Position numbers and translations under genes: made by a program. The notes below the pieces were generated by a model. The model made no database searches and was not told the DNA's origin. It was given only the letters and a program-made list of their open reading frames with translations. From Candidatus Aminicenantes bacterium (GTDB taxonomy: Bacteria; Acidobacteriota; Aminicenantia; Aminicenantales; JAFGBC01), in assembly GCA_963702005.1 (NCBI GenBank), contig OY969696.1, positions 2,528,001 to 2,592,000 of the forward strand: a stretch of 64,000 nucleotides of DNA, read 5' to 3'. This document shows positions 1 to 64,000 of the stretch, in pieces. Numbering within the stretch: the first letter of the stretch is position 1; each line of letters starts with the position of its first letter.

Positions 1-482
1 TTGGGGCCGTAGAGGACGGAGGAGGGACCCTTTGTAATCTGGAGGGATTCGATCTGACCGGCCGACACGGTCTTGAGGTCGAAGGAGCCGTAGTAGGGTT
101 CCACGACGGGGACGCCGTCCACGAGAAGGGCGATCCGCTTGGAATCGATGCCCCTGATCTTGAGCGTGTACTCGTCTTTGTTCCCGACCGTGACGTTAAC
201 GCCGGTCGCGAACTTGATGGCTTCGGCCAGGTCGCGCGGCTTGAGAGCCTCGATCGACGTTTTCGCGATCCCGGTCACCGTAGCCAGCTCGACGTCCTTG
301 GGCGCCTTGCCCACGACGAGTATTTCCTCGGTGATCTTGGGCTGTTGTTTTTCCTTCTCTTCTTGGGATGATTGGCCGGATTGGTCCTGAGACGAGAGGA
401 CCGGCGAGGGCGTGACCATGAGGAGAGAAACAACGCCGATAAGGACGAGAGCGGGGAAGAAACGGTTGCGGGTTTTCATCAT
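1..482 (-). CDS. TonB-dependent receptor, N-terminal part (signal peptide + plug domain); runs off window start
   Basis: Manual translation MMKTRNRFFPALVLIGVVSLLMV...ITEEILVVGKAP...LKIRGIDSKRIALLVDGVPV...IESLQITKGPSSVLYGP matches the TonB plug signature. AAGGAGGA RBS immediately upstream. Not in the ORF track because it is truncated. Confidence 0.9.
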   Translation of the reverse strand, partial: MMKTRNRFFPALVLIGVVSLLMVTPSPVLSSQDQSGQSSQEEKEKQQPKITEEILVVGKAPKDVELATVTGIAKTSIEALKPRDLAEAIKFATGVNVTVGNKDEYTLKIRGIDSKRIALLVDGVPVVEPYYGSFDLKTVSAGQIESLQITKGPSSVLYGP

Positions 483-483
483 T

Positions 484-592
484 CCTCCTTTTCAAATTCG
501 GAAGGCCGGGCCGTTTCCAGCCGGACCCTATCGGCCTGAGGGCTTGTCACGTCGTTTTCGACGGGATTTAGCTCCGCAGGCTCGGAGAAGCC
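484..592 (-). promoter_or_regulatory. Moco RNA motif riboswitch (likely P3-less tungsten-cofactor/Tuco type) in the leader of the TonB receptor
   Basis: Minus strand reads CUCCGAGCCUG...CUAA...CAGGCCGAUAGGGUCCGGCUGGAAACGGCCCGGCCUUCCGAAUUUGAAAAGGAGGA, matching Moco motif hallmarks (CUCCGAGC, AGGG, GAAA-capped stem, CCUYCCG-AUUUG-AAAGGAG overlapping the RBS). Located next to mobB, moaD and an AOR-family gene. Confidence 0.8.
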
Positions 593-697
593 AAGAGTCT
601 AACACAGACCGTGACATCTTAGCAACTCCGGCGATGGCGATTTTTGACTTCTTTTATTAGCTGTGCTAATAACCACTCGAGAGGGCCGAGCGCGGCT

Positions 698-1219
698 ATG
701 AAGATCGTCGGGATCAGCGGGCCATCGGGAAGCGGGAAGACGACACTCATCCGCCTCCTCATTCCGGAACTCCGCAAACGGAGGCTCAAGGTCGCCGTCG
801 TCAAGCACTGCCCTCACGGCTTCGACCTCGAAAGGGAAGGGAAGGACTCTTGGCGCTTCGCTCAAGCCGGTGCCCAGGGCGTGGCCATGGTCTCCGGGGA
901 CAGGCTGGCCGTGGCTTACAGGGGTCGCCAGAGACGCAATTGGAAGGCTCTGGCCGATCGCTTTTTCCCGGGGGTCGATATCGTCATTGTCGAGGGCGGA
1001 CGGAACATCAAGGACATCCGGACGATCGAGATCGTAACGGGCCCGGCGGCGTCCGGAGCGCGCAACCGCGATCCGCGGCGGGTGGCCATCATTGTGCCAT
1101 CCGGACGGGGCGTCTCGCGGATCCCGGCAGCCGACATCAAAGCGTTGGCCCGGTTTCTGGAGATAGAACTCCCGGACGAGGCGCCCGGCGCCAAGTCAGT
1201 TCCCCAACGGAGGTCCTAA
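698..1219 (+). CDS. mobB: Molybdopterin-guanine dinucleotide biosynthesis protein B
   Basis: GISGPSGSGKTTL Walker A, VAVVKHCPHGFDLEREGKDSWRF, DIVIVEG. Confidence 0.9.
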   Translation: MKIVGISGPSGSGKTTLIRLLIPELRKRRLKVAVVKHCPHGFDLEREGKDSWRFAQAGAQGVAMVSGDRLAVAYRGRQRRNWKALADRFFPGVDIVIVEGGRNIKDIRTIEIVTGPAASGARNRDPRRVAIIVPSGRGVSRIPAADIKALARFLEIELPDEAPGAKSVPQRRS

Positions 1220-1335
1220 TATGTTCCAATACCTTCGTTGTCGAGGCCAATAAGAAGTTCCAGCTCAAGGTGGGGGAGGACACGGCCTACCCATGCCTGT
1301 ATAGATAAGTCCGTATTAGCGGCGAGAGGTCGATC

Positions 1336-2211
1336 ATGAAACGACGTGAATTCCTGGTGACCGGGGCGGCCGTTGCCCTCGGCGGCTTGGCGGGTACGGC
1401 AAAGCCCGTTTCGGGAGACGCAGCCAGGGCCAAACCGGCCGGCGCCCTTCCCACCGTGCGGCTGGGAACGCTCGAAGTGTCACGCCTGATCCTCGGGTCC
1501 AATCCGTTCTGGGGTTACTCCCATAAGTCCGCCCAGCTTGACGAGGAAATGAAGCGGCACCACACCGACGAGCGGATCATTCAGATTCTCGAGGAGGCGG
1601 CCGACTGCGGGCTGACGGCCGTGGCCAGCCCGCCCGAAGATCGCTGGAGAAAGCTTTGGACGCGCTACGCGGAAAGCGGCGGCCGGCTCAAGATCTGGAT
1701 CTCGCAGTGCCATGGGAAACCCGAGCAGATGCTCGAGGAGATCGATCGCTCCGTCACGGCTGGCGCCAAGGCGATCTTCATCCAGGGCGCTCGGGTCGAG
1801 GAGCAGTTCGGACGGGGCAATTTCGATAGGCTCCGGACCTGGATCGAGCATATCAAAGAGGCCGGCCTTCCGGCGGGCGCCGCGGCGCATTGGCCCGAGA
1901 TCCATCCCGAGCTCGAGCGGCGCAAATTCCCCACGGATTTCTATTACCAGTGCATGTATAACGTCTCTAAAACCGACGACTACAGTCCGGCCGAGCGGGA
2001 GAAAGCCGTTGCGACCATCACGCGGCTGGACAAGCCGGTCATTGCCTACAAAATCCTGGGGGCTGGTCGCCTCTCAGCCGGCGAAGGATTTGAATTCGCG
2101 TTCAATCATATCCAACGCAAAGACGGCGTCTGTGTCGGCATCTATGCTCAAAACGCGATCGACCAGATCCGCCAAAACGCCACCTACACCGAGATGCTTA
2201 CGACACGATAG
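1336..2211 (+). CDS. Tat-signal protein with aldo/keto-reductase-like TIM barrel, function unknown
   Basis: MKRREFL twin-arginine signal; LGTLEVSRLILGSNPF N-terminus and KPVIAYKILGAGR resemble AKR-like families. Confidence 0.65.
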   Translation: MKRREFLVTGAAVALGGLAGTAKPVSGDAARAKPAGALPTVRLGTLEVSRLILGSNPFWGYSHKSAQLDEEMKRHHTDERIIQILEEAADCGLTAVASPPEDRWRKLWTRYAESGGRLKIWISQCHGKPEQMLEEIDRSVTAGAKAIFIQGARVEEQFGRGNFDRLRTWIEHIKEAGLPAGAAAHWPEIHPELERRKFPTDFYYQCMYNVSKTDDYSPAEREKAVATITRLDKPVIAYKILGAGRLSAGEGFEFAFNHIQRKDGVCVGIYAQNAIDQIRQNATYTEMLTTR

Positions 2212-2350
2212 GACTCATGATCCTCATTGACCGACGAGTTCGACGCGGCGATTCTTAGGCCGCTCCTCCTCGGTCTTGTTGGACGCCACTGCGGGCGAGC
2301 GGCCCGATGCCGTAAGGCTTAGGCCGGGGCCGAGCCAAGGCGCAGGCGCG

Positions 2351-3934
2351 CTAAAGATCGCGGCGGGTCCACTCGCCGTCGATGAGACGCCACATGCGTC
2401 CGTTCGGATTCCGGTCCTGAAGTTCGGGGGGGAGCCTATGGGGCCGGACTCCGTCGTAGCAACGGAGAGCGGCGAAGCGGAGCAGGGAGGCTGGGATTCC
2501 GACCGCCGTGAATCCCGGATGTCCGGTCGCTGGATAGGGCCCGCCGTGGTTCATGGCCGGGCTGACGGCGACTCCGGTCGGCATCCGGTCGTTGAGAAGG
2601 CGCCCAACTTTTTGCTTGAGCAGCGGCTCGACCTCGCGGTAGGCCGTCTCGTCCTCGTCCCCGCTTCCGCTGTAGACGGTTCCCGTCAGGCTGCCCTCCA
2701 GAACAGATACGACGGCGTGGAGCTCCTCGAGGTTTTCGGCGATCACGAGGAGAGACACCGAGCCGAAGGCCTCGGTCTGTAAATCCCTGGGCGACCTCAA
2801 AAAGGCTCTTCCCGAAACGCGGAGGAGCGTCGGGGCAAACAAGAATCCGGGGTCTTCCGGCGGCTTGCCCCGGGCGATGATCTCGGCCCCGTGCCGGCCC
2901 AGATTTTCCAGGGAGCGGACGACGCTTTCGAGCGTCTTCCGGCCGACGAGAACGCCGGGACTCGCTGCTCGGAAAAGAGAAACCGCGCTCTCGATGAACT
3001 CGTCCGCGCCCGGCCCCTTGACGAGAATGACCATGCCCGGCTTGGTGCAGAATTGGCCGGCGCCCAGCGTGCAAGATTCGAAAAGTTCCTTGGAGATCGC
3101 CTCAGGCTTCTCTTCGAGCGCGGCGCGAAGGATGATGACGGGATTGACGCTCGACATTTCGACACTGATGGGTTTGCCGGCCCGGTCGGCAGCATCCTTG
3201 AGACGGAGACCGGCCGGCCGGCTTCCGGTGAAGGCCGAGGCGGCGACAAGGGGATGGGCGACGAGCCGGAGCCCGGCATCGTCATCGATATGATAGACCA
3301 TCTGGACGGCCGCGGCGGGAAGGCCGCTCCGGGCCGAGGCCTCGGATGCGGCTTCGGCCAGCACGCGGCTCGTCCCCGGATGCAGGGGATGGGCCTTGGC
3401 CAAGACGGGATTTCCAGCGGCCAGGGCGGCCGCAAAATCGCCGCCCGAGACGGCGTTGAACGCGAACGGAAAATTGTTGGGCCCGAAGATGAGGACCGGC
3501 CCGCCGAGCGGCTCGAACATGGAGCGGATCCCGGCCCGGGTGTCGATCATCGCCCGGCACCAGGACCGATCGCGCACGGCTTCGGCCGCCATCCGGAGCT
3601 GGCCCGTCGTCCTAGGAAGCTCGACGGTTCGGAGGCGAGGCTCCGCGGGCAGCCCGGTTTCCCGATGCGCGATCTCGACGAGGTCCGGAGCGCGCCGCTC
3701 GATCAGTTCGGCGTAGATTTCGAAAAAATCAGCCCTGACCTCGGGCGGCAGATCGCTGAGCTCCACGGCGGCACGCGCTCCGGCCCGAACGGCCAACTCG
3801 ACTTCTTCAAAGGAGGAGACCGGGAACTCCGCGCCGAAAGGTTGGCCTGTCAGGGGAGAGACGGGCCGAAAGGTTCCGGCTGGGGCGTGGGGCGGCCTGA
3901 TACGGCCCTCGATCAAGACCGGCTCAAGGGGCAT
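2351..3934 (-). CDS. NADP-dependent aldehyde dehydrogenase (alpha-ketoglutaric semialdehyde dehydrogenase-like)
   Basis: FGPNNFPFAF, FTGSRPAG, EMSSVNP, GAGQFCTKPG, NHGGPYPAT motifs. Confidence 0.9.
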   Translation of the reverse strand: MPLEPVLIEGRIRPPHAPAGTFRPVSPLTGQPFGAEFPVSSFEEVELAVRAGARAAVELSDLPPEVRADFFEIYAELIERRAPDLVEIAHRETGLPAEPRLRTVELPRTTGQLRMAAEAVRDRSWCRAMIDTRAGIRSMFEPLGGPVLIFGPNNFPFAFNAVSGGDFAAALAAGNPVLAKAHPLHPGTSRVLAEAASEASARSGLPAAAVQMVYHIDDDAGLRLVAHPLVAASAFTGSRPAGLRLKDAADRAGKPISVEMSSVNPVIILRAALEEKPEAISKELFESCTLGAGQFCTKPGMVILVKGPGADEFIESAVSLFRAASPGVLVGRKTLESVVRSLENLGRHGAEIIARGKPPEDPGFLFAPTLLRVSGRAFLRSPRDLQTEAFGSVSLLVIAENLEELHAVVSVLEGSLTGTVYSGSGDEDETAYREVEPLLKQKVGRLLNDRMPTGVAVSPAMNHGGPYPATGHPGFTAVGIPASLLRFAALRCYDGVRPHRLPPELQDRNPNGRMWRLIDGEWTRRDL

Positions 3935-3942
3935 GGGGTGGA

Positions 3943-4176
3943 TCAGCCTCCGGAGTATATGGGGGCGATGACGACCCGGTCGCCTTCGCGGAGAACGTCC
4001 TGGGGGCGGAGGGTTTCGCCGTTCCGGGTCATGATCATGGGCTTGGGATTATTGAGGTTGATAAGGGCGACGACGGCTTCGGCCGTCGCCCCTTCGGCGA
4101 GTTCGACTTCTTTTTCGCTGAAGCCGGCCGAAACTATGAAGGGGCCGATGATCTTGACGGTGATCCTCATGGGCAC
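3943..4176 (-). CDS. MoaD/ThiS family sulfur carrier
   Basis: 77 aa ubiquitin-like protein ending LREGDRVVIAPIYSGG. Confidence 0.9.
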   Translation of the reverse strand: MPMRITVKIIGPFIVSAGFSEKEVELAEGATAEAVVALINLNNPKPMIMTRNGETLRPQDVLREGDRVVIAPIYSGG

Positions 4177-4200
4177 GACTCCAGGGCGCTCCTTTCCAGT

Positions 4201-6039
4201 TTAGGTGAGCTTGGCGATTTTTTCTACGACCTCGGCCTCGTCGGCCAGACCCAATGCGACGGCCGTCGCCTTGGTCGGGATGCCCCGCTTGTCATAGCCG
4301 CGTATGTCGTAATAGTGCTGGAGGAGGCCGTCGTACTTGTCGTATTCGAGGCATTTTCCGGCGATTGGGCCCTCGCTGTCGACGTTGGAGGGGTCGAACC
4401 AAACCGCGGGCGGATAGTCCAGCTTGCGCTCGGTCCGCGGATATTCCCGGAGCCAGAAGAGCTTCATCATGGCATAGATCCGGTCGGAGACCCTCCAGAA
4501 ATCGTCGAGCGTCCAGTCCAGGCCGCTGACCAGGTTGAAGTACTTGGGATAATTCTCCAGGCTCCAGCCGAGCTCGATCCAGGGGAAGCGGCAGGAGACG
4601 ATGGACTCGAACAGCCCGCCCCGGATCCTCTGAAGGTCGATGACCTTCTGGGCTTTCTCGGGGCCGTAGGAATCGCGCGACGTTTGCTTGAGCTCGAAGG
4701 TGATAACCCAGGATTCTTTGTGATGGGCGCCGATCGGGGAGACGCCGAAGGCCAGGGCCATGCCGGGGATGAACTTGCAGTTGTAGGCGGCGACCTCGAG
4801 TCCCTTGACCTGCATGGCGTAGGCCTCGGAATTCTTGCCGATCGTCCGCGCCGCCCGCAGCGAGCCTTCGGCCAGGAGGTTTCCGATTTCACCCTCGCGG
4901 CGGGCGATCTTTCCCAGAAGCTCCTTGGCCTTGGCGGCGTCGCCGAACTTGAAATCGCCGGCGACGGCGCCCTGATCGATGGCGTCGGCGTAGAAGCTCA
5001 GGACGCAGCCGCCCGACATGGTGTCGATCCCGTAGTCGTCGCAAAGATAGTTGAGCGAGGCGACTTGGGCCAGGTCGAAGATTTCCAGGTTCGGCCCGAG
5101 CAGGGCGACGTTTTCGTAATCGAGCTCGGACTCGCGCCCCTCGGCGTCGTGGATGGCGATGCCGCAGCGCATCGTGCAGTTCGGGCAGCCGTAGGTGGCG
5201 ACCCGGGCGTTGTTGAGTCGCTCGCCGTCTACTTTCCAGGCGTCGGCGTGAAAGGTCTTCCGGAAATTGCGGACGGGGAGGGCGGCCACCTCGTTGCACC
5301 AGGCCAGGACGCCGTTCGTGCTCTGGATCGACCAGCCGGTCTCCTTGTCGATCTGGTGGACTTTTTTGAGGTCGTCCGAGCCGATCTTCTTCATGGCCTC
5401 CGGGTCGGCCTGGGGAATCGGTTTCGTCCCCTTGACGACGATAGCCTTGAGGCGCTTCGAGCCCATGACGGCGCCCATGCCCGTCCGGCCGCCCGACCGG
5501 CCCTCGAGGCTGCGGACGACGGCCCAGCGGACCATCCTTTCGCCGCCCTGGCCGATGTTGAGGACGCCGATGCCTTTCCCATATTTCGCGTAAATCCAGT
5601 CGTTGGTTTCGTAGGTTCCTTTGCCCCAGACGGCGTCGGCGGGAAGGAACTCGACCTTGTCGTCTTCGATGGCCAGCAGGGTCGGGCGTTCCGCCCGGCC
5701 TTCGACGATCAAGGCGTCATAACCGGCCTTGCGGAGATGCTCGGCGACCCGGGTCCCCAGGTTTCCGTCGCCGTAGCCGCCCGTGCTGGGCGACTTGCCT
5801 GCGACGACGGCCTTGCCCGTATTGGGTGCGGGGATGCCGGCGATCGGGCCGAGGGCGACGATGAACTTATTGTCCGGGCCGAGGGGGTCGACGCCGGGCG
5901 CGAGCTCGTCGAAGAGGATCTTGGCGGCGAAGCCGCGGCCGCCGATCCATTTGCGGGCAAAATCCTCGTCGAAATGATCGACCTTGGAAGTTTTATGGGT
6001 CAGGTTGACCCTCAGGATGCGTCCCGTCCAGCCGTTCAT
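4201..6039 (-). CDS. Tungsten aldehyde:ferredoxin oxidoreductase family, FOR-like
   Basis: MNGWTGRILRVNL, GGRG, KSPSTGGYGDGNLG, GMGAVMGSKRLKA, CPNCTMRCG, ELDYENVALLG, GAHHKESW. Start reassigned to ATG 6039. Confidence 0.93.
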   Translation of the reverse strand: MNGWTGRILRVNLTHKTSKVDHFDEDFARKWIGGRGFAAKILFDELAPGVDPLGPDNKFIVALGPIAGIPAPNTGKAVVAGKSPSTGGYGDGNLGTRVAEHLRKAGYDALIVEGRAERPTLLAIEDDKVEFLPADAVWGKGTYETNDWIYAKYGKGIGVLNIGQGGERMVRWAVVRSLEGRSGGRTGMGAVMGSKRLKAIVVKGTKPIPQADPEAMKKIGSDDLKKVHQIDKETGWSIQSTNGVLAWCNEVAALPVRNFRKTFHADAWKVDGERLNNARVATYGCPNCTMRCGIAIHDAEGRESELDYENVALLGPNLEIFDLAQVASLNYLCDDYGIDTMSGGCVLSFYADAIDQGAVAGDFKFGDAAKAKELLGKIARREGEIGNLLAEGSLRAARTIGKNSEAYAMQVKGLEVAAYNCKFIPGMALAFGVSPIGAHHKESWVITFELKQTSRDSYGPEKAQKVIDLQRIRGGLFESIVSCRFPWIELGWSLENYPKYFNLVSGLDWTLDDFWRVSDRIYAMMKLFWLREYPRTERKLDYPPAVWFDPSNVDSEGPIAGKCLEYDKYDGLLQHYYDIRGYDKRGIPTKATAVALGLADEAEVVEKIAKLT

Positions 6040-6114
6040 TGTGTGTACCTCGATTGGTAGGATGGTCGATCGTTCGAACCGTTCTTCTATTCGATAGCAC
6101 AGGACCATAGCCAA

Positions 6115-6182
6115 GTCAACCCCTCGACACTCATAGAAGCCATGAGTACTGCAAGGCTGGGTAGCGTAGGCGAACGGGTCAA
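6115..6182 (-). repeat. Short variant of palindromic TGAC-bounded element (copy A)
   Basis: Minus strand TTGACCCGTTCGCCTACGC...GTCGAGGGGTTGAC shares both ends with the copies at 17340 and 46003; internal ACTCAT/ATGAGT hairpin. Confidence 0.75.
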
Positions 6183-6271
6183 GCTTGGTGGGCTTCACGC
6201 CCCCCATGAACATTCCGGGCCGAGATGCGTATAAAGAATGGGGACTACGACCGATCCCCAGGAGGTGCGTT

Positions 6272-6472
6272 ATGGCCAAGAGATTGTATCGCTCGACGAC
6301 CCATAAAATGCTGGGCGGCATCTGCGCCGGGCTGGCCAACTATTTCGACCTCGATATCTCCCTGATGCGGCTGATTTTCGTCGCGGTTGCCCTGGTCACG
6401 GCCCTGTTCCCGATGCTGCTCTTTTACATCATCGCCTGGATCGTCATTCCTTCCCAGCCCCAGGAGAACTGA
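6272..6472 (+). CDS. PspC domain membrane protein
   Basis: MAKRLYRSTTHKMLGGICAGLANYF...YIIAWIVIP; AGGAGG RBS. Confidence 0.92.
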   Translation: MAKRLYRSTTHKMLGGICAGLANYFDLDISLMRLIFVAVALVTALFPMLLFYIIAWIVIPSQPQEN

Positions 6473-6588
6473 CGAACCGCGATTATTATAGGGTATTTCA
6501 GATCCATTCTGTCGGCAGAGAAGGGGCTCACTCAATTGACTGAACCGTTCGTTCATAGTAGCATGGTGTCTGAAAGGAAGAGGGACCC

Positions 6589-7575
6589 ATGGCCAAAGAT
6601 CTCATCCTGATCACCGGCGCCGGCGGGTTCATCGGCGGGCACATGATTGCCGATTTGAGGCGGAAGGGGCACCGGGACCTCCGGGCCGTCGATATCAAGC
6701 CCTTGGACGAGTGGCAGCAGCGTTTCGATGACGTCGACAACCTCGTCCTCGACCTCAAGCTCAAAGCCTCCTGCGAGAAGGCCGTCAAGGGGGCCGCCGT
6801 AGTCTACAACTTCGCCGCGGACATGGGCGGGATGGGTTTCATCGAGAACAATAAAGCCCTGTGCATGCTCTCGGTCCTCATCAATACCCATATGCTCCAG
6901 GCCTCGCTGCGGGCCAAGGTCGGCCGCTACTTCTATTCCTCGTCGGCTTGCGTCTACAATGCCGACAAACAGAGGAATACGGACGTTATCCCCCTCAAGG
7001 AAGAAGATGCCTACCCCGCCATGCCCGAGGACGGCTACGGCTGGGAAAAGCTTTTTTCGGAGCGGATGTGCCGCCATTTCAGGGAAGATTTCGGCCTGGC
7101 GACGCGGATGGCCCGTTTCCACAATGTCTATGGGCCCTACGGGACCTGGGACGGAGGCCGGGAGAAGGCTCCGGCCGCGATCTGCCGGAAGGTCATCGAA
7201 GCCAAGGTCCAGGGCCGGGACACGATCGAGATCTGGGGGGACGGCCATCAGACCCGGAGCTTCATGTACATCGACGACTGCCTCAAGGGCGTCGGCATGA
7301 TCATGGCCAGCGATATCCTGGAGGCCATCAACCTCGGCTCGAACGAGCTGGTGACCATCAATCAACTCGTCGATATCGTCGAGGAGATCGCCGGGATCAA
7401 GCTCAAGCGGCGCTATGACCTCTCGGCCCCCAAGGGCGTCAACGGCCGAAACAGCGACAATACCCGCATCCAGGAGCTTCTGGGCTGGGAGCCGGGCATC
7501 CGGCTCCGGGACGGCATGGCCAAGACCTACGCCTGGATCTACGACCAGTACCAAGCCCGCCTCAAGAATCGCTGA
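6589..7575 (+). CDS. NAD-dependent epimerase (GDP-mannose 3,5-epimerase-like)
   Basis: TGAGGFIG, AADMGGMGFI, YSSSACVY, YGWEK, REKAPAAICRK. Confidence 0.88.
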   Translation: MAKDLILITGAGGFIGGHMIADLRRKGHRDLRAVDIKPLDEWQQRFDDVDNLVLDLKLKASCEKAVKGAAVVYNFAADMGGMGFIENNKALCMLSVLINTHMLQASLRAKVGRYFYSSSACVYNADKQRNTDVIPLKEEDAYPAMPEDGYGWEKLFSERMCRHFREDFGLATRMARFHNVYGPYGTWDGGREKAPAAICRKVIEAKVQGRDTIEIWGDGHQTRSFMYIDDCLKGVGMIMASDILEAINLGSNELVTINQLVDIVEEIAGIKLKRRYDLSAPKGVNGRNSDNTRIQELLGWEPGIRLRDGMAKTYAWIYDQYQARLKNR

Positions 7576-7640
7576 GACAGTCCTTCATCCCTTCCGGTTG
7601 ACTTATCCGGGCTAATTTTGTATGGTTGAGGCAAAATTCG

Positions 7641-8321
7641 ATGACGACGAAGGCCCTGCGCGAGGAAATTCCCTATCGGCATATCGCCGTCGAGGGCGTC
7701 TTCAAGTCCGGCAAATCGAAGCTGGCTGGCCTGATCGCGCAGCGGCTGGGCGCCCGGGCCGCCCTCGACAAGACCGACAACCCCTACCTCAAGGATTTCT
7801 ACGATGAGAAAGAAGGGGCCTCCTTCCTGGCTCAGCTCGTCTTTCTCGTCAACCGCTACCACCAGCAGGCCCGTCTCGTTCAACGGGAGCTGTTCGAAGA
7901 CCGGATCGTCTGCGACTACCTGTTCGAGAAAGACAAAATCTACGCCTACCAGACCCTGACCGACGACGAGCTCGTCGTCTACGAGCGGATCTATACGATC
8001 CTCTCCGAGCGGGTCCCACGCCCCGATTTCGTCGTCTACCTCCAGATCTCGGTGCCGACACTCATCAAACGGATCGGCCGGGAAGGGAACCTTCTCGAGA
8101 AAAACGTCTCCGAGAAATATCTGGAGGACATCATCGAGGCCTACGATTATTTCTTTTTCAATTACCAGGCGACGCCGCTCCTGGTCGTCAAGGCCGACGA
8201 GCTGGATTTCAGCCGCGAAGAGGACGTCCTCGAGCTTCTGGACCAGGTCAAGCTGGTCAAAAAGAGCCCTCTTTTTTACGTGCCGTTGAGCCGTTCCAAC
8301 CGGAGTATTCCGAGGAGCTGA
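7641..8321 (+). CDS. Deoxynucleoside kinase family protein
   Basis: IAVEGVFKSGKS P-loop, NPYLKDFY, QLVFLVNRY; lies upstream of panB. Confidence 0.85.
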   Translation: MTTKALREEIPYRHIAVEGVFKSGKSKLAGLIAQRLGARAALDKTDNPYLKDFYDEKEGASFLAQLVFLVNRYHQQARLVQRELFEDRIVCDYLFEKDKIYAYQTLTDDELVVYERIYTILSERVPRPDFVVYLQISVPTLIKRIGREGNLLEKNVSEKYLEDIIEAYDYFFFNYQATPLLVVKADELDFSREEDVLELLDQVKLVKKSPLFYVPLSRSNRSIPRS

Positions 8322-8376
8322 ATAGACTTTACCTCAATCCCGGACTCAGCCGGGATGGGGAGAAAGGAAAGCGCCG

Positions 8377-9252
8377 ATGTCGAATACGGATTCCCCCAAA
8401 ATCACGATCCCCTCTCTCCAGGCTAAAAAGGCCGCGCGGGAAAGGATCGTCGCGCTGACGGCCTACGACTTTCCCCAGGCCGCCTTGGTCGAAGAGGCCG
8501 GCGTCGACCTGATCCTGGTCGGCGATTCCCTGGGCATGGTCGTGCTGGGCTACCCGAACACGATCCCCGTCACCATGGAGGAGATGATCCACCACACCAA
8601 GGCCGTGAGCCGGGCCTGCCGGAGGGCCCTCGTCATTGGCGACATGCCCTATTTCTCGTTTCATCTATCCGCGGAGGAAACGATCCGGAACGCCTCCCGC
8701 TTCCTCAAGGAGGCGGGCGCCGGCGGCGTCAAGATCGAGGGCGCTTCGCCGCCCCGCTTGAGGCTGGTCCGGGCCTTGGTCGAAGCCGAGATCCCGGTCA
8801 TGGGACACGTCGGCCTGACCCCCCAGTCCATCCACCGTTTCGGCCAATACAAGGTCAAGGGCAAGGACGCGGCCGAAGCCGAGCGGATCCTGAAGGGCGC
8901 CCGCGCCCTGGAAGCGGCCGGGGCCTTCTCGGTCGTCCTCGAGTGCGTCCCGGCCGAGCTCGCGCGACTCGTGACCGAGTCCCTTTCCATTCCGACCATC
9001 GGCATCGGGGCCGGGCCCGACTGCGACGGCCAGATCCTGGTCTTTCACGACCTTCTCGGTTTCTCGACCGGCTATCTCCCCAAGTTCGTCCGGACCTACG
9101 CGAACCTGGGGGAGGTCATCGGCGGCGCCGTCAAGCGCTACGCGGAAGATGTCCGGCGAGGATCTTTCCCGGACGACGAGCATTCCTACCATCTCCCGGC
9201 CGAGACGCTCCGGACACTCTCCTCGAAGAGGGTGGGGGCGAAAAAACCATGA
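8377..9252 (+). CDS. panB: 3-methyl-2-oxobutanoate hydroxymethyltransferase
   Basis: LTAYD, ILVGDSLGM, GHVGLTPQS, GIGAGPDCDGQILV. Confidence 0.97.
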   Translation: MSNTDSPKITIPSLQAKKAARERIVALTAYDFPQAALVEEAGVDLILVGDSLGMVVLGYPNTIPVTMEEMIHHTKAVSRACRRALVIGDMPYFSFHLSAEETIRNASRFLKEAGAGGVKIEGASPPRLRLVRALVEAEIPVMGHVGLTPQSIHRFGQYKVKGKDAAEAERILKGARALEAAGAFSVVLECVPAELARLVTESLSIPTIGIGAGPDCDGQILVFHDLLGFSTGYLPKFVRTYANLGEVIGGAVKRYAEDVRRGSFPDDEHSYHLPAETLRTLSSKRVGAKKP

Positions 9253-10103
9253 AGATCATCGAAACGATCGAGGAGATGCGGACGGCCGTCCGCGATTTCA
9301 AATCCGCCGGGCCGACAGTCGGGTTTGTCCCGACCATGGGCTATCTCCATCAGGGGCACCTGAGCCTGGTTCGGGCATCCCGGGCGAAAACGGACCGCAC
9401 CGTGGTCAGCATCTTCGTCAACCCGATTCAATTCGGTCCCGCAGAAGACCTCGACCGCTACCCGCGGGACCTCGGCCGGGACCGGGCCCTGCTCGAGAGG
9501 GAGGGCGTCGACCTGCTCTTCCATCCGGCAACCGAAGAGATCTACCCGGCCGGTTTTAGGACGACGGTCGAGGTCCGCGACCTCCAAGACCGCCTGTGCG
9601 GCGCGTCGCGGCCCGGCCATTTCCGCGGCGTTTGCACGGTCGTCATGAAGCTTTTTCAGATCGTCCGACCCGATGTCGCCTTTTTCGGCCAAAAGGACGC
9701 CCAGCAGGCGGTCATCATCAGGCGGATGGCCCGGGACATGGACTTGGACCTCGAGGTTGACGTCCGGCCCACGGTCCGCGAGCCGGACGGGCTGGCTATG
9801 AGCTCGCGGAACAGCTATCTCTCGGCCGAGGAGCGAAAGGCTGCCCGCGTCCTGTTCCAGGGCTTGGAGTTGGCGAGGGCCATGGCCGAAGCGGGGGAGG
9901 AGGATGCCGCCGCGATTGTCGACGCGGTGCGCGGACTCGTCGGCCGGGAACCGCTCACCCGGGTCGATTACGTCGAGGTCGTCGATCCCGAAGAGCTCGT
10001 TCCGCTCGGCCGGATCGCGGACGAGGCCCTGGTGGCCCTGGCCGTCTTCGTCGGTACAACCCGTCTCATCGACAACGCCGTCATTCGTCCCAAGGAGTCG
10101 TGA
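9249..10103 (+). CDS. panC: Pantoate--beta-alanine ligase
   Basis: GFVPTMGYLHQGH, SIFVNPIQF, RPGHFRGV, FGQKDAQQ, RLIDN. Confidence 0.97.
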   Translation: MKIIETIEEMRTAVRDFKSAGPTVGFVPTMGYLHQGHLSLVRASRAKTDRTVVSIFVNPIQFGPAEDLDRYPRDLGRDRALLEREGVDLLFHPATEEIYPAGFRTTVEVRDLQDRLCGASRPGHFRGVCTVVMKLFQIVRPDVAFFGQKDAQQAVIIRRMARDMDLDLEVDVRPTVREPDGLAMSSRNSYLSAEERKAARVLFQGLELARAMAEAGEEDAAAIVDAVRGLVGREPLTRVDYVEVVDPEELVPLGRIADEALVALAVFVGTTRLIDNAVIRPKES

Positions 10104-10107
10104 GATC

Positions 10108-10464
10108 ATGAAACGAACGCTGCTCAACTCTAAAATACACCAGGCCGTCGTCAGCGAAGCCGACCTCGAATACGAGGGAAGCCTCAAGGTCGACGAAGGC
10201 CTTCTCCAGGCCGCCGGGATGATTCCCTACGAACGGGTCGAGGTCTACAACCTGACGAACGGCGAGCGGTTCGCGACCTACCTCATCAAAGGGGAGAAAG
10301 GATCGGGGATCATTTCCGTGAACGGCGCGGCCGCCCACAAAGCCAAGCCCGGGGACCGGATCATCATCACGACCTATGTCCAACTCGAAGAGGACGAGAT
10401 CGAATTCTTCATGCCGCGAGTCGTCCTCGTCGATCCGGACAACCGCGTCTCGGAGATCCGCTGA
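10108..10464 (+). CDS. panD: Aspartate 1-decarboxylase
   Basis: SKIH, YEGS self-cleavage site, NGERFATY, NGAAAH. Confidence 0.95.
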   Translation: MKRTLLNSKIHQAVVSEADLEYEGSLKVDEGLLQAAGMIPYERVEVYNLTNGERFATYLIKGEKGSGIISVNGAAAHKAKPGDRIIITTYVQLEEDEIEFFMPRVVLVDPDNRVSEIR

Positions 10465-10487
10465 GGAGCCCGGGCCGGGCCTGCCCG

Positions 10488-10766
10488 TCAGCGGAGCGCC
10501 CAGGCCTTGAGGACCTCGTAGTCGACCTCGCCGCAAAGGAGGTCGTTCGTCTCGGTATTGAGGAAGGTCGGAGTCCGGAGCTGGCCGCCGCATTTGGGCG
10601 CGATGACGGTCCTGTAGGACCTCATCAGGTCGGCGTTTTTCTCGTCGTGCCAGATTTCGAGCCGCTCCGGGGCGACGCCGGTTTCCTTCTCGAGCCGGTC
10701 GACCAAGGGGAGCATCCTCTGGCAGTGGGGGCATTCCCGGGCGTAAAAGAGGATAAGCTTCTTCAT
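10488..10766 (-). CDS. Thioredoxin/glutaredoxin-like protein
   Basis: FYARECPHC motif; 92 aa. Confidence 0.85.
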   Translation of the reverse strand: MKKLILFYARECPHCQRMLPLVDRLEKETGVAPERLEIWHDEKNADLMRSYRTVIAPKCGGQLRTPTFLNTETNDLLCGEVDYEVLKAWALR

Positions 10767-10770
10767 GGTC

Positions 10771-11199
10771 TTACCTCCTGACAAAAAGCCCGCACCAGCA
10801 TTCTCCGGCCGCGCGCCAGGTGTCATGGGCCAGGAAATTACAGGGGCAGACCATCTTGAGATCCTCGGCCGGGTCCTTGCAGATAAGCCGGCAGGGACAA
10901 TACTTCAGGCCGTAACGGCGTTCGTTGGCGAAGATCCCCTCGAGGAGCATCCGGACCTTCTCCTCGTCGGGAGAGACATGAAACTCGTTGTCCCGGGCGA
11001 AGGCCTCAATCGCGGCGCGAAACTCGGTCGGCCCCATGGCCGGGACCCGGGCGGCCGCCATCGCGTCCGCCATGATCTTCGCCTCGGCCGCCGTGACCTC
11101 GACGTAGGCGTTCCGGACCAGGCAGGTCGGGCAGACCTCGGGGGGACGGAGCCCGACGTGGATGTCGTTGCAGACGAAACAGCGCCAATACCGCTTCAT
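10771..11199 (-). CDS. Rubredoxin-like + ferredoxin:thioredoxin reductase catalytic subunit fusion
   Basis: N-terminal WRCFVC...CPTC; C-terminal YCPCR...CPC...ECWCGLFV. Confidence 0.85.
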   Translation of the reverse strand: MKRYWRCFVCNDIHVGLRPPEVCPTCLVRNAYVEVTAAEAKIMADAMAAARVPAMGPTEFRAAIEAFARDNEFHVSPDEEKVRMLLEGIFANERRYGLKYCPCRLICKDPAEDLKMVCPCNFLAHDTWRAAGECWCGLFVRR

Positions 11200-11212
11200 G
11201 GCCCCTCCTAGG

Positions 11213-11926
11213 TCATAAAGACTCGAGGAAGGCCAGCAGATCCTGGATCTGCTCTTCGGACAACGTATTAAAGGGAGGCATGTTTCCAATCGGACGGATA
11301 AGCTGGGATCGGACGTTATCCAGGGTCGCCGGCCTTCCGCTCGCGGGGAGCTTGTCTTTCTTGAGGATACCCTTGAGCCCTGGACCCGCGGCGGACGCCT
11401 CGTTTTGGGCATGGTGACAGCCCGCGCAATGAGTCGCGAACAAGGCGGCGCCCCGCCGGGCGGTATCCTGGAGGCGGGCAGGATCGCCCGATAGGACCCG
11501 GGTCTGCCGATGGAGCGGAACATTTCTTACGATGGTGAATCCGGCCGAGAGACAGAATATGAGAAAGGCCAGAAAGAATACCGTCATCCCCATGACGGGG
11601 ACGTGCTTAAGGAATTGACGGTAAAACCTGATAAACAAAACCTTTAAAGTCAGGATCGCGACAAGAGCGAGCCCCAGAACCGCATGAAGGACTCCCCGCA
11701 GCGGAAGACCGTCCCCGGCCGCGCGGACGATCTTGGCGCCGAGCAAGGCCAGAATCAGGAAGAGGACGGCGAAGATGAACCCGGCCGTCCTGTGGATTCT
11801 CCTCAGGACGAGGGGATCGGTCTTATGTTCGGCGCGCCCCATCAGACTCAGCATGGACAGCAGGGCGGTTAAGCCCGCCGTCATTAGGACCGTCCCCAGA
11901 ATGAGTTTGATGACATGGAGGGACAT
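11213..11926 (-). CDS. Membrane-anchored c-type cytochrome (4 TM segments + monoheme domain)
   Basis: Hydrophobic helices with His residues, CAGCH heme motif, GPGLKGI, MPPF axial Met. Confidence 0.85.
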   Translation of the reverse strand: MSLHVIKLILGTVLMTAGLTALLSMLSLMGRAEHKTDPLVLRRIHRTAGFIFAVLFLILALLGAKIVRAAGDGLPLRGVLHAVLGLALVAILTLKVLFIRFYRQFLKHVPVMGMTVFFLAFLIFCLSAGFTIVRNVPLHRQTRVLSGDPARLQDTARRGAALFATHCAGCHHAQNEASAAGPGLKGILKKDKLPASGRPATLDNVRSQLIRPIGNMPPFNTLSEEQIQDLLAFLESL

Positions 11927-11937
11927 GGCCGACCTCG

Positions 11938-16021
<4,084 letters not shown>

Positions 16022-16240
16022 TTGTCTATTTTTAACAAAAACACCCCGCCTTGTCAATTTGGCCGGGGGCCGGAGAAGGTATTCCGCCAAAAACCGCCCG
16101 ATCGGGTTGTATCCCTTTTTTAATTTTCCCGTGATAGTCGACCGAACGAGTCTCATATTCCTGCAGGAACTGCTTGAGATGATGGAACAGCACTCGATAG
16201 AGGACGGTCCGCGCCTAGGCTTACCTGAGCCCGTAAAATC

Positions 16241-16270
16241 TTGACAAAAGGCTTAATCTGTAAGCATAAT
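16241..16270 (+). promoter_or_regulatory. Putative sigma70 promoter of the LTA-synthase-family gene
   Basis: TTGACA-18bp-CATAAT. Confidence 0.5.
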
Positions 16271-16357
16271 CACCGAATAAGTCAAGGCGAGCAATGGAAA
16301 TGCCAGACAGTCATGTGACCAGCGGTGTCCGGTTTTGAAGCATGATAAGGGAAAAAA

Positions 16358-18529
16358 GTGTCAAAAGAAAAAACGGTTTTTCCTTTTGTGCTCATCACGT
16401 TCTCCATTTTCCTTCTATTCTTCCTCAGCATAAGAATTTATCTCGTTTATTCAGGAAATGTTCCAGGAAGCTTCTCGTTTTCTGAAGTCCTGGCCGGTTT
16501 CCTGGAAGATGTTTTTTTGGCTTCCGCCTTGTCTCTTTCAACCCTTCTGACGCTCTCCCTAAGCAAGGCCCTCTATCTTCTGCTCGTTTTTCCCCTGAAC
16601 TTGATCGTCGTCATAACCTGCTATGCAAACCTCCAGTATGTGAATTTTTTTGGAGAAAACCTCGCGTTGTTTGATCTTGAATATATCAGGAACCTCGGCA
16701 GCGTCTGGAAATTTTCGTTGAATCACATTTGGATTCGACGGGGAGAACCCTTCTTTCTCATCCTGCCCCTTTTAGCGATCTTGGCCGAGCTTGTTGTATT
16801 GCTGAAAACAAAGATCAGAAAATATCCGGCGGCGAAATTTCTGATTTTATCATCGGCCTTGCTCGGCCTTTCGCTAGCGACATTTTGGGGAGGAGAAGCC
16901 CTGGCCAATAAAGAGAATAAACTGGGTTTTCATCAGAACAATTATTTTGTGGAGATGATCAAGGGGATCCCTCGTCTTCGTAATTTCATCAAGGCTCGCC
17001 AGGATATCAAAAAGCTTAAAATAATAGCCAAGGAGCAAGAAACGAGCCCGGGTCATCAGGAGGCGTTGAATCACAATCACGAAGAATTGAGCCTGGGAAA
17101 ATTATATCTGAAGGAACGACCCGTCCCTCTTCCCGAGGATTATGTTTGGTATAGTGAAAATTATCCTTTTATCAAGATTCCCAGAAGAGACGCCGTCCGT
17201 ATGGGTCTTTTATCCGGAGGCGAAGAGGCCGATAGGACGGCCTTCCGCACTCCAACCAAGCTTGTCCGCAACGTTGTTTTTATTTTCATGGAAAGCTTCC
17301 GCTCCAAAGAGATCGACCTGTTTGGCAGCCCTTATTCTCTGACCCGTTCGCCGACGCTAAGCCCTGCCTTTCAAGGCGGGGATGAGAAGCGAGGCTCAGG
17401 GTTAACCCCTAACAAGCCCCGGCCTTCAAGCCGGGGAGTCGAGGGGTTGACTCCTAATTTTGACGCTCTAGCTTCTAAGGGTATTTTATTCAATAATTTT
17501 TATGGACATTCCGATTTAACCGCCGGCGCGGAGTTCTCAACGATATGTTCCTTCTATGAAGTCTTCAAAGGAATCGATGCCATGAGGGGTCATCCCCAGG
17601 ATGCCCTTTTTTCTTTGCCGGAAATATTGAGTCTCCTCGGATACACAAATTACTGGATCAATTCCTGGTCGGCCGATTTCGATAATTCCAGGAATTTTTT
17701 CAGCCTCCATGGCAATTTCCAGTTCGTCGATAAATATGCTTTTCCCCTGAATGCAGCGAAGGCGGGGGGGCATTATGATGATGAAGAAATTATGAAGATG
17801 GCCGTCGAAACTATGGATAAAGCCCGGAGACCGTTTTTTGCCATGATCTTGACGGCCACCAATCATATGCCCTACCGGGTGCCGGAAAAGAAATTTGAGC
17901 TCGGGCTGGGGGACGGTCTTTTCAGCCGCTATTTGGACACCTTTCATTATTCAGATTACGCCTTGGGCCGTTTTTTCGAGCTGGTTCGAAACAAAGATTA
18001 TTTCAAGAACACCCTTTTCTTTGTATTCGCGGACACGGGCGATAATCGATCGATCAAGGCCATGAAATCGCTCCCTGAGTACTTCGAGAATATTTATCAT
18101 ATTCCCCTTCTGATCTATGATCCTTCGGAGGAAACAGGAAGGGTCGTTAAGGAAATCGGCGGCCAGGTGGATATCGCTCCGACCGTTTTGGACCTGCTGG
18201 GGATACAAATCGCCACTCCTTTTGTCGGGCAAAGTCTGTTGCAGAAAAGAATGACTCCCTTTTATTTATCCTATCACGGCCGGGACAATCCCTCCGTATT
18301 TTTTTCTAGTGAATCTTTGCTCTTACGCTATAACCTTGAAAATGAACAGTGTGAGGCATTTGATCGGAAGAACGGCGAAAGAGTCGATTTAAGCCCGAGC
18401 GAACGCCAGAAAATTATTTCCACGATCAGGGAGATGGTCACATTGGGGGATTGGTCATTTTTTAATGACAAGATCTGGGATCCCAAAATCAATCAATTTT
18501 ACAAGAACCTCTATAAAAAAGGCTCCTAG
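16358..18529 (+). CDS. LTA synthase family / sulfatase-like membrane protein carrying a 36-aa in-frame insertion
   Basis: N-terminal TM segments, NVVFIFMESF, TPNFDALA, TATNHMPY, YSDYALG, QVDIAPTVL; AT-richer than flanks. Confidence 0.88.
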   Translation: MSKEKTVFPFVLITFSIFLLFFLSIRIYLVYSGNVPGSFSFSEVLAGFLEDVFLASALSLSTLLTLSLSKALYLLLVFPLNLIVVITCYANLQYVNFFGENLALFDLEYIRNLGSVWKFSLNHIWIRRGEPFFLILPLLAILAELVVLLKTKIRKYPAAKFLILSSALLGLSLATFWGGEALANKENKLGFHQNNYFVEMIKGIPRLRNFIKARQDIKKLKIIAKEQETSPGHQEALNHNHEELSLGKLYLKERPVPLPEDYVWYSENYPFIKIPRRDAVRMGLLSGGEEADRTAFRTPTKLVRNVVFIFMESFRSKEIDLFGSPYSLTRSPTLSPAFQGGDEKRGSGLTPNKPRPSSRGVEGLTPNFDALASKGILFNNFYGHSDLTAGAEFSTICSFYEVFKGIDAMRGHPQDALFSLPEILSLLGYTNYWINSWSADFDNSRNFFSLHGNFQFVDKYAFPLNAAKAGGHYDDEEIMKMAVETMDKARRPFFAMILTATNHMPYRVPEKKFELGLGDGLFSRYLDTFHYSDYALGRFFELVRNKDYFKNTLFFVFADTGDNRSIKAMKSLPEYFENIYHIPLLIYDPSEETGRVVKEIGGQVDIAPTVLDLLGIQIATPFVGQSLLQKRMTPFYLSYHGRDNPSVFFSSESLLLRYNLENEQCEAFDRKNGERVDLSPSERQKIISTIREMVTLGDWSFFNDKIWDPKINQFYKNLYKKGS
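17340..17451 (+). mobile_element. Non-autonomous palindromic element (IS200/IS605-type hairpins), copy B, in frame inside a CDS
   Basis: TGAC|CCGTTCGCCGACGC-AAGCCCTGCCTTTCAAGGCGGGG-...-AAGCCCCGGCCTTCAAGCCGGGG-AGTCGAGGGGTTGAC; near-identical to 46003-46114. Confidence 0.88.
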
Positions 18530-18556
18530 AGATTTCCGTTTTCAGGGAGGATTAGA

Positions 18557-19609
18557 GTGAAAACTTTGATAAGATTCCTGACCGTGGCCTTAATGGTTGC
18601 GGCCCTGGCCGCCCAGGACGTTCGGCCAATCCGCGATGATGTCGGCTTTTGCTGGAACCCGGCCAGCATGCAAAAGCTCGTGGACTATCTCCAGTGCGAG
18701 GAGAAAGAGAGCTATGAAGCCGAAGGACTGCTGGCCGCCATTGTTCCCCATGATGATTACCTCTACGCCGGCCGCGTGTACTATCCGCTGTATAAGGTTT
18801 TAAGGGCCAAGGAAGTCGTCATCTTCGGAGTTACCCACGCCACGGTCCGCAAGGAGATCGGCGACCCGCACAACATCCTGATCCTGGACGAGTTCAAGCT
18901 CTGGCAGGGCCTGAACGAGCCCCTCGCCATTTCCGAACTTCGGGAATACCTGAAGGAGCATCTGGATAAGTCGACTTATTTGGTCAACAACAAAGCCCAG
19001 ACCATCGAGCATTCGATCGAAGCTCAGGTCCCCTGGCTCCAATATTTCAACCCCGGCATCAAGATCACGCCGATCATGGTCACGGGCATGCCCTTCGAGA
19101 AAATGGACGAGGTCTCAACAAAGGTCGCAGAAGTCATCGCAACCTACCTTAAAGAGAAAGGACTCGTCGCGGGCAAAGATGTTTTCTTTTTGATCTCGTC
19201 CGACGGCAATCATTATGGCCAGGACTTCAACAACTCACCCTTCGGCGAGGGCGAGCTTGCCTGGAGAACGGCCCGGGAGCTCGACCAGAGGATCATCCGT
19301 GATTATCTGACGGGCATCATGGATAAGGGCAAGGTCGAGGGACTGACCAAGGAACTCTGGGGCAAGACCTATCTCGATTATCGCAACACCTACTGGTGCG
19401 GCAAATACTCGATACCCTTCGGCCTCCTGGCGACCCAGAAAATCATCAACCTGACTATGAACAAAAAAATCGGCGGAACGCTGTTCCGGTACTCCGATAC
19501 TTACAACGAGGGCGTGTTACCGCTGACAAAGACCGGAATGGGAACGACCGCGCCCTTCTCGCTGCGCCACTGGGTCAGCTTCTGTTCCATAGGATATTAT
19601 TTAGAGTAA
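18557..19609 (+). CDS. MEMO1 family / AmmeMemoRadiSam system protein B with signal peptide
   Basis: IVPHDDYLYAG, FGVTH, EHSIEAQVPWLQ, ISSDGNHYG, WCG. Confidence 0.85.
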   Translation: MKTLIRFLTVALMVAALAAQDVRPIRDDVGFCWNPASMQKLVDYLQCEEKESYEAEGLLAAIVPHDDYLYAGRVYYPLYKVLRAKEVVIFGVTHATVRKEIGDPHNILILDEFKLWQGLNEPLAISELREYLKEHLDKSTYLVNNKAQTIEHSIEAQVPWLQYFNPGIKITPIMVTGMPFEKMDEVSTKVAEVIATYLKEKGLVAGKDVFFLISSDGNHYGQDFNNSPFGEGELAWRTARELDQRIIRDYLTGIMDKGKVEGLTKELWGKTYLDYRNTYWCGKYSIPFGLLATQKIINLTMNKKIGGTLFRYSDTYNEGVLPLTKTGMGTTAPFSLRHWVSFCSIGYYLE

Positions 19610-19688
19610 AAAGCAAATTCCCGGTCGTACGCTTTCTCGGGTTGAAAAAGAATAAGCTGCCGGCTGAACGCAATAAAGGGATCAAAGA

Positions 19689-19760
19689 TTTGTCCTTTGT
19701 CGGGCTGGCCGTACTTCCCTATGAAGCGGCCAAGGCCGTTTGGTATCTTCTGAGCCTTTG
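19689..19760 (+). pseudogene. 72-bp orphan duplicate of an internal segment of the GT87 gene (22410-22481)
   Basis: Encodes FVGLAVLPYEAAKAVWYLLSLC versus FVGLAALPYEAAKAVWYLLSLC; about 5 mismatches by eye. Confidence 0.9.
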
Positions 19761-19884
19761 CCTCGATTTTTCAATTCGTTGACATTTCCAATCGGCCGAT
19801 AATATATTAGGAACGACTCAGGCAACCTGAATACCGAGTTCAAAGAGATGAATTTATTGCTATGATAAATCGGAGGAAACAGCG

Positions 19885-21006
19885 ATGAAAGTCCCATTTT
19901 ATGGTCACGTGAGACAGTACCAGAGCATCAAGAACGAAATTGATGCCAAAATACAGGATGTCATTATGAGCGGCCAGTTTGTGCAGGGCCCCATGCTGAA
20001 AAAGTTCGAAGAAGAGCTTGCGGCCTATGCAGGCGCCAAGTACGCCATCGGCGTCGGCAACGGCACCGATGCCCTCTGGCTCACCTTCATGGCTCTGGGC
20101 CTGGGCCAAGGCGATGAGCTGATTACCAACGCCAATACCTTCTTTGCGACCGCAGAAGCGATGTGGATCGCCGGTTGCAGCGCCGTGCTGGTTGACTGCG
20201 ACCCGAAGACCAAGTGCCTCGATCCGGAAGCGGCCCGAAAAGCGGTCAGCAAGCGCACCAAGGCCATCGTGCCGGTTCACCTGTATGGCCAGTGTGCTCC
20301 GATGCGCGAGATTCGCCGGATTGCCGACGAATACGGCCTGTTCATAGTCGAAGACAATGCTCAGGGCATTGACGCCCACGGCGACGACTTCAAGATCGGG
20401 GAGCTCTCAGATGCCGTCACCGTCAGCTTCATCATCCAGAAGAACCTGGGCACCTTCGGTGACGGCGGCGCGATCTGGACGAACCATAAGTCTATCGACG
20501 ATAAGGTCCGCAAATTGCGCAATCACGGCTCCGCTAAGCGGGACGTGCACAGCTATGGTTTCAACAGCCGTCTGGACGACCTGCACGCCGGTATCCTGAG
20601 CGCGAAGCTCAAACATATTAAAGAGTGGAGCGACCGCCGGATCGATATCGCCAACAAGTTCACAAGCGGCCTAAAGGACTGCGCCTTTCTCGACCTGCCG
20701 TACATCCGGCCGGGCTATCGCCATGTGTTCCACCTGTACGTGATCGAAACCAAGAATCCGGCCGATCGCGACAAGCTGCTAGACTGCCTGGTCAAGAACG
20801 GCATCGATGCCAAGACCCATTACTCCATCGCAATTCATCGTCAGGATGGTTTCCCCTGGGGCAAGGATGCGCGCCTGGCCGGACCCCTGACCCATGCGGA
20901 AAAGAACGCCGCCTCCTGCATTTCGCTGCCGATGTTCCCGGAATTGACGGAAGAGGAAATCCAGTACACTATCCAGGTCGTTCGCGACTGGGCCAAGAAC
21001 AAGTAA
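19885..21006 (+). CDS. DegT/DnrJ/EryC1/StrS PLP aminotransferase
   Basis: GVGNGTDAL, PVHLYGQ, EDNAQ, SFIIQKNLGTFGDGG, NSRLDDL. Confidence 0.93.
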   Translation: MKVPFYGHVRQYQSIKNEIDAKIQDVIMSGQFVQGPMLKKFEEELAAYAGAKYAIGVGNGTDALWLTFMALGLGQGDELITNANTFFATAEAMWIAGCSAVLVDCDPKTKCLDPEAARKAVSKRTKAIVPVHLYGQCAPMREIRRIADEYGLFIVEDNAQGIDAHGDDFKIGELSDAVTVSFIIQKNLGTFGDGGAIWTNHKSIDDKVRKLRNHGSAKRDVHSYGFNSRLDDLHAGILSAKLKHIKEWSDRRIDIANKFTSGLKDCAFLDLPYIRPGYRHVFHLYVIETKNPADRDKLLDCLVKNGIDAKTHYSIAIHRQDGFPWGKDARLAGPLTHAEKNAASCISLPMFPELTEEEIQYTIQVVRDWAKNK

Positions 21007-21016
21007 AGAAGGAGCC

Positions 21017-22045
21017 ATGAGCACGGCACAAAAAACCTACACCGTTGCCATAGCGGGGCTGGGAAAGCGCGGTACGCATCATGCCGACGCGATTTCCAAG
21101 AATCCGCGCTTCAAGCTGGTGGGCCTGTGCGACATTGATCAGACGCGCCTGGACGCGGCTCGGCACAAGTTCGGGGTGGCTGATGGCCACAGGGACGCGC
21201 GCCGAATGCTGGCCGAGGCCAAGCCCGATGTCTTTGTCTTTTGCACGTTGCCGCAAATCCGGCTGCCGCTCATCCGGGCAGGAGCCGAGGCGGGCGTCAA
21301 GCTTATCGCTTACGAGAAGCCCATCGCCATGTCTGTCAACGAAGCCTTGGATATGTACAAGCTCCTCCGGGAGGCGGACGTTAAAACGGTAGTGAGCCAC
21401 CAGCACCGCTATGGACTCCACTATCAAAAGGTGAAAGAGATTATCGCCAGCGGCGCTCTCGGACATGTACATACTGTCTATGGGCACGCCACCGGCTGGA
21501 TGATGCATATGATGACGCACCTGATCGAATACGCCAGTTGGTACAACAACTATGCTCCCGCCGAATGGGTCATAGGCCAGGCCGCGGGCAAGGAAAAGTT
21601 CGCGGATGTGCACTCTTCGCCCGACTATATCGCCGCGCTGGTGCAGTTTACCAACGGCGTACGCGGCATCATCGAATGCGGCGCGGGCGCTCCCGATGTG
21701 CCCGAGGTGGAGGCCTGGTGGCGCAAGTGCCGCATCGGCGCACAGGGCACAGAAGGCTTTGCCGAAGTGCTCACCGGCGGCGGCTGGCGCGCAGCGACCA
21801 AGAAGGGCGTGATGTCGGGCCCCGGCGGCATGGACTACGATCATGACATGCCGCCCTACATCCAGGACATTGCCAGCTGGCTGGATGATCCGAACAAAGT
21901 CCATCCCTGCGACGGCGAGACCGCTCTCAAAGGATTTGAGATCATGATGGCGGCCTGCCGCTCGGCGGTGCAACGCGGTAAAGTGAGTCTGCCGCTCGGC
22001 CCGGGCGAGCCGGAGCTTGAGGCTCTCCAGAAGGCGTTGCCATAG
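21017..22045 (+). CDS. Gfo/Idh/MocA oxidoreductase
   Basis: VAIAGLGKRG Rossmann fold, EKPIA motif. Confidence 0.9.
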   Translation: MSTAQKTYTVAIAGLGKRGTHHADAISKNPRFKLVGLCDIDQTRLDAARHKFGVADGHRDARRMLAEAKPDVFVFCTLPQIRLPLIRAGAEAGVKLIAYEKPIAMSVNEALDMYKLLREADVKTVVSHQHRYGLHYQKVKEIIASGALGHVHTVYGHATGWMMHMMTHLIEYASWYNNYAPAEWVIGQAAGKEKFADVHSSPDYIAALVQFTNGVRGIIECGAGAPDVPEVEAWWRKCRIGAQGTEGFAEVLTGGGWRAATKKGVMSGPGGMDYDHDMPPYIQDIASWLDDPNKVHPCDGETALKGFEIMMAACRSAVQRGKVSLPLGPGEPELEALQKALP

Positions 22046-22218
22046 TTGTCCGAGTCCCAGTGCCGGCGGTCAGCATCCTGCGCTGATAAGCCCTCCCCAA
22101 AGTTCACCACCTCGGCCCTTGAGTGAAAGTAATTTCCTTTTCCATTGGTCTCTGCAGATCCCGGAGTTGGCTCTCCTACGGATTTGTCATATGATGTTTC
22201 GGTAAGATCAAGCGAACA

Positions 22219-23358
22219 ATGAAAGCAAGGAACGGAGCTCTGATCGCGGGATTGCTCGTAGCCTTGGCGCTCGTATACGTCCTCCACATCCGCAAGGACA
22301 TGTCGGATTTCGGAGTTTACTATGCGGGGGGAACGAGGATTTTGAAAGGGGAGACCCTCTATCGCGCCTCGGACGGCCATCTCCAGTTCAAGTATGCCCC
22401 GGCTTCCGCTTTGTTCTTTGTCGGGCTGGCCGCACTTCCCTATGAAGCGGCCAAGGCCGTTTGGTATCTATTGAGCCTATGTTTCTTTTTTATTGTCGTT
22501 CGGTCGGGGCTCAAGCTCTTGCCGCCGGCCCGAATCCGTAAGGGCCTCCTTTTGACGCTGGGCTTTTTAGTTATAGCCAAGTACCTGGCCCGTGAGCTCG
22601 AGTTGGGCCAGGTCAACCTGCTCATTCTCTTCCTGCTCGGGATAACCGCGACCTCTCTCCGGGACGGCCGGCAGATCCCGGCCGGGATTACGACCGGCCT
22701 GTCCTTGTTCCTGAAGCCCTATGCCGTCATGTTCCTTCCCTATTTTCTCATCAAGAAAAAGTGGAAGGCCTTGCTGGCCGCCTTTGCTACGGCCTGCGTC
22801 GGCTTCGCCCTTCCGATGTTCGTCTATGGACCGGGCGGAAACTTATCCGTTCACAAGGAATGGATTTCATCATTAAAGCTATCGACCCAGGGTCTCCTGG
22901 CCGTTGGAGATAACGCCTCTCTCTTGGCGTTCATCTTGAAAAACATGGGACCGTTTTCGGGACGGACGGCAAGCCTGATTATGGCGGCGGCCGTCCTCAT
23001 ACTGGCCGTGCTTATGCTCGCCCTAATCCGGGCGGGCGGGAAGGTCGGGAAGGATCAGGCTTACGGACTCGAGATTGCGGTTCTCCTGGTCCTTATACCT
23101 CTGCTGTCTCCGCTCGGCTGGATTTACAATTATCTCTACGGCTTAGGGGCGGTCCTGTTCTTGATCGCCGGCATGGAGTATTTCCCCGTCGGCGTACGCT
23201 GTCTGATCGCGGTCGACTTGGCCATGATCGGCTTGACCTTGATCGAGGCCGTCGGCCGGAGAGCCTTCGATTTTTACAATGGGCACGCCTTGGCGGCCGT
23301 CAACTTCATTGTCGTGCTGGGCGGCTTGGCCTGGCTCCGCTTCAAAGGCCGGGCTTGA
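22219..23358 (+). CDS. GT-C glycosyltransferase family 87 (DUF2029)
   Basis: DFGVYY, FKYAP, GQVNLL, LKPY; multiple TM segments. Confidence 0.85.
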   Translation: MKARNGALIAGLLVALALVYVLHIRKDMSDFGVYYAGGTRILKGETLYRASDGHLQFKYAPASALFFVGLAALPYEAAKAVWYLLSLCFFFIVVRSGLKLLPPARIRKGLLLTLGFLVIAKYLARELELGQVNLLILFLLGITATSLRDGRQIPAGITTGLSLFLKPYAVMFLPYFLIKKKWKALLAAFATACVGFALPMFVYGPGGNLSVHKEWISSLKLSTQGLLAVGDNASLLAFILKNMGPFSGRTASLIMAAAVLILAVLMLALIRAGGKVGKDQAYGLEIAVLLVLIPLLSPLGWIYNYLYGLGAVLFLIAGMEYFPVGVRCLIAVDLAMIGLTLIEAVGRRAFDFYNGHALAAVNFIVVLGGLAWLRFKGRA

Positions 23359-23367
23359 GCGCCAATT

Positions 23368-25449
23368 TCATTTCCGGCCCAGGATCTCGTCGACGAGGGG
23401 CTTCGCGTCGTAGACCTTGAGAAGGGCCTCAAGGATGCCCCGGCTGTCGACCATGACCGAACGGGAGATGGTGTCCTCGTAGACGAACCGGGTCGGAAGG
23501 CTCTGGATGTTTCCGTCAAACAGGACGCCGACGAACTCGGCTTTTCTGTTGACGACCGGCGAGCCCGAGTTTCCGCCGATCGAGTCGCAGGTTGCCACGA
23601 AGTTCAGGGGAACGCCCCCATCCAGCGCCGACTTCTTCGCGACGTAGCTGGAAGGAAGCTCGTAGGGCGGCTGATTCCCGTTCTTGGCCGACTTGGCGTA
23701 GAAGCCGGTCAATGTCGTGACATAGGGAATTTTACGGCCGTTCTCGACATAGCCCTTGGCGACGCCGAAGCTCAAGCGCAGCGTGGACGTCGCGTCGGGG
23801 GCGATGGACGTCCCCTTGAGCTTGAACAGGGCCCTAGCGATCTGCGCGCCGTTCTTGATCTCGGCGGCCTCGACCTCCTTTTCGTAGCGGGAGCGTAGTC
23901 CGCGCGAGATGGGGTCCACCAGAAGGGCGAGCTTGATCATGGTGTCCTCGGAACGGCAGATCGATTCCCAGCCGCCCTCCAAATAGGACTTGCGGACCTC
24001 GATGTCCTTGAGCCGCGTTCCGGAAATGAGCTCGCGGGCGACATCCTGAGGCGTCCGACTCCCGAACAGCCATTTGATTTCCTGGACGTTCCCGAGCTCA
24101 TCCCGCAACTGGGCCAGCGAGTCGCCGAGCTTGACGATCTCGAACTCGTCATAGATGGGGAAGGGGGAGAGCAGAGACCTCTGGATCGAGGCCAAGTTGG
24201 CGTCGCGGTACTCCCGGAGGCGCTCGCTGTTGGGCTTCGTCCTCTCTTGGGCCAAGCGGACCAGGGTTCGGGCCGGTCCGAAATAAACGGTGTTAAGGCC
24301 CTGACCCCTTTCCAAGAAGCTGTAGGGTTTGAAGAACGAGGAGTAGGCCTTTTGAGCGGCTGCGATCTCGTCCCAGGCCTTTCCGTATTCGGCCTCGAGA
24401 GCGGCGTCCTTGCGGACGGCTTCCCGGAGCGCCTGTTCCTCGCGGGACTTTTTCTCCATAAGCGTCGTGTCAAGGAGGCCGGACTGATATCCGGTGACGG
24501 CCTTGAGGCTGTTTTCGACCCCGAACAGATTCCGGAGGGCGATTCGGGCTTCCTCGGCTCCTTTCTTGCTGTAATCGTGGAGCAGGGCCCGCCGCCGCTG
24601 AAGGTTGGAAATGGTGAAGGGATAGTTCGTGTCCCTCAGAAACTCGAGCTGGCTCAGGGTCAAGAGGCGTCCGGTCGATCCCGGGTTGCCGGAGCACAAA
24701 ACAAGCTCGCCTTCCTTGACGCCCTTCGGGCTCCACTTGAGATAGTGCGGAGTTTTGAGGGGTTGGCCGTTCTCGTAGACACGGAACAGAGAAACGTCCA
24801 GGTCGTAGCGGGGGTAAGTAAAATTATCGGGGTCGCCGCCGAAGAAGGCGATGCCGTACTCGACCGCGAAAACGAGCCGGACGTCGGAGAGGACTTTGTA
24901 CTTGTAAAGATGGAACAGGCCTCCCGAATAGAGGTTGACCACTGCGCATCTGAGGCCCGTCCGTTCCGACTCATCTTTTTCCATGACGGCGATGGCCTTG
25001 TCGATGGCCTCGGCCGCCTCGACAGTGCTCATGCCCGGCTTGACGGCGCCGGTCACCGGTCCGGTCACGTCGCTGATCTCCTGGAGGACCCAGAGCTCGA
25101 CGCCGGGGCATGGAAGCTCTTCCCGGCGAGTCCGGGCGTAGAACCCGGTCTTCATCAGGTCGCGATCCTTGGTCGACAGGTTTTGGATGGCGCCCTGGCC
25201 GACATGGTGGTTGGTCAGGACCAGACCGTCGGGCGAGACGAATGAGGCGGAAGCTCCGCCGAAGCGGACCGACGACAGCCGGAGATGGGTCAGCCATTCG
25301 TCGCTCGCGGCGAAGCCGTATTTTTTCTGGAGGAGATCCTTGGGGGCCATGTTGAAGAGCCACATCCCCTCGTCCGGGGCCGCGGGGCCGGCAAAGAAGA
25401 ATACGAGCAGGATGCCGCCGATGAAAGCTTTAATGAATGCTTTTTTCAT
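23368..25449 (-). CDS. S46 family dipeptidyl peptidase
   Basis: DEGMW, SASFVSPDGLVLTNHHV, DNFTYPR, DSIGGNSGSPV, FDGN. Confidence 0.95.
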   Translation of the reverse strand: MKKAFIKAFIGGILLVFFFAGPAAPDEGMWLFNMAPKDLLQKKYGFAASDEWLTHLRLSSVRFGGASASFVSPDGLVLTNHHVGQGAIQNLSTKDRDLMKTGFYARTRREELPCPGVELWVLQEISDVTGPVTGAVKPGMSTVEAAEAIDKAIAVMEKDESERTGLRCAVVNLYSGGLFHLYKYKVLSDVRLVFAVEYGIAFFGGDPDNFTYPRYDLDVSLFRVYENGQPLKTPHYLKWSPKGVKEGELVLCSGNPGSTGRLLTLSQLEFLRDTNYPFTISNLQRRRALLHDYSKKGAEEARIALRNLFGVENSLKAVTGYQSGLLDTTLMEKKSREEQALREAVRKDAALEAEYGKAWDEIAAAQKAYSSFFKPYSFLERGQGLNTVYFGPARTLVRLAQERTKPNSERLREYRDANLASIQRSLLSPFPIYDEFEIVKLGDSLAQLRDELGNVQEIKWLFGSRTPQDVARELISGTRLKDIEVRKSYLEGGWESICRSEDTMIKLALLVDPISRGLRSRYEKEVEAAEIKNGAQIARALFKLKGTSIAPDATSTLRLSFGVAKGYVENGRKIPYVTTLTGFYAKSAKNGNQPPYELPSSYVAKKSALDGGVPLNFVATCDSIGGNSGSPVVNRKAEFVGVLFDGNIQSLPTRFVYEDTISRSVMVDSRGILEALLKVYDAKPLVDEILGRK

Positions 25450-25533
25450 TATCGGTTGAACTCCTTTTTCATGAATGAGCCCTTATTATAGCCTAACCAT
25501 GCGAGAGACATGTAATTGTCTTGGCCGAATGTT

Positions 25534-26472
25534 TCAGCGGCGGTCGGGCCCGGCGAAAAAGATCGGGAAGCCGCGCGGCGGAAAAACATCCATGAGAGTG
25601 AAATCGACCCAAAACAGGCCCGAGACGTTCGGGACGGCGCGGAGCAAAGCCTTGCCGATGTCTCCCGGCGGGTCGACGAGCTTCCGCCACCAGGTTTTAT
25701 CCGCTTCATAGCCGAACTGGAACGCGACCGGATTGGAGGGAAAGGACCTTCCCCAGGCTTGGAGCTCCTCGACCATGGCGGCCAGAGACGGGAACTCCTG
25801 GCTGTCGTCGACGAACAGAATCGTCCCGCGGTAGTGGGGCGGCATCCTCTCGACCATCCAATGCTTGAGGAACAGGGAATAGGCGGAATTGTAGGACGCC
25901 ACGCGCGCGCTCCAGGCCAAGGCTTCGCTGTCCGTGACGGCGCGGCCGAACCTGTGGTCCCGCCAGGCGAGCCACTCGACGTCGACGCCGATGCCGCGCA
26001 GACAGGTATGGCTTCCGTATCGTCTAAGCACAAGGTCGATCAGGGTCGAGACGTCGGCATCACCCGGCTCGACCTGGAGCCAGACCGAAACGCCGGCCGC
26101 GTCGAAGAAACGGAGGAATTCCTCGTTCTGATCAACGGCCATGAAATAGACATGGGCAAAGGACCCGCCCGGGGAGGGGAAGTTGAGGCGGCATCCCGAA
26201 TCGTCCTCCACGACGCCGACGAGCCAGACGCCGCCAGGCCTCCCTTCAGGGAAGCGATTGGCCATGCTCTTTCCGACCAAGGCCCAGTAGAGGGGATTGG
26301 GGAACGGCGATATCCCGTAGCGCGACGACCTGAACCCGGCGTAGAGCGGAGGAACCCGGACGGCCCGGGCCGGTGCCGGGACCGGCCTCAATCCCGGACG
26401 GCGAGCATCGGCCTGAAAAGAGGGGACTAAGACAAGAACGGCCAACAGCCAGAAAGAAAAGACTTTTCTCAT
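25534..26472 (-). CDS. Secreted hypothetical protein (possible TIM-barrel/glycoside-hydrolase-like)
   Basis: Signal peptide, VWLQVEPG, GIGVDVEW, FVDDSQ; GC3-rich codon pattern. Confidence 0.65.
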   Translation of the reverse strand: MRKVFSFWLLAVLVLVPSFQADARRPGLRPVPAPARAVRVPPLYAGFRSSRYGISPFPNPLYWALVGKSMANRFPEGRPGGVWLVGVVEDDSGCRLNFPSPGGSFAHVYFMAVDQNEEFLRFFDAAGVSVWLQVEPGDADVSTLIDLVLRRYGSHTCLRGIGVDVEWLAWRDHRFGRAVTDSEALAWSARVASYNSAYSLFLKHWMVERMPPHYRGTILFVDDSQEFPSLAAMVEELQAWGRSFPSNPVAFQFGYEADKTWWRKLVDPPGDIGKALLRAVPNVSGLFWVDFTLMDVFPPRGFPIFFAGPDRR

Positions 26473-26593
26473 CGGGTGCGCCCTCGCAGCGTTATTTCTG
26501 CTCCTCATGATAACGATTTTCAGGCCACCTGTCATTCAGCTTTTATTTTTGGGGGGTCATTCGGCTATGATAGAGGGCCCGAAGGAACCCGTC

Positions 26594-26830
26594 ATGAGGC
26601 TGACCGAAGCGCCGTTCGAAATCCCGCTAACGATCGCCACTATCCAGGGAGGCGAAGCGGGACGGCGCCGCCTCCTGGCCCTGGGCTTTCATCCGGGCGA
26701 CCTGGTTTTAATCGTCTCCCGAGGAATTCTGAACGGTCCGCTCCTCGTCCGAAACCTGGCGGCCGATGTCACTGTGGCGCTCGGCCGGGGCGTCGCCCAA
26801 AAAATCCGGGTCGAGATCGGGGATGATTGA
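26594..26830 (+). CDS. feoA: FeoA family protein
   Basis: RRRLLALGFHPG, GPLLV, VALGRGVAQKIRV. Confidence 0.88.
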   Translation: MRLTEAPFEIPLTIATIQGGEAGRRRLLALGFHPGDLVLIVSRGILNGPLLVRNLAADVTVALGRGVAQKIRVEIGDD

Positions 26831-26928
26831 GGCCGGCGCTAGGCGCTGCTCTCGGTCGGCTTAAGTGTCGGAGTCGCGCTCGTGCTGAGCCATCTCGCCC
26901 GCGTTATCCAAGAGGATTGACCAAGAAG

Positions 26929-28536
26929 CTAACGGCCCAGCATGCGCTTCTCGCGCCGTTTCCGGTGAAAGGTGACGGCGAAGCGGTGGGCCTCGTCCCG
27001 GATTCGCTGGAGGAGCTTGAGGGCGGGGGAGGTCCGGTCGAGCCGAAGGCCGTCCCGGTCGGCCTCGCTGAAAATGATTTCTTCCTTCTTGGCGAGGGAG
27101 GCGACGGGAATCCCGTCCAGGCCGAGGTCGCGAAGAGTCTTAAGGGCCGACCCGCGCTGGGGTTTTCCGCCGTCCACGAAGACGAGGTCGGGGAGGGTCG
27201 TTCCCTCCTCGAGGGAGCGGCGATAGCGGCGGGCGATGACCTCGCGCAGGCCGGCCACGTCGTTGGGCCCGTCCACCGTCTTGACCTTGAACTTTCGGTA
27301 TTCCGATTTTTTGGGCCGCCCGTCCTCGAACACGACCAGGGAGCCGACCGATTCGGTCCCGCCCGTGTTGGAAATATCGAAGCCCTCGATGCGGCGGAGG
27401 GGCCCCTTGAGGCCGAGGACGTTCCCGAGTTCGTCGATTCCCGAGGAAGGGGCCGACCTTTCCGTGAGGAGGAGCCGAGCATTCCGGTCGGCGAAATCGA
27501 TGAGCTGCTTTTTCCGTCCTTTTTTGGGAACGACCAGCGGGAGCCGGCCTTTACCGCCCGGGGACGGTTCGAAGGGGACAAGGATTTCTCCTGCCGTCAG
27601 CGGTACGTTCTTGTAATAATCCAACAGAAACTCGCCGAGGATCCCGGCCGGCTCGCGGTCGGGAGCGGCCGCGATGACGAACGGCTTCGATTCGAGGACT
27701 TTCCCCTTCCGCATGAGGAACACCATGAGGGCCGCCGTCGTGCCCTCCCGGTCGAACCCTACGATGTCCAGGTCGCTTCGGATCGGACTGATGAGCCGGG
27801 GGCCCGTCTTGACGTCTTCAACCGCCCTTAGGGCGTCCCTCCACCAGGCGGCGAGCTCGAACTCTTCCCGGGCCGCCGCCTCTTCCATCTTACGGGTCAG
27901 CGAGGCCTTGAGCTCGTCGGTCCGGCCTTCGAGAAGGAGAAGGGCGTGCCGGACGCTTTCACGGTAGTGCTGGGCGGACAGGGCGGCGACGCAGGGGGCC
28001 GAACACAATCCGATCTCGTGGTCGAGGCAGGGTCTGCGCCGCTTCCCGGGGATTTTTTCTTCGCAGCCCCGGACGCCGAAGTAGGTGTTGATGATCTGGA
28101 TAGTCCGCCGGGCCCGACTGGGCGGGGCGAAAGGGCCGAAGTAGCGGGCGCTGTCGTCGGCGACCTTGCGTGTAAAATAGACGCCGGGAAACTCGTCCTG
28201 GACGGTTAGTTTGAGATAGGGAAAGCTCTTGTCGTCCTTGAGCCGCAGGTTGAACTTGGGCTGGGCGTTCCGGACGTAATTGCTCTCGAGAAAGACGGCG
28301 TCCTTCTCGGTCTCCGTCAGGAGATAGTCGATATCGGCCGTTTCCCGGAGAATGTTGCGGACCTTGGGATCCAAGGTCGGCTGGAAGTAGGAGCGGACCC
28401 GGTCTTGAAGGGAGCGTGCTTTGCCGATGTAAATGACCTTGCCCTTGGCGTCCTTAAAGAAGTATATGCCGGGCGAGCGGGGGAGTTCCTCGACTTTGGC
28501 CGTCAAGCGAGAACGGTTGTCGGTTTGCTTTTTCAA
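26929..28536 (-). CDS. uvrC: Excinuclease ABC subunit C (no C-terminal HhH domain)
   Basis: [43 protein letters not shown]. Confidence 0.95.
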
Positions 28537-30527
28537 AGCCCCAGCTCCAATTCCCGCTTTTTGAGCGTGTTGAGCTCGTCGCGGAGCTTGGCCGCCTTCT
28601 CGAACTCGAGGTTGCGGGCGGCCTGGCGCATGAGCGTCTCCAACTCCTCGATCCTTTTCTGGCGCTTGGCGGGGGAGAGGAGCTCGTCTTTTTCCTCCGC
28701 GAGACGGGTGTAGTCCAGATAGTCACGTTCGTAGATACTGGTCAGGACTTCGTCGATCCGCTTCCGGATGGACTGGGGCGTGATGCCGTTTCGCCGGTTG
28801 TGCTCCTCCTGGATGGCGCGGCGCCGGTTCGTCTCCTGGATGGCCCGCTTCATGGACTCGGTCATGACGTCGGCGTAGAGGAGGACCTTGCCGGATACAT
28901 TCCGGGCCGCCCGGCCGAAGGTCTGGACCAGGGCGCTGGCCGAGCGGAGGAAGCCTTCCTTGTCGGCGTCGAGGACGGCAACCAGCGAGACCTCGGGCAG
29001 GTCGAGACCCTCGCGGAGGAGGTTGATTCCGACCAGGACGTCGAAAACGCCTTTTCTCAGGTCGCGCAGGATCTTGACCCGATCCAGGGTTTCGATGTCC
29101 GAGTGCAGGTAGCGGACGCGAAGGCCACGCTCATGATAATAGCGGGTCAGATTCTCGGCCATCTTCTTGGTCAAGGTCGTGACCAGGGTCCGTTCGCCGC
29201 GGGCCGCCCGGACCCGAATCTCCTCCATCAGGTCGTCGACTTGGCCGCCGATGGGCCGGACCTCGGTCTCGGGATCGGCCAGGCCGGTTGGCCGGATGAT
29301 TTGCTCGGCGATCCGATCCGCCGCCTTCCTCAATTCGTAGGGCCCCGGCGTCGCCGAAACGGCGATAACCGAGCCGACCCGCCCCTCGAACTCGGCGAAG
29401 TTCAGGGGCCGGTTGTCGAGGGCCGAGGGCAGCCGGAAGCCGTGCTCGATCAGGGTCAGCTTCCGCGATCGGTCGCCCTGGTACATGCCCGCGATCTGGG
29501 GAACGGTCACGTGCGATTCATCGATGATGGTCAGGAAGTCGTCCGGATAATAATCGAGCAGCGTGTAGGGGGGCTCGCCGGGACGGCGGCCGCTCAGGAA
29601 CCGGGAGTAGTTCTCGATGCCGGGGCAATAGCCGAACTCGCGGAGCATCTCGAGGTCGAACAGGGTCCGCTCCTCGATCCGTTCGGCTTCGACGAATTTC
29701 CCCAGCCCCTGAAAATAGGCGACCCGTTCCTTGAGCTCGCGTTCGATTTCGTTCGCGGCGCCCCGCAGGGTCGCGGCCGGCGTCGAGAAGAAGGTTCTGG
29801 GGTGGATGAGGATTTTATCAAGCGCGCCCAGCGTCGTTCCCAGAAGCGGGTCGAGCCTTGACAGGGCCCGGACCCGGTTGTCCTCGAGCTCGATCCGGAA
29901 GGCGACGTCCGCATAGGAGGGAAAGACATCGACGATGTCGCCCCGGACGCGGAAGCCGCCCCGCTTGAAGTCGTCCTCCTGGCGCTCGTATTGGATCTCG
30001 ACGAGATGATCGAGAAGGCTCTTGCGAGTCAGGCTCTGGCCCGTCTCGACGGCGAAAGTCATGGCGTAGTAGGTCTCGGGCGCCCCGATGCCGTAGATGC
30101 AGGAGACCGAGGCGACGATGATGACGTCCCGGCGCTCGAACAGGGCGTTCGTGGCGCAGAGGCGGAGCCGGTCGAGCTCGTCGTTGATGGTCGCTTCCTT
30201 GGCGATATAGGTGTTCGAGGACGGGATATAAGCCTCGGGCTGGTAGTAATCGTAATAGCTGACGAAATACTCGACGGCGCTCTCCGGGAAGAAACGCCTG
30301 AACTCCTGATAGAGTTGGGCGGCCAGCGTCTTGTTATGGGAGATGACCAAGACCGGACGCTGGACCCTGGCGATCAGGTTGGCCATGGTGAAGGTCTTTC
30401 CCGAGCCGGTCACGCCCATAAGGACCTGGTGGAGAGCCCCGGCGGCCAGGCCGGCGGTCAAAGTCTCGATAGCGCTCCCCTGGTCACCCTGGGGGGTGAA
30501 TTCGGAACGTAAGACGAATTTATTCAT
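28533..30527 (-). CDS. uvrB: Excinuclease ABC subunit B
   Basis: [44 protein letters not shown] domain. Confidence 0.98.
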
Positions 30528-30819
30528 CGGTTCCATTATAGTCGAATCCGTAAAACGATCGAGGGGTAAGATGTTGGGGTCCCGTCGCGGCACACCCCCG
30601 CACTCATGGAGCCGTTATCCAGTTTTAGGCCGCCTTAATTGACTCAATTTATCTTGTCAACGGCTCCACGAGTACGGGAGGCCTCGCCGTCCTCACGAGA
30701 CTCGGCTAGATGGGACAAGGTTCGTTGCCGTTTGCTTAGTTGTTTTGACAAACCCGCCGGAGCCATGTATTCTAAAAAGACATAAAGACATGTCGTAAAT
30801 TCGATCGGGAGGAGGAACG

Positions 30820-31545
30820 ATGAAAAAATTCGTATGGATCTTTTTAACCCTCTGCGCCGTCATCTCCTGCCTGGGCGTCGCCGGTTCGGCCCAGGACGAA
30901 AAGCCGCGGCTGGGCGTCCTGCGCTTCACGAACCAGACTTCGGCCGGCTGGTGGAGCCAATCGGTCGGCGAGGAGCTCTCGGACATGCTGGCCTCGGAGC
31001 TGGTCAGCACGGGATCGTTCGCGGTCCTGGAGCGGCGGGAGCTCGACGCCGTCCTGGGCGAACAGGACCTGAGCGCCTCGGGTCGGGTCAGCGCGGCGAC
31101 CAAGGTCAAGATGAAAAAGCTCAAGGGCGCCCAATTCCTGGTAGCGGCCACGGTCTCCTCCTATGAGGAAGGCGTCAAGGGCGCGGGCGGCGGCGTCAGC
31201 TTCAAGGGGATCAGCCTGGGCGGCAATAAAGACAAGGCCTACATCGCCGTCGACCTTAAGGTCATCGATACGGAAACGGGAGAGATCGTGGACACCAGGA
31301 CGATCGAGGCCGAGGCCAAGGGCCAGGGCCTGAGCGCCGGGCTCAATTATAAGGGCTTCTCGGCCCAGGGCGGAGGCTACGAAAAAACGCCGGCCGGGAA
31401 GGCCATTCGGGCTTGCGTCATCTACATATCCGAGTATTTGTCATGCTCGCTCGTCGAGGGCCGGGATGCCTCCTGCATGAAAAAATGGAATGAGATGGAG
31501 CAGAAGCGGAGAGATAGGACCAAGGGCGCGATCGAAATCAAGTAG
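30820..31545 (+). CDS. CsgG/HfaB family protein
   Basis: Signal peptide, LGVLRF, FAVLERRELDAVLGEQDL, VDLKVIDTETGEI; TTGACA-17-TATTCT promoter upstream. Confidence 0.85.
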   Translation: MKKFVWIFLTLCAVISCLGVAGSAQDEKPRLGVLRFTNQTSAGWWSQSVGEELSDMLASELVSTGSFAVLERRELDAVLGEQDLSASGRVSAATKVKMKKLKGAQFLVAATVSSYEEGVKGAGGGVSFKGISLGGNKDKAYIAVDLKVIDTETGEIVDTRTIEAEAKGQGLSAGLNYKGFSAQGGGYEKTPAGKAIRACVIYISEYLSCSLVEGRDASCMKKWNEMEQKRRDRTKGAIEIK

Positions 31546-31918
31546 CCGATCGGCTGATCTTGATGCTTCCCTTGAATTGAGCGCCGTCCTGAATCGCGAC
31601 CCGGGCGGCGGCTAAGTCTCCGTTCATTTTTGCCTGGGCTGCGATCAGAATGCGGCCGGACGCCTCGACATCCCCGCTGAGAGTCCCCGAAACCTCGACG
31701 TCGGCGGCGACGATATCGGCCTCGACCAGGGCGTCGGGGGCAACGGTCAGGTTGGAGTCGGGGAGCGCGATCGTCCCTTCAAAGCGGCCTTCGATGACAA
31801 GGTTGCCGGATCCGGCCAGATCGCCTTTGAAGGACATGCCCGGACCCAAGTGCGAGGCGGGACCTGGCGGCAAAGCGGCCTTGTCCGTCGGCGGTTTGGG
31901 GTTTTCGCTCTTGTTCAT
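31538..31918 (-). CDS. Bactofilin (polymer-forming cytoskeletal protein)
   Basis: FKGDL..L.IEGRFEG.I, VEADI, V.G.L.GDV, IQDGAQFKG. Confidence 0.9.
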   Translation of the reverse strand: MNKSENPKPPTDKAALPPGPASHLGPGMSFKGDLAGSGNLVIEGRFEGTIALPDSNLTVAPDALVEADIVAADVEVSGTLSGDVEASGRILIAAQAKMNGDLAAARVAIQDGAQFKGSIKISRSAT

Positions 31919-32079
31919 ACGGTCCTCGCAGTCGGCCGTCGCGGGCCATCGGCATTATAAAGGCCCCTCGGGAGTGATGTCAAACTCCGGCTCGGGTGTC
32001 CGCCTCCCCTTATATTGACAACCCCCTTTGATCAGTTTAAAGTCATAAACGACGCCCGGCCGCCGAACCGGATGAGAGG

Positions 32080-32152
32080 GCGGGCATAACTCAGCTGGTA
32101 GAGTGCGAGCTTCCCAAGCTCGATGTCGCGGGTTCGAACCCCGTTGCCCGCT
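32080..32152 (+). tRNA. tRNA-Gly(CCC), CCA not encoded
   Basis: GCGGGCA/TGCCCGC acceptor stem, CGAGC-TTCCCAA-GCTCG anticodon arm, GGTTCGAACCC T arm. Confidence 0.96.
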
Positions 32153-32215
32153 CTCTCGCCCGGTCGCCGGGCGTTTGCGTTTGGGGAGGATCGGAGCGAT
32201 CTCGGCTGAAAGGGA

Positions 32216-33040
32216 TTGGCGGTGACGGATTGGTCGTTCATCCTGGAGCCCGTTCCGCTCAAGGGCGCCCTCAACATGGCGGTCGACGAGGTCCTCTTTC
32301 GCTCGTTGGGCGCCGAAAGCCGAACGTGTCTTCGTTTCTATGCCTGGGAGCGTCCGACCGCGTCCCTCGGCTGCGGCCAGCCTGCCGAGGATGTCGTCGA
32401 CGCCGGGGCCTGCCGAGACCTGGGCGTCGACATCGTCCGAAGGATCACGGGCGGCAAACTCGTTCTCCATCACCAAGAGTTAACCTATTCCATCTGCTCT
32501 TCGGACGCGGGATTGTTTTCGGCGACGCTCCGGGCGTCCTACCGGTTGATCTCTCTGGGGCTCATCCGCGGCCTGGAGAAATTGGGTCTGCAAGCCGCCC
32601 TGGCGGGGGCAACGCCGCAATTCTACAAGCGCGGCCTTTATCCCTGTTTCACGTCCCCGGCCGCCGATGAAGTCGAATGCCGGGGCCGAAAGATCGTGGG
32701 GAGCGCCCAAAAGAGGGTCGGGACGAAGTTTCTCCAACACGGATCCATCCCCCTCCGGGACACGACGGCGCTCCTCAAAGCCATTTCCCGGCCGGCCGCC
32801 GGCGGTCCCGAGCCGGGTCCATCCGGTCTCGATGGAGTTCTGGGACGCGCCGTCGCTTTCGAGGAACTGGCCGGCCGTTTGGCGGAGGGGCTGGCCGAGT
32901 GCTTCGAAGTCCGGCTCATACCCGCCGTCCTGTCTGGGGCCGAAAAGGACGAAGTCGAAAGGATCCGCCGCGAACGGTACGACAACGACGAGTGGACGTT
33001 CCGGAAGGCCGAGCCGCCTCGGTTGATTTTTTCGGGATGA
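32216..33040 (+). CDS. Lipoate-protein ligase A family (LipM-like)
   Basis: NMAVDE, LRFYAW..PTASLG, VRRITGG, KIVGSAQ, LQHGSI. Confidence 0.9.
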   Translation: MAVTDWSFILEPVPLKGALNMAVDEVLFRSLGAESRTCLRFYAWERPTASLGCGQPAEDVVDAGACRDLGVDIVRRITGGKLVLHHQELTYSICSSDAGLFSATLRASYRLISLGLIRGLEKLGLQAALAGATPQFYKRGLYPCFTSPAADEVECRGRKIVGSAQKRVGTKFLQHGSIPLRDTTALLKAISRPAAGGPEPGPSGLDGVLGRAVAFEELAGRLAEGLAECFEVRLIPAVLSGAEKDEVERIRRERYDNDEWTFRKAEPPRLIFSG

Positions 33041-33077
33041 AGTGTTAGGATTGTCGCGGGTTCGGAGATCGGCCGCC

Positions 33078-33996
33078 ATGAATGAGATCGACGAGCTCTC
33101 CAAGCTCGACATTAAAACGCTCCCGCCGCTGCGGACGCTGCTCTTGGACGACCTTCATCAGAAGGTCCTCAAGAATCTTCACCTCGAGGTGGGCGCGGGC
33201 CCCATCCTCTACCTCCTGTCGCCCTCCTATTCGGTCCTCAACCCGGAGCCAAGCGAACGGGTCACCGACTTCATCACAAAGAAGGAAGCTCTTCTCGACT
33301 ACCTAAAGGAATCCATCATCCAGAGCCTGGCCCTCTATTCGGCCCTGCTCCCCGTCAACAGCTATTTCGTCGAGCAGAACAACCATCTTGTCCTGGCACG
33401 GCTCCAGGACAAGGACGCGGAGGCCCGGAGGTTCGAGGTCAAGTTCTACACCCATTCCCCCCTCGAGCTCCTCTCCCACTACGAGGACAAGATCTATATC
33501 GGCCGGGATTTCATCGATCTTTTCAACTTCAAGCGGAAGTATTTCGGCATCCGCGAGCTCATCCTGTCCCTCCAGGACGAGAACGAGGTCCTGATCGATC
33601 GGGCCCAGAACAGGCTCAAGAACGCCCTCGAGTACAAATCCTATTTTCAGGAGATCAAGGAATCGGTCGGCGAGCTCGTCGGCGAGAGCCGGGCCGCCCT
33701 CGAGTCCTTGCCCCCCTACCCGGACCCGGCGAAAATGTCGGCGGCCGACCTCATCGATATTAACGCCCAGTACCGGATTCTCAACCATTACATCATCGAA
33801 CTCCACGACGAGGTCGCGGAGTTCGAAGAACCTCCTCCACTTCCGGAAGGAGATCGACTTCGTCCGCTACGTCACGAAATACAAGAAGGACGTCACCAAC
33901 CTCATCTCCTACTTCAACATCAAGATCAACGGGTTCTTCTCCCAGCGGATCAGCGGCTTCAAGGGCAAGCACGCCCGAGCGGCTAGTCTTCGATGA
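33078..33996 (+). pseudogene. Hypothetical protein with an apparent 1-nt frameshift near 33827
   Basis: GC3-rich codon pattern switches frame at GAGTTCGAAGAACCTC; the shifted frame reads NLLHFRKEIDFVRYVTKYKKDVTNLISYFNIKINGFF to TGA at 33996. Confidence 0.7.
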
Positions 33997-35281
33997 TGAT
34001 GTCCTCGTAGGTCGTGGCCAAGGTTATGGCCGGCTTGCCGACGGCCTCTCCGAACGCCTTCAAGATGAAAGTCCCGTTCCCCTCGGTCTGAGAAGGAGCG
34101 TCGACCTTCCAAGTGACGCGGCCGCCATGGGAGCTCGCCTGGAGGGGATACCGCTCGCCCTTGGGCCAATAAAAGCGGATCCCGGCGTACTCGCCCTGGA
34201 CGTCGACCGGACCGGCCAGCGCGGCCGGCGTCAGGACCAAGTTTCCGTGTGAAAGCCGGACGGTCGTCCGCCCGCTGAACTCGCTGATCTCGACGTCCTC
34301 ATAGGATGTCGTGATCTGGATGTCCGGCCCTCGTAGCTTTTGACAGGTCACGAGCAGGCTCCGTCCGTCGATGCTGACGCTCCCCTGGACCTCGGTCATC
34401 TTGATGCGGCCGTAGGCGTCGCGGATCTCGCATGTCCCTTGAATGTTCGCGGCTTCAACGTCGGAATGGTCGGCCTCGACCCGAACCGGCCCGGCGCCGC
34501 TGAGGTGAATCGGCTCGTAGGAATTAGAGATTTTTATCGGGGAGGGGGAGTCCTGGCCGAGGATTTCGGTGTGGGGCGCGTCGATTTCGACCTCGCCTCC
34601 GACCTTCTGGAAGTCGAGAGTCCCATAGCGATGGAGGAGTTTAAGCTTGCCCTTGACGTCCCGGACGATGACCTTGGAATGGCGGGAATCAACCGCGGCA
34701 TCCGCGCCGCAGCGTTGCAGGTCGACATCCTCATAGCTGTTGACGATCGAAACGGGCCCGCTGATGTCGGCGGCGCTGACCGGTCCATGCGAATTATCGA
34801 CGGACAGGCCGCGAAGGCCGACGGCTGTGACCTTGCCGTAGGAGTTGTCTATGGTCACGGCCATCCGGGCCGGGCAGGTGATCCGGAAGTCCGTTTCGAA
34901 GTTCCTGCGCTTCCTGAACTCGTCCCGGGTCGTGGAAAGGACACTGCGTCCGGGGTCTTTGCGGAGGACGGCCCGCAGGCGGGCGGAGACCGCCCGGGCA
35001 TCCGCTTCGGTCCTGCGATAGATGCGCTTGGCGAGGGTGATCGTGATCCGGTCGGTCTCCCCGCCCTGGATCTCGACCTGACCGTGGGCGTTTTCGACGG
35101 TCAGGTCGTCGGGGAAGGGCGGCTCGACGGTCAGGGTTTCCTGATAGTTGAACTCCTCGGCGTTCCAGAGGATTCCCTCTTCAAAATCCCAGATGATCGG
35201 GAGATTCCCATGCTGGATTTCATGGACTAAGACACCGGCCCCGATGATGAAGAGAAGAAGGATGACCTCTCTGGCTCTCAT
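33983..35281 (-). CDS. DUF4097 / adhesin-like beta-repeat protein
   Basis: N-terminal TM segment; repeated NS(Y/H)G/E-V motifs. Confidence 0.8.
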   Translation of the reverse strand: MRAREVILLLFIIGAGVLVHEIQHGNLPIIWDFEEGILWNAEEFNYQETLTVEPPFPDDLTVENAHGQVEIQGGETDRITITLAKRIYRRTEADARAVSARLRAVLRKDPGRSVLSTTRDEFRKRRNFETDFRITCPARMAVTIDNSYGKVTAVGLRGLSVDNSHGPVSAADISGPVSIVNSYEDVDLQRCGADAAVDSRHSKVIVRDVKGKLKLLHRYGTLDFQKVGGEVEIDAPHTEILGQDSPSPIKISNSYEPIHLSGAGPVRVEADHSDVEAANIQGTCEIRDAYGRIKMTEVQGSVSIDGRSLLVTCQKLRGPDIQITTSYEDVEISEFSGRTTVRLSHGNLVLTPAALAGPVDVQGEYAGIRFYWPKGERYPLQASSHGGRVTWKVDAPSQTEGNGTFILKAFGEAVGKPAITLATTYEDIIIED

Positions 35282-35284
35282 GGC

Positions 35285-35500
35285 TTAGTCCTTTTCGGCC
35301 CCGCCCTCCGATGAACCCGCGGAGCGCTCCTTGAGGCCGAAATAGAGCTTCCAGCCGCCCCAGAAAATGAGGATGAGGGGCCAGAGCCGGCCCACGCTGT
35401 CCCAGACATCGATGTCGAGGTTGTCCAGGAAAAAGATGAGGCCGATGACGATCAGGATAAGCCCCCAGGCGAGGGGATCGCGTCGTCTGTGTCTGGACAT
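35285..35500 (-). CDS. DUF5668/LiaI-LiaF-like small membrane protein
   Basis: WGLILIVIGLIFFLDNL...RLWPLILI. Confidence 0.85.
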   Translation of the reverse strand: MSRHRRRDPLAWGLILIVIGLIFFLDNLDIDVWDSVGRLWPLILIFWGGWKLYFGLKERSAGSSEGGAEKD

Positions 35501-35518
35501 GGCTGCCTCCTTATCTCG

Positions 35519-36004
35519 TTAATCTTTGGTCTTGCCCGAAACGTGTTCGAAGACGAGCTTGATGCCGATGACGATGATGAGAATCGGCCAGTATTTCCAA
35601 ATCGAGCCGTAGTCGATGACGTCGAAGTTGCCCAGCAGGAATAGGGCGCCCAAGCCCATCAGGAACAAACCCCAGAAGACGGACCCGGTTTTGAATTCTC
35701 GGCCCGGCTCCTCGGCCTCCTCGTCGGCGTCGGGAGCCGCCAGGGCCTTGCGGTTGATGGCCTTGGCGACCTGGATGGCGTCGATAAGCTGAAAGATGTA
35801 GAACCCGGCCAGGCAGAGCCCGACGAAGGGCTGCATCCGGCCGCTGTCCTGCATGCTGACCAGGCCGGCGAAAACCAGGATATAAACCAGCCCCTTCAGG
35901 TATTGGCCCAGATAGAGGAATCCCGTCCCGGGGAAGATAGCGGACAGGATGCCGGCGGCCGCCGGGGATTTCGGCGGTGTTTTGACGATAACTTTCTGTT
36001 CCAT
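35519..36004 (-). CDS. TM2-like + DUF5668 membrane protein
   Basis: KSPAAAGILSAIFPGTGFLYLGQ; C-terminal KYWPILIIVIG. Confidence 0.8.
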   Translation of the reverse strand: MEQKVIVKTPPKSPAAAGILSAIFPGTGFLYLGQYLKGLVYILVFAGLVSMQDSGRMQPFVGLCLAGFYIFQLIDAIQVAKAINRKALAAPDADEEAEEPGREFKTGSVFWGLFLMGLGALFLLGNFDVIDYGSIWKYWPILIIVIGIKLVFEHVSGKTKD

Positions 36005-36019
36005 TGTCTTTACCTCCGT

Positions 36020-36526
36020 TTATTTTTTGCGCTCCTCGTCGCCGCCCAGGAGCTTGGAGCTCTTGACGGAGTCGAGGACGCTGCTTGTCATTTCACCCAG
36101 CCGGCCCGTCAGGCCCTCGGCGCGGGCATAGAGCTTCTCGACCTGGCCGTAGGCGAGGTGGACCCGGCGGCTGAGGGAGCGGTCGATGAGCTTCCGATTC
36201 GGGTGGAAGGCGTACATCGAGGCCATGATGAGGACGGCCGACAGAACGGCCAGGGCCGGTTGGAGCCTGGGCAGGAAGAATCGGTTCAGCCGGACGAAAA
36301 ACGGCTTCTTCGTCTCGGGTATGGCGTAGAGCTCGGCCAGGAGGGCGGGATTGATTCCGGCCTCGGGGAAGGAAGCCAAAGCGGCCCGGCTCTCGCCCAT
36401 CAAGGCCAGGAGCTCGCGGCAATCCGGGCATCCGGCGAGGTGGCTCTCGATCCGGGACCGTTCGGCCGCGGTCGGCTCGCCGTCCAGGAGGGCGGAGAAT
36501 GACTCTCGGATGGCGTCACAGGTCAT
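36020..36526 (-). CDS. Zinc-finger (zf-HC2) anti-sigma factor
   Basis: HLAGCPDC ZAS motif, one TM segment. Confidence 0.9.
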   Translation of the reverse strand: MTCDAIRESFSALLDGEPTAAERSRIESHLAGCPDCRELLALMGESRAALASFPEAGINPALLAELYAIPETKKPFFVRLNRFFLPRLQPALAVLSAVLIMASMYAFHPNRKLIDRSLSRRVHLAYGQVEKLYARAEGLTGRLGEMTSSVLDSVKSSKLLGGDEERKK

Positions 36527-37076
36527 GGCATTCTCCCTTCTGTTCCTTCAGCGCCATCGCCAACTGCAGCCGGCCCCGGTTGATCCGGGACTTGACCGTC
36601 CCCAGGGGAAGGTCGAGGATCTCGGCCGTCTCTTCGTAGGATTTGTCTTGGATGTCCCTGAGGATGACGGCCATCCGGGTTTCCGGGGTGAGCCCGGCCA
36701 AGGCCTTCCAGAGCATCTTCTTGCGCTCTTCGCGGACCAGGTCCCGTTCGGGGTTGCTTTTGGATTCGGTCCGGTATAGGACGTCCTCGAAGTCGTCCCG
36801 GTTGGCCTTTTCCCATTTGGACTTCCTGTAGACGTCGATGAGGTGGTTCTTGGCCAGCGTCAAGAGCCAGGCGGCGAAGCTCTTGGAAGAGTCGTACTTG
36901 GGAAGAACGCCGTGAAGCTTGAGGAAAATATCCTGGGTCAGATCCTCGGCCTCCTGGTAGCTGCCGCAGAACTGGTAGGCCAGGTTGAAGACCCGTTTGG
37001 AATAAGTGTTCACCAGCGTCTCCCAGGCTCCTTGTTCGCCTTTTAAACATCCTTCGATCAACGTCTTGTCCTGCAC
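36516..37076 (-). CDS. ECF RNA polymerase sigma factor
   Basis: AEDLTQDIF, FAAWL, SYEETAEILDLPLGTVKSRINRGR. Confidence 0.95.
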   Translation of the reverse strand: MQDKTLIEGCLKGEQGAWETLVNTYSKRVFNLAYQFCGSYQEAEDLTQDIFLKLHGVLPKYDSSKSFAAWLLTLAKNHLIDVYRKSKWEKANRDDFEDVLYRTESKSNPERDLVREERKKMLWKALAGLTPETRMAVILRDIQDKSYEETAEILDLPLGTVKSRINRGRLQLAMALKEQKGECHDL

Positions 37077-37235
37077 TCACTTCACCCGGATAGACGAAAA
37101 TGGCGCTTATAAAGTTCCGTAGCCCAATTCTATTTTTTGGATGCCTCGCCTGTCAACAGCATCCGTCCTGTTTGCCGGGTCGACAGGGACGAGAAAATTG
37201 CGGTAAACTGGGCCGGAACTAGGAGGGAGACCGAA

Positions 37236-39317
37236 ATGACCATTGGGGTTAGAAAAATAATCATCGTCTTGGCCGTACTGGCCGGGATCGTTCAGGGCGC
37301 CTTCGCCGTCAAGCCCATACCGTTCAAAACGGTGTTGTATGGGGTTTCCTATTACTGTGAATACATGCCCTATGAGCGGCTCGAGCAGGACGCTCGTCTG
37401 ATGGAACAGGCCGGGATCAACTTTGTCCGGCTGGGGGAGTCGAGCTGGGGGGTCTTGGAGCCCCGTGACGGGGAATTCGACTTTGCTTGGCTCGACAGGG
37501 TCGTCGAAAGGCTCCACAAGGCAGGGATCAAGGTCATCCTGGGCACGCCGACCTACTCCATTCCGGCTTGGCTATTCCATCTGCACCCCGAGATCCAGGT
37601 CAAACAGGTCAATCAACCCCGGTACACCTACGGCATCCGCCAGATGACGGACTTGACGCACCCGGTCTATCGGCGGTATGCAGAAAGGATCATACGGAAG
37701 CTCGTTGTACATTTTAGGGACCTCCCGGCCATTATCGGCTATCAGCTCGATAACGAGACCCATCCCTCGGGGACGGCCGACGGGCGGGTCCAACTGCTCT
37801 TCCGGGACCGCCTCCAGTCCAAGTTCAAGACTGCCGACGCGCTCAACCGGGCCTGGGGCTTGAATTATTGGGGCCAGCGCATCAACGACTTCGCCGAGCT
37901 GCCGCCCCGGGACGGCGCCCTAAACCCGGGATACAAGCTCGAATGGGAACGCTTTCAACAATGGGTCGCCACGGATTTTCTGGCTTGGCAGGCGGGGATC
38001 GTCCGGGAACTGGCCCGGCCCGACCAGTTCATCACCCATGATTTCTGCGGCGGCCTGCCCACGGATGTGGACCACGTCGACATCGCCAAGGCCCTTGACG
38101 TCACGGCCGTCAATATTTACCACGGCGTCCAGGACAACCTCAACGGCGAGGAGATCGCCTTCTCGGGCGACCTGCACCGTTCACTCAATAAGGGCAATTA
38201 CCTCGTTACCGAGACCAACGCCCAGACGATCGGTTGGGACTCGCAAGCTCAGTTTCCACCCTACGACGGGCAGCTCCGCTTGTCGGCCTTCGCCCAGATC
38301 GCCAGCGGCGCCAACCTGGTGGCTTACTGGCACTGGCACTCGCTCCATTATGGACAGGAAACCTACTGGAAGGGAGTTCTGTCCCATGACCTCGAGCCGG
38401 GCCGGGCCTTCGAGGAAGTGAGCCGGATCGCCGCGGACTTGAAGAGGGTGGGGCCCGAGCTCGCGAATCTCAAGAAGAAGAATCGAGTCGCCATCCTCTA
38501 CAGCCTTGATTCGCTCCACGCCTTGAACTTCATGCCTTTCGACGGCGCCGCGAATTATATGACGGTCCTCAACCAGATCTACCGCGCCCTGTACGGGCTC
38601 AACGTGGAGACCGATTTCATCTTTCCGAAGAGCGAGAGCTTAAAAGACTACAACTTGATCGTGGTCCCCCCGCTCTACATCGCGAGCGACGAACTCCTGG
38701 GGCGGTTGGCCGCGTATGTCAAGGACGGCGGCCATCTCCTGATGTCGTTCAAGAGCGGCTTCTGCGATGAGAACTCGACGGTCCGCTGGACCATGGCTCC
38801 GGGACCATTGCGGGAAGCGGCCGGATTTCATTACCAGGAGTTTTCCAACTTAACGAATCCCTTGGCCTTAAAAGGCGATCCGTTCGGCGCCGGGGAGAAC
38901 AATAAGGTTTCGGTTTGGGCGGAGATGATTATCCCTGAGCGGGCGCAGACGTTGGCATTTTACGATCATCCGTTCTTCGGCAGGTATCCGGCGGTCACCA
39001 GAAATACATTCGGGAAAGGGAGCTTGACCTACATGGGAACGTTCCCCTCCGATAAGCTCTTTGAGAAAATCCTTGAGGACACGCTCAAGACGGCGGGCAT
39101 TCCCCTCGAAGATAGAGGATTGCCGCCCTCCATCCGGGTCAGGCGAGGAACGACGGCGGCGGGTCGGCCGGTGGCCTTCTATCTCAATTTTTCCGGCGAG
39201 CGGATTCCCTTCTCCTACGCCGGCGGCAACGGAACCGAGCTCATGTCCGGGCGACCCGTAAAAAGCGGAGAGCTGTTGTCTGTTGCCCCTTGGGATTTTG
39301 TGATTGTCCGGGAATAG
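37236..39317 (+). CDS. Secreted beta-galactosidase, GH42 family
   Basis: YGVSYY.E, VRLGESSW..LEP, YQLDNET, VTETNAQ; signal peptide. Confidence 0.9.
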   Translation: MTIGVRKIIIVLAVLAGIVQGAFAVKPIPFKTVLYGVSYYCEYMPYERLEQDARLMEQAGINFVRLGESSWGVLEPRDGEFDFAWLDRVVERLHKAGIKVILGTPTYSIPAWLFHLHPEIQVKQVNQPRYTYGIRQMTDLTHPVYRRYAERIIRKLVVHFRDLPAIIGYQLDNETHPSGTADGRVQLLFRDRLQSKFKTADALNRAWGLNYWGQRINDFAELPPRDGALNPGYKLEWERFQQWVATDFLAWQAGIVRELARPDQFITHDFCGGLPTDVDHVDIAKALDVTAVNIYHGVQDNLNGEEIAFSGDLHRSLNKGNYLVTETNAQTIGWDSQAQFPPYDGQLRLSAFAQIASGANLVAYWHWHSLHYGQETYWKGVLSHDLEPGRAFEEVSRIAADLKRVGPELANLKKKNRVAILYSLDSLHALNFMPFDGAANYMTVLNQIYRALYGLNVETDFIFPKSESLKDYNLIVVPPLYIASDELLGRLAAYVKDGGHLLMSFKSGFCDENSTVRWTMAPGPLREAAGFHYQEFSNLTNPLALKGDPFGAGENNKVSVWAEMIIPERAQTLAFYDHPFFGRYPAVTRNTFGKGSLTYMGTFPSDKLFEKILEDTLKTAGIPLEDRGLPPSIRVRRGTTAAGRPVAFYLNFSGERIPFSYAGGNGTELMSGRPVKSGELLSVAPWDFVIVRE

Positions 39318-39385
39318 CGAAACGGCGGATATCGGCCTATATCAATCCCCTTCGCGGGATCCCACGGACGTAAGTCCGAGGAGCT

Positions 39386-40447
39386 TCAGTCCGGATGCCG
39401 GTGGCGGTGGTGGCTGTCCGGCCAATGCCCATGGACGTGCTCCAATTCCTCGTGTTCATGCTCGTGAACGTGAGGGGTCGCACTGTCCGCTGTCGGGTGG
39501 CGATGGTCATGATGGCCGTCCCGATGGGTATGGACATGGGTATGGACCGTCTTCTCATGGCGGTGCCGATGGCCGTGCTTTTCCCTGATAACGAGCCAGG
39601 CGCCGGCGGCCATGAGAACAAGGGCCGGAAGCATTAAAGCGTTCGCTGTCTCTTTGAGCAAGATAGGGGAGAGGCCCGCGGCGATGAAGGGCGCCAAACC
39701 GAAGAACGCTCCTGTTCGGGCCGCGCCCCAGCCCTCCAGGGCCTTGATGAAGAAGACGAGACTCAGCCCATAGCTAACGAAACCGAGAACGAGGCCCGAA
39801 GCCAACCGGACATCCAAGGCGGGCCTGATTCCCAGAGCCAGGGCGACCATGAGGGTGATCGATCCGGCGCAGAGCCCTTTGATTCTGGCGACAAGGACGG
39901 GGTCCTTGTCCGATATGTGCCTGGTCAGGTTATTGTCCAGGGCCCAGCAGAACATGGACGCCAGGACAAGGATCGGGCCGGACGGGCTGAGGATTCTTCC
40001 TTCCGAGTCCCAAGATAGGATAACGGCCGCAGCCGTCATAAAGCCTAACGCAGCCCATAGGCGCGGGGCGGCCGGCTCCTTGAATAGGACGACAGCAATC
40101 AGGGCCGTGAACAGCCCTTCCAAGTTGAGGAGCAGGGACGCCGAGAATCCCAAGGTCCGGGTCAGTCCGTACATGAGGAGAATGGGCCCGAGGATGCCGC
40201 CCGCCAGGATGGCTCCCGCCAGCCACCAGCGATCCCGAATTCCAAAGGCGATCACGGGTTTTTTGCGTCCGGGATCAAGGACCTTCTGAGCCCCGGCGAA
40301 GACGGTTAAGCCCGCGAACGCGCCCAGATAGAGGACGGCCGAGAGGACCAGGGGATGGGTCTCTCTGAGAAGGATCTTTGCGAAGGGCGGGCTTAAGCCG
40401 AACAGGACGGCAGCGATAAGGACCTGGATTAGGGGCCGCTTAGTCAT
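39386..40447 (-). CDS. EamA/DMT transporter with His-rich C-terminal tail
   Basis: About 10 TM segments, SLLLNLEG, WALDNNLTR, tail ending HGHWPDSHHRHRH. Confidence 0.9.
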   Translation of the reverse strand: MTKRPLIQVLIAAVLFGLSPPFAKILLRETHPLVLSAVLYLGAFAGLTVFAGAQKVLDPGRKKPVIAFGIRDRWWLAGAILAGGILGPILLMYGLTRTLGFSASLLLNLEGLFTALIAVVLFKEPAAPRLWAALGFMTAAAVILSWDSEGRILSPSGPILVLASMFCWALDNNLTRHISDKDPVLVARIKGLCAGSITLMVALALGIRPALDVRLASGLVLGFVSYGLSLVFFIKALEGWGAARTGAFFGLAPFIAAGLSPILLKETANALMLPALVLMAAGAWLVIREKHGHRHRHEKTVHTHVHTHRDGHHDHRHPTADSATPHVHEHEHEELEHVHGHWPDSHHRHRHPD

Positions 40448-40456
40448 ATCTGCCGG

Positions 40457-42100
40457 TCAGGGACGCTCCTTGAGGTTTCGAACGGCGGTCTTGGCCGCTC
40501 CCGGCCCCAGTTCGAAGGGAACCTTAGCCTCTCGAAAGTCATTTCCGGCGAGTCCGATGTCACGGCTGCGCTCGCCCCGGACGAGCAGGAAAATGCCGGT
40601 CCCGGGAACGGAACGGCAGTTCCGGACCAGGGCCTTTTCAACGTTGTCCAGGACGACGGCCGGAGCGGCTGCAGGATCGGCCGCGCCGGGCCCGCCCTTG
40701 AAACCGTCGAGGTCCAGGTCCTGGATGTCCTCGAGAGCAAGGGCGCTCCGCCATTGGGCGTAGGCAGGCTTCTCCCAAACTATCTCGACGTCCTTGAGCC
40801 TGAGGTTGCGGGCCCACCGGAAGGAGAGAGCGTGGACGGCCTTGTCGTAGACCGCCCCGGGGTCGTGGGCCACGAAAAGCTTAACGTTGTCGAGAGTCAC
40901 GCCCTCGAGCCAGTTCTCGGGATGGCCGTTGCAGACGCTCGATCCCTTTCCATGGGCGATGACGTTCCGGATCGTCAGATTACGGACCGAGCCGGCCGGC
41001 CGGTCGTCCTCCTTTTTCCAGTTTTTATGGACCTCGCTCCGTTTTTTGACGTTGAAATGGAGCGGATCGCCGTCCCCCCACCAGAACCAGTCGAAGCGAT
41101 TGCATTCGATGGTCAAGTTGGAGAGGATGATGTCGCTGACCTCGCCGCCGTCGAAGTCCATGACGGCGATCCCGCGATTTGAATTGGTGATGACGCAGTT
41201 GTCGACGGTGACCCGGCGTATGGCGTTCATGTTCCCGTCGCAGAACTTAAGGGCGCTCGAGGATGAACTCAGCCGGCAGTTGGTGACCGTGATGTTCTCA
41301 CAGGGCAGGGCCGGGCCGAACCAGTTCATGGAGTAGAAGACGAGGGCGTCGTCGCCCGTCTCAATCGTCGAGTTTGCAATGCGGAGATCCCTGCAGCCGT
41401 CGGGGTCGATCCCGTCGGCCCAGACGCCGTCTCTCTGACTTGATTTAATATAGACGCCGTCGATGATCATCCGCTCGCAGCCGTAGGGATGGATGGTCCA
41501 GGACGGAGAATCGACGAACGACAAGCCCGTGATCCGGACGTCCTTGCAGCGGAGGAGGAGCACGAGCTTTCCGAACTGGTTCGATTTGGGGAAGGAGCGC
41601 AGGAGGGGCTTCCCGGCCCGCTCCTGCATGAGCTGGTTGGGGTAGATGAAGTCGTCATGGAAATCGCCCTTGGGACGCCATTCATACTCTCCTTGCCCGT
41701 CGACGATACCGCGGCCCTCGAGCGTGATGCCCTCCAGGTCTTCTCCGTAGAACAAGGCGTCCTTGTCGAAGGCGGCCTTATTGTTCTTCATGGAGTAGAT
41801 TGTTGCGCCGGCCTCGATGAGGAAGCGGACATGACTTCTAAGGTGGACCGTCCCGGTCGAGTATTCGCCCGGCGGGACATAGACTATGCCGCCGCCAGCG
41901 GCCGCGCAGGCATCGACCGCTTTCTGGAGGGACGGCCGGGCGTCGTCGGATTTGATGCCGGAGGCCCCATAGTGCCGGACGTTGAAAATAGCAGGCGCGC
42001 TGGAGCCCGTCTTGGAGGCCGGCTCCTGAGGCTCCGCGGATATTGCCATGAAAACGGCGACGACGATTCCGGCCGTCATCAGAGTCGAAATTCTCTTCAT
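40457..42100 (-). CDS. Secreted glycoside hydrolase family 28 / pectin-lyase-fold protein
   Basis: FNVRHYGA, VYVPPGEY.TG...LRS, ADGIDPD, TGDDAL. Confidence 0.85.
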   Translation of the reverse strand: MKRISTLMTAGIVVAVFMAISAEPQEPASKTGSSAPAIFNVRHYGASGIKSDDARPSLQKAVDACAAAGGGIVYVPPGEYSTGTVHLRSHVRFLIEAGATIYSMKNNKAAFDKDALFYGEDLEGITLEGRGIVDGQGEYEWRPKGDFHDDFIYPNQLMQERAGKPLLRSFPKSNQFGKLVLLLRCKDVRITGLSFVDSPSWTIHPYGCERMIIDGVYIKSSQRDGVWADGIDPDGCRDLRIANSTIETGDDALVFYSMNWFGPALPCENITVTNCRLSSSSSALKFCDGNMNAIRRVTVDNCVITNSNRGIAVMDFDGGEVSDIILSNLTIECNRFDWFWWGDGDPLHFNVKKRSEVHKNWKKEDDRPAGSVRNLTIRNVIAHGKGSSVCNGHPENWLEGVTLDNVKLFVAHDPGAVYDKAVHALSFRWARNLRLKDVEIVWEKPAYAQWRSALALEDIQDLDLDGFKGGPGAADPAAAPAVVLDNVEKALVRNCRSVPGTGIFLLVRGERSRDIGLAGNDFREAKVPFELGPGAAKTAVRNLKERP

Positions 42101-42122
42101 CAGAAACCTCCTTCGCGGCGGA

Positions 42123-43211
42123 TCAGGGCTTGTGGCCGCAGCGGATGCCCCTCGGGTTGAGGCACTTATTACAGGAGACGCAGTCGGAGCGGCCGATCTC
42201 GCCGGTCCGAAATTTATGGACGAGCTGCGGATCCTTGATGAGGGGACGGCTCAAAGAGATGAAATCCGCCCCGCCGTCCAAGACGGCTTTTCCCATGGCC
42301 CGCAAGGTCCGCCAGCCGCCCAGCCCGAAGACGGGGATCCGGACGGCCGCCTTGACCTTGGCCGCGCTGTCCACAAAATAGCCTTCCTCCTCCTCGGACC
42401 TCAGCCCCTCCCACATGGATCCCTTTCCCGCTTCGGCCATGCCGCCGCTGACCTCGATGCCGTCCAGTCCTTCCGCTTCGAGCGTCCGGGCGACGCGGAC
42501 GCTGTCCTCGACCATCAATCCGCCGTCCAGGAAATCCGTCGAGTTCAGCTTGATGATAATGGGAAAATCCCGGCCGGCGATCCGCCTGATGCCGCGCATA
42601 ATCTCGACCAGAACTCGGCTCCTATTATCCAAGCTGCCGCCCCATTCGTCCGGTCGCCGGTTTGTGTGGGGCGATAGGAAGGAGCTCAGGAGATAGCCGT
42701 GAGCGGCATGGAGCTGGACGCCGTCGAAACCGGCCTCCCTGGCCCGCCGGGCAGCGGCGACGAAATCGGCGATGAGAGCCGGGATCTCGGCAGCTGAAAG
42801 AGCCCTGGGCATGATCTTGGAGACAGGATCGTAGACGGCCGAGGGCGCGACCGGGATGCAGCCGCAAATCCTCTCCTTGGTCTGGCGTCCGGCATGGGCG
42901 ATTTGGAGAAACACCTTGGAAGGGAAGGCATGGACGGCCTCGGGGATCCGGCGCAGCCCCTGAACCATCCCATCCTGATGGACGCCGAGCTGGCGAGGGG
43001 CGGCTTTCCCGGCCGCTTGGACGAAGGCATGGCCGGTGATGATAAGGCCGACCTCGCCCCGGCCGAGCTCCCGGAACAGCTCGATCTGGCGGTCCGTGAC
43101 GCGGCCGTCCTCCTCGGCCAGAAAATCATGAGTCGCCGACCTGACGAAGCGATTGGGGAGTGTCAGAGATCCCAGCCGGGCTTCCCGGAAAAGTATCGAT
43201 GGAGCGTTCAT
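42123..43211 (-). CDS. NADH:flavin oxidoreductase (Old Yellow Enzyme family)
   Basis: NRFVRSAT, QIAHAGRQ, GFDGVQLHAAHGYLLSSFLSP..N.R.DEWGG. Confidence 0.93.
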   Translation of the reverse strand: MNAPSILFREARLGSLTLPNRFVRSATHDFLAEEDGRVTDRQIELFRELGRGEVGLIITGHAFVQAAGKAAPRQLGVHQDGMVQGLRRIPEAVHAFPSKVFLQIAHAGRQTKERICGCIPVAPSAVYDPVSKIMPRALSAAEIPALIADFVAAARRAREAGFDGVQLHAAHGYLLSSFLSPHTNRRPDEWGGSLDNRSRVLVEIMRGIRRIAGRDFPIIIKLNSTDFLDGGLMVEDSVRVARTLEAEGLDGIEVSGGMAEAGKGSMWEGLRSEEEEGYFVDSAAKVKAAVRIPVFGLGGWRTLRAMGKAVLDGGADFISLSRPLIKDPQLVHKFRTGEIGRSDCVSCNKCLNPRGIRCGHKP

Positions 43212-43278
43212 TTCCCCTCCATTTTCTGGTATTTTGGACTGGGATGCAACGGTCCGCTCCCAGGCAGGGTTTTAGACA

Positions 43279-43869
43279 ATGAGCATGGACGAACAAGATC
43301 TGGTCCGCAAGGTCCAGGCCGGCGACGAAGATGCCTTTGCCGAGATCGTCCGTCTCTATAAAGACAGGATTGTGAATTACCTCTTTCAATTTACGCGCGA
43401 TTACCAGAAGGCCGTCGACCTGTCCCAGGAAACGTTCATCAGGGTCTATTTCAAAGCCGATAAATACAAGCCGGTTGCGCCCTTCTCATCCTGGATCTAC
43501 ACCATCGCCTCGAACCTGGCCAAAACCGAGCTCAAGCGGTCCAACCGGCATAGCACCGTGTCCCTGGATGAGGTCACATCCCACTTCGAATCGGGTGCTT
43601 ACAGCGAGGACCGGCCGGATTCGGGCCTCATCAAGAACCTACACAAGGCTCTGGACGGCCTCCACCCCCGCTACCGCATTCCCGTCGTCCTCAAGGACAT
43701 CGAGGGGTTTTCCCAGGAGGAGATCGCCCGGATCATCAAAAAGCCGGTGGGCACGGTCAAAGCCCGAATCAGCCGTGGCCGCGGCTACTTGAAACGGGAA
43801 CTGGAGAAGGCCCTTCATGTCCGGGTCGACGGCGCAACGCTCAAAGGAGAGTCCCATGGACGAGCTTAA
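43279..43869 (+). CDS. ECF RNA polymerase sigma factor
   Basis: DLSQETF, FSSWIYTIA.N, EIARII..PVGTVKARISRGR. Confidence 0.95.
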   Translation: MSMDEQDLVRKVQAGDEDAFAEIVRLYKDRIVNYLFQFTRDYQKAVDLSQETFIRVYFKADKYKPVAPFSSWIYTIASNLAKTELKRSNRHSTVSLDEVTSHFESGAYSEDRPDSGLIKNLHKALDGLHPRYRIPVVLKDIEGFSQEEIARIIKKPVGTVKARISRGRGYLKRELEKALHVRVDGATLKGESHGRA

Positions 43870-44215
43870 GCTTCTCGGCCAGCTGCCCCGCGTTCGAGCC
43901 CCTCTCGGGTTCGAGGGCCGGGTCTTAGCCCGGCTTGCGGAGAGGAAGGAGCACAGGCTTCGGCGCATCAAGGCCGTCCGACTCTCGCTGGCTGGGGCGT
44001 CCGCCTTTCTCCTGGTCGGCTTCGTCGTCACCCGCCTCTTCATCCTGCCCGGGACCGGCCCTGTCGTCTCGGCGGAAGGGAAGAAAGGACACTTTATCCC
44101 CATCAACGAACCCGTCGACTATTCCCGGGAGGTCCGAGATGTGTCCCGGGATAGCGAGACGATTTATATATTGGAGCAGGTCTCGGATATCACCACAGCG
44201 GACATCACATATTAA
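43856..44215 (+). CDS. Putative single-TM anti-sigma factor
   Basis: Overlaps the sigma stop codon; LP.VRAP.GFE.RV motif followed by a TM segment. Confidence 0.7.
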   Translation: MDELKLLGQLPRVRAPLGFEGRVLARLAERKEHRLRRIKAVRLSLAGASAFLLVGFVVTRLFILPGTGPVVSAEGKKGHFIPINEPVDYSREVRDVSRDSETIYILEQVSDITTADITY

Positions 44216-44228
44216 GGAGGATTCCAGC

Positions 44229-45836
44229 ATGTCCAAGACCACAATCAAATTCATGGCCCTTATGGGCGTCGTGCCGTTCCTCGTCGGACAGGTGGTTGCG
44301 GCCCCCCGTACGACGGCGGCCGGGTCGGCCTCCGACGAGGTCCGGATCGAGGACGTGACCCGGACCGTCATGCCTTCGGTCGTCAAGATCGAGGTCGGCC
44401 TCAAAAGCAAGAAGGGGATCCGCAAGATCGCGACCGGCGTCGTCATCGACAAGGACGGCTCGATCGCGACGACGGCCCTCCTCTCGCCCCGCGACGAAAC
44501 GGTCACGATCATGACCGCCGACGGGAAGGAGATGGAAGCCGAGTTCCTGGGCATGGACCCCGAAACCCGGCTGGCCGTCGTGCGGGCCAAGGACAAGGGG
44601 CTGGCGCCCCTCGCCCTGGCCGATCCGGCCAAGCTCGGTCCCGGCTCTTGGATCGGGGTCGTCTCGTTCTCGCCCGAGAACACGCCTTCGGTGACTCAGG
44701 GCATCGTCAGTTCGGTCTCGGCCGATAGACTCCGGCTCAATGTCTGGGTCGTACCGGGGAGTTCCGGCAGCCCGGTCGTCAACGCCCAAGGCCAAATGGT
44801 CGGGCTGCTTAGGGGGAGCTACGCGGATACCCTGCCCCTGGTCTTTCAGTTTCAGGAGAAAGAGGTCGTCGGGTCCGGCTACGCCTGGAGTCAGGGCGAA
44901 GCCCCCGCCTCCGGCATGGCCATGGCCATTCCCTCCGATATCGTCAAGTTCATTACGGACGAGATCCGGACTAAAGGAAAGGTCGAGCGGGGCTGGATGG
45001 GCGTCTCGATCGCCGAGAACGAGGACGGACGGACCGAGATCGTTTCCGTCGAGAAAGACAGCCCGGCGGAACTGTCCAAGCTGCAGAAGGGCGACATCGT
45101 GCTCTCCATGGACGGGAAAGAGGTCAAAAACAGCCCGTCCCTCGCCTCCGAGATCCGCAAGCGGAAGCCCGGCCAGGACGTCGCCGTGAAAGTCGAGAGA
45201 GACGGGAAGACGGTCGAGGCGCGGGTCAAACTGGGCGAATACCCCGAGTCCGAGGCGCGCCGCGAGCTCGAGTTGACCTTCCCCAGGCTCTTTGCTCCCG
45301 ACGCCGAATCCAAGCTTCTGTTCACCCAGCGCGCTAAGAGTTTTCCCGACCTGGGCCGCGTTTTCGCCATGGCCAATCGGAAATACATCGGCGTCTACCT
45401 CGATGAGCTCACGCCCGAGCTTTCCGAGCACTTCGGGCTCAAGGAGGGAACGGGTCTGCTCGTCACCAAGTTCGCCGAGAAGAGCCCGGCTCGAGAAGCC
45501 GGCCTCAAGGTCGGGGACGTCGTCTTCAAGGTCGACGGCGTCCGCGTCGAAACGGTCGCCAAGCTCAGCGAAGTCATCCAGGCTAAGACGAAAGGCGACA
45601 AGGTTAAGGTCGAATTCCTCCGCGACAAGAAAGCCCTCAGCCTCGACATCGCCGTCGGCGAGGAGGAGAGGACGGGCTTCTTCGAGAGCACGCCCGAAAT
45701 GTCCGGCGACTTGTTGAGCTCTTATTCCTGGAGTTCTCGGCCCGAGGAGACCGCGCGGGCGACCCCGCCCGAAACTCCGGTTATTTCGGGGTGGACGACC
45801 CTGGCCTCGGGAACGCGCAGCGTTTTCTGGATTTAA
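44229..45836 (+). CDS. DegP/HtrA-like trypsin + two PDZ domains (catalytic His apparently lost)
   Basis: Signal peptide, [50 protein letters not shown]. Confidence 0.85.
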   Translation: MSKTTIKFMALMGVVPFLVGQVVAAPRTTAAGSASDEVRIEDVTRTVMPSVVKIEVGLKSKKGIRKIATGVVIDKDGSIATTALLSPRDETVTIMTADGKEMEAEFLGMDPETRLAVVRAKDKGLAPLALADPAKLGPGSWIGVVSFSPENTPSVTQGIVSSVSADRLRLNVWVVPGSSGSPVVNAQGQMVGLLRGSYADTLPLVFQFQEKEVVGSGYAWSQGEAPASGMAMAIPSDIVKFITDEIRTKGKVERGWMGVSIAENEDGRTEIVSVEKDSPAELSKLQKGDIVLSMDGKEVKNSPSLASEIRKRKPGQDVAVKVERDGKTVEARVKLGEYPESEARRELELTFPRLFAPDAESKLLFTQRAKSFPDLGRVFAMANRKYIGVYLDELTPELSEHFGLKEGTGLLVTKFAEKSPAREAGLKVGDVVFKVDGVRVETVAKLSEVIQAKTKGDKVKVEFLRDKKALSLDIAVGEEERTGFFESTPEMSGDLLSSYSWSSRPEETARATPPETPVISGWTTLASGTRSVFWI

Positions 45837-46002
45837 CGCGGGCAGCCCTGCACCGCCCGGCGGAAGCCGCCGAGCAGTACAGGACCTGCTCCTATGTCCA
45901 TCTCTCGGGGGAGGTGGGGAGAGCGATCTCCCGCCTCCCCTCACTTTTTCTCCCTGACGAAACCCGTCTTGACTTCTATTCGGTCCCACACCTAAAATGA
46001 AA

Positions 46003-46114
46003 TCACCCGTTCGCCGACGCGAAGCCCCGCCCTTCAGGGCGGAGACGAGAAGCGTGGCTCAGGGTTAAACCTGATCAAGCTCCGGCATTCATGCCGGGGA
46101 GTCGAGGGTTTGAC
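46003..46114 (+). mobile_element. Non-autonomous palindromic element, copy C, in the leader of the PAS kinase gene
   Basis: TCAC|CCGTTCGCCGACGCGAAGCCCCGCCCTTCAGGGCGGAG...TCCGGCATTCATGCCGGGGAGTCGAGGGTTTGAC; same length as copy B. Confidence 0.88.
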
Positions 46115-46232
46115 AAGGAGAAGAGAAGATCGCGAGGGACCCTCTTGGGAAGACGGGTTCAAGAAATTATCTCCGAGTCCAGGCCTTTTTTTGCGTGGGG
46201 CTGAGTTCGGCATTCTAGGGCGAGAGTTGCGC

Positions 46233-48122
46233 ATGTCAGAGCGGAGAGCGATCAGGGGCATCCCGAAGAAGGGGAAGGCTCGGGTTCGTGTCCGGCCGGC
46301 GCGCCGGGCCATTCTTCCCGACGGCGAGAAACAGGTCCAAAGCATCCTGATGAGCTCTCCGATTCCCTGTTTTATCATCGACCGCGAGCATCGCGTCCGG
46401 TATTGGAACCGTGCTTTGGCCGTGCTGAGCCAAATGGCCCCGGCCGAGGTCATCGGAACCCATCAACATTGGAAGGCCTTTTACAGGTCGAAACGCCCCT
46501 GCCTGGCCGACCTCCTCGTCGACGGAGATCACAAGGCGATCCGCCGCTGGTACGGGAAGAAGGGCAGCAAGTCCGGCCTGATCAAGGAAGGTTATGTCGC
46601 CACCGACTTCTTCCCCGACCTGGGCCGCGAGGGCCGATGGCTCCATTTCACGGCCGCCGCCATCCGGGATTCGGTGGGAGTCCTAATCGGAGCAATTGAA
46701 ACGCTCGAAGACATCACCGATCTCAAGAAGGCCGAAGAGGCGCTCCTTGAGTCGGAGGAGAAATACCGAACGCTCGTCGAGAACGTCAGCGAGATCATCT
46801 TCAGCGTCGACGTCGAAGGGCGCATCACCTACATCAGCCAACAGGTCGAGAGCGCAACCGGCTACAAACCCAAACAGATCATCGGCCGGCATTTCGGGCA
46901 GTTCGTCCATCCCGAGGACCTGCCCGGATTGAGCGAGAGCTTCCGGCTCAGCCTGGCCGGACATCTCAAATCCTTTGATTTCAGGGTGCTGGGCAAAGGC
47001 GGACGGATCGTCCATGCCCAGGTCTCCAGCCGTCCCATTATCGAGGGGGATCGGGCCGTGGGCCTTCACGGAGTCATTACGGACATCACCGAGCGGAAGC
47101 GTGTGGAACATGAGTTGCGGGACTCGGAGATGAAGTTCCGGGGGCTTTTCGAACATGTCTTCGACGGCGTCTATCAAACCAAACCCGACGGCACCTTCCT
47201 GACGACGAATCCCGCCCTGATCACGATGCTGGGCTATAAATCCGAGGAAGAGCTGTTGGCCCTCAACGTCGCCAGCTTATACGCGAATCCCCGGGACCGC
47301 GAGGTCATGAAAAAGAAGCTCGAAACGGAAGGGGAGCTTCACGGCTACGAGCTGCTCCTGAAGCGCAAGGACGGCCGCCTCATCAACGTCATTCAAAACG
47401 CTTACACCATCAAGGACGGGCGGGGCCGGGTCGCCTACTACGAGGGGACGCTGACCGATGTTACGGCGCTCAAGCAGATCGAAGCCGAGGTCAAGGCCAA
47501 GTTGAAGGAAAAGGACATCATGCTCCAGGAGATCAACCACCGGGTCAAGAACAACCTCCAAATCATCTCGAGCCTGCTCCGCCTCCAATATGATCGCGTC
47601 CTTCATCCCGAGGCCAAGGATATTTTAAGGGGGAGCCTGAACAGAGTTCGGGCGATGGCCCTCACCCACGAAAAACTCTATAAATCCGAGGACCTATCCA
47701 GGATCGATCTCAACGACTACCTGAAAAGTCTGACGACCCACCTGCTGGCCCTCTACGCCGAAGGGGGAGAGAACATCAAGATCCGCATCGAGGCCGAGGG
47801 CGTCTTCCTGGACATCACCCAGGCCAACCCCTGCGGGCTGCTGATCAACGAGCTGGTCACCAACGCGATCCGCCACGCTTTCGACCCCGGCCAGAAGGGG
47901 GAGATCCGCATCGCCGCCGCGCGGGAGCGCGCCGACTGGCTCCGGATCGTCGTCAGAGATACGGGCCGGGGCCTGCCCGGGACGATCGATATCAGAAAGA
48001 CGCACACCCTGGGGATGCAGATCGTCATGGGGCTGATCGACCAGCTCGAAGGGACGATCGAGATGAGGGCCGAGCCGGGCCGCGGGACCGAGTTTGTTAT
48101 TCGGATCCCAGCCAATCTTTGA
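46233..48122 (+). CDS. Cytoplasmic multi-PAS sensor histidine kinase (HisKA_2 type)
   Basis: Three PAS domains, EINHRVKNNLQIISSLL, NELVTNA.RHAF, DTGRG. Confidence 0.93.
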   Translation: MSERRAIRGIPKKGKARVRVRPARRAILPDGEKQVQSILMSSPIPCFIIDREHRVRYWNRALAVLSQMAPAEVIGTHQHWKAFYRSKRPCLADLLVDGDHKAIRRWYGKKGSKSGLIKEGYVATDFFPDLGREGRWLHFTAAAIRDSVGVLIGAIETLEDITDLKKAEEALLESEEKYRTLVENVSEIIFSVDVEGRITYISQQVESATGYKPKQIIGRHFGQFVHPEDLPGLSESFRLSLAGHLKSFDFRVLGKGGRIVHAQVSSRPIIEGDRAVGLHGVITDITERKRVEHELRDSEMKFRGLFEHVFDGVYQTKPDGTFLTTNPALITMLGYKSEEELLALNVASLYANPRDREVMKKKLETEGELHGYELLLKRKDGRLINVIQNAYTIKDGRGRVAYYEGTLTDVTALKQIEAEVKAKLKEKDIMLQEINHRVKNNLQIISSLLRLQYDRVLHPEAKDILRGSLNRVRAMALTHEKLYKSEDLSRIDLNDYLKSLTTHLLALYAEGGENIKIRIEAEGVFLDITQANPCGLLINELVTNAIRHAFDPGQKGEIRIAAARERADWLRIVVRDTGRGLPGTIDIRKTHTLGMQIVMGLIDQLEGTIEMRAEPGRGTEFVIRIPANL

Positions 48123-48681
48123 GGAGCTCGGTGTACTGGACCGGGGAGAGCCGTCTCCGGCCGTAGAGACCCTTCGACCAGCGCTGGTGGAACGCTTCGT
48201 AGAGGATGATTCCGGCCGAAACGGACAGGTTGAGGCTCTGGACCATGCCGACCATCGGGATCCGGATTTTGAGGTCGGCCAGGGCAAGGGCCTCGGCTGA
48301 GACGCCCTCCCCTTCGCTCCCGAAGACGAGGGCGATCGGCTGCGTATAATCGACCTCCCGGTAGGGAACGGCATTCTCGCTCAAGTCGGTCGCGGCGATC
48401 AAACAGCCCTCGGCCTTAAGCTTCGTCAGGCACTCGGTCGCCGAGGCATGAACGTTGAAAAGAATCCATTTGTCGGCCCGGGTCGAGATGGCCTTGTTGA
48501 AGACGAGGATGTCCGGGTTGGGGGAGATGATGTCCAAGGTCAGGACGCCCGCGGCGTCGCAGGTCCGAATAACGGCGCTTGCGTTGTGGGCGATGGCGAC
48601 GCCCTCCAGGACGACGCGGAGGTCCGGCTGGCGGCGGTCGAGGACGCCGCTGACCCGCTGGACTCGGCGTTCGGTGGGCAC
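48097..48681 (-). CDS. trmH: tRNA (guanosine(18)-2'-O)-methyltransferase, SpoU family
   Basis: HNASAVIRTCDA, LVFGSEGEG, IPMVGMVQSLNLSV. Confidence 0.9.
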   Translation of the reverse strand: MPTERRVQRVSGVLDRRQPDLRVVLEGVAIAHNASAVIRTCDAAGVLTLDIISPNPDILVFNKAISTRADKWILFNVHASATECLTKLKAEGCLIAATDLSENAVPYREVDYTQPIALVFGSEGEGVSAEALALADLKIRIPMVGMVQSLNLSVSAGIILYEAFHQRWSKGLYGRRRLSPVQYTELLKDWLGSE

Positions 48682-48713
48682 GGGCCCATCATAGCAGACA
48701 CGGCTCAGGGGCT

Positions 48714-49265
48714 TCAACCTAGAAGAACCATCTTGGCTAGGAGGAGGAGGCCGACGGCGGCCGTCCCGGCTAAGGCCCTATATTCTTTGTTCCTGAGGTA
48801 CAGGCCCCAGCTGAACGCGACCTGGGAAGGGCCGGGGCGCCGTAGGGCCGGGAAAAATAAGGGGACTCGGCGGCGATAGTCGGCGTAGCCGTCGGGGAAA
48901 AGCTCCTTCATACGACGCCTTTCCTTAGCGATCGTCACGCTGTAGAAAACGAGAAAATAAGCCGCGAAGACGGCCAGGGCCGGCCAGGACCAGGCTCCAA
49001 TCGCAAGCCCGATTCCGAGGAGGAAGTTCCCCAGGTAGAGCGGATTCCGGGTCAATCCGTAAGGACCCGAAGTCGCCAGCTCCTTGTCCTTTTTAAGATA
49101 TCCCGAAGCCCAAGCGCGAATGAGAAGACCGCTGAGGCCGATAACGACGAAGGCCAGGAGGGAACGAGTATTGGGCGCGGCGAAGACGAGGGTCAGGATC
49201 AAGGCCGCCAATCCCGCCCGGACCCGGCACCGACAGATGAGCCGTTCGAATCTGCGCTCAGGCAT
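48714..49265 (-). CDS. ICMT/PEMT family membrane methyltransferase
   Basis: LATSGPYGLTRNPLYLGN, Y..YRRRVPLFFP. Confidence 0.88.
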   Translation of the reverse strand: MPERRFERLICRCRVRAGLAALILTLVFAAPNTRSLLAFVVIGLSGLLIRAWASGYLKKDKELATSGPYGLTRNPLYLGNFLLGIGLAIGAWSWPALAVFAAYFLVFYSVTIAKERRRMKELFPDGYADYRRRVPLFFPALRRPGPSQVAFSWGLYLRNKEYRALAGTAAVGLLLLAKMVLLG

Positions 49266-50244
49266 CGAGGCCGAGCCTTTCCAGGGCGAGCGAAGCCACG
49301 TCCTCCGAAGTTAGAATTTCGAGACAGCGGAGGTTTCGACACTCCCTCCGGTAGCAGAGGCTGCACTCCAAGCGTCGAAAGGCGACTCGGTCTTCGGGGC
49401 GGAAAGGGCCGTTGCGGGCCGGGTTGGTCGGTCCGAAGATCCCGACCACGGGCACGGACAGGGCGCAAGCGGCCTGGAGGGCGAACGTGTCGCCGCTGAT
49501 GAGAAGCGAGGCTGTCCGGATCAAAGCCATGACCTCGGGAAGAGTCAGATAGGGAACGAGCGGAACACCGGCCGCCCGGCCGACCGCGTCGGCGATCGTC
49601 TTTTCGTCCGCGTTTCCCCAAAGCAGGAGCACGGGCAGCCCCCGGGCTTTCAGCCGTTCGGCAACCCCGATCCATTTTTCCGGCCGCCAGCGCTTGCTCG
49701 CCCAGGCCGCCCCAGTGTTCAGAAGGACAAACGGACGGCCGGCGCGGAGGCCCAGCCCCCCGATCAAGGAGGAGATTTTGGCCGTGAGGGCGCGGGGAAA
49801 GACCAGGGGGAAATCGATGCGGTCGTCGTCGATCCCGATCGCTCTGAGCAGCCTCAGGTTCTTGAGGATGACGTGATCCTCTTCGGAGAGGGGATCGAGC
49901 CGCTCCGTGTAAAAAAGGCCCGCCAGAGGCTCCTTGAGGTTGACTCGGCTGAAACCGATCCGCCTTCGGCTGCGGGAGAGCCGGGAGATATAAGCCGACT
50001 TCAACAAGCCCTGGAAGTCCAGCGCGACCTGGTCCTTAAGCCGGACGCGGGTCCGCCAGCCGGGGCTTCCCAGGACGATGACCTCGTCGATCCCCGGGAC
50101 CAGGTCGAGGATAGCCCGGCCGCTCTTCCCGACGATCCAGGCGACCCGGGCCTTGGGCCGGTGGCGGCGCAAGGCGGCGAAGGCGGGCAACGTATGGATG
50201 ATATCTCCCAGCGAGCTGAGGCGGATGACGAGGTAGCTCTCCAT
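49258..50244 (-). CDS. waaC: LPS heptosyltransferase I-like (GT9)
   Basis: IRLSSLGDIIHTLP, DFQGLLKSA, ISGDT, IFGPT. Confidence 0.85.
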   Translation of the reverse strand: MESYLVIRLSSLGDIIHTLPAFAALRRHRPKARVAWIVGKSGRAILDLVPGIDEVIVLGSPGWRTRVRLKDQVALDFQGLLKSAYISRLSRSRRRIGFSRVNLKEPLAGLFYTERLDPLSEEDHVILKNLRLLRAIGIDDDRIDFPLVFPRALTAKISSLIGGLGLRAGRPFVLLNTGAAWASKRWRPEKWIGVAERLKARGLPVLLLWGNADEKTIADAVGRAAGVPLVPYLTLPEVMALIRTASLLISGDTFALQAACALSVPVVGIFGPTNPARNGPFRPEDRVAFRRLECSLCYRRECRNLRCLEILTSEDVASLALERLGLDA

Positions 50245-50247
50245 GCG

Positions 50248-50733
50248 TCAGCCCTTCCCGCCGGAAGCGATCCGCCCGATGATGTCCGTCGCGTTTCTGA
50301 TCTTGGGGCCGCCCGCAATGGCGATCCTGCCGCCATAGGCCTTGACCGTCGCCCGCTCCGGGACGGTTGCCCGGGTATAGTCGGATCCCTTGGCGTGGAC
50401 GTCCGGCTTGAGGGTGAGGAGGACCCTTTCGACATTGGGCTCATTAAAGATCGTGATGTAATCGACGGCGGACAAGGCGCTCAGGATCTCGGCGCGTTCG
50501 AGCTCGGAGAGAATCGGCCGGCCCCGGCCTTTGAGACGGCGGACCGAGGCGTCGCTGTTGAGGGCGACGACGAGGATGTCGCCCCGGCGCCGAGCGTCCT
50601 CGAGATAACGGACGTGCCCGGCATGGATGAGGTCGAAACAGCCGTTGGCCAGGATGATACGCAGGCCTTTTTTCTTGCAACGATCAACGATCCGGCTGAG
50701 CTCTTGCAGGGTTTTAAGTTTCTTCGGCTTCAA
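50248..50733 (-). CDS. rfaE2: Heptose 1-phosphate adenylyltransferase (RfaE domain II)
   Basis: ANGCFDLIHAGHVRYL, LNSDASVRRLKG.GRP, KGSDY. Confidence 0.92.
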   Translation of the reverse strand: MKPKKLKTLQELSRIVDRCKKKGLRIILANGCFDLIHAGHVRYLEDARRRGDILVVALNSDASVRRLKGRGRPILSELERAEILSALSAVDYITIFNEPNVERVLLTLKPDVHAKGSDYTRATVPERATVKAYGGRIAIAGGPKIRNATDIIGRIASGGKG

Positions 50734-51731
50734 GAGCGTATTGCGCCTCGGAGTTCGTCGGGGGACACGGTCGCCGTCCCTTTTTTCATGACGACGAGGC
50801 CGCCCGCGGCGTTGGCGAGGAGGGCGGCATGCCGGAAGCTCGCCCCGGCGGCCAGGGACAGGGTGAAAACGCTGATGACCGTGTCGCCGGCGCCGGTGAC
50901 GTCCACGATATCGGTCGTGCCCCGGACGGGGATGAATAGGGCGGGCTTTCCTTTCTCGAAGAGAGCCATCCCTTTCGACCCGCGCGTAATGAGCAGGGCG
51001 GGGGAGCGGAGCCTGTCGAGAAGGAGCCTGCCCGCGTTCCGAACCGAGGACGGGTCGTCCCCGACCGGACGATTCAGGGCGGCTTCGACCTCGGGCTCGT
51101 TGGGAGTCGCGGCCGTGACGCCGGGGAAACGGAGGAGGCGGAAGCGGGAGTCGAGAAGAACGGCCCGGCCGGCCCGCTTAAAAGCGGAAAGGGCCGACTT
51201 GAACACGTCCTCCTGGACCGTCCGGTAGTTATAATCGGAGATGATGAGGGCGCCGCAGCTCCCGGCCAGTCCGCGCAACGAGGCTGCGAGCTTCCGCTTC
51301 AAAGCGGCGGCGTCCGGGACATAGGCTTCGCGGTCGATCCTCAGGATTTGTTGTTTTCGGGTGTTGTCCTCGCCGGCCAGGATTCGGGTTTTGATCGGCG
51401 TCGCACAGGCTTTATCGCGGGAAAGGCAGGAGGCGGAGATGTGTTGGCTCTTAAGGAGCGCAAGAATCTGGGAGGCGGCTTCGTCGTCGCCGAGGACTCC
51501 GACCGGGATCGGGTTCGCGCCCAGGGCCTTGAGGTTCTGGAGGGTGTTTCCGGCTCCCCCGAGCAGATACTCCCGTTTCCGGAAGGAAAGGATAAGGACG
51601 GGCGCTTCCCTAGAAATACGGCGGGTGCTTCCGTAAACATATTCGTCCAGAATGTAATCGCCCCAGACGGCGATCTTGCGGCCGCGAAATCCGTCGATGA
51701 TGGAGAGGAGGACATCCTTATCGTATGTCAT
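50730..51731 (-). CDS. rfaE1: Heptose 7-phosphate kinase (RfaE domain I, PfkB family)
   Basis: RISREAPV, ISDY, TPNEPE, DVTGAGDTV. Confidence 0.92.
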   Translation of the reverse strand: MTYDKDVLLSIIDGFRGRKIAVWGDYILDEYVYGSTRRISREAPVLILSFRKREYLLGGAGNTLQNLKALGANPIPVGVLGDDEAASQILALLKSQHISASCLSRDKACATPIKTRILAGEDNTRKQQILRIDREAYVPDAAALKRKLAASLRGLAGSCGALIISDYNYRTVQEDVFKSALSAFKRAGRAVLLDSRFRLLRFPGVTAATPNEPEVEAALNRPVGDDPSSVRNAGRLLLDRLRSPALLITRGSKGMALFEKGKPALFIPVRGTTDIVDVTGAGDTVISVFTLSLAAGASFRHAALLANAAGGLVVMKKGTATVSPDELRGAIRS

Positions 51732-51869
51732 GGCCGATTAGAAAGAATATTTATCAGAAACGGCCTAAAAAGGCAAACAGGGACGGTCGACGTCAATACT
51801 TTCTGCACAATTACTTGTGCATTTTCATTTTAACGAAGGAAAGAAAACGGAAGACGTTATTGAAAGTAA

Positions 51870-52460
51870 AGATCCCCGCGGCAAGCCGCGGGGCATTAGG
51901 AGCGCAGCTTCAAGGCCAGCTGCGCAGGCCCTTGCTCCAGTTCTCGGTGACTGACGATGTACTTCGCGATCACATCCCTCGTCATCCGGTCTCCGACCGT
52001 CCTTGCGAAATATCCGTCCTCCCACACTTCCCCGCCCCATAGCTTCTTTTTCAAGCCCGCAAACTCGCGAAACAACCCCCTCCCACTCATGCTCTTTATG
52101 ATCCTGACGACCTCCCCGATCGATCGCGATGGCGGAAATGATACTAGCAAATGAATATGATCTTCGGTAATTTCCATCTCGATGATTTCAATATCGTACG
52201 ATTCGCAAATCTCTCCCATGATCTGTTTCGCTCGTTCCCGGACTTCCACCCGCTCGAATATCTTCTTCCGGTACTTCGGACACCAGACCAGATGGTAGGA
52301 CGTGTCGTAGACCGAATGACTCGTCCGTTTCAGCGTCACCCATATACTTTACCACACTCCCGAGCAAGGGCCTTTGTGGATAAGGGGGACTTTCCGGTCC
52401 CCCTGATCACCCCCTCGGCAAGGCATACATTCCACCCCGTGGCAAGCCACGGGGCAGCCT
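51870..52460 (-). mobile_element. IS200-type element (tnpA only, no tnpB); ends approximate
   Basis: Subterminal hairpins CCCCGCGG-CAAG-CCGCGGGG (51874-51893) and CCCCGTGG-CAAG-CCACGGGG (52435-52454) flank tnpA; extra hairpin at 52383-52404. Confidence 0.88.
51896..52339 (-). CDS. tnpA: IS200/IS605 family Y1 transposase
   Basis: YHLVWCPKYRK, EDHIHLL HUH motif, WEDGYF, KYI catalytic Tyr. Confidence 0.96.
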   Translation of the reverse strand: MTLKRTSHSVYDTSYHLVWCPKYRKKIFERVEVRERAKQIMGEICESYDIEIIEMEITEDHIHLLVSFPPSRSIGEVVRIIKSMSGRGLFREFAGLKKKLWGGEVWEDGYFARTVGDRMTRDVIAKYIVSHRELEQGPAQLALKLRS

Positions 52461-52509
52461 GTAAAGCTTTCGTGCAATCGGATTAGTATGATAATGAATT
52501 CCTGTCCGA

Positions 52510-53136
52510 TTATTTCACCTTGATGATGAAATTCACGGCGGCGTTCTTGGGCCTGGTTTCTTCTCCCGCGTTGAGCCGCGATTTGGTGTTATATCTTATC
52601 GCGCCTAATATATTCGCCTTCGCCGAGGTGGTGTTATATACATTCGTGCCTTGCCAGACCGACGTTCCTGATCCTGTATCAGCAATATCAACATACGCAG
52701 CCAAACCAGCGAAGGTGTGAATATGCTCCGTCTGGTCGTGCGTATGATTCTGCAGCGAATCTTCTTGCACGGACCCGACGCCCGTCGCGCTTCCGCCGGG
52801 CTTGGACGGCGCCCTCTTCTTGACGTCCGGGTCCCGGCCGCTCCCGGCGTCGTCGCCCCGCAGGAATCTTCCTCGGAGATCCGGCAGGTAGAACGTGTAG
52901 CCGCTCCCCCCCCAGCGTCTCCCGATAACCGCATAGAGGTCCTTATAAACAGCCGTGTTCATCGCCTTGCCGTCGCACAGCATCCAGCCTGCGGGAACCG
53001 ATTTTGCTTCTCCAGCCCAGGCGATGATCGTCCCCACCGGTAGCGAATCGCTGGCCGCCCTCGCCGGAGCCATGATTCCTACGGCGCCCACAGCCGACAA
53101 CATTGATAGAACGCCGGCCAATACTAAGTTCTTCAT
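52510..53136 (-). CDS. Signal-peptide tail-collar domain protein, array copy 1
   Basis: ARA cleavage site, PVGTIIAW, GWMLCDG, Y.DLYAVIG, F.LPDLRGRFLRG, HTH..HIH, ETRPKNAAVNFIIK. Confidence 0.92.
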   Translation of the reverse strand: MKNLVLAGVLSMLSAVGAVGIMAPARAASDSLPVGTIIAWAGEAKSVPAGWMLCDGKAMNTAVYKDLYAVIGRRWGGSGYTFYLPDLRGRFLRGDDAGSGRDPDVKKRAPSKPGGSATGVGSVQEDSLQNHTHDQTEHIHTFAGLAAYVDIADTGSGTSVWQGTNVYNTTSAKANILGAIRYNTKSRLNAGEETRPKNAAVNFIIKVK

Positions 53137-53246
53137 AGCTAGCCCTCCTTACAAAAACAGGATAAGCCGGATAAGGATTCCCATTTCAATCACGTCCGCC
53201 CGCAATCCACACTTCAGGTCGAATGCTCATCCTGCTTCTTGGGACA

Positions 53247-53275
53247 AAGATAAATCCCTGTCCTGGATATGTCAA
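53247..53275 (-). promoter_or_regulatory. Putative sigma70 promoter of array copy 1
   Basis: TTGACA-17bp-TATCTT. Confidence 0.7.
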
Positions 53276-53317
53276 GGATAGGGGAAGAGAGGTCGGGTTG
53301 CTCGGCGATCGTCCGCG

Positions 53318-53400
53318 GGGAGTCCGATGCGGTCAGGGAAGGCCCGGACCTATGCGGATCGGGCGCTTCCGATCACGAGCGGGACGGGCAAGCCCGAAGC
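53318..53400 (-). repeat. Conserved downstream spacer after copy 2, repeated at 54132-54213
   Basis: GCCCGGACCTATGCGGATCGGGCGCTTCCGATCACGAGCGGGACGGGCAAGCC is identical in both; contains a GATCGG/CCGATC hairpin. Confidence 0.9.
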
Positions 53401-54038
53401 TATTTCACCTTGATGATGAAATTCACGGCGGCGTTTTTCGGGCGCGTTTCTTCTCCCGCGTTGACTCGCGATTTGGTGCCGTACTTAATCGCGCCCATGA
53501 TATTTGCAGAGGCCGAGTCTGTATTGGTGTAGCTGCTCGTCCACGAATTCATGTTGACCGCATAATAGCCTGACGCTGATGTAGTCGCCCCAAAAGAGGA
53601 GGTATATCTCCCATACATATGCTGATGGGGAGTTTGCTCATGCGCATGGTTTTGCAGCGAATCCTCCTCGACCGAACCGACTCCCGTGGCGCTGCCGCCA
53701 GGATTGGAGGGCATTCGCTTCTTCACATCAGGGTCACGGCCCGTTCCGGCATCGTCCCCCCGGAGGAACCTTCCCCTCAGGTCGGGCAGGTTGAACTTAT
53801 CGCCTGCGCTTCCCCATGACGTTCCGATGGCCGTGAAGAGTTCTTTATAGACCGATTTGCTCAGAGCCTTCCCGTTGCACAGCATCCAGCCAGCCGGAAC
53901 GGAACTCGATGTTCCGCACCAGGCGATGACAGTGCCCACCGGAAGCGAGTCACCGGCAGCGCGCGCTGGCGCCATGATTACTGCGATGCCCATAATTAAT
54001 AACGAAGATAGAACCCCTACCAATAGCAACTTTTTCAT
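53400..54038 (-). CDS. Signal-peptide tail-collar domain protein, array copy 2
   Basis: Same architecture as copy 1; start MKKLLL at 54038. Confidence 0.92.
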   Translation of the reverse strand: MKKLLLVGVLSSLLIMGIAVIMAPARAAGDSLPVGTVIAWCGTSSSVPAGWMLCNGKALSKSVYKELFTAIGTSWGSAGDKFNLPDLRGRFLRGDDAGTGRDPDVKKRMPSNPGGSATGVGSVEEDSLQNHAHEQTPHQHMYGRYTSSFGATTSASGYYAVNMNSWTSSYTNTDSASANIMGAIKYGTKSRVNAGEETRPKNAAVNFIIKVK

Positions 54039-54068
54039 TGAGCCCTCCACAATCCACAATCTGGGACA

Positions 54069-54097
54069 AGAATATGTGCCATCTTAGGAGATGTCAA
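54069..54097 (-). promoter_or_regulatory. Putative sigma70 promoter of array copy 2
   Basis: TTGACA-17bp-TATTCT. Confidence 0.7.
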
Positions 54098-54131
54098 GGA
54101 CGAAGGGATGATAGGTTGGCGGCCGCCCGTA

Positions 54132-54213
54132 GGGAGTCCGATGAGGCCGAGGAAAGCCCGGACCTATGCGGATCGGGCGCTTCCGATCACGAGCGGGACG
54201 GGCAAGCCTGGAG
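54132..54213 (-). repeat. Conserved downstream spacer after copy 3
   Basis: Near-identical to 53318-53400. Confidence 0.9.
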
Positions 54214-54843
54214 CTATTTTACCTTGATGATGAAATTGACTGCGGTGTTCTTGGGACGGGTTTCCTCTCCGGCGCTGACCGCTGATTTTGTATTGTATCT
54301 ATTTGCGCCGAGGATATTCGCGTTCGAAGAAGTCGAGGTTAGATGTTTCGTATTCGTCCCTTTGATCCAAGTCCCACTTCCAGTATCGGCAATTTGAAAG
54401 ATATTGTACTCGAAAAGGTAATCATGGGTATGGGGAGTTTGGTCATGTGAATGGTTTTGCAGCGAATCCGCTTGAACGGAGCCGACACCGGTCGTATTGC
54501 CGCCCGGATTGGACGGAACCCTTTTATTCGCGTCGGGGTCACGGCCCGTTCCAGCATCGTCGCCCCGGAGGAATCGCCCCCTCAGGTCGGGCAGGTTGAA
54601 CTTATCGCCCGCGCTTCCCCAAGATGTCCCGATAGCCGTGAAGAGTTCTTTATAGACCGATTTGTTCAGAGCTTTGCCGTTGCATAGCATCCAGTTGGCT
54701 GGCACGGAGCTCGATGGACCGCCCCAGGCGATGATGGTGCCCACGGGCAGCGAATTGTCCGTCGCCCTTGTTGGGGCCATGATACCCACCGCGCCCACAG
54801 CCGACAACGTTGATAGAACGCCGGCCAATACTATGTTCTTCAT
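54214..54843 (-). CDS. Signal-peptide tail-collar domain protein, array copy 3
   Basis: Same architecture; AGGAGG RBS. Confidence 0.92.
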   Translation of the reverse strand: MKNIVLAGVLSTLSAVGAVGIMAPTRATDNSLPVGTIIAWGGPSSSVPANWMLCNGKALNKSVYKELFTAIGTSWGSAGDKFNLPDLRGRFLRGDDAGTGRDPDANKRVPSNPGGNTTGVGSVQADSLQNHSHDQTPHTHDYLFEYNIFQIADTGSGTWIKGTNTKHLTSTSSNANILGANRYNTKSAVSAGEETRPKNTAVNFIIKVK

Positions 54844-54946
54844 AGCTATCCCTCCTTATAAAAACAGGATAAGCCGGATAAGGATTCCCTTTTCAACCGC
54901 ATCCGCCCGCAATCCAGGTCGTTTTCGCATCCTGCGAACTAAGACA

Positions 54947-54975
54947 AGCATAAGGACCGGCTTGGTAGGTGTCAA
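54947..54975 (-). promoter_or_regulatory. Putative sigma70 promoter of array copy 3
   Basis: TTGACA-17bp-TATGCT. Confidence 0.7.
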
Positions 54976-55062
54976 GGACGGCGGGAAGAGAGGCCGGGAC
55001 AGGATATTCTCAAGTTGCACGAAACAATAAAATCGCATATATTTTTAGAGCTTCGACCGGGT

Positions 55063-55104
55063 GCCGGAGTGGCGGAACTGGCAGACGCGCTGGAATAAAA
55101 ATTC
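55063..55104 (+). pseudogene. 5' half of tRNA-Leu (duplicate), with duplicated upstream promoter region 54970-55062
   Basis: GCCGGAGTGGCGGAACTGGCAGACGCGCTGGA matches 57012-57043 with 1 mismatch; anticodon arm degenerate; 3' half absent. Confidence 0.9.
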
Positions 55105-55211
55105 CTTCGTCGTTGATGCGGGGCGATGGCGAAAATTTATTTATTCAAGGCCCGGGCCGGAAAATCCGGGCGATTCTGAGCGCAAGCGGGACGAAATTAA
55201 AAGGGGGGATT

Positions 55212-55841
55212 CTATTTCACCTTGATGATGAAATTCACGCTCGCGTTCTTGGGACGGGTTTCCTCTCCGGTTTTGACCTGAGACTTTGTTTTATACGTTT
55301 TCGCGCCCATGATGTACGCAGTACTCGGGAGGCCACTCCTTTCAGTGGACGGGTTAGGTCGCATGAACTGCCAATCTAGCCCCGCCTGGGCATTCGCGCT
55401 GTAATTATGGTCCTCGAAATTATGGCTATGCGGGGCCTGATCATGCGTATGGTTTTGCATCATGTCATCTTGGACCGATCCGACGCCCGTCGCGCTGCCG
55501 CCCGGATTGCAGGGCTTGCGATTCTTTGCATCGGGATCCCGGTGCGTTCCGGCATCCTCGCCCCGGAGGAATCTTCCTCTGAGGTCCGGCAGGTTGAACT
55601 TATCGTCTGCGCTTCCCCATGACGTTCCGATGGCCGTGAAGAGTTCTTTATAGACCGATTTGCTCAGAGCCTTCCCGTTGCATAGCATCCAGTTTGCTGG
55701 AACGGAGCTTGATACGCCGCCCCAGGCGATGATGGTGCCCACTGGCATTCCATCGTCGGTCGCCCTCGCCGGTGCCATAATGCCTACGGCGCCCACAGCC
55801 GACAACATTGAAAGAATCCCCGCCAACACGAAATTTTTCAT
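55212..55841 (-). CDS. Signal-peptide tail-collar domain protein, array copy 4
   Basis: Same architecture; different upstream leader. Confidence 0.92.
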   Translation of the reverse strand: MKNFVLAGILSMLSAVGAVGIMAPARATDDGMPVGTIIAWGGVSSSVPANWMLCNGKALSKSVYKELFTAIGTSWGSADDKFNLPDLRGRFLRGEDAGTHRDPDAKNRKPCNPGGSATGVGSVQDDMMQNHTHDQAPHSHNFEDHNYSANAQAGLDWQFMRPNPSTERSGLPSTAYIMGAKTYKTKSQVKTGEETRPKNASVNFIIKVK

Positions 55842-56178
55842 CGCTTTCCCTCCTTATATATAGAGATATTTTTGAAATTGGACCCATTTTCCGCAAGCCG
55901 GGATGTCCGAAGGCGGCAGCTTGCGAAGAGCCATAGCTTTCAAAAACGGCACAGAACTATTTCTCCGTTTTGCTAAAACCAACCCCGATATAAATATGTT
56001 ATATACTCAGCTGATGATCGAAATCAACAAAAGACAAATACCTCATTCGGACCGTTTTTGGTAATGCTTATCCGTTTACCGAAATTGCCCTCCTTCTTGG
56101 GAACGGGGATTAGCGTCACCTTGAGCAATCGTTCCCCCTTGGGGCGACGCAGATGAATAAAGTGGGGTTGTCCTTCGT

Positions 56179-56805
56179 TCATCTCACCTTGATGATGAAA
56201 TTCACGGCCGCGTTCTTGGGGCGGGATTCTTCTCCCGCCTTGATTTCTGAGCTGGTTTTGTATTTTATTGCGCCGAATAATTCCGGTTGGGCCCATGTCG
56301 TGGTTCGAGCGCCTTCAGTAGCCCAGGCGAACAAATAATCATTACCTAAATCTGCTTTAGCGTAGCCATCATAATGTTGATAATTATGGTTATGTCGATT
56401 CTGATAGTGCGAATGCTCTTGAATGGAATCCTCTTGCACCGAGCCGACGCCTGTCGCGCTGCCGCCGGGATTGGAAGGCTTCCGCTTTTTCACATCGGGG
56501 TCGCGGCCCGTCCCGCCATCATCACCCCGAAGGAACCTCCCCCTTAGGTCAGGCAGGTTGAATTTATCGCCGGAACTTCCCCACGAGGTTCCGATGGCAG
56601 CGAAAAGGTCTTTATAGACTGTTTTGTTTAGCGCTCTGCCGTTGCACAACATCCAGCTCGTCGGGATGGAGCTTGTCTCCCCGCCCCAAGCGATGATGGT
56701 GCCCACGGGCAGCGAATTGTCCGTCGCCCTTGTTGGGGCCATGATACCCACCGCGCCCACAGCCGACAACATTGATAGAACGCCGGCCAATGCTAAGTTC
56801 TTCAT
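56179..56805 (-). CDS. Signal-peptide tail-collar domain protein, array copy 5
   Basis: Same architecture; ends ESRPKNAAVNFIIKVR. Confidence 0.92.
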   Translation of the reverse strand: MKNLALAGVLSMLSAVGAVGIMAPTRATDNSLPVGTIIAWGGETSSIPTSWMLCNGRALNKTVYKDLFAAIGTSWGSSGDKFNLPDLRGRFLRGDDGGTGRDPDVKKRKPSNPGGSATGVGSVQEDSIQEHSHYQNRHNHNYQHYDGYAKADLGNDYLFAWATEGARTTTWAQPELFGAIKYKTSSEIKAGEESRPKNAAVNFIIKVR

Positions 56806-56895
56806 AGCTAACCCTCCTTATTAGGATTCCCTTTTCAACCGCGTCTACCCGCAATCCGTAATTCAGATCGATTTTCCATCTTGCTACTTGGGACA

Positions 56896-56924
56896 AAGAT
56901 AAATCCCTGTTCTGGATATGTCAA
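56896..56924 (-). promoter_or_regulatory. Putative sigma70 promoter of array copy 5
   Basis: TTGACA-17bp-TATCTT, nearly identical to the copy 1 promoter. Confidence 0.7.
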
Positions 56925-57011
56925 GAACGACGGGATGAGAGGTCGGGACAGGATATTCTCAAGTTGCGCGAAATGATAAAATCGCATATATTTTTAGAGC
57001 TTTGACCGGGT

Positions 57012-57100
57012 GCCGGAGTGGCGGAAATGGCAGACGCGCTGGACTCAAAATCCAGTCCGGGGCGACTCGGGTGTGGGTTCGATTCCCTCCTCCGGCACCA
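57012..57100 (+). tRNA. tRNA-Leu(CAA)
   Basis: GCCGGAG/CTCCGGC acceptor stem, CTGGA-CTCAAAA-TCCAG anticodon arm, long variable arm, GGTTCGATTCC, encoded CCA. Confidence 0.97.
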
Positions 57101-57121
57101 TATGTTGCGAGGAGGGTTTGA

Positions 57122-58177
57122 ATGAACTTTGCGCGGGTCGCGCTGGCGGCCGCGGCGTTTTGCGCCGCCTGCGCCACGGCGAGCGCGCCCGCGGCGGCGC
57201 CCAAGGGCCCGCTCCCTGCCTTCCAGAAAGGGATCGCCTACACCGGCTATTCGAGCGGAGCCTACGAGGGCGAGGGAGCGCGCCGGGCCGTGAAGGACCT
57301 AGCGGCGACGAACGCTCGCTGGATCCAGGTCCTCGTCACGGGCTATCAAGACACGATCAAGTCCACCTTTATAACCCGGACGGGGAAAGAGACGCCTACG
57401 GACTCTTCCCTGACCGGGATCATCCGCTACGCCAAAAGCCTCGGCCTGAAGGTTTTTCTGAAGCCCCACGTCGACCTTCTCCTCGACCCCACCCGCTGGA
57501 GGGGGGAGATCGGCCTGGGATTCACGGAAGCGGAGTGGGATCTCTGGTTCTTGTCCTACCGGGCTTTCCTAGTCCATTATGCCCTCATGGCCGAGAGCTT
57601 GGGCGTGGAAATGTTCTGCGCCGGCTGCGAGCTCGATTCGACCGTCGGCCGCGTCGAGGATTGGCGCCGGACGATCGGCGCCGTTCGGACCGTTTACAAA
57701 GGCCGATTGACCTACGCCGACGATCAGATCGAGCAAGATCCGGATGCCGTCCAGTGGTGGAACGCCCTGGACTTCATTGGCATGGACGCCTACCCGACGC
57801 TGACCGACAAGCTCCATCCGACCGTCGAAGACTTCAGCTCGGGCTGGTCCCGCTACATCGCGGAGCTGCGCGCGCTCGCGCGCCGATGGCGGAAGCCCCT
57901 GATCCTGACCGAGATCGGCTACCGGAGCGTCCAGGGCGGCGCCCAGAATCCCTGGGATTGGCAGCGTACGGGGCCGGTCGATCTGGAGGTCCAGGCCAAC
58001 GCCTATGAGGCGGCTTTCGGGGCGGTCCAGGGAGAGGATTGGCTCCGGGGCATGTATTGGTGGCAGTGGTCGCCCGACCCGGACGAGGGCGGGACCGGTG
58101 ACACCGGATATACCCCTCACGGCAAGCCGGCCGAGAAGGTCCTGACGGCCCGTTATAAACGGGCCTTCCTGCGATAG
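57122..58177 (+). CDS. Exported glycoside hydrolase family 113-like protein
   Basis: LKVFLKPHVD, WRGEIG, GCEL, WWNALDFIGMDAYP.L, TEIGYRS; possible lipobox CAAC. Confidence 0.85.
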   Translation: MNFARVALAAAAFCAACATASAPAAAPKGPLPAFQKGIAYTGYSSGAYEGEGARRAVKDLAATNARWIQVLVTGYQDTIKSTFITRTGKETPTDSSLTGIIRYAKSLGLKVFLKPHVDLLLDPTRWRGEIGLGFTEAEWDLWFLSYRAFLVHYALMAESLGVEMFCAGCELDSTVGRVEDWRRTIGAVRTVYKGRLTYADDQIEQDPDAVQWWNALDFIGMDAYPTLTDKLHPTVEDFSSGWSRYIAELRALARRWRKPLILTEIGYRSVQGGAQNPWDWQRTGPVDLEVQANAYEAAFGAVQGEDWLRGMYWWQWSPDPDEGGTGDTGYTPHGKPAEKVLTARYKRAFLR

Positions 58178-58192
58178 CCGAGGAGGTTTCGG

Positions 58193-59290
58193 ATGAAGGC
58201 CAGGAGCGCTAGGCTTCTATCCCTCGACGCGTTTCGCGGGCTGACGATCGCGTTCATGATCCTCGTCAACAATCCCGGGAGCTGGGACCACGTCTACTGG
58301 CCGCTGAAACATGCCGCCTGGCACGGCTGGACGCCGACCGACCTGATCTTTCCCTTTTTCCTGTTCATCGTCGGCGTCGCCATCCCCCTGGCCCTGGGCC
58401 GGCGCAAGGACGAGGGCATCCCGGCCGCCGGCCTCTACGGCAAGATCTTTTCCCGGACGTTCATCATCTTCGGGCTGGGGCTCCTCCTCAATTTCGTGCC
58501 CAAGTTCAACCTGCCCGCGCTCAGGATTCCGGGAGTCCTCCAGAGAATCGCAATCTGTTATCTCGTCGCCTCCCTTCTCTATCTCAGGGGCGGCTGGAAG
58601 GGGAGGGCGCTGGCCGCTTTCCTGCTCATGGCCGTCTATTGGCTGGCCATGAAGCTCATCCCCGTCCCGGGCTTCGGGGCGGGCGACCTGAGCCAGGCCG
58701 GAAACGTGTGCGGCTTCATCGACCGGACCCTGATGGGGGGCCATCTCTACCTTCCGGGCTTCGACCCGGAAGGAGTGCTCAGCACGCTGCCGGCCGTCGC
58801 CTCGACCCTGCTGGGCGTCCTGACGGGAGAGTGGTTGAAGTCGCGCTTGTCCCTGATGACCAAATGGGCCGGGCTGTGGGTCGCGGGGACGTTCCTGGCC
58901 GCGGCCGGGATCTTCCTCCATCCCCTGATCCCGATCAACAAGCAGCTCTGGACGCCGAGCTTCGTCCTGTTCACGGCCGGGGCGGCCATGCTCCTGTTCG
59001 GCGCTTGCTATCTCGTCATCGACGGAATCCGGTTCAAAGTCTGGGCCGTTCCGTTCCTCGTCTTAGGGACGAATGCCATCGTCATCTATGCCGGTTCGTC
59101 CCTGATGACCAAGATCATCCAAACGGTCGCGGTCGGCGGCACGTCGTTGAAGGCCTGGATCTACGGCCATGTCTTCGTTCCGGCGGCGGGTCCGCTCAAC
59201 GGTTCGCTGGCCTTCGCGATCGTCTTCGTCCTGTTCTGGCTGGCCGTCGCCCTTCCGTTCTACGTCAAGAAAATCTTCATCAAGATCTGA
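58193..59290 (+). CDS. HGSNAT/NagX-like membrane acyltransferase
   Basis: [51 protein letters not shown]. Confidence 0.9.
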
Positions 59291-59306
59291 ATCCAAGGAG
59301 GTTGCC

Positions 59307-59561
59307 GTGTCGGAAAAATCGAAACTCGTGACTTTCCTGTTCTGCTGGGTGCTGGGCGTTTTCGGCGGACACCGCTTCTACGTCGGGAAAATCGGAACGG
59401 GAGTCATCTGGCTCTTGACCTTGGGGGTCTTCGGCATCGGGGTGCTGGTCGACCTGATCATGATCCTGACCGGCTCTTTCACAGACGCCAAGAATGTCCC
59501 GGTCACGGCCTGGATGACGGCCAAAGACGCCCAGGGTAACGTCCTTCACTATCTGGTTTGA
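59307..59561 (+). CDS. TM2 domain protein
   Basis: [17 protein letters not shown]; AAGGAGG RBS before GTG. Confidence 0.9.
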
Positions 59562-59613
59562 TTGACATCCCGGCGCTCTTCTGGTAGAAATTCTTAAGAA
59601 GGGCGAGTTCCTT

Positions 59614-59961
59614 ATGCTGATCAGAAAACGGACACAGGGCGATGTCGTGATCATCGACATCGAGGGCGAGATCCAGCGATCCGACATCACGGACGTGACT
59701 CTCCATCAGGTCGTCAAGGACCATCTCGAGACGGGCTGCCGCAACATCCTCCTCAACCTGGAGAAGGTCCGCTTCATCGACAGCTTTGGCGTGGGCGAGA
59801 TCCTGGCCAGCTTCATCTCGACCCAGAACCTGGGCGGAAAATTCAAGATGGCCCGGATTTCCAAGAAGCTGTTTCTCATCTTCGACGTCACGATGCTGAC
59901 GCGCGTCCTGGAGATTTTCGATACCGAGGAGTCCGCTCTCCAGAGCTTCCCCAAGGCCTGA
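59614..59961 (+). CDS. STAS domain anti-anti-sigma factor
   Basis: ILLNLEKVRFIDSFGVGEI with phospho-acceptor Ser. Confidence 0.92.
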   Translation: MLIRKRTQGDVVIIDIEGEIQRSDITDVTLHQVVKDHLETGCRNILLNLEKVRFIDSFGVGEILASFISTQNLGGKFKMARISKKLFLIFDVTMLTRVLEIFDTEESALQSFPKA

Positions 59962-59995
59962 GCCCTCGGGGTGAAGGGAAGGGCCCGATCCCCCT

Positions 59996-62527
59996 TTGAA
60001 AGCCTCGCGTTTCGACCGCCTCCTGATCCGGGTCGCCGACATCCGGCCCGCCGAACGTCCGTTCGCGGTCCTGTTTTTCCTGTACTTCTTCCTGATCACG
60101 TTTCCGGCCTACATCATCAAGCCCGTCAAGCTCTCCCTTCTCCTTCGCTCGTTCAAGGCCGGGGACCTTCCTTACGCCTATCTCCTGTCGGCCGTGTTGA
60201 TCGGGTTCGTGGCTACGCTCAACGCCCGCCTCCTCGAGCGGCTTCCGCGCCGGCGCTACCAGGCCGGAACCATCCTGTTCTTCATGTCCAACCTCGTCCT
60301 GTTTTGGTTCCTGCTCAAGTCCCATTGGCCGGGTCTGAGCTTGATCTACTGGTTTTGGTCGGACGTTTTCATCGCGACGACCGTGACCCAGTTCTGGATC
60401 GGCTTCCACGACGTCTTCCATCCCCACCAAGCCAAGCGGCTCATCGGGTTTCTGGTCAGCGGAGGCCTGCTGGGCGGGATCTGCGGGTCGCTTTTAGCCG
60501 GGTGGCTGGCTCGGCTCATCGGCACCGAAAACCTTCTCCTTGTCTGTCCGGCCGTCTTGGCCGGAACCTTCGTCGTCATCGAAGCCCTCCATCGCCAGCG
60601 GGCGAAAGCCCCGGCCGGGGGCGGGGCGCGCGATCAGATCCCGGATAAGCGGCCGCCGGTCTCCACCCGTGCCCTGGAGGGATTCCGGCTCCTCCGCAGC
60701 AGCCGCTACTTGTCCCTCCTGGCCGGAGTCCTGGTCTTGGCGGTCGTCGTCGGGACCCTTATCGAGCTCCAGTTCAACACGATCCTCCAAGCCTTCGTCA
60801 AGGACAAGGACGCCAGGACGGCCTTCATCGCCACCTTCTTCGCCATCCTGCTCATCATCTCCTACCTGTTCCAGGTGTTCGTGTCCGGGCCGATCCTGAG
60901 GCGCTTCGGCATCAAGACCGCCCTCGTCATCGGACCCGTCCTTCTGCTGGCCGGCGCCTTCTCCATTTTCATCGTTCCGGCCGGGGCCCTCATCGCTTGG
61001 GCCGTCGCGGCCCGCGGGACCGATAAGGGCATGGACAACACACTCAACCAGTCCGTCCGGGAGCTGCTCTACATTCCGGTCCCGGCCGGCATCAAGTACA
61101 AGGCGAAGCTCTTTATCGACATGTTCGTGACCAAGTTCGCGAACGGCATCGGAGCGCTCCTCTTTCTGGTCACTTTCACGGGCCTCCACTGGTCGGTCCG
61201 CAAGGTCAGCTTCCTGAGCCTGGCCCTGATCGCCGTCTGGTTCGTCCTCGTCAGGCTCATCCACTTGGAGTATATCCGTGTCGTCAAGCAGGACCTCGAA
61301 CGGCGCTGGGAAGACGGGCACAGGCTCGTCGCCGAACGGGTCGACCTGGACATGACCCGGCTCATCTTCGACACGATCCAAAGTCGGGAAAAAAGTTCCT
61401 CGCTATACCTGATGAACCTGTTTGACCTGGTCGGGAAGGAGAAGCTGACCCCGGAGCTCAAAAAGCTTATCGCCTCCCAGGCCGAGGAGTACCGCCTCAG
61501 GACCCTGGATTCCGTCCTCGATGTCGGAGCCGAAGCGTCCGGCCTGGAGGTCGGTGACATCTTCGAGGACGCGGATTGGCAGAGGAATATCCGGGAGATC
61601 CTCGAGCTCGATTCCTACCGTAAGGTCATGGACGAATACCTCAAGCAAACCTTGTCCGGATCGAAACGGGCCGATGAGATATCCCGCATGGAGGCGGCCA
61701 AGCTCCTGGGGCTGCGCGGACCGTCGCCGGCCGCCGTCCGCGGTTTGAAGGCCCTCCTGGCCGATCCCTCGGCCGAGGTCCTGAACTACGCCCTCGGCAG
61801 CGCCGCCCGGCTCCAAAGGAAAGAGCTGCTGCCCGTCGTCATCGGCCACCTGGCTAATCCCCAGATCCGCCAGGTCGCCGCCGACGCCCTGGTCGCTCAC
61901 GGCGAGAAGGCCCTGCCCGTCCTGAAAGCCCATTTGGAGGACGGCCGCCGGAACCTCGAACTTCGGCGCACCCTTCCCGACATACTGGCCAGAATCGGCA
62001 CGCCCAAGGCCGCCGACATCCTGCTCGGAGAGCTCGATAAAAAGATGACGGAGATCCTGGAGGCCGAGATCATCGAGGCTCTTTTCCGCTTGAAATTGAA
62101 AAATCCCGATATTCGTTTCCGCGAGAAGCGGGTCTTCCCGCTCGTCCTGGACCAGATCCGGCAGTCTTGCCGGCTTTTCCTGGACCTCTGTTCGGCCAAG
62201 ACCGAATCCTCCTGCCCCGACGTCCGATCCGACGTACGGATGGCGCTGGCCCTCAAGAGGATCTTCGAGCTCTTGAGCCTCGTCTATCCGATCGAGGATG
62301 TCGTCCGGGCCTACCAGAACCTTCTGACCGGGACCGAGCGTTCGGCCGATTATTCTCTGGAACTCCTCGACAACATCCTCAACAAGGAGATCCGGGACGG
62401 TCTGGCCCCGCTGGTCGAAGCCTGGCCGACCGAGGAAAGGATCCGGCGCTGCCGGAAGTTTTTAGCCGGGTCCCGGCCCGGACGCCGGGAGGGGGCTTCC
62501 CCTCCGAAGGTGACTCGGATAGAATGA
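59996..62527 (+). CDS. Npt1/TLC nucleotide-transporter-like MFS domain fused to HEAT repeats
   Basis: About 12 TM segments, QFW..F.D.F...QAKRL, RELLYIPVP...KYKAKLFID; C-terminal HEAT-like helices. Confidence 0.85.
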   Translation: MKASRFDRLLIRVADIRPAERPFAVLFFLYFFLITFPAYIIKPVKLSLLLRSFKAGDLPYAYLLSAVLIGFVATLNARLLERLPRRRYQAGTILFFMSNLVLFWFLLKSHWPGLSLIYWFWSDVFIATTVTQFWIGFHDVFHPHQAKRLIGFLVSGGLLGGICGSLLAGWLARLIGTENLLLVCPAVLAGTFVVIEALHRQRAKAPAGGGARDQIPDKRPPVSTRALEGFRLLRSSRYLSLLAGVLVLAVVVGTLIELQFNTILQAFVKDKDARTAFIATFFAILLIISYLFQVFVSGPILRRFGIKTALVIGPVLLLAGAFSIFIVPAGALIAWAVAARGTDKGMDNTLNQSVRELLYIPVPAGIKYKAKLFIDMFVTKFANGIGALLFLVTFTGLHWSVRKVSFLSLALIAVWFVLVRLIHLEYIRVVKQDLERRWEDGHRLVAERVDLDMTRLIFDTIQSREKSSSLYLMNLFDLVGKEKLTPELKKLIASQAEEYRLRTLDSVLDVGAEASGLEVGDIFEDADWQRNIREILELDSYRKVMDEYLKQTLSGSKRADEISRMEAAKLLGLRGPSPAAVRGLKALLADPSAEVLNYALGSAARLQRKELLPVVIGHLANPQIRQVAADALVAHGEKALPVLKAHLEDGRRNLELRRTLPDILARIGTPKAADILLGELDKKMTEILEAEIIEALFRLKLKNPDIRFREKRVFPLVLDQIRQSCRLFLDLCSAKTESSCPDVRSDVRMALALKRIFELLSLVYPIEDVVRAYQNLLTGTERSADYSLELLDNILNKEIRDGLAPLVEAWPTEERIRRCRKFLAGSRPGRREGASPPKVTRIE

Positions 62528-62542
62528 AAAAAGGGAAATGCC

Positions 62543-64000
62543 ATGTCTGACCTGTTCATTTATCCCAAGGACGGCGAACCTTTCGCCTTTGTGGCCGAGA
62601 AGGATCGGACCCTGATCGGCCGGGCTCCGGACAACGACCTGCCCTTGACGGACCAGTTCTGCTCCTCCCATCATGCCGCGATCCTGCGCCGCGGAGAAAA
62701 ATTTACGGTCGTCGATTCGAGCAGCAAGAACGGAACCTTCGTCAACGGCCTCAAGATCCAGCAGGAGACCGAACTCGCCAACGGGGATGAGATCCTGGTC
62801 GGCATGACCCGCCTCATCTTCGGCAAGAAGCCGCTCTCCCATGTCGAGCTCGTCGACGCCGGACCCCTGGCCGAGAACATCAACACGATCGTCAACGTCC
62901 GGGATATCCTCAAGGAAAGCGCCGTCGATACGATAACCCGGAAGCCGGACACCGCCCTCGACCCCGAAGCACTCCAGCGCGAACAGAAGGTCCTCCGCGT
63001 CCTCAACGAAGTCAGCCAATCCCTCATCTACCACATGCCGATGGCCGAACTCCTGTCCCACATCATGGACCTCATCACCGAGAACATCAGGATGGACAGG
63101 GCCGTTCTCCTGCTCAGGGAGGGCAATCCGCCCCATCTCGTTCCCCGGGTCATCCGGATTCCGAACCGGGACATGAAGGACCAGAGCGTCCGGATCAGCC
63201 AGAGCATCGTCCGGACGGCCCTCGAAAAGAACTCGGCCGTCCTCGTCTCCGACATCCAATCGGACACCCAGTTCCGCTCCCAGGCCAGCATCATCCAGTC
63301 CAGAATCCATTCGGCCCTGTGCGTCCCGCTCTGGAACAACAAGGAGATCATCGGGCTCGTCTACGGCGACCGGATTTCGCTTCTGGAGCCGTTCCGATCC
63401 GAAGACATGAAACTCCTGACCTTCCTGGCCAACCTGGCCGCTATCAAGATCGAGAACGCCCGGCTTTTCGACCAGGCCCTGGAGAGGAGCCGCCTCGACC
63501 GGGAGCTGAGCCTGGCCGTTCAAATCCAGAGGAATTTTTTGCCCAAGGAAAGCCCGATCCCGGACGCCTTCGACATCTGGGGGACGAACTTTTGCTGCTG
63601 CAAGGTCGGCGGCGACTACTACGATTTTATCCCGACCGGCCCCGGCTCGGTCGGCCTGGCCATCGCCGATGTCTCGGGAAGCGGGGTTGGAGCGGCCCTG
63701 CTGATGGCCTCGCTGCGGGCCGCCCTCCACTCCGAGATCCATCCCGGCGTCGATCCCTCGGCCATGGCGGCCAAGCTCAATGAGTTTGTCTACCGCAGCT
63801 CGGAAAGCGACACCTTCATCTCCTTCTTCTTCGGAGATCTCGACAAATCGATCGGGGAGCTCCGCTACGTCAATGCCGGCCACAACGCGCCCGTCCTGGT
63901 CCGGGCCTCGGGCGCCGTCCAGCGCCTGCCCCGCCTGGGCTATTGTCTGGGCATGTTCCCGGGGGCGGAGTTTGAAGTCGGGACGGTCCGGTTCGAGCCC
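62543..64000 (+). CDS. FHA + GAF + SpoIIE (PP2C) phosphatase; runs off window end
   Basis: Manual translation: LIGRAPDND..SSHHA..SKNGTFVNG (FHA), SALCVPL (GAF), VGGDYYDF, IADVSG, YVNAGHN (SpoIIE). Confidence 0.92.
   Translation, partial: MSDLFIYPKDGEPFAFVAEKDRTLIGRAPDNDLPLTDQFCSSHHAAILRRGEKFTVVDSSSKNGTFVNGLKIQQETELANGDEILVGMTRLIFGKKPLSHVELVDAGPLAENINTIVNVRDILKESAVDTITRKPDTALDPEALQREQKVLRVLNEVSQSLIYHMPMAELLSHIMDLITENIRMDRAVLLLREGNPPHLVPRVIRIPNRDMKDQSVRISQSIVRTALEKNSAVLVSDIQSDTQFRSQASIIQSRIHSALCVPLWNNKEIIGLVYGDRISLLEPFRSEDMKLLTFLANLAAIKIENARLFDQALERSRLDRELSLAVQIQRNFLPKESPIPDAFDIWGTNFCCCKVGGDYYDFIPTGPGSVGLAIADVSGSGVGAALLMASLRAALHSEIHPGVDPSAMAAKLNEFVYRSSESDTFISFFFGDLDKSIGELRYVNAGHNAPVLVRASGAVQRLPRLGYCLGMFPGAEFEVGTVRFEP

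What the first reader, a model, noticed from the sequence alone, without database searches (positions are those of the whole stretch)
52510..56805. Phage-free tandem array of five exported mini tail-fibre proteins with hypervariable tips
Seen: five co-oriented ~208-212 aa paralogs share one layout: N-terminal hydrophobic signal with an ARA/TRA cleavage site, tail-collar domain (LPDLRGRFLRG), HxHxQxxHxH, a 33-37 aa highly divergent segment, and a conserved E(T/S)RPKN..VNFIIKV(K/R) end. No capsid, baseplate, sheath, integrase or lysis genes occur in the window. Established: collar domains and HxH metal sites are typical of trimeric phage tail fibres (T4 gp12/gp37), and phage fibres normally lack signal peptides. 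Inference: a domesticated, secreted repertoire of receptor-binding trimers, acting as variable adhesins, phage-receptor blockers/decoys, or interchangeable tips for a surface appendage. This is the best candidate for an undescribed system here.
Basis: partly seen in the sequence, partly recalled or inferred. Interest (0 to 1): 0.85.

Follow-up and report, generated by a model that had tools for sequence, protein, structure and literature searches.

The report
Exported mini tail-fibre tip repertoire
A bacterial chromosome carries eight intact small genes (five side by side here), each little more than an export signal fused to the receptor-binding tip of a phage tail fibre, with swappable specificity inserts and no phage around them; what they bind is unknown.

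Summary
[quoted passage not shown] The closed 4.31-Mb genome holds three more copies at two other loci, and no long fibre, sheath, baseplate or HK97 capsid gene.

They are not decaying remnants. All eight are intact and the scaffold and signal are under purifying selection (dN/dS 0.12-0.18). Four of the five array genes have a strong promoter-like site upstream, and part or all of one ~140-nt upstream unit is shared by seven of the eight copies. A homotrimer is predicted with high confidence.

The ~40-aa variable insert falls into discrete classes shared between genomes. In one pair it was clearly exchanged by recombination (third-codon identity 35/40 in the insert against 78/142 elsewhere).

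The genes sit in low-GC islets bounded by tRNA or att fragments. None was found in 60 order-level relatives, and no close copy in 400 phylum genomes.

Cellular relatives are known (RhiB/MrpB, COG4675), as is an analogous repertoire (Bdellovibrio MAT fibres). I found no description of this bare signal-plus-tip form. The ligand and the role are inferred only.

The parts
52510..53136 (-). Paralog A1 (208 aa): signal-like N-terminus (residues 1-27), collar, HxH pair, variable insert (about 52600-52716), conserved C-terminal strand
53400..54038 (-). Paralog A2 (212 aa from the ATG); variable insert about 53490-53618
54214..54843 (-). Paralog A3 (209 aa); signal codons 54763-54843; variable insert about 54304-54423. 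This copy was used for the fold, the trimer and the searches
55212..55841 (-). Paralog A4 (209 aa); variable insert about 55302-55421. It is the only array member without the shared promoter and leader
56179..56805 (-). Paralog A5 (208 aa); variable insert about 56269-56385
53137..53275 (-). Conserved upstream unit of A1: promoter-like TTGACA-17-TATCTT (10 of 12), ~100-nt leader and GGAGGG ribosome-binding site
54039..54097 (-). Shortened upstream unit of A2: promoter-like site 10 of 12, leader mostly deleted
54844..54975 (-). Upstream unit of A3: promoter-like site 10 of 12, leader conserved
56806..56924 (-). Upstream unit of A5: the exact 38-nt promoter motif; the leader has a 20-nt deletion
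54907..55102 (.). 82%-identical duplicate of the A5-to-tRNA-Leu intergenic region, including about 40 nt of the tRNA-Leu 5' part. It is a scar of a segmental duplication that built the array
57012..57100 (+). tRNA-Leu(caa), divergent from A5; boundary of the array
51896..52339 (-). IS200/IS605-family Y1 transposase; the other boundary of the array

Best explanation
Each gene encodes a small exported protein that is a bare phage-fibre receptor-binding tip. A Sec-type signal replaces the fibre shaft. The mature ~181 residues form a gp12-like intertwined homotrimer: a collar, one or two metal sites on the threefold axis built from HxH motifs, a head, and a final strand that returns to the collar. 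A ~40-residue insert in the head sets the ligand specificity, most likely for a surface glycan such as LPS or exopolysaccharide, as in the phage and virophage relatives.

The eight copies are a repertoire of different specificities. Most are transcribed from their own conserved promoter and leader. They are carried on small low-GC, tRNA/att-bounded islets and diversify by swapping the insert between scaffolds.

The mature protein has no anchor or shaft, so I think it acts as a soluble coat or mask on a target glycan rather than as a tethering adhesin. The leading candidate role is moron-like masking of the cell's own phage receptors.

Shown: homology, layout, intactness, purifying selection, copy number, promoter conservation, att repeats, and one insert exchange. 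Predicted: trimer and export. Inferred: ligand class, exposure of the insert, and biological role.
For: - Homology. The whole mature part (28-209) aligns to gp12 337-526 (E 2e-17), with H131/H133 on the Zn ligands His445/His447 (PMC3004832 passages). The PHROG tail-collar fibre family matches at E 1e-33 to 1e-36 over profile positions 482-638 of 673. The best Foldseek hits are gp12, the gp37 tip and the cyanophage A-1(L) fibre.
- Trimer. The score was 0.89 against 0.00 for the best of 3 controls. That mark was reached by 20 of 30 proteins solved as pairs of one chain and by 1 of 23 solved as single chains. The runs agree in at least 66% of contacts and the partner's pLDDT is at least 86.
- Selection over 28 pairs of the 8 paralogs: dN/dS is 0.12-0.18 in the signal, collar and C-terminus, with dS 0.7-1.1.
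- The signal shape is kept in 57 of 64 close homologs.
- Inserts. 61 close-family proteins fall into 42 insert clusters. The A1 insert is 95% identical to that of P0010 although their scaffolds are 75% identical. Between A3 and L024, third-codon identity is 35/40 in the insert against 78/142 elsewhere (Fisher p 1.7e-4).
- Mobility. Exact 48-bp tRNA-Arg repeats bracket the pair. A 55-bp tRNA-His fragment lies beside the single copy. GC is 53-56% against 60.4% for the genome.
- Promoter. The 38-nt motif occurs only upstream of 5 of the 8 genes in the genome, and again in metagenome contig L023 with 1 mismatch.
- Ligand class. Virophage relatives bind LPS (PMC12724248, abstract and sections 19 and 21).
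Against: - No signal-peptide predictor was run. The hydrophobic stretch is about 20 residues long and could be an uncleaved membrane anchor.
- Sec export in an LPS-bearing (diderm) cell reaches only the periplasm. No route to the surface is shown.
- The trimer pass may reflect the model's memory of solved gp12.
- In the best trimer model, residues 151-180 of the insert touch other chains, so exposure of the insert is unproven.
- No ligand, expression or localisation data exist.
- The five proteins match no PADLOC defence family (3 of the 5 were tested).
- No protein of 367-2000 aa carries the A3-type insert (this is weak evidence).
- The insert exchange is shown for 1 of the 6 metagenome genes for which I had DNA.
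- gp12 needs a folding chaperone in T4 (recalled), and none is evident here.
Confidence: 0.6

Rival explanations
1. Decaying prophage or satellite remnants: leftover 3' ends of tail-fibre genes with no present function.
For: All three loci carry integrative-element scars. One lies beside an island with primase-helicase, RusA, a TerL-like gene and an integrase. An IS200 transposase flanks the array. GC is low.
Against: All 8 copies are intact. dN/dS is 0.12-0.18 despite dS of about 1. The signal peptide is conserved across 57 of 64 close homologs. Promoter and leader are more conserved than synonymous sites. No long fibre is more than 55% identical over its best local match, and those matched over nearly the whole module (96-99% of it) reach at most 47%. 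The best phage match is 37-41% identical, and all 1707 phage records with a match are below 60%.
Confidence: 0.05
2. Recognition or adhesion lectins in the manner of Bdellovibrio MAT fibres: surface-held trimers that bind glycans of other cells or of polymers, held on the cell by an unidentified partner or by an uncleaved N-terminal helix.
For: MAT is a characterised repertoire of 21 signal-bearing trimeric fibres with swapped phage-like tips that bind prey glycans (PMC10769870: abstract and passages). COG4675 proteins are abundant in soil metaproteomes (PMC5579227 passages). RhiB belongs to a rhizosphere-expressed, quorum-controlled operon. Glycoside hydrolase genes neighbour two of the loci.
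Against: The mature protein lacks MAT's ~130-aa anchor domain and any shaft, and starts at the collar. A free trimer with one binding face cannot tether two surfaces. The distribution is patchy and linked to mobile elements.
Confidence: 0.2
3. The paralogs co-assemble into heterotrimers, as reported for three consecutive collar proteins of virophage DSLV2, giving combinatorial tips.
For: The virophage precedent (PMC12724248 abstract). Scaffold interfaces are about 79% identical between paralogs. Many proteins of 500-560 aa in the representative library carry several copies of the module in one chain. Triple arrays of signal-less relatives are common in metagenome contigs.
Against: Copy numbers are 5, 2 and 1, not multiples of three. 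Seven metagenome contigs of the close family show one copy each. Most genes have their own promoter. The homotrimer is predicted with a score of 0.89 against 0.00 for the best control.
Confidence: 0.15
4. Antagonistic binding proteins, analogous to lectin-like bacteriocins (recalled): secreted tips that harm or block competitors simply by binding an essential surface component.
For: Exported binding modules without an anchor; a large pool of insert classes exchanged between lineages; carriage on mobile islets.
Against: No toxic domain and no immunity gene. No secretion route across the outer membrane was identified. Nothing tested here bears directly on killing.
Confidence: 0.07

Closest known systems
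Receptor-binding C-terminal domain of phage T4 short tail fibre gp12 (PDB 1OCY, 1PDI, 5IV5)
   Same: End-to-end alignment of mature residues 28-209 with gp12 337-526. It covers the collar, the HxH aligned to the Zn ligands His445/His447, and the final ETRP-N...IIKVK strand. A trimer is predicted. gp12 is the best fold match.
   Different: About 25-30% identity. There is no N-terminal shaft or baseplate-binding part; a Sec-type signal stands in its place. It is chromosomal and multi-copy. It has a second invariant HxH seven residues after the first, and its own promoter.
RhiB (Rhizobium leguminosarum rhiABC operon) and MrpB (Microcystis): the COG4675 'microcystin-dependent protein' group
   Same: Small cellular, non-phage proteins with the same collar-plus-head module. 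RhiB is 36% identical over residues 16-209 (E 5e-29). JGI names the close homologs 'microcystin-dependent protein'. Their function is also unknown.
   Different: RhiB has no hydrophobic N-terminus and sits in a quorum-regulated operon with rhiA and rhiC (PMC13133039 and PMC3328848 passages). Here there is an export signal, no partner genes, and eight paralogs with swapped inserts.
Bdellovibrio bacteriovorus mosaic adhesive trimer (MAT) fibres (Caulton et al. 2024, PMC10769870)
   Same: A cellular repertoire of signal-bearing trimeric proteins with diverse phage-like tips. The authors propose tip swapping and show glycan binding for one member (abstract and passages).
   Different: MATs are long fibres with a conserved ~130-aa domain after the signal, and many have an S74 chaperone-protease. 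The proteins here are tips only (181 mature residues) of the collar/HxH type, which that paper does not mention ('collar' occurs 0 times).
Three consecutive tail proteins of virophage DSLV2 (PMC12724248)
   Same: Tandem genes of about 200-250 aa with a collar plus a variable head. They bind LPS. Similar triple arrays were seen in viral contigs.
   Different: They are virion components, are reported as a heterotrimer, and have no signal peptide. The best match of any viral contig over nearly the whole module (residues 31-207) is 49-50% identical; two short partial matches of 26 and 66 residues reach 54% and 49%.
Phage tail collar paralog group of the acidobacterium Candidatus Solibacter usitatus Ellin6076 (PMC3174227)
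   Same: A chromosomal paralog family of collar-domain proteins, reported with a positive codon-based selection statistic (Z 3.70) (passages).
   Different: I did not compare the sequences, and no export signal or insert exchange is described in the passages I saw.

Membership tests
Pfam Collar (PF07484) / gp12-type fibre tip | Collar domain above the curated cut-off | tested here: met
   5 of 5 at 67-69 bits against a cut-off of 24; 8 of 8 genome copies are over the cut-off
Pfam Collar (PF07484) / gp12-type fibre tip | Head domain with HxH metal ligands on the threefold axis, and a C-terminal strand returning to the collar | tested here: met
   H131/H133 align to gp12 His445/His447 and the alignment runs to the last residue (PMC3004832 passages). 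Metal binding itself was not tested.
Pfam Collar (PF07484) / gp12-type fibre tip | Intertwined homotrimer | tested here: met
   Prediction only. Score 0.89 against 0.00 for the best of 3 controls; the mark was reached by 20 of 30 solved one-chain pairs and 1 of 23 single chains; at least 66% contact agreement; pLDDT at least 86. It resembles solved gp12, so the pass may be from memory.
Phage tail fibre (virion component) | N-terminal shaft or attachment part, and a place in a tail gene module | tested here: not met
   The mature protein starts at the collar. There are no sheath, Baseplate_J or HK97 capsid matches in the closed genome and no phage structural genes in the window.
COG4675 / RhiB-MrpB cellular proteins | Sequence relationship to RhiB | tested here: met
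   36% identity, E 5e-29; JGI name 'microcystin-dependent protein' on close homologs
COG4675 / RhiB-MrpB cellular proteins | No export signal; operon with rhiA-like and rhiC-like partners | tested here: not met
   RhiB has no hydrophobic N-terminus, while all 8 copies here do. The neighbours here are only paralogs, a tRNA and IS200. A rhiA homolog was not searched for by sequence.
Bdellovibrio MAT superfamily | Signal peptide followed by a conserved ~130-aa beta-rich domain and a long fibre | tested here: not met
   The signal-like N-terminus is present, but the collar follows within about 6 residues and the mature length is 181 aa (PMC10769870 passages)
Bdellovibrio MAT superfamily | Repertoire with swapped tips | tested here: met
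   42 insert clusters among 61 proteins; recombinant insert in A3 against L024
Programmed diversification (shufflon inversion, silent-cassette conversion, DGR) | Inverted repeats, partial silent copies or a template repeat near the target | tested here: not met
   0 inverted repeats in 51500-57400. tblastn finds only the 8 full copies; every other hit has E of 0.5 or more. A reverse transcriptase was not searched for.
Sec/SPase I secreted protein | Cleavable signal peptide | tested here: inconclusive
   The shape fits (K2, hydrophobic 4-23, P24, A/T-x-A at -3/-1, no lipobox Cys). It is conserved and selected. No predictor or experiment was used, and the hydrophobic stretch is long enough to be an anchor.
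Known anti-phage defence systems (PADLOC) | Match to a defence protein model | tested here: not met
   0 families for 3 of the 5 paralogs and for 3 neighbours

The most novel reading that the evidence does not exclude
A mobile 'receptor-mask' immunity repertoire. Small tRNA-site islets carry exported, anchor-less copies of phage receptor-binding tips. These saturate the cell's own surface receptors (or act as shed decoys) and so exclude phages that use the same receptors. New specificities are gained by swapping the 40-residue insert between scaffolds and lineages. This would be a defence principle built from the phage's own key, acting before adsorption, and it is absent from current defence catalogues.
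Probability: 0.2. Interest if true: 0.85.

Novelty: new variant of a known kind. Interest (0 to 1): 0.6.

Why it matters
Collar-type fibre tips are a very large family: 81,877 clusters at 50% identity match the profile at E of 0.001 or better. Their cellular members (RhiB, MrpB, COG4675) have had no known function for decades, although they are abundant in soil proteomes.

This genome offers the simplest form so far: a signal plus a bare tip, in eight versions. It has clear signs of selection, its own conserved promoter, mobile carriage and insert exchange. That makes it a tractable entry point: small soluble trimers that could be expressed, put on glycan arrays and tested for phage exclusion or cell binding.

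A crude screen suggests the exported forms are common. 88 of 120 homologs of similar length have a hydrophobic N-terminus, some with a lipoprotein-like box. An answer here could therefore apply widely.

Tried and rejected
- Leader RNA structure. Rfam found no family in 51800-57300 other than the tRNA. The consensus fold of 7 leaders has 0 of 19 pairs with compensatory changes. So there is conservation without evidence of structure.
- Expression. No RNA holder was listed for the array. This says nothing either way.
- Runs holding the DNA. 11 runs from 5 studies, all with small shares (0.05-0.11), labelled freshwater sediment or wetland metagenomes. This is too little to name a habitat. Laying 4 of them gave only short contigs, with many stretches uncovered.
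- Insert on long fibres. A search with residues 128-192 among proteins of 367-2000 aa gave 27 candidates and none at E of 0.01 or better. This is weak evidence.
- Full module among longer proteins. Identity was at most 56% on partial matches and 29-47% over nearly the whole module (96-99% of it).
- NCBIfam: 0 families for the five proteins. PADLOC: 0.
- ESM Atlas: only generic Collar clusters.
- Earlier findings of this scan, searched by place and by sequence: nothing.
- Literature. Searches for 'microcystin-dependent protein'/'tail collar', 'COG4675'/'MdpB' (swamped by dental chemistry), 'phage tail collar domain' with 'signal peptide' and 'secreted', 'phage tail collar domain' alone (20 papers), and tail-fibre-like/domesticated/adhesin terms found no description of exported tip-only collar proteins.
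- The monomer AlphaFold model was mediocre (pLDDT 68.7), as expected for an intertwined trimer.
- Insert exposure could not be computed, because neither folding tool returns coordinates.
- The appendage-tip idea was rejected for lack of any attachment domain or tail-like genes.


Full report
OBSERVATION. The five genes are real and lie where stated, all on the minus strand: 52510-53136, 53400-54038 (taking the ATG), 54214-54843, 55212-55841 and 56179-56805. They are 61-69% identical to the first, with 78% mean column identity. The invariant residues include the LPDLRGRFLRG stretch, H131, H133, Q135, H138, H140, and the C-terminal E-E-x-R-P-K-N and V-N-F-I-I-K-V stretches, where x is T or S and the two residues between the stretches vary. 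All five pass Pfam Collar at 67-69 bits against a cut-off of 24. The array has lower G+C than its surroundings: 0.53-0.56 per 2-kb bin against about 0.61, and 0.541 against a genome mean of 0.604.

WHAT THE PROTEIN IS. A profile of the five aligns residues 28-209, which is everything after the hydrophobic N-terminus, end to end with residues 337-526 of the 527-residue T4 short tail fibre gp12 (E 2e-17 to 1.5e-15). In that alignment H131 and H133 fall on gp12 His445 and His447. [quoted passage not shown] The PHROG family 'tail collar fiber protein' matches at E 1e-33 to 1e-36 over profile positions 482-638 of 673, which is again only the end of a fibre. The best fold matches of an AlphaFold monomer (pLDDT 68.7) are gp12, the gp37 needle tip and the cyanophage A-1(L) fibre. 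A second invariant HxH seven residues after the first has no counterpart in gp12. It recalls the HxH ladder of gp37 (this last point is recalled, not tested).

EXPORT SIGNAL. All eight genome copies start M-K-(N/K), followed by about 20 mostly hydrophobic residues, Pro24, and A/T-R-A at -3 to -1. None has a lipobox cysteine. The segment is under purifying selection (dN/dS 0.18). By a crude hydrophobicity rule it is kept in 57 of 64 close homologs from metagenomes. No signal-peptide predictor was available, so cleavage is not shown, and the long hydrophobic stretch could instead be a membrane anchor. The organism has LPS heptose genes next to the array. It is therefore probably a diderm, and Sec export alone would leave the protein in the periplasm.

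TRIMER. Three copies of residues 29-209, folded with a 79-row alignment, scored 0.89, against 0.00 for the best of 3 controls. That mark was reached by 20 of 30 proteins solved as pairs of one chain and by 1 of 23 solved as single chains. The runs agree in at least 66% of contacts and the partner's pLDDT is at least 86. Because gp12 trimers are solved, this pass shows likeness and may come from memory. The interface includes most of 128-204, as expected for an intertwined fold. It also includes residues 151-180 of the variable insert, so I cannot say how much of the insert is exposed.

The argument that the insert forms the distal face is topological. In gp37 the collar is built from residues 811-860 plus the last residues 1016-1026, and the receptor-binding part lies between them (PMC12724248, section 19). 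Here the collar is 33-92 plus the last strand, and the insert (141-180) sits in the middle of the out-and-back excursion.

SELECTION AND THE INSERT. Across the 28 pairs of the eight paralogs, the scaffold is 78-80% identical with dN/dS 0.12-0.18 and dS 0.7-1.1. These are old duplicates that have been kept functional. The insert is 20% identical and saturated (pN/pS 0.77).

The inserts are not random, however. Among 61 close-family proteins they form 42 clusters at 45% identity, and some are shared between genomes regardless of scaffold:
- the A1 insert is 95% identical to that of P0010, with scaffolds 75% identical;
- the A3 insert is 88% identical to that of P0002, with scaffolds 81% identical;
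- the insert of the single copy is 100% identical to that of P0006, with scaffolds 92% identical.

DNA was available for one such pair, A3 against the gene on metagenome contig L024. There, synonymous divergence drops from 0.59 in the scaffold to 0.22 in the insert. Third-codon identity is 35 of 40 in the insert against 78 of 142 elsewhere (Fisher p 1.7e-4). That is the signature of a recombinational insert swap. The other 5 of the 6 metagenome genes for which I had DNA carry inserts with no close partner in this genome. I found no inverted repeats in the array and no partial silent copies in the genome.

GENOME-WIDE PICTURE AND MOBILITY. The genome is one 4.31-Mb contig. It holds eight Collar matches, all 208-212 aa with the same layout: the five here, a pair about 150 kb away, and a single copy about 790 kb away. 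Sheath, Baseplate_J and HK97 capsid families give no match in the genome.

The three loci are bounded as follows.
- The pair lies in a 1.9-kb segment bracketed by exact 48-bp copies of the 3' end of tRNA-Arg. The same repeat, together with the tRNA gene itself, bounds an adjacent 12.9-kb island that carries a primase-helicase, a RusA-like resolvase, a terminase-large-subunit-like gene and a tyrosine integrase.
- The single copy has, upstream, an exact 55-bp copy of the 3' part of tRNA-His, whose gene lies 430 kb away.
- The array abuts tRNA-Leu on one side and an IS200 transposase on the other. It contains an 82%-identical duplicate of the intergenic region that includes about 40 nt of the tRNA.

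So the window is phage-free, but the family travels on small integrative islets.

REGULATORY UNIT. Four of the five array genes have a TTGACA-17-TAT(C/G/T)(T/C)T site matching 10 of 12 consensus positions. A 38-nt stretch covering it occurs with 2 or fewer differences upstream of 5 of the 8 genes and nowhere else in the genome. It occurs again, with 1 mismatch, upstream of the homolog on contig L023, whose protein is only 66% identical. The following ~100-nt leader is shared by 6 of the 8 genes. This non-coding unit is far better conserved than synonymous sites in the genes. I found no RNA family and no covariation in it.

DISTRIBUTION.
- None of 60 relatives of the same order, including 2 of the same genus, has a match at E of 1e-10 or better.
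- Of 400 genomes spread over the phylum, 4 have only distant matches, the best at 5e-29 against 1e-124 for the genome's own copies.
- A pattern scan of species-representative genomes found 11 loci at 31-42% identity.
- Close relatives (47-77% identity) come only from metagenomes.
- Viral contigs hold only distant relatives: at most 50% identity over nearly the whole module (two contigs), and at most 54% in short partial matches. All 1707 phage records with a match are below 60%.
- No protein of 367-2000 aa is more than 55% identical over its best local match, and those matched over nearly the whole module (96-99% of it) reach 29-47%.

The wider module is very common: 81,877 clusters match at E of 0.001 or better and 4,794 at 1e-30 or better. 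Hydrophobic or lipoprotein-like N-termini in front of it are frequent among proteins of similar length (88 of 120 by a crude rule).

COMPARISON WITH WHAT IS KNOWN.
- The closest named cellular relative I found is RhiB of the quorum-regulated rhiABC operon of Rhizobium leguminosarum. It is 36% identical (E 5e-29) and has no hydrophobic N-terminus. A Rhizobium quorum-sensing survey notes its collar domain (PMC13133039 passage).
- MrpB of Microcystis is described as highly similar to RhiB (PMC3328848 passage). This presumably explains the database name 'microcystin-dependent protein'.
- A collar paralog group in the acidobacterium Solibacter was reported with a positive selection statistic (PMC3174227 passages).
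- Virophage DSLV2 has three consecutive collar proteins, reported to form an LPS-binding heterotrimer (PMC12724248: abstract and sections 19 and 21).
- The nearest analogue in function is the Bdellovibrio MAT family: 21 signal-bearing trimeric fibres with diverse phage-like tips, surface-displayed, one of them shown to bind a prey glycan. They have a ~130-aa anchor domain and a long fibre, both of which are absent here (PMC10769870: abstract and passages).
- Notes from this scan describe signal-bearing fibre-tip paralogs in Bacteroidota, Kiritimatiellia and Parcubacteria. These are unchecked leads, but they fit the count.

MOST LIKELY MECHANISM. I read these as exported, metal-stapled homotrimers that are nothing but a receptor-binding tip, each with its own glycan specificity set by the insert. 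With no shaft or anchor, a free trimer is better suited to coating or masking a ligand than to tethering. Together with the moron-like features (own promoter, islet carriage, low G+C, patchy distribution, inserts exchanged between lineages), this makes masking of the cell's own phage receptors the role I favour, at roughly 0.2-0.25. A MAT-like recognition role is close behind (0.2), provided some anchor exists. The core biochemical reading, an exported trimeric binding repertoire with exchangeable inserts on mobile islets, I put at 0.6. Decay is unlikely (0.05).

LIMITS. There are no data on expression, localisation, metal or ligand. Signal cleavage and insert exposure are untested. Heterotrimers were not modelled. 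The recombination evidence rests on one pair. Supplements of the cited papers were not read.

Noticed in passing
own genome C1:2723217-2738194 (outside the window; L009): At tRNA-Arg(acg), three exact 48-bp repeats define two adjacent segments. One is a 12.9-kb island with primase-helicase, RusA-like, terminase-large-subunit-like and integrase genes but no capsid match, so it looks like a satellite. The other is a 1.9-kb segment that holds only the two collar genes.
   Followed up: partly
L010 5900-8094 (own genome C1:1789899-1792093): A full tRNA-Glu(ctc) and a shorter second copy bracket a 2.1-kb segment with one 560-aa ORF that has no Pfam or PHROG family. This looks like another small att-bounded insertion, about 0.9 kb from the single collar gene.
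   Followed up: no
window 53137-53275, 54844-54975, 56806-56924, and L023 4836-4972: The ~140-nt promoter-plus-leader is much more conserved than synonymous sites of the genes it precedes, and it is shared with a metagenome relative. No Rfam family and no covariation were found, so it may be a protein-binding regulatory site.
   Followed up: partly
window 16001-20000: A G+C trough (0.465-0.496, against about 0.61) covers a sulfatase-family membrane protein (16358-18529) and a Memo-like protein (18557-19609). It is probably a separately acquired segment.
   Followed up: no
window 53083/56753 and 53269/54970 (contigs of runs X1; X2 and X3): One metagenome contig, with no mismatches, joins the start of the fifth gene to the body of the first, skipping 3669 bases across a shared 39-base stretch. 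Contigs of two runs (about 92% alike) join the first gene's upstream region to the tRNA-like fragment, skipping 1700 bases. These hint that array copy number varies between populations. The first joint could instead be an assembly artefact across the repeat.
   Followed up: no
proteins P0124-P0269: Many representatives of about 500-560 aa carry three to six matched stretches of the module in one chain. They may be single-chain pseudo-trimers.
   Followed up: no
proteins P0068, P0071, P0080, P0081, P0087: Homologs of 224-248 aa start with a hydrophobic stretch ending in a lipobox-like V-A-C-G. This suggests lipoprotein-anchored versions of the same tip.
   Followed up: no
window 49258-51731: LPS inner-core genes (heptosyltransferase I and the two HldE halves as separate genes) lie next to the array, separated from it only by the IS200 transposase gene. 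gp12 binds the LPS core in T4 (recalled). The adjacency may be chance.
   Followed up: no
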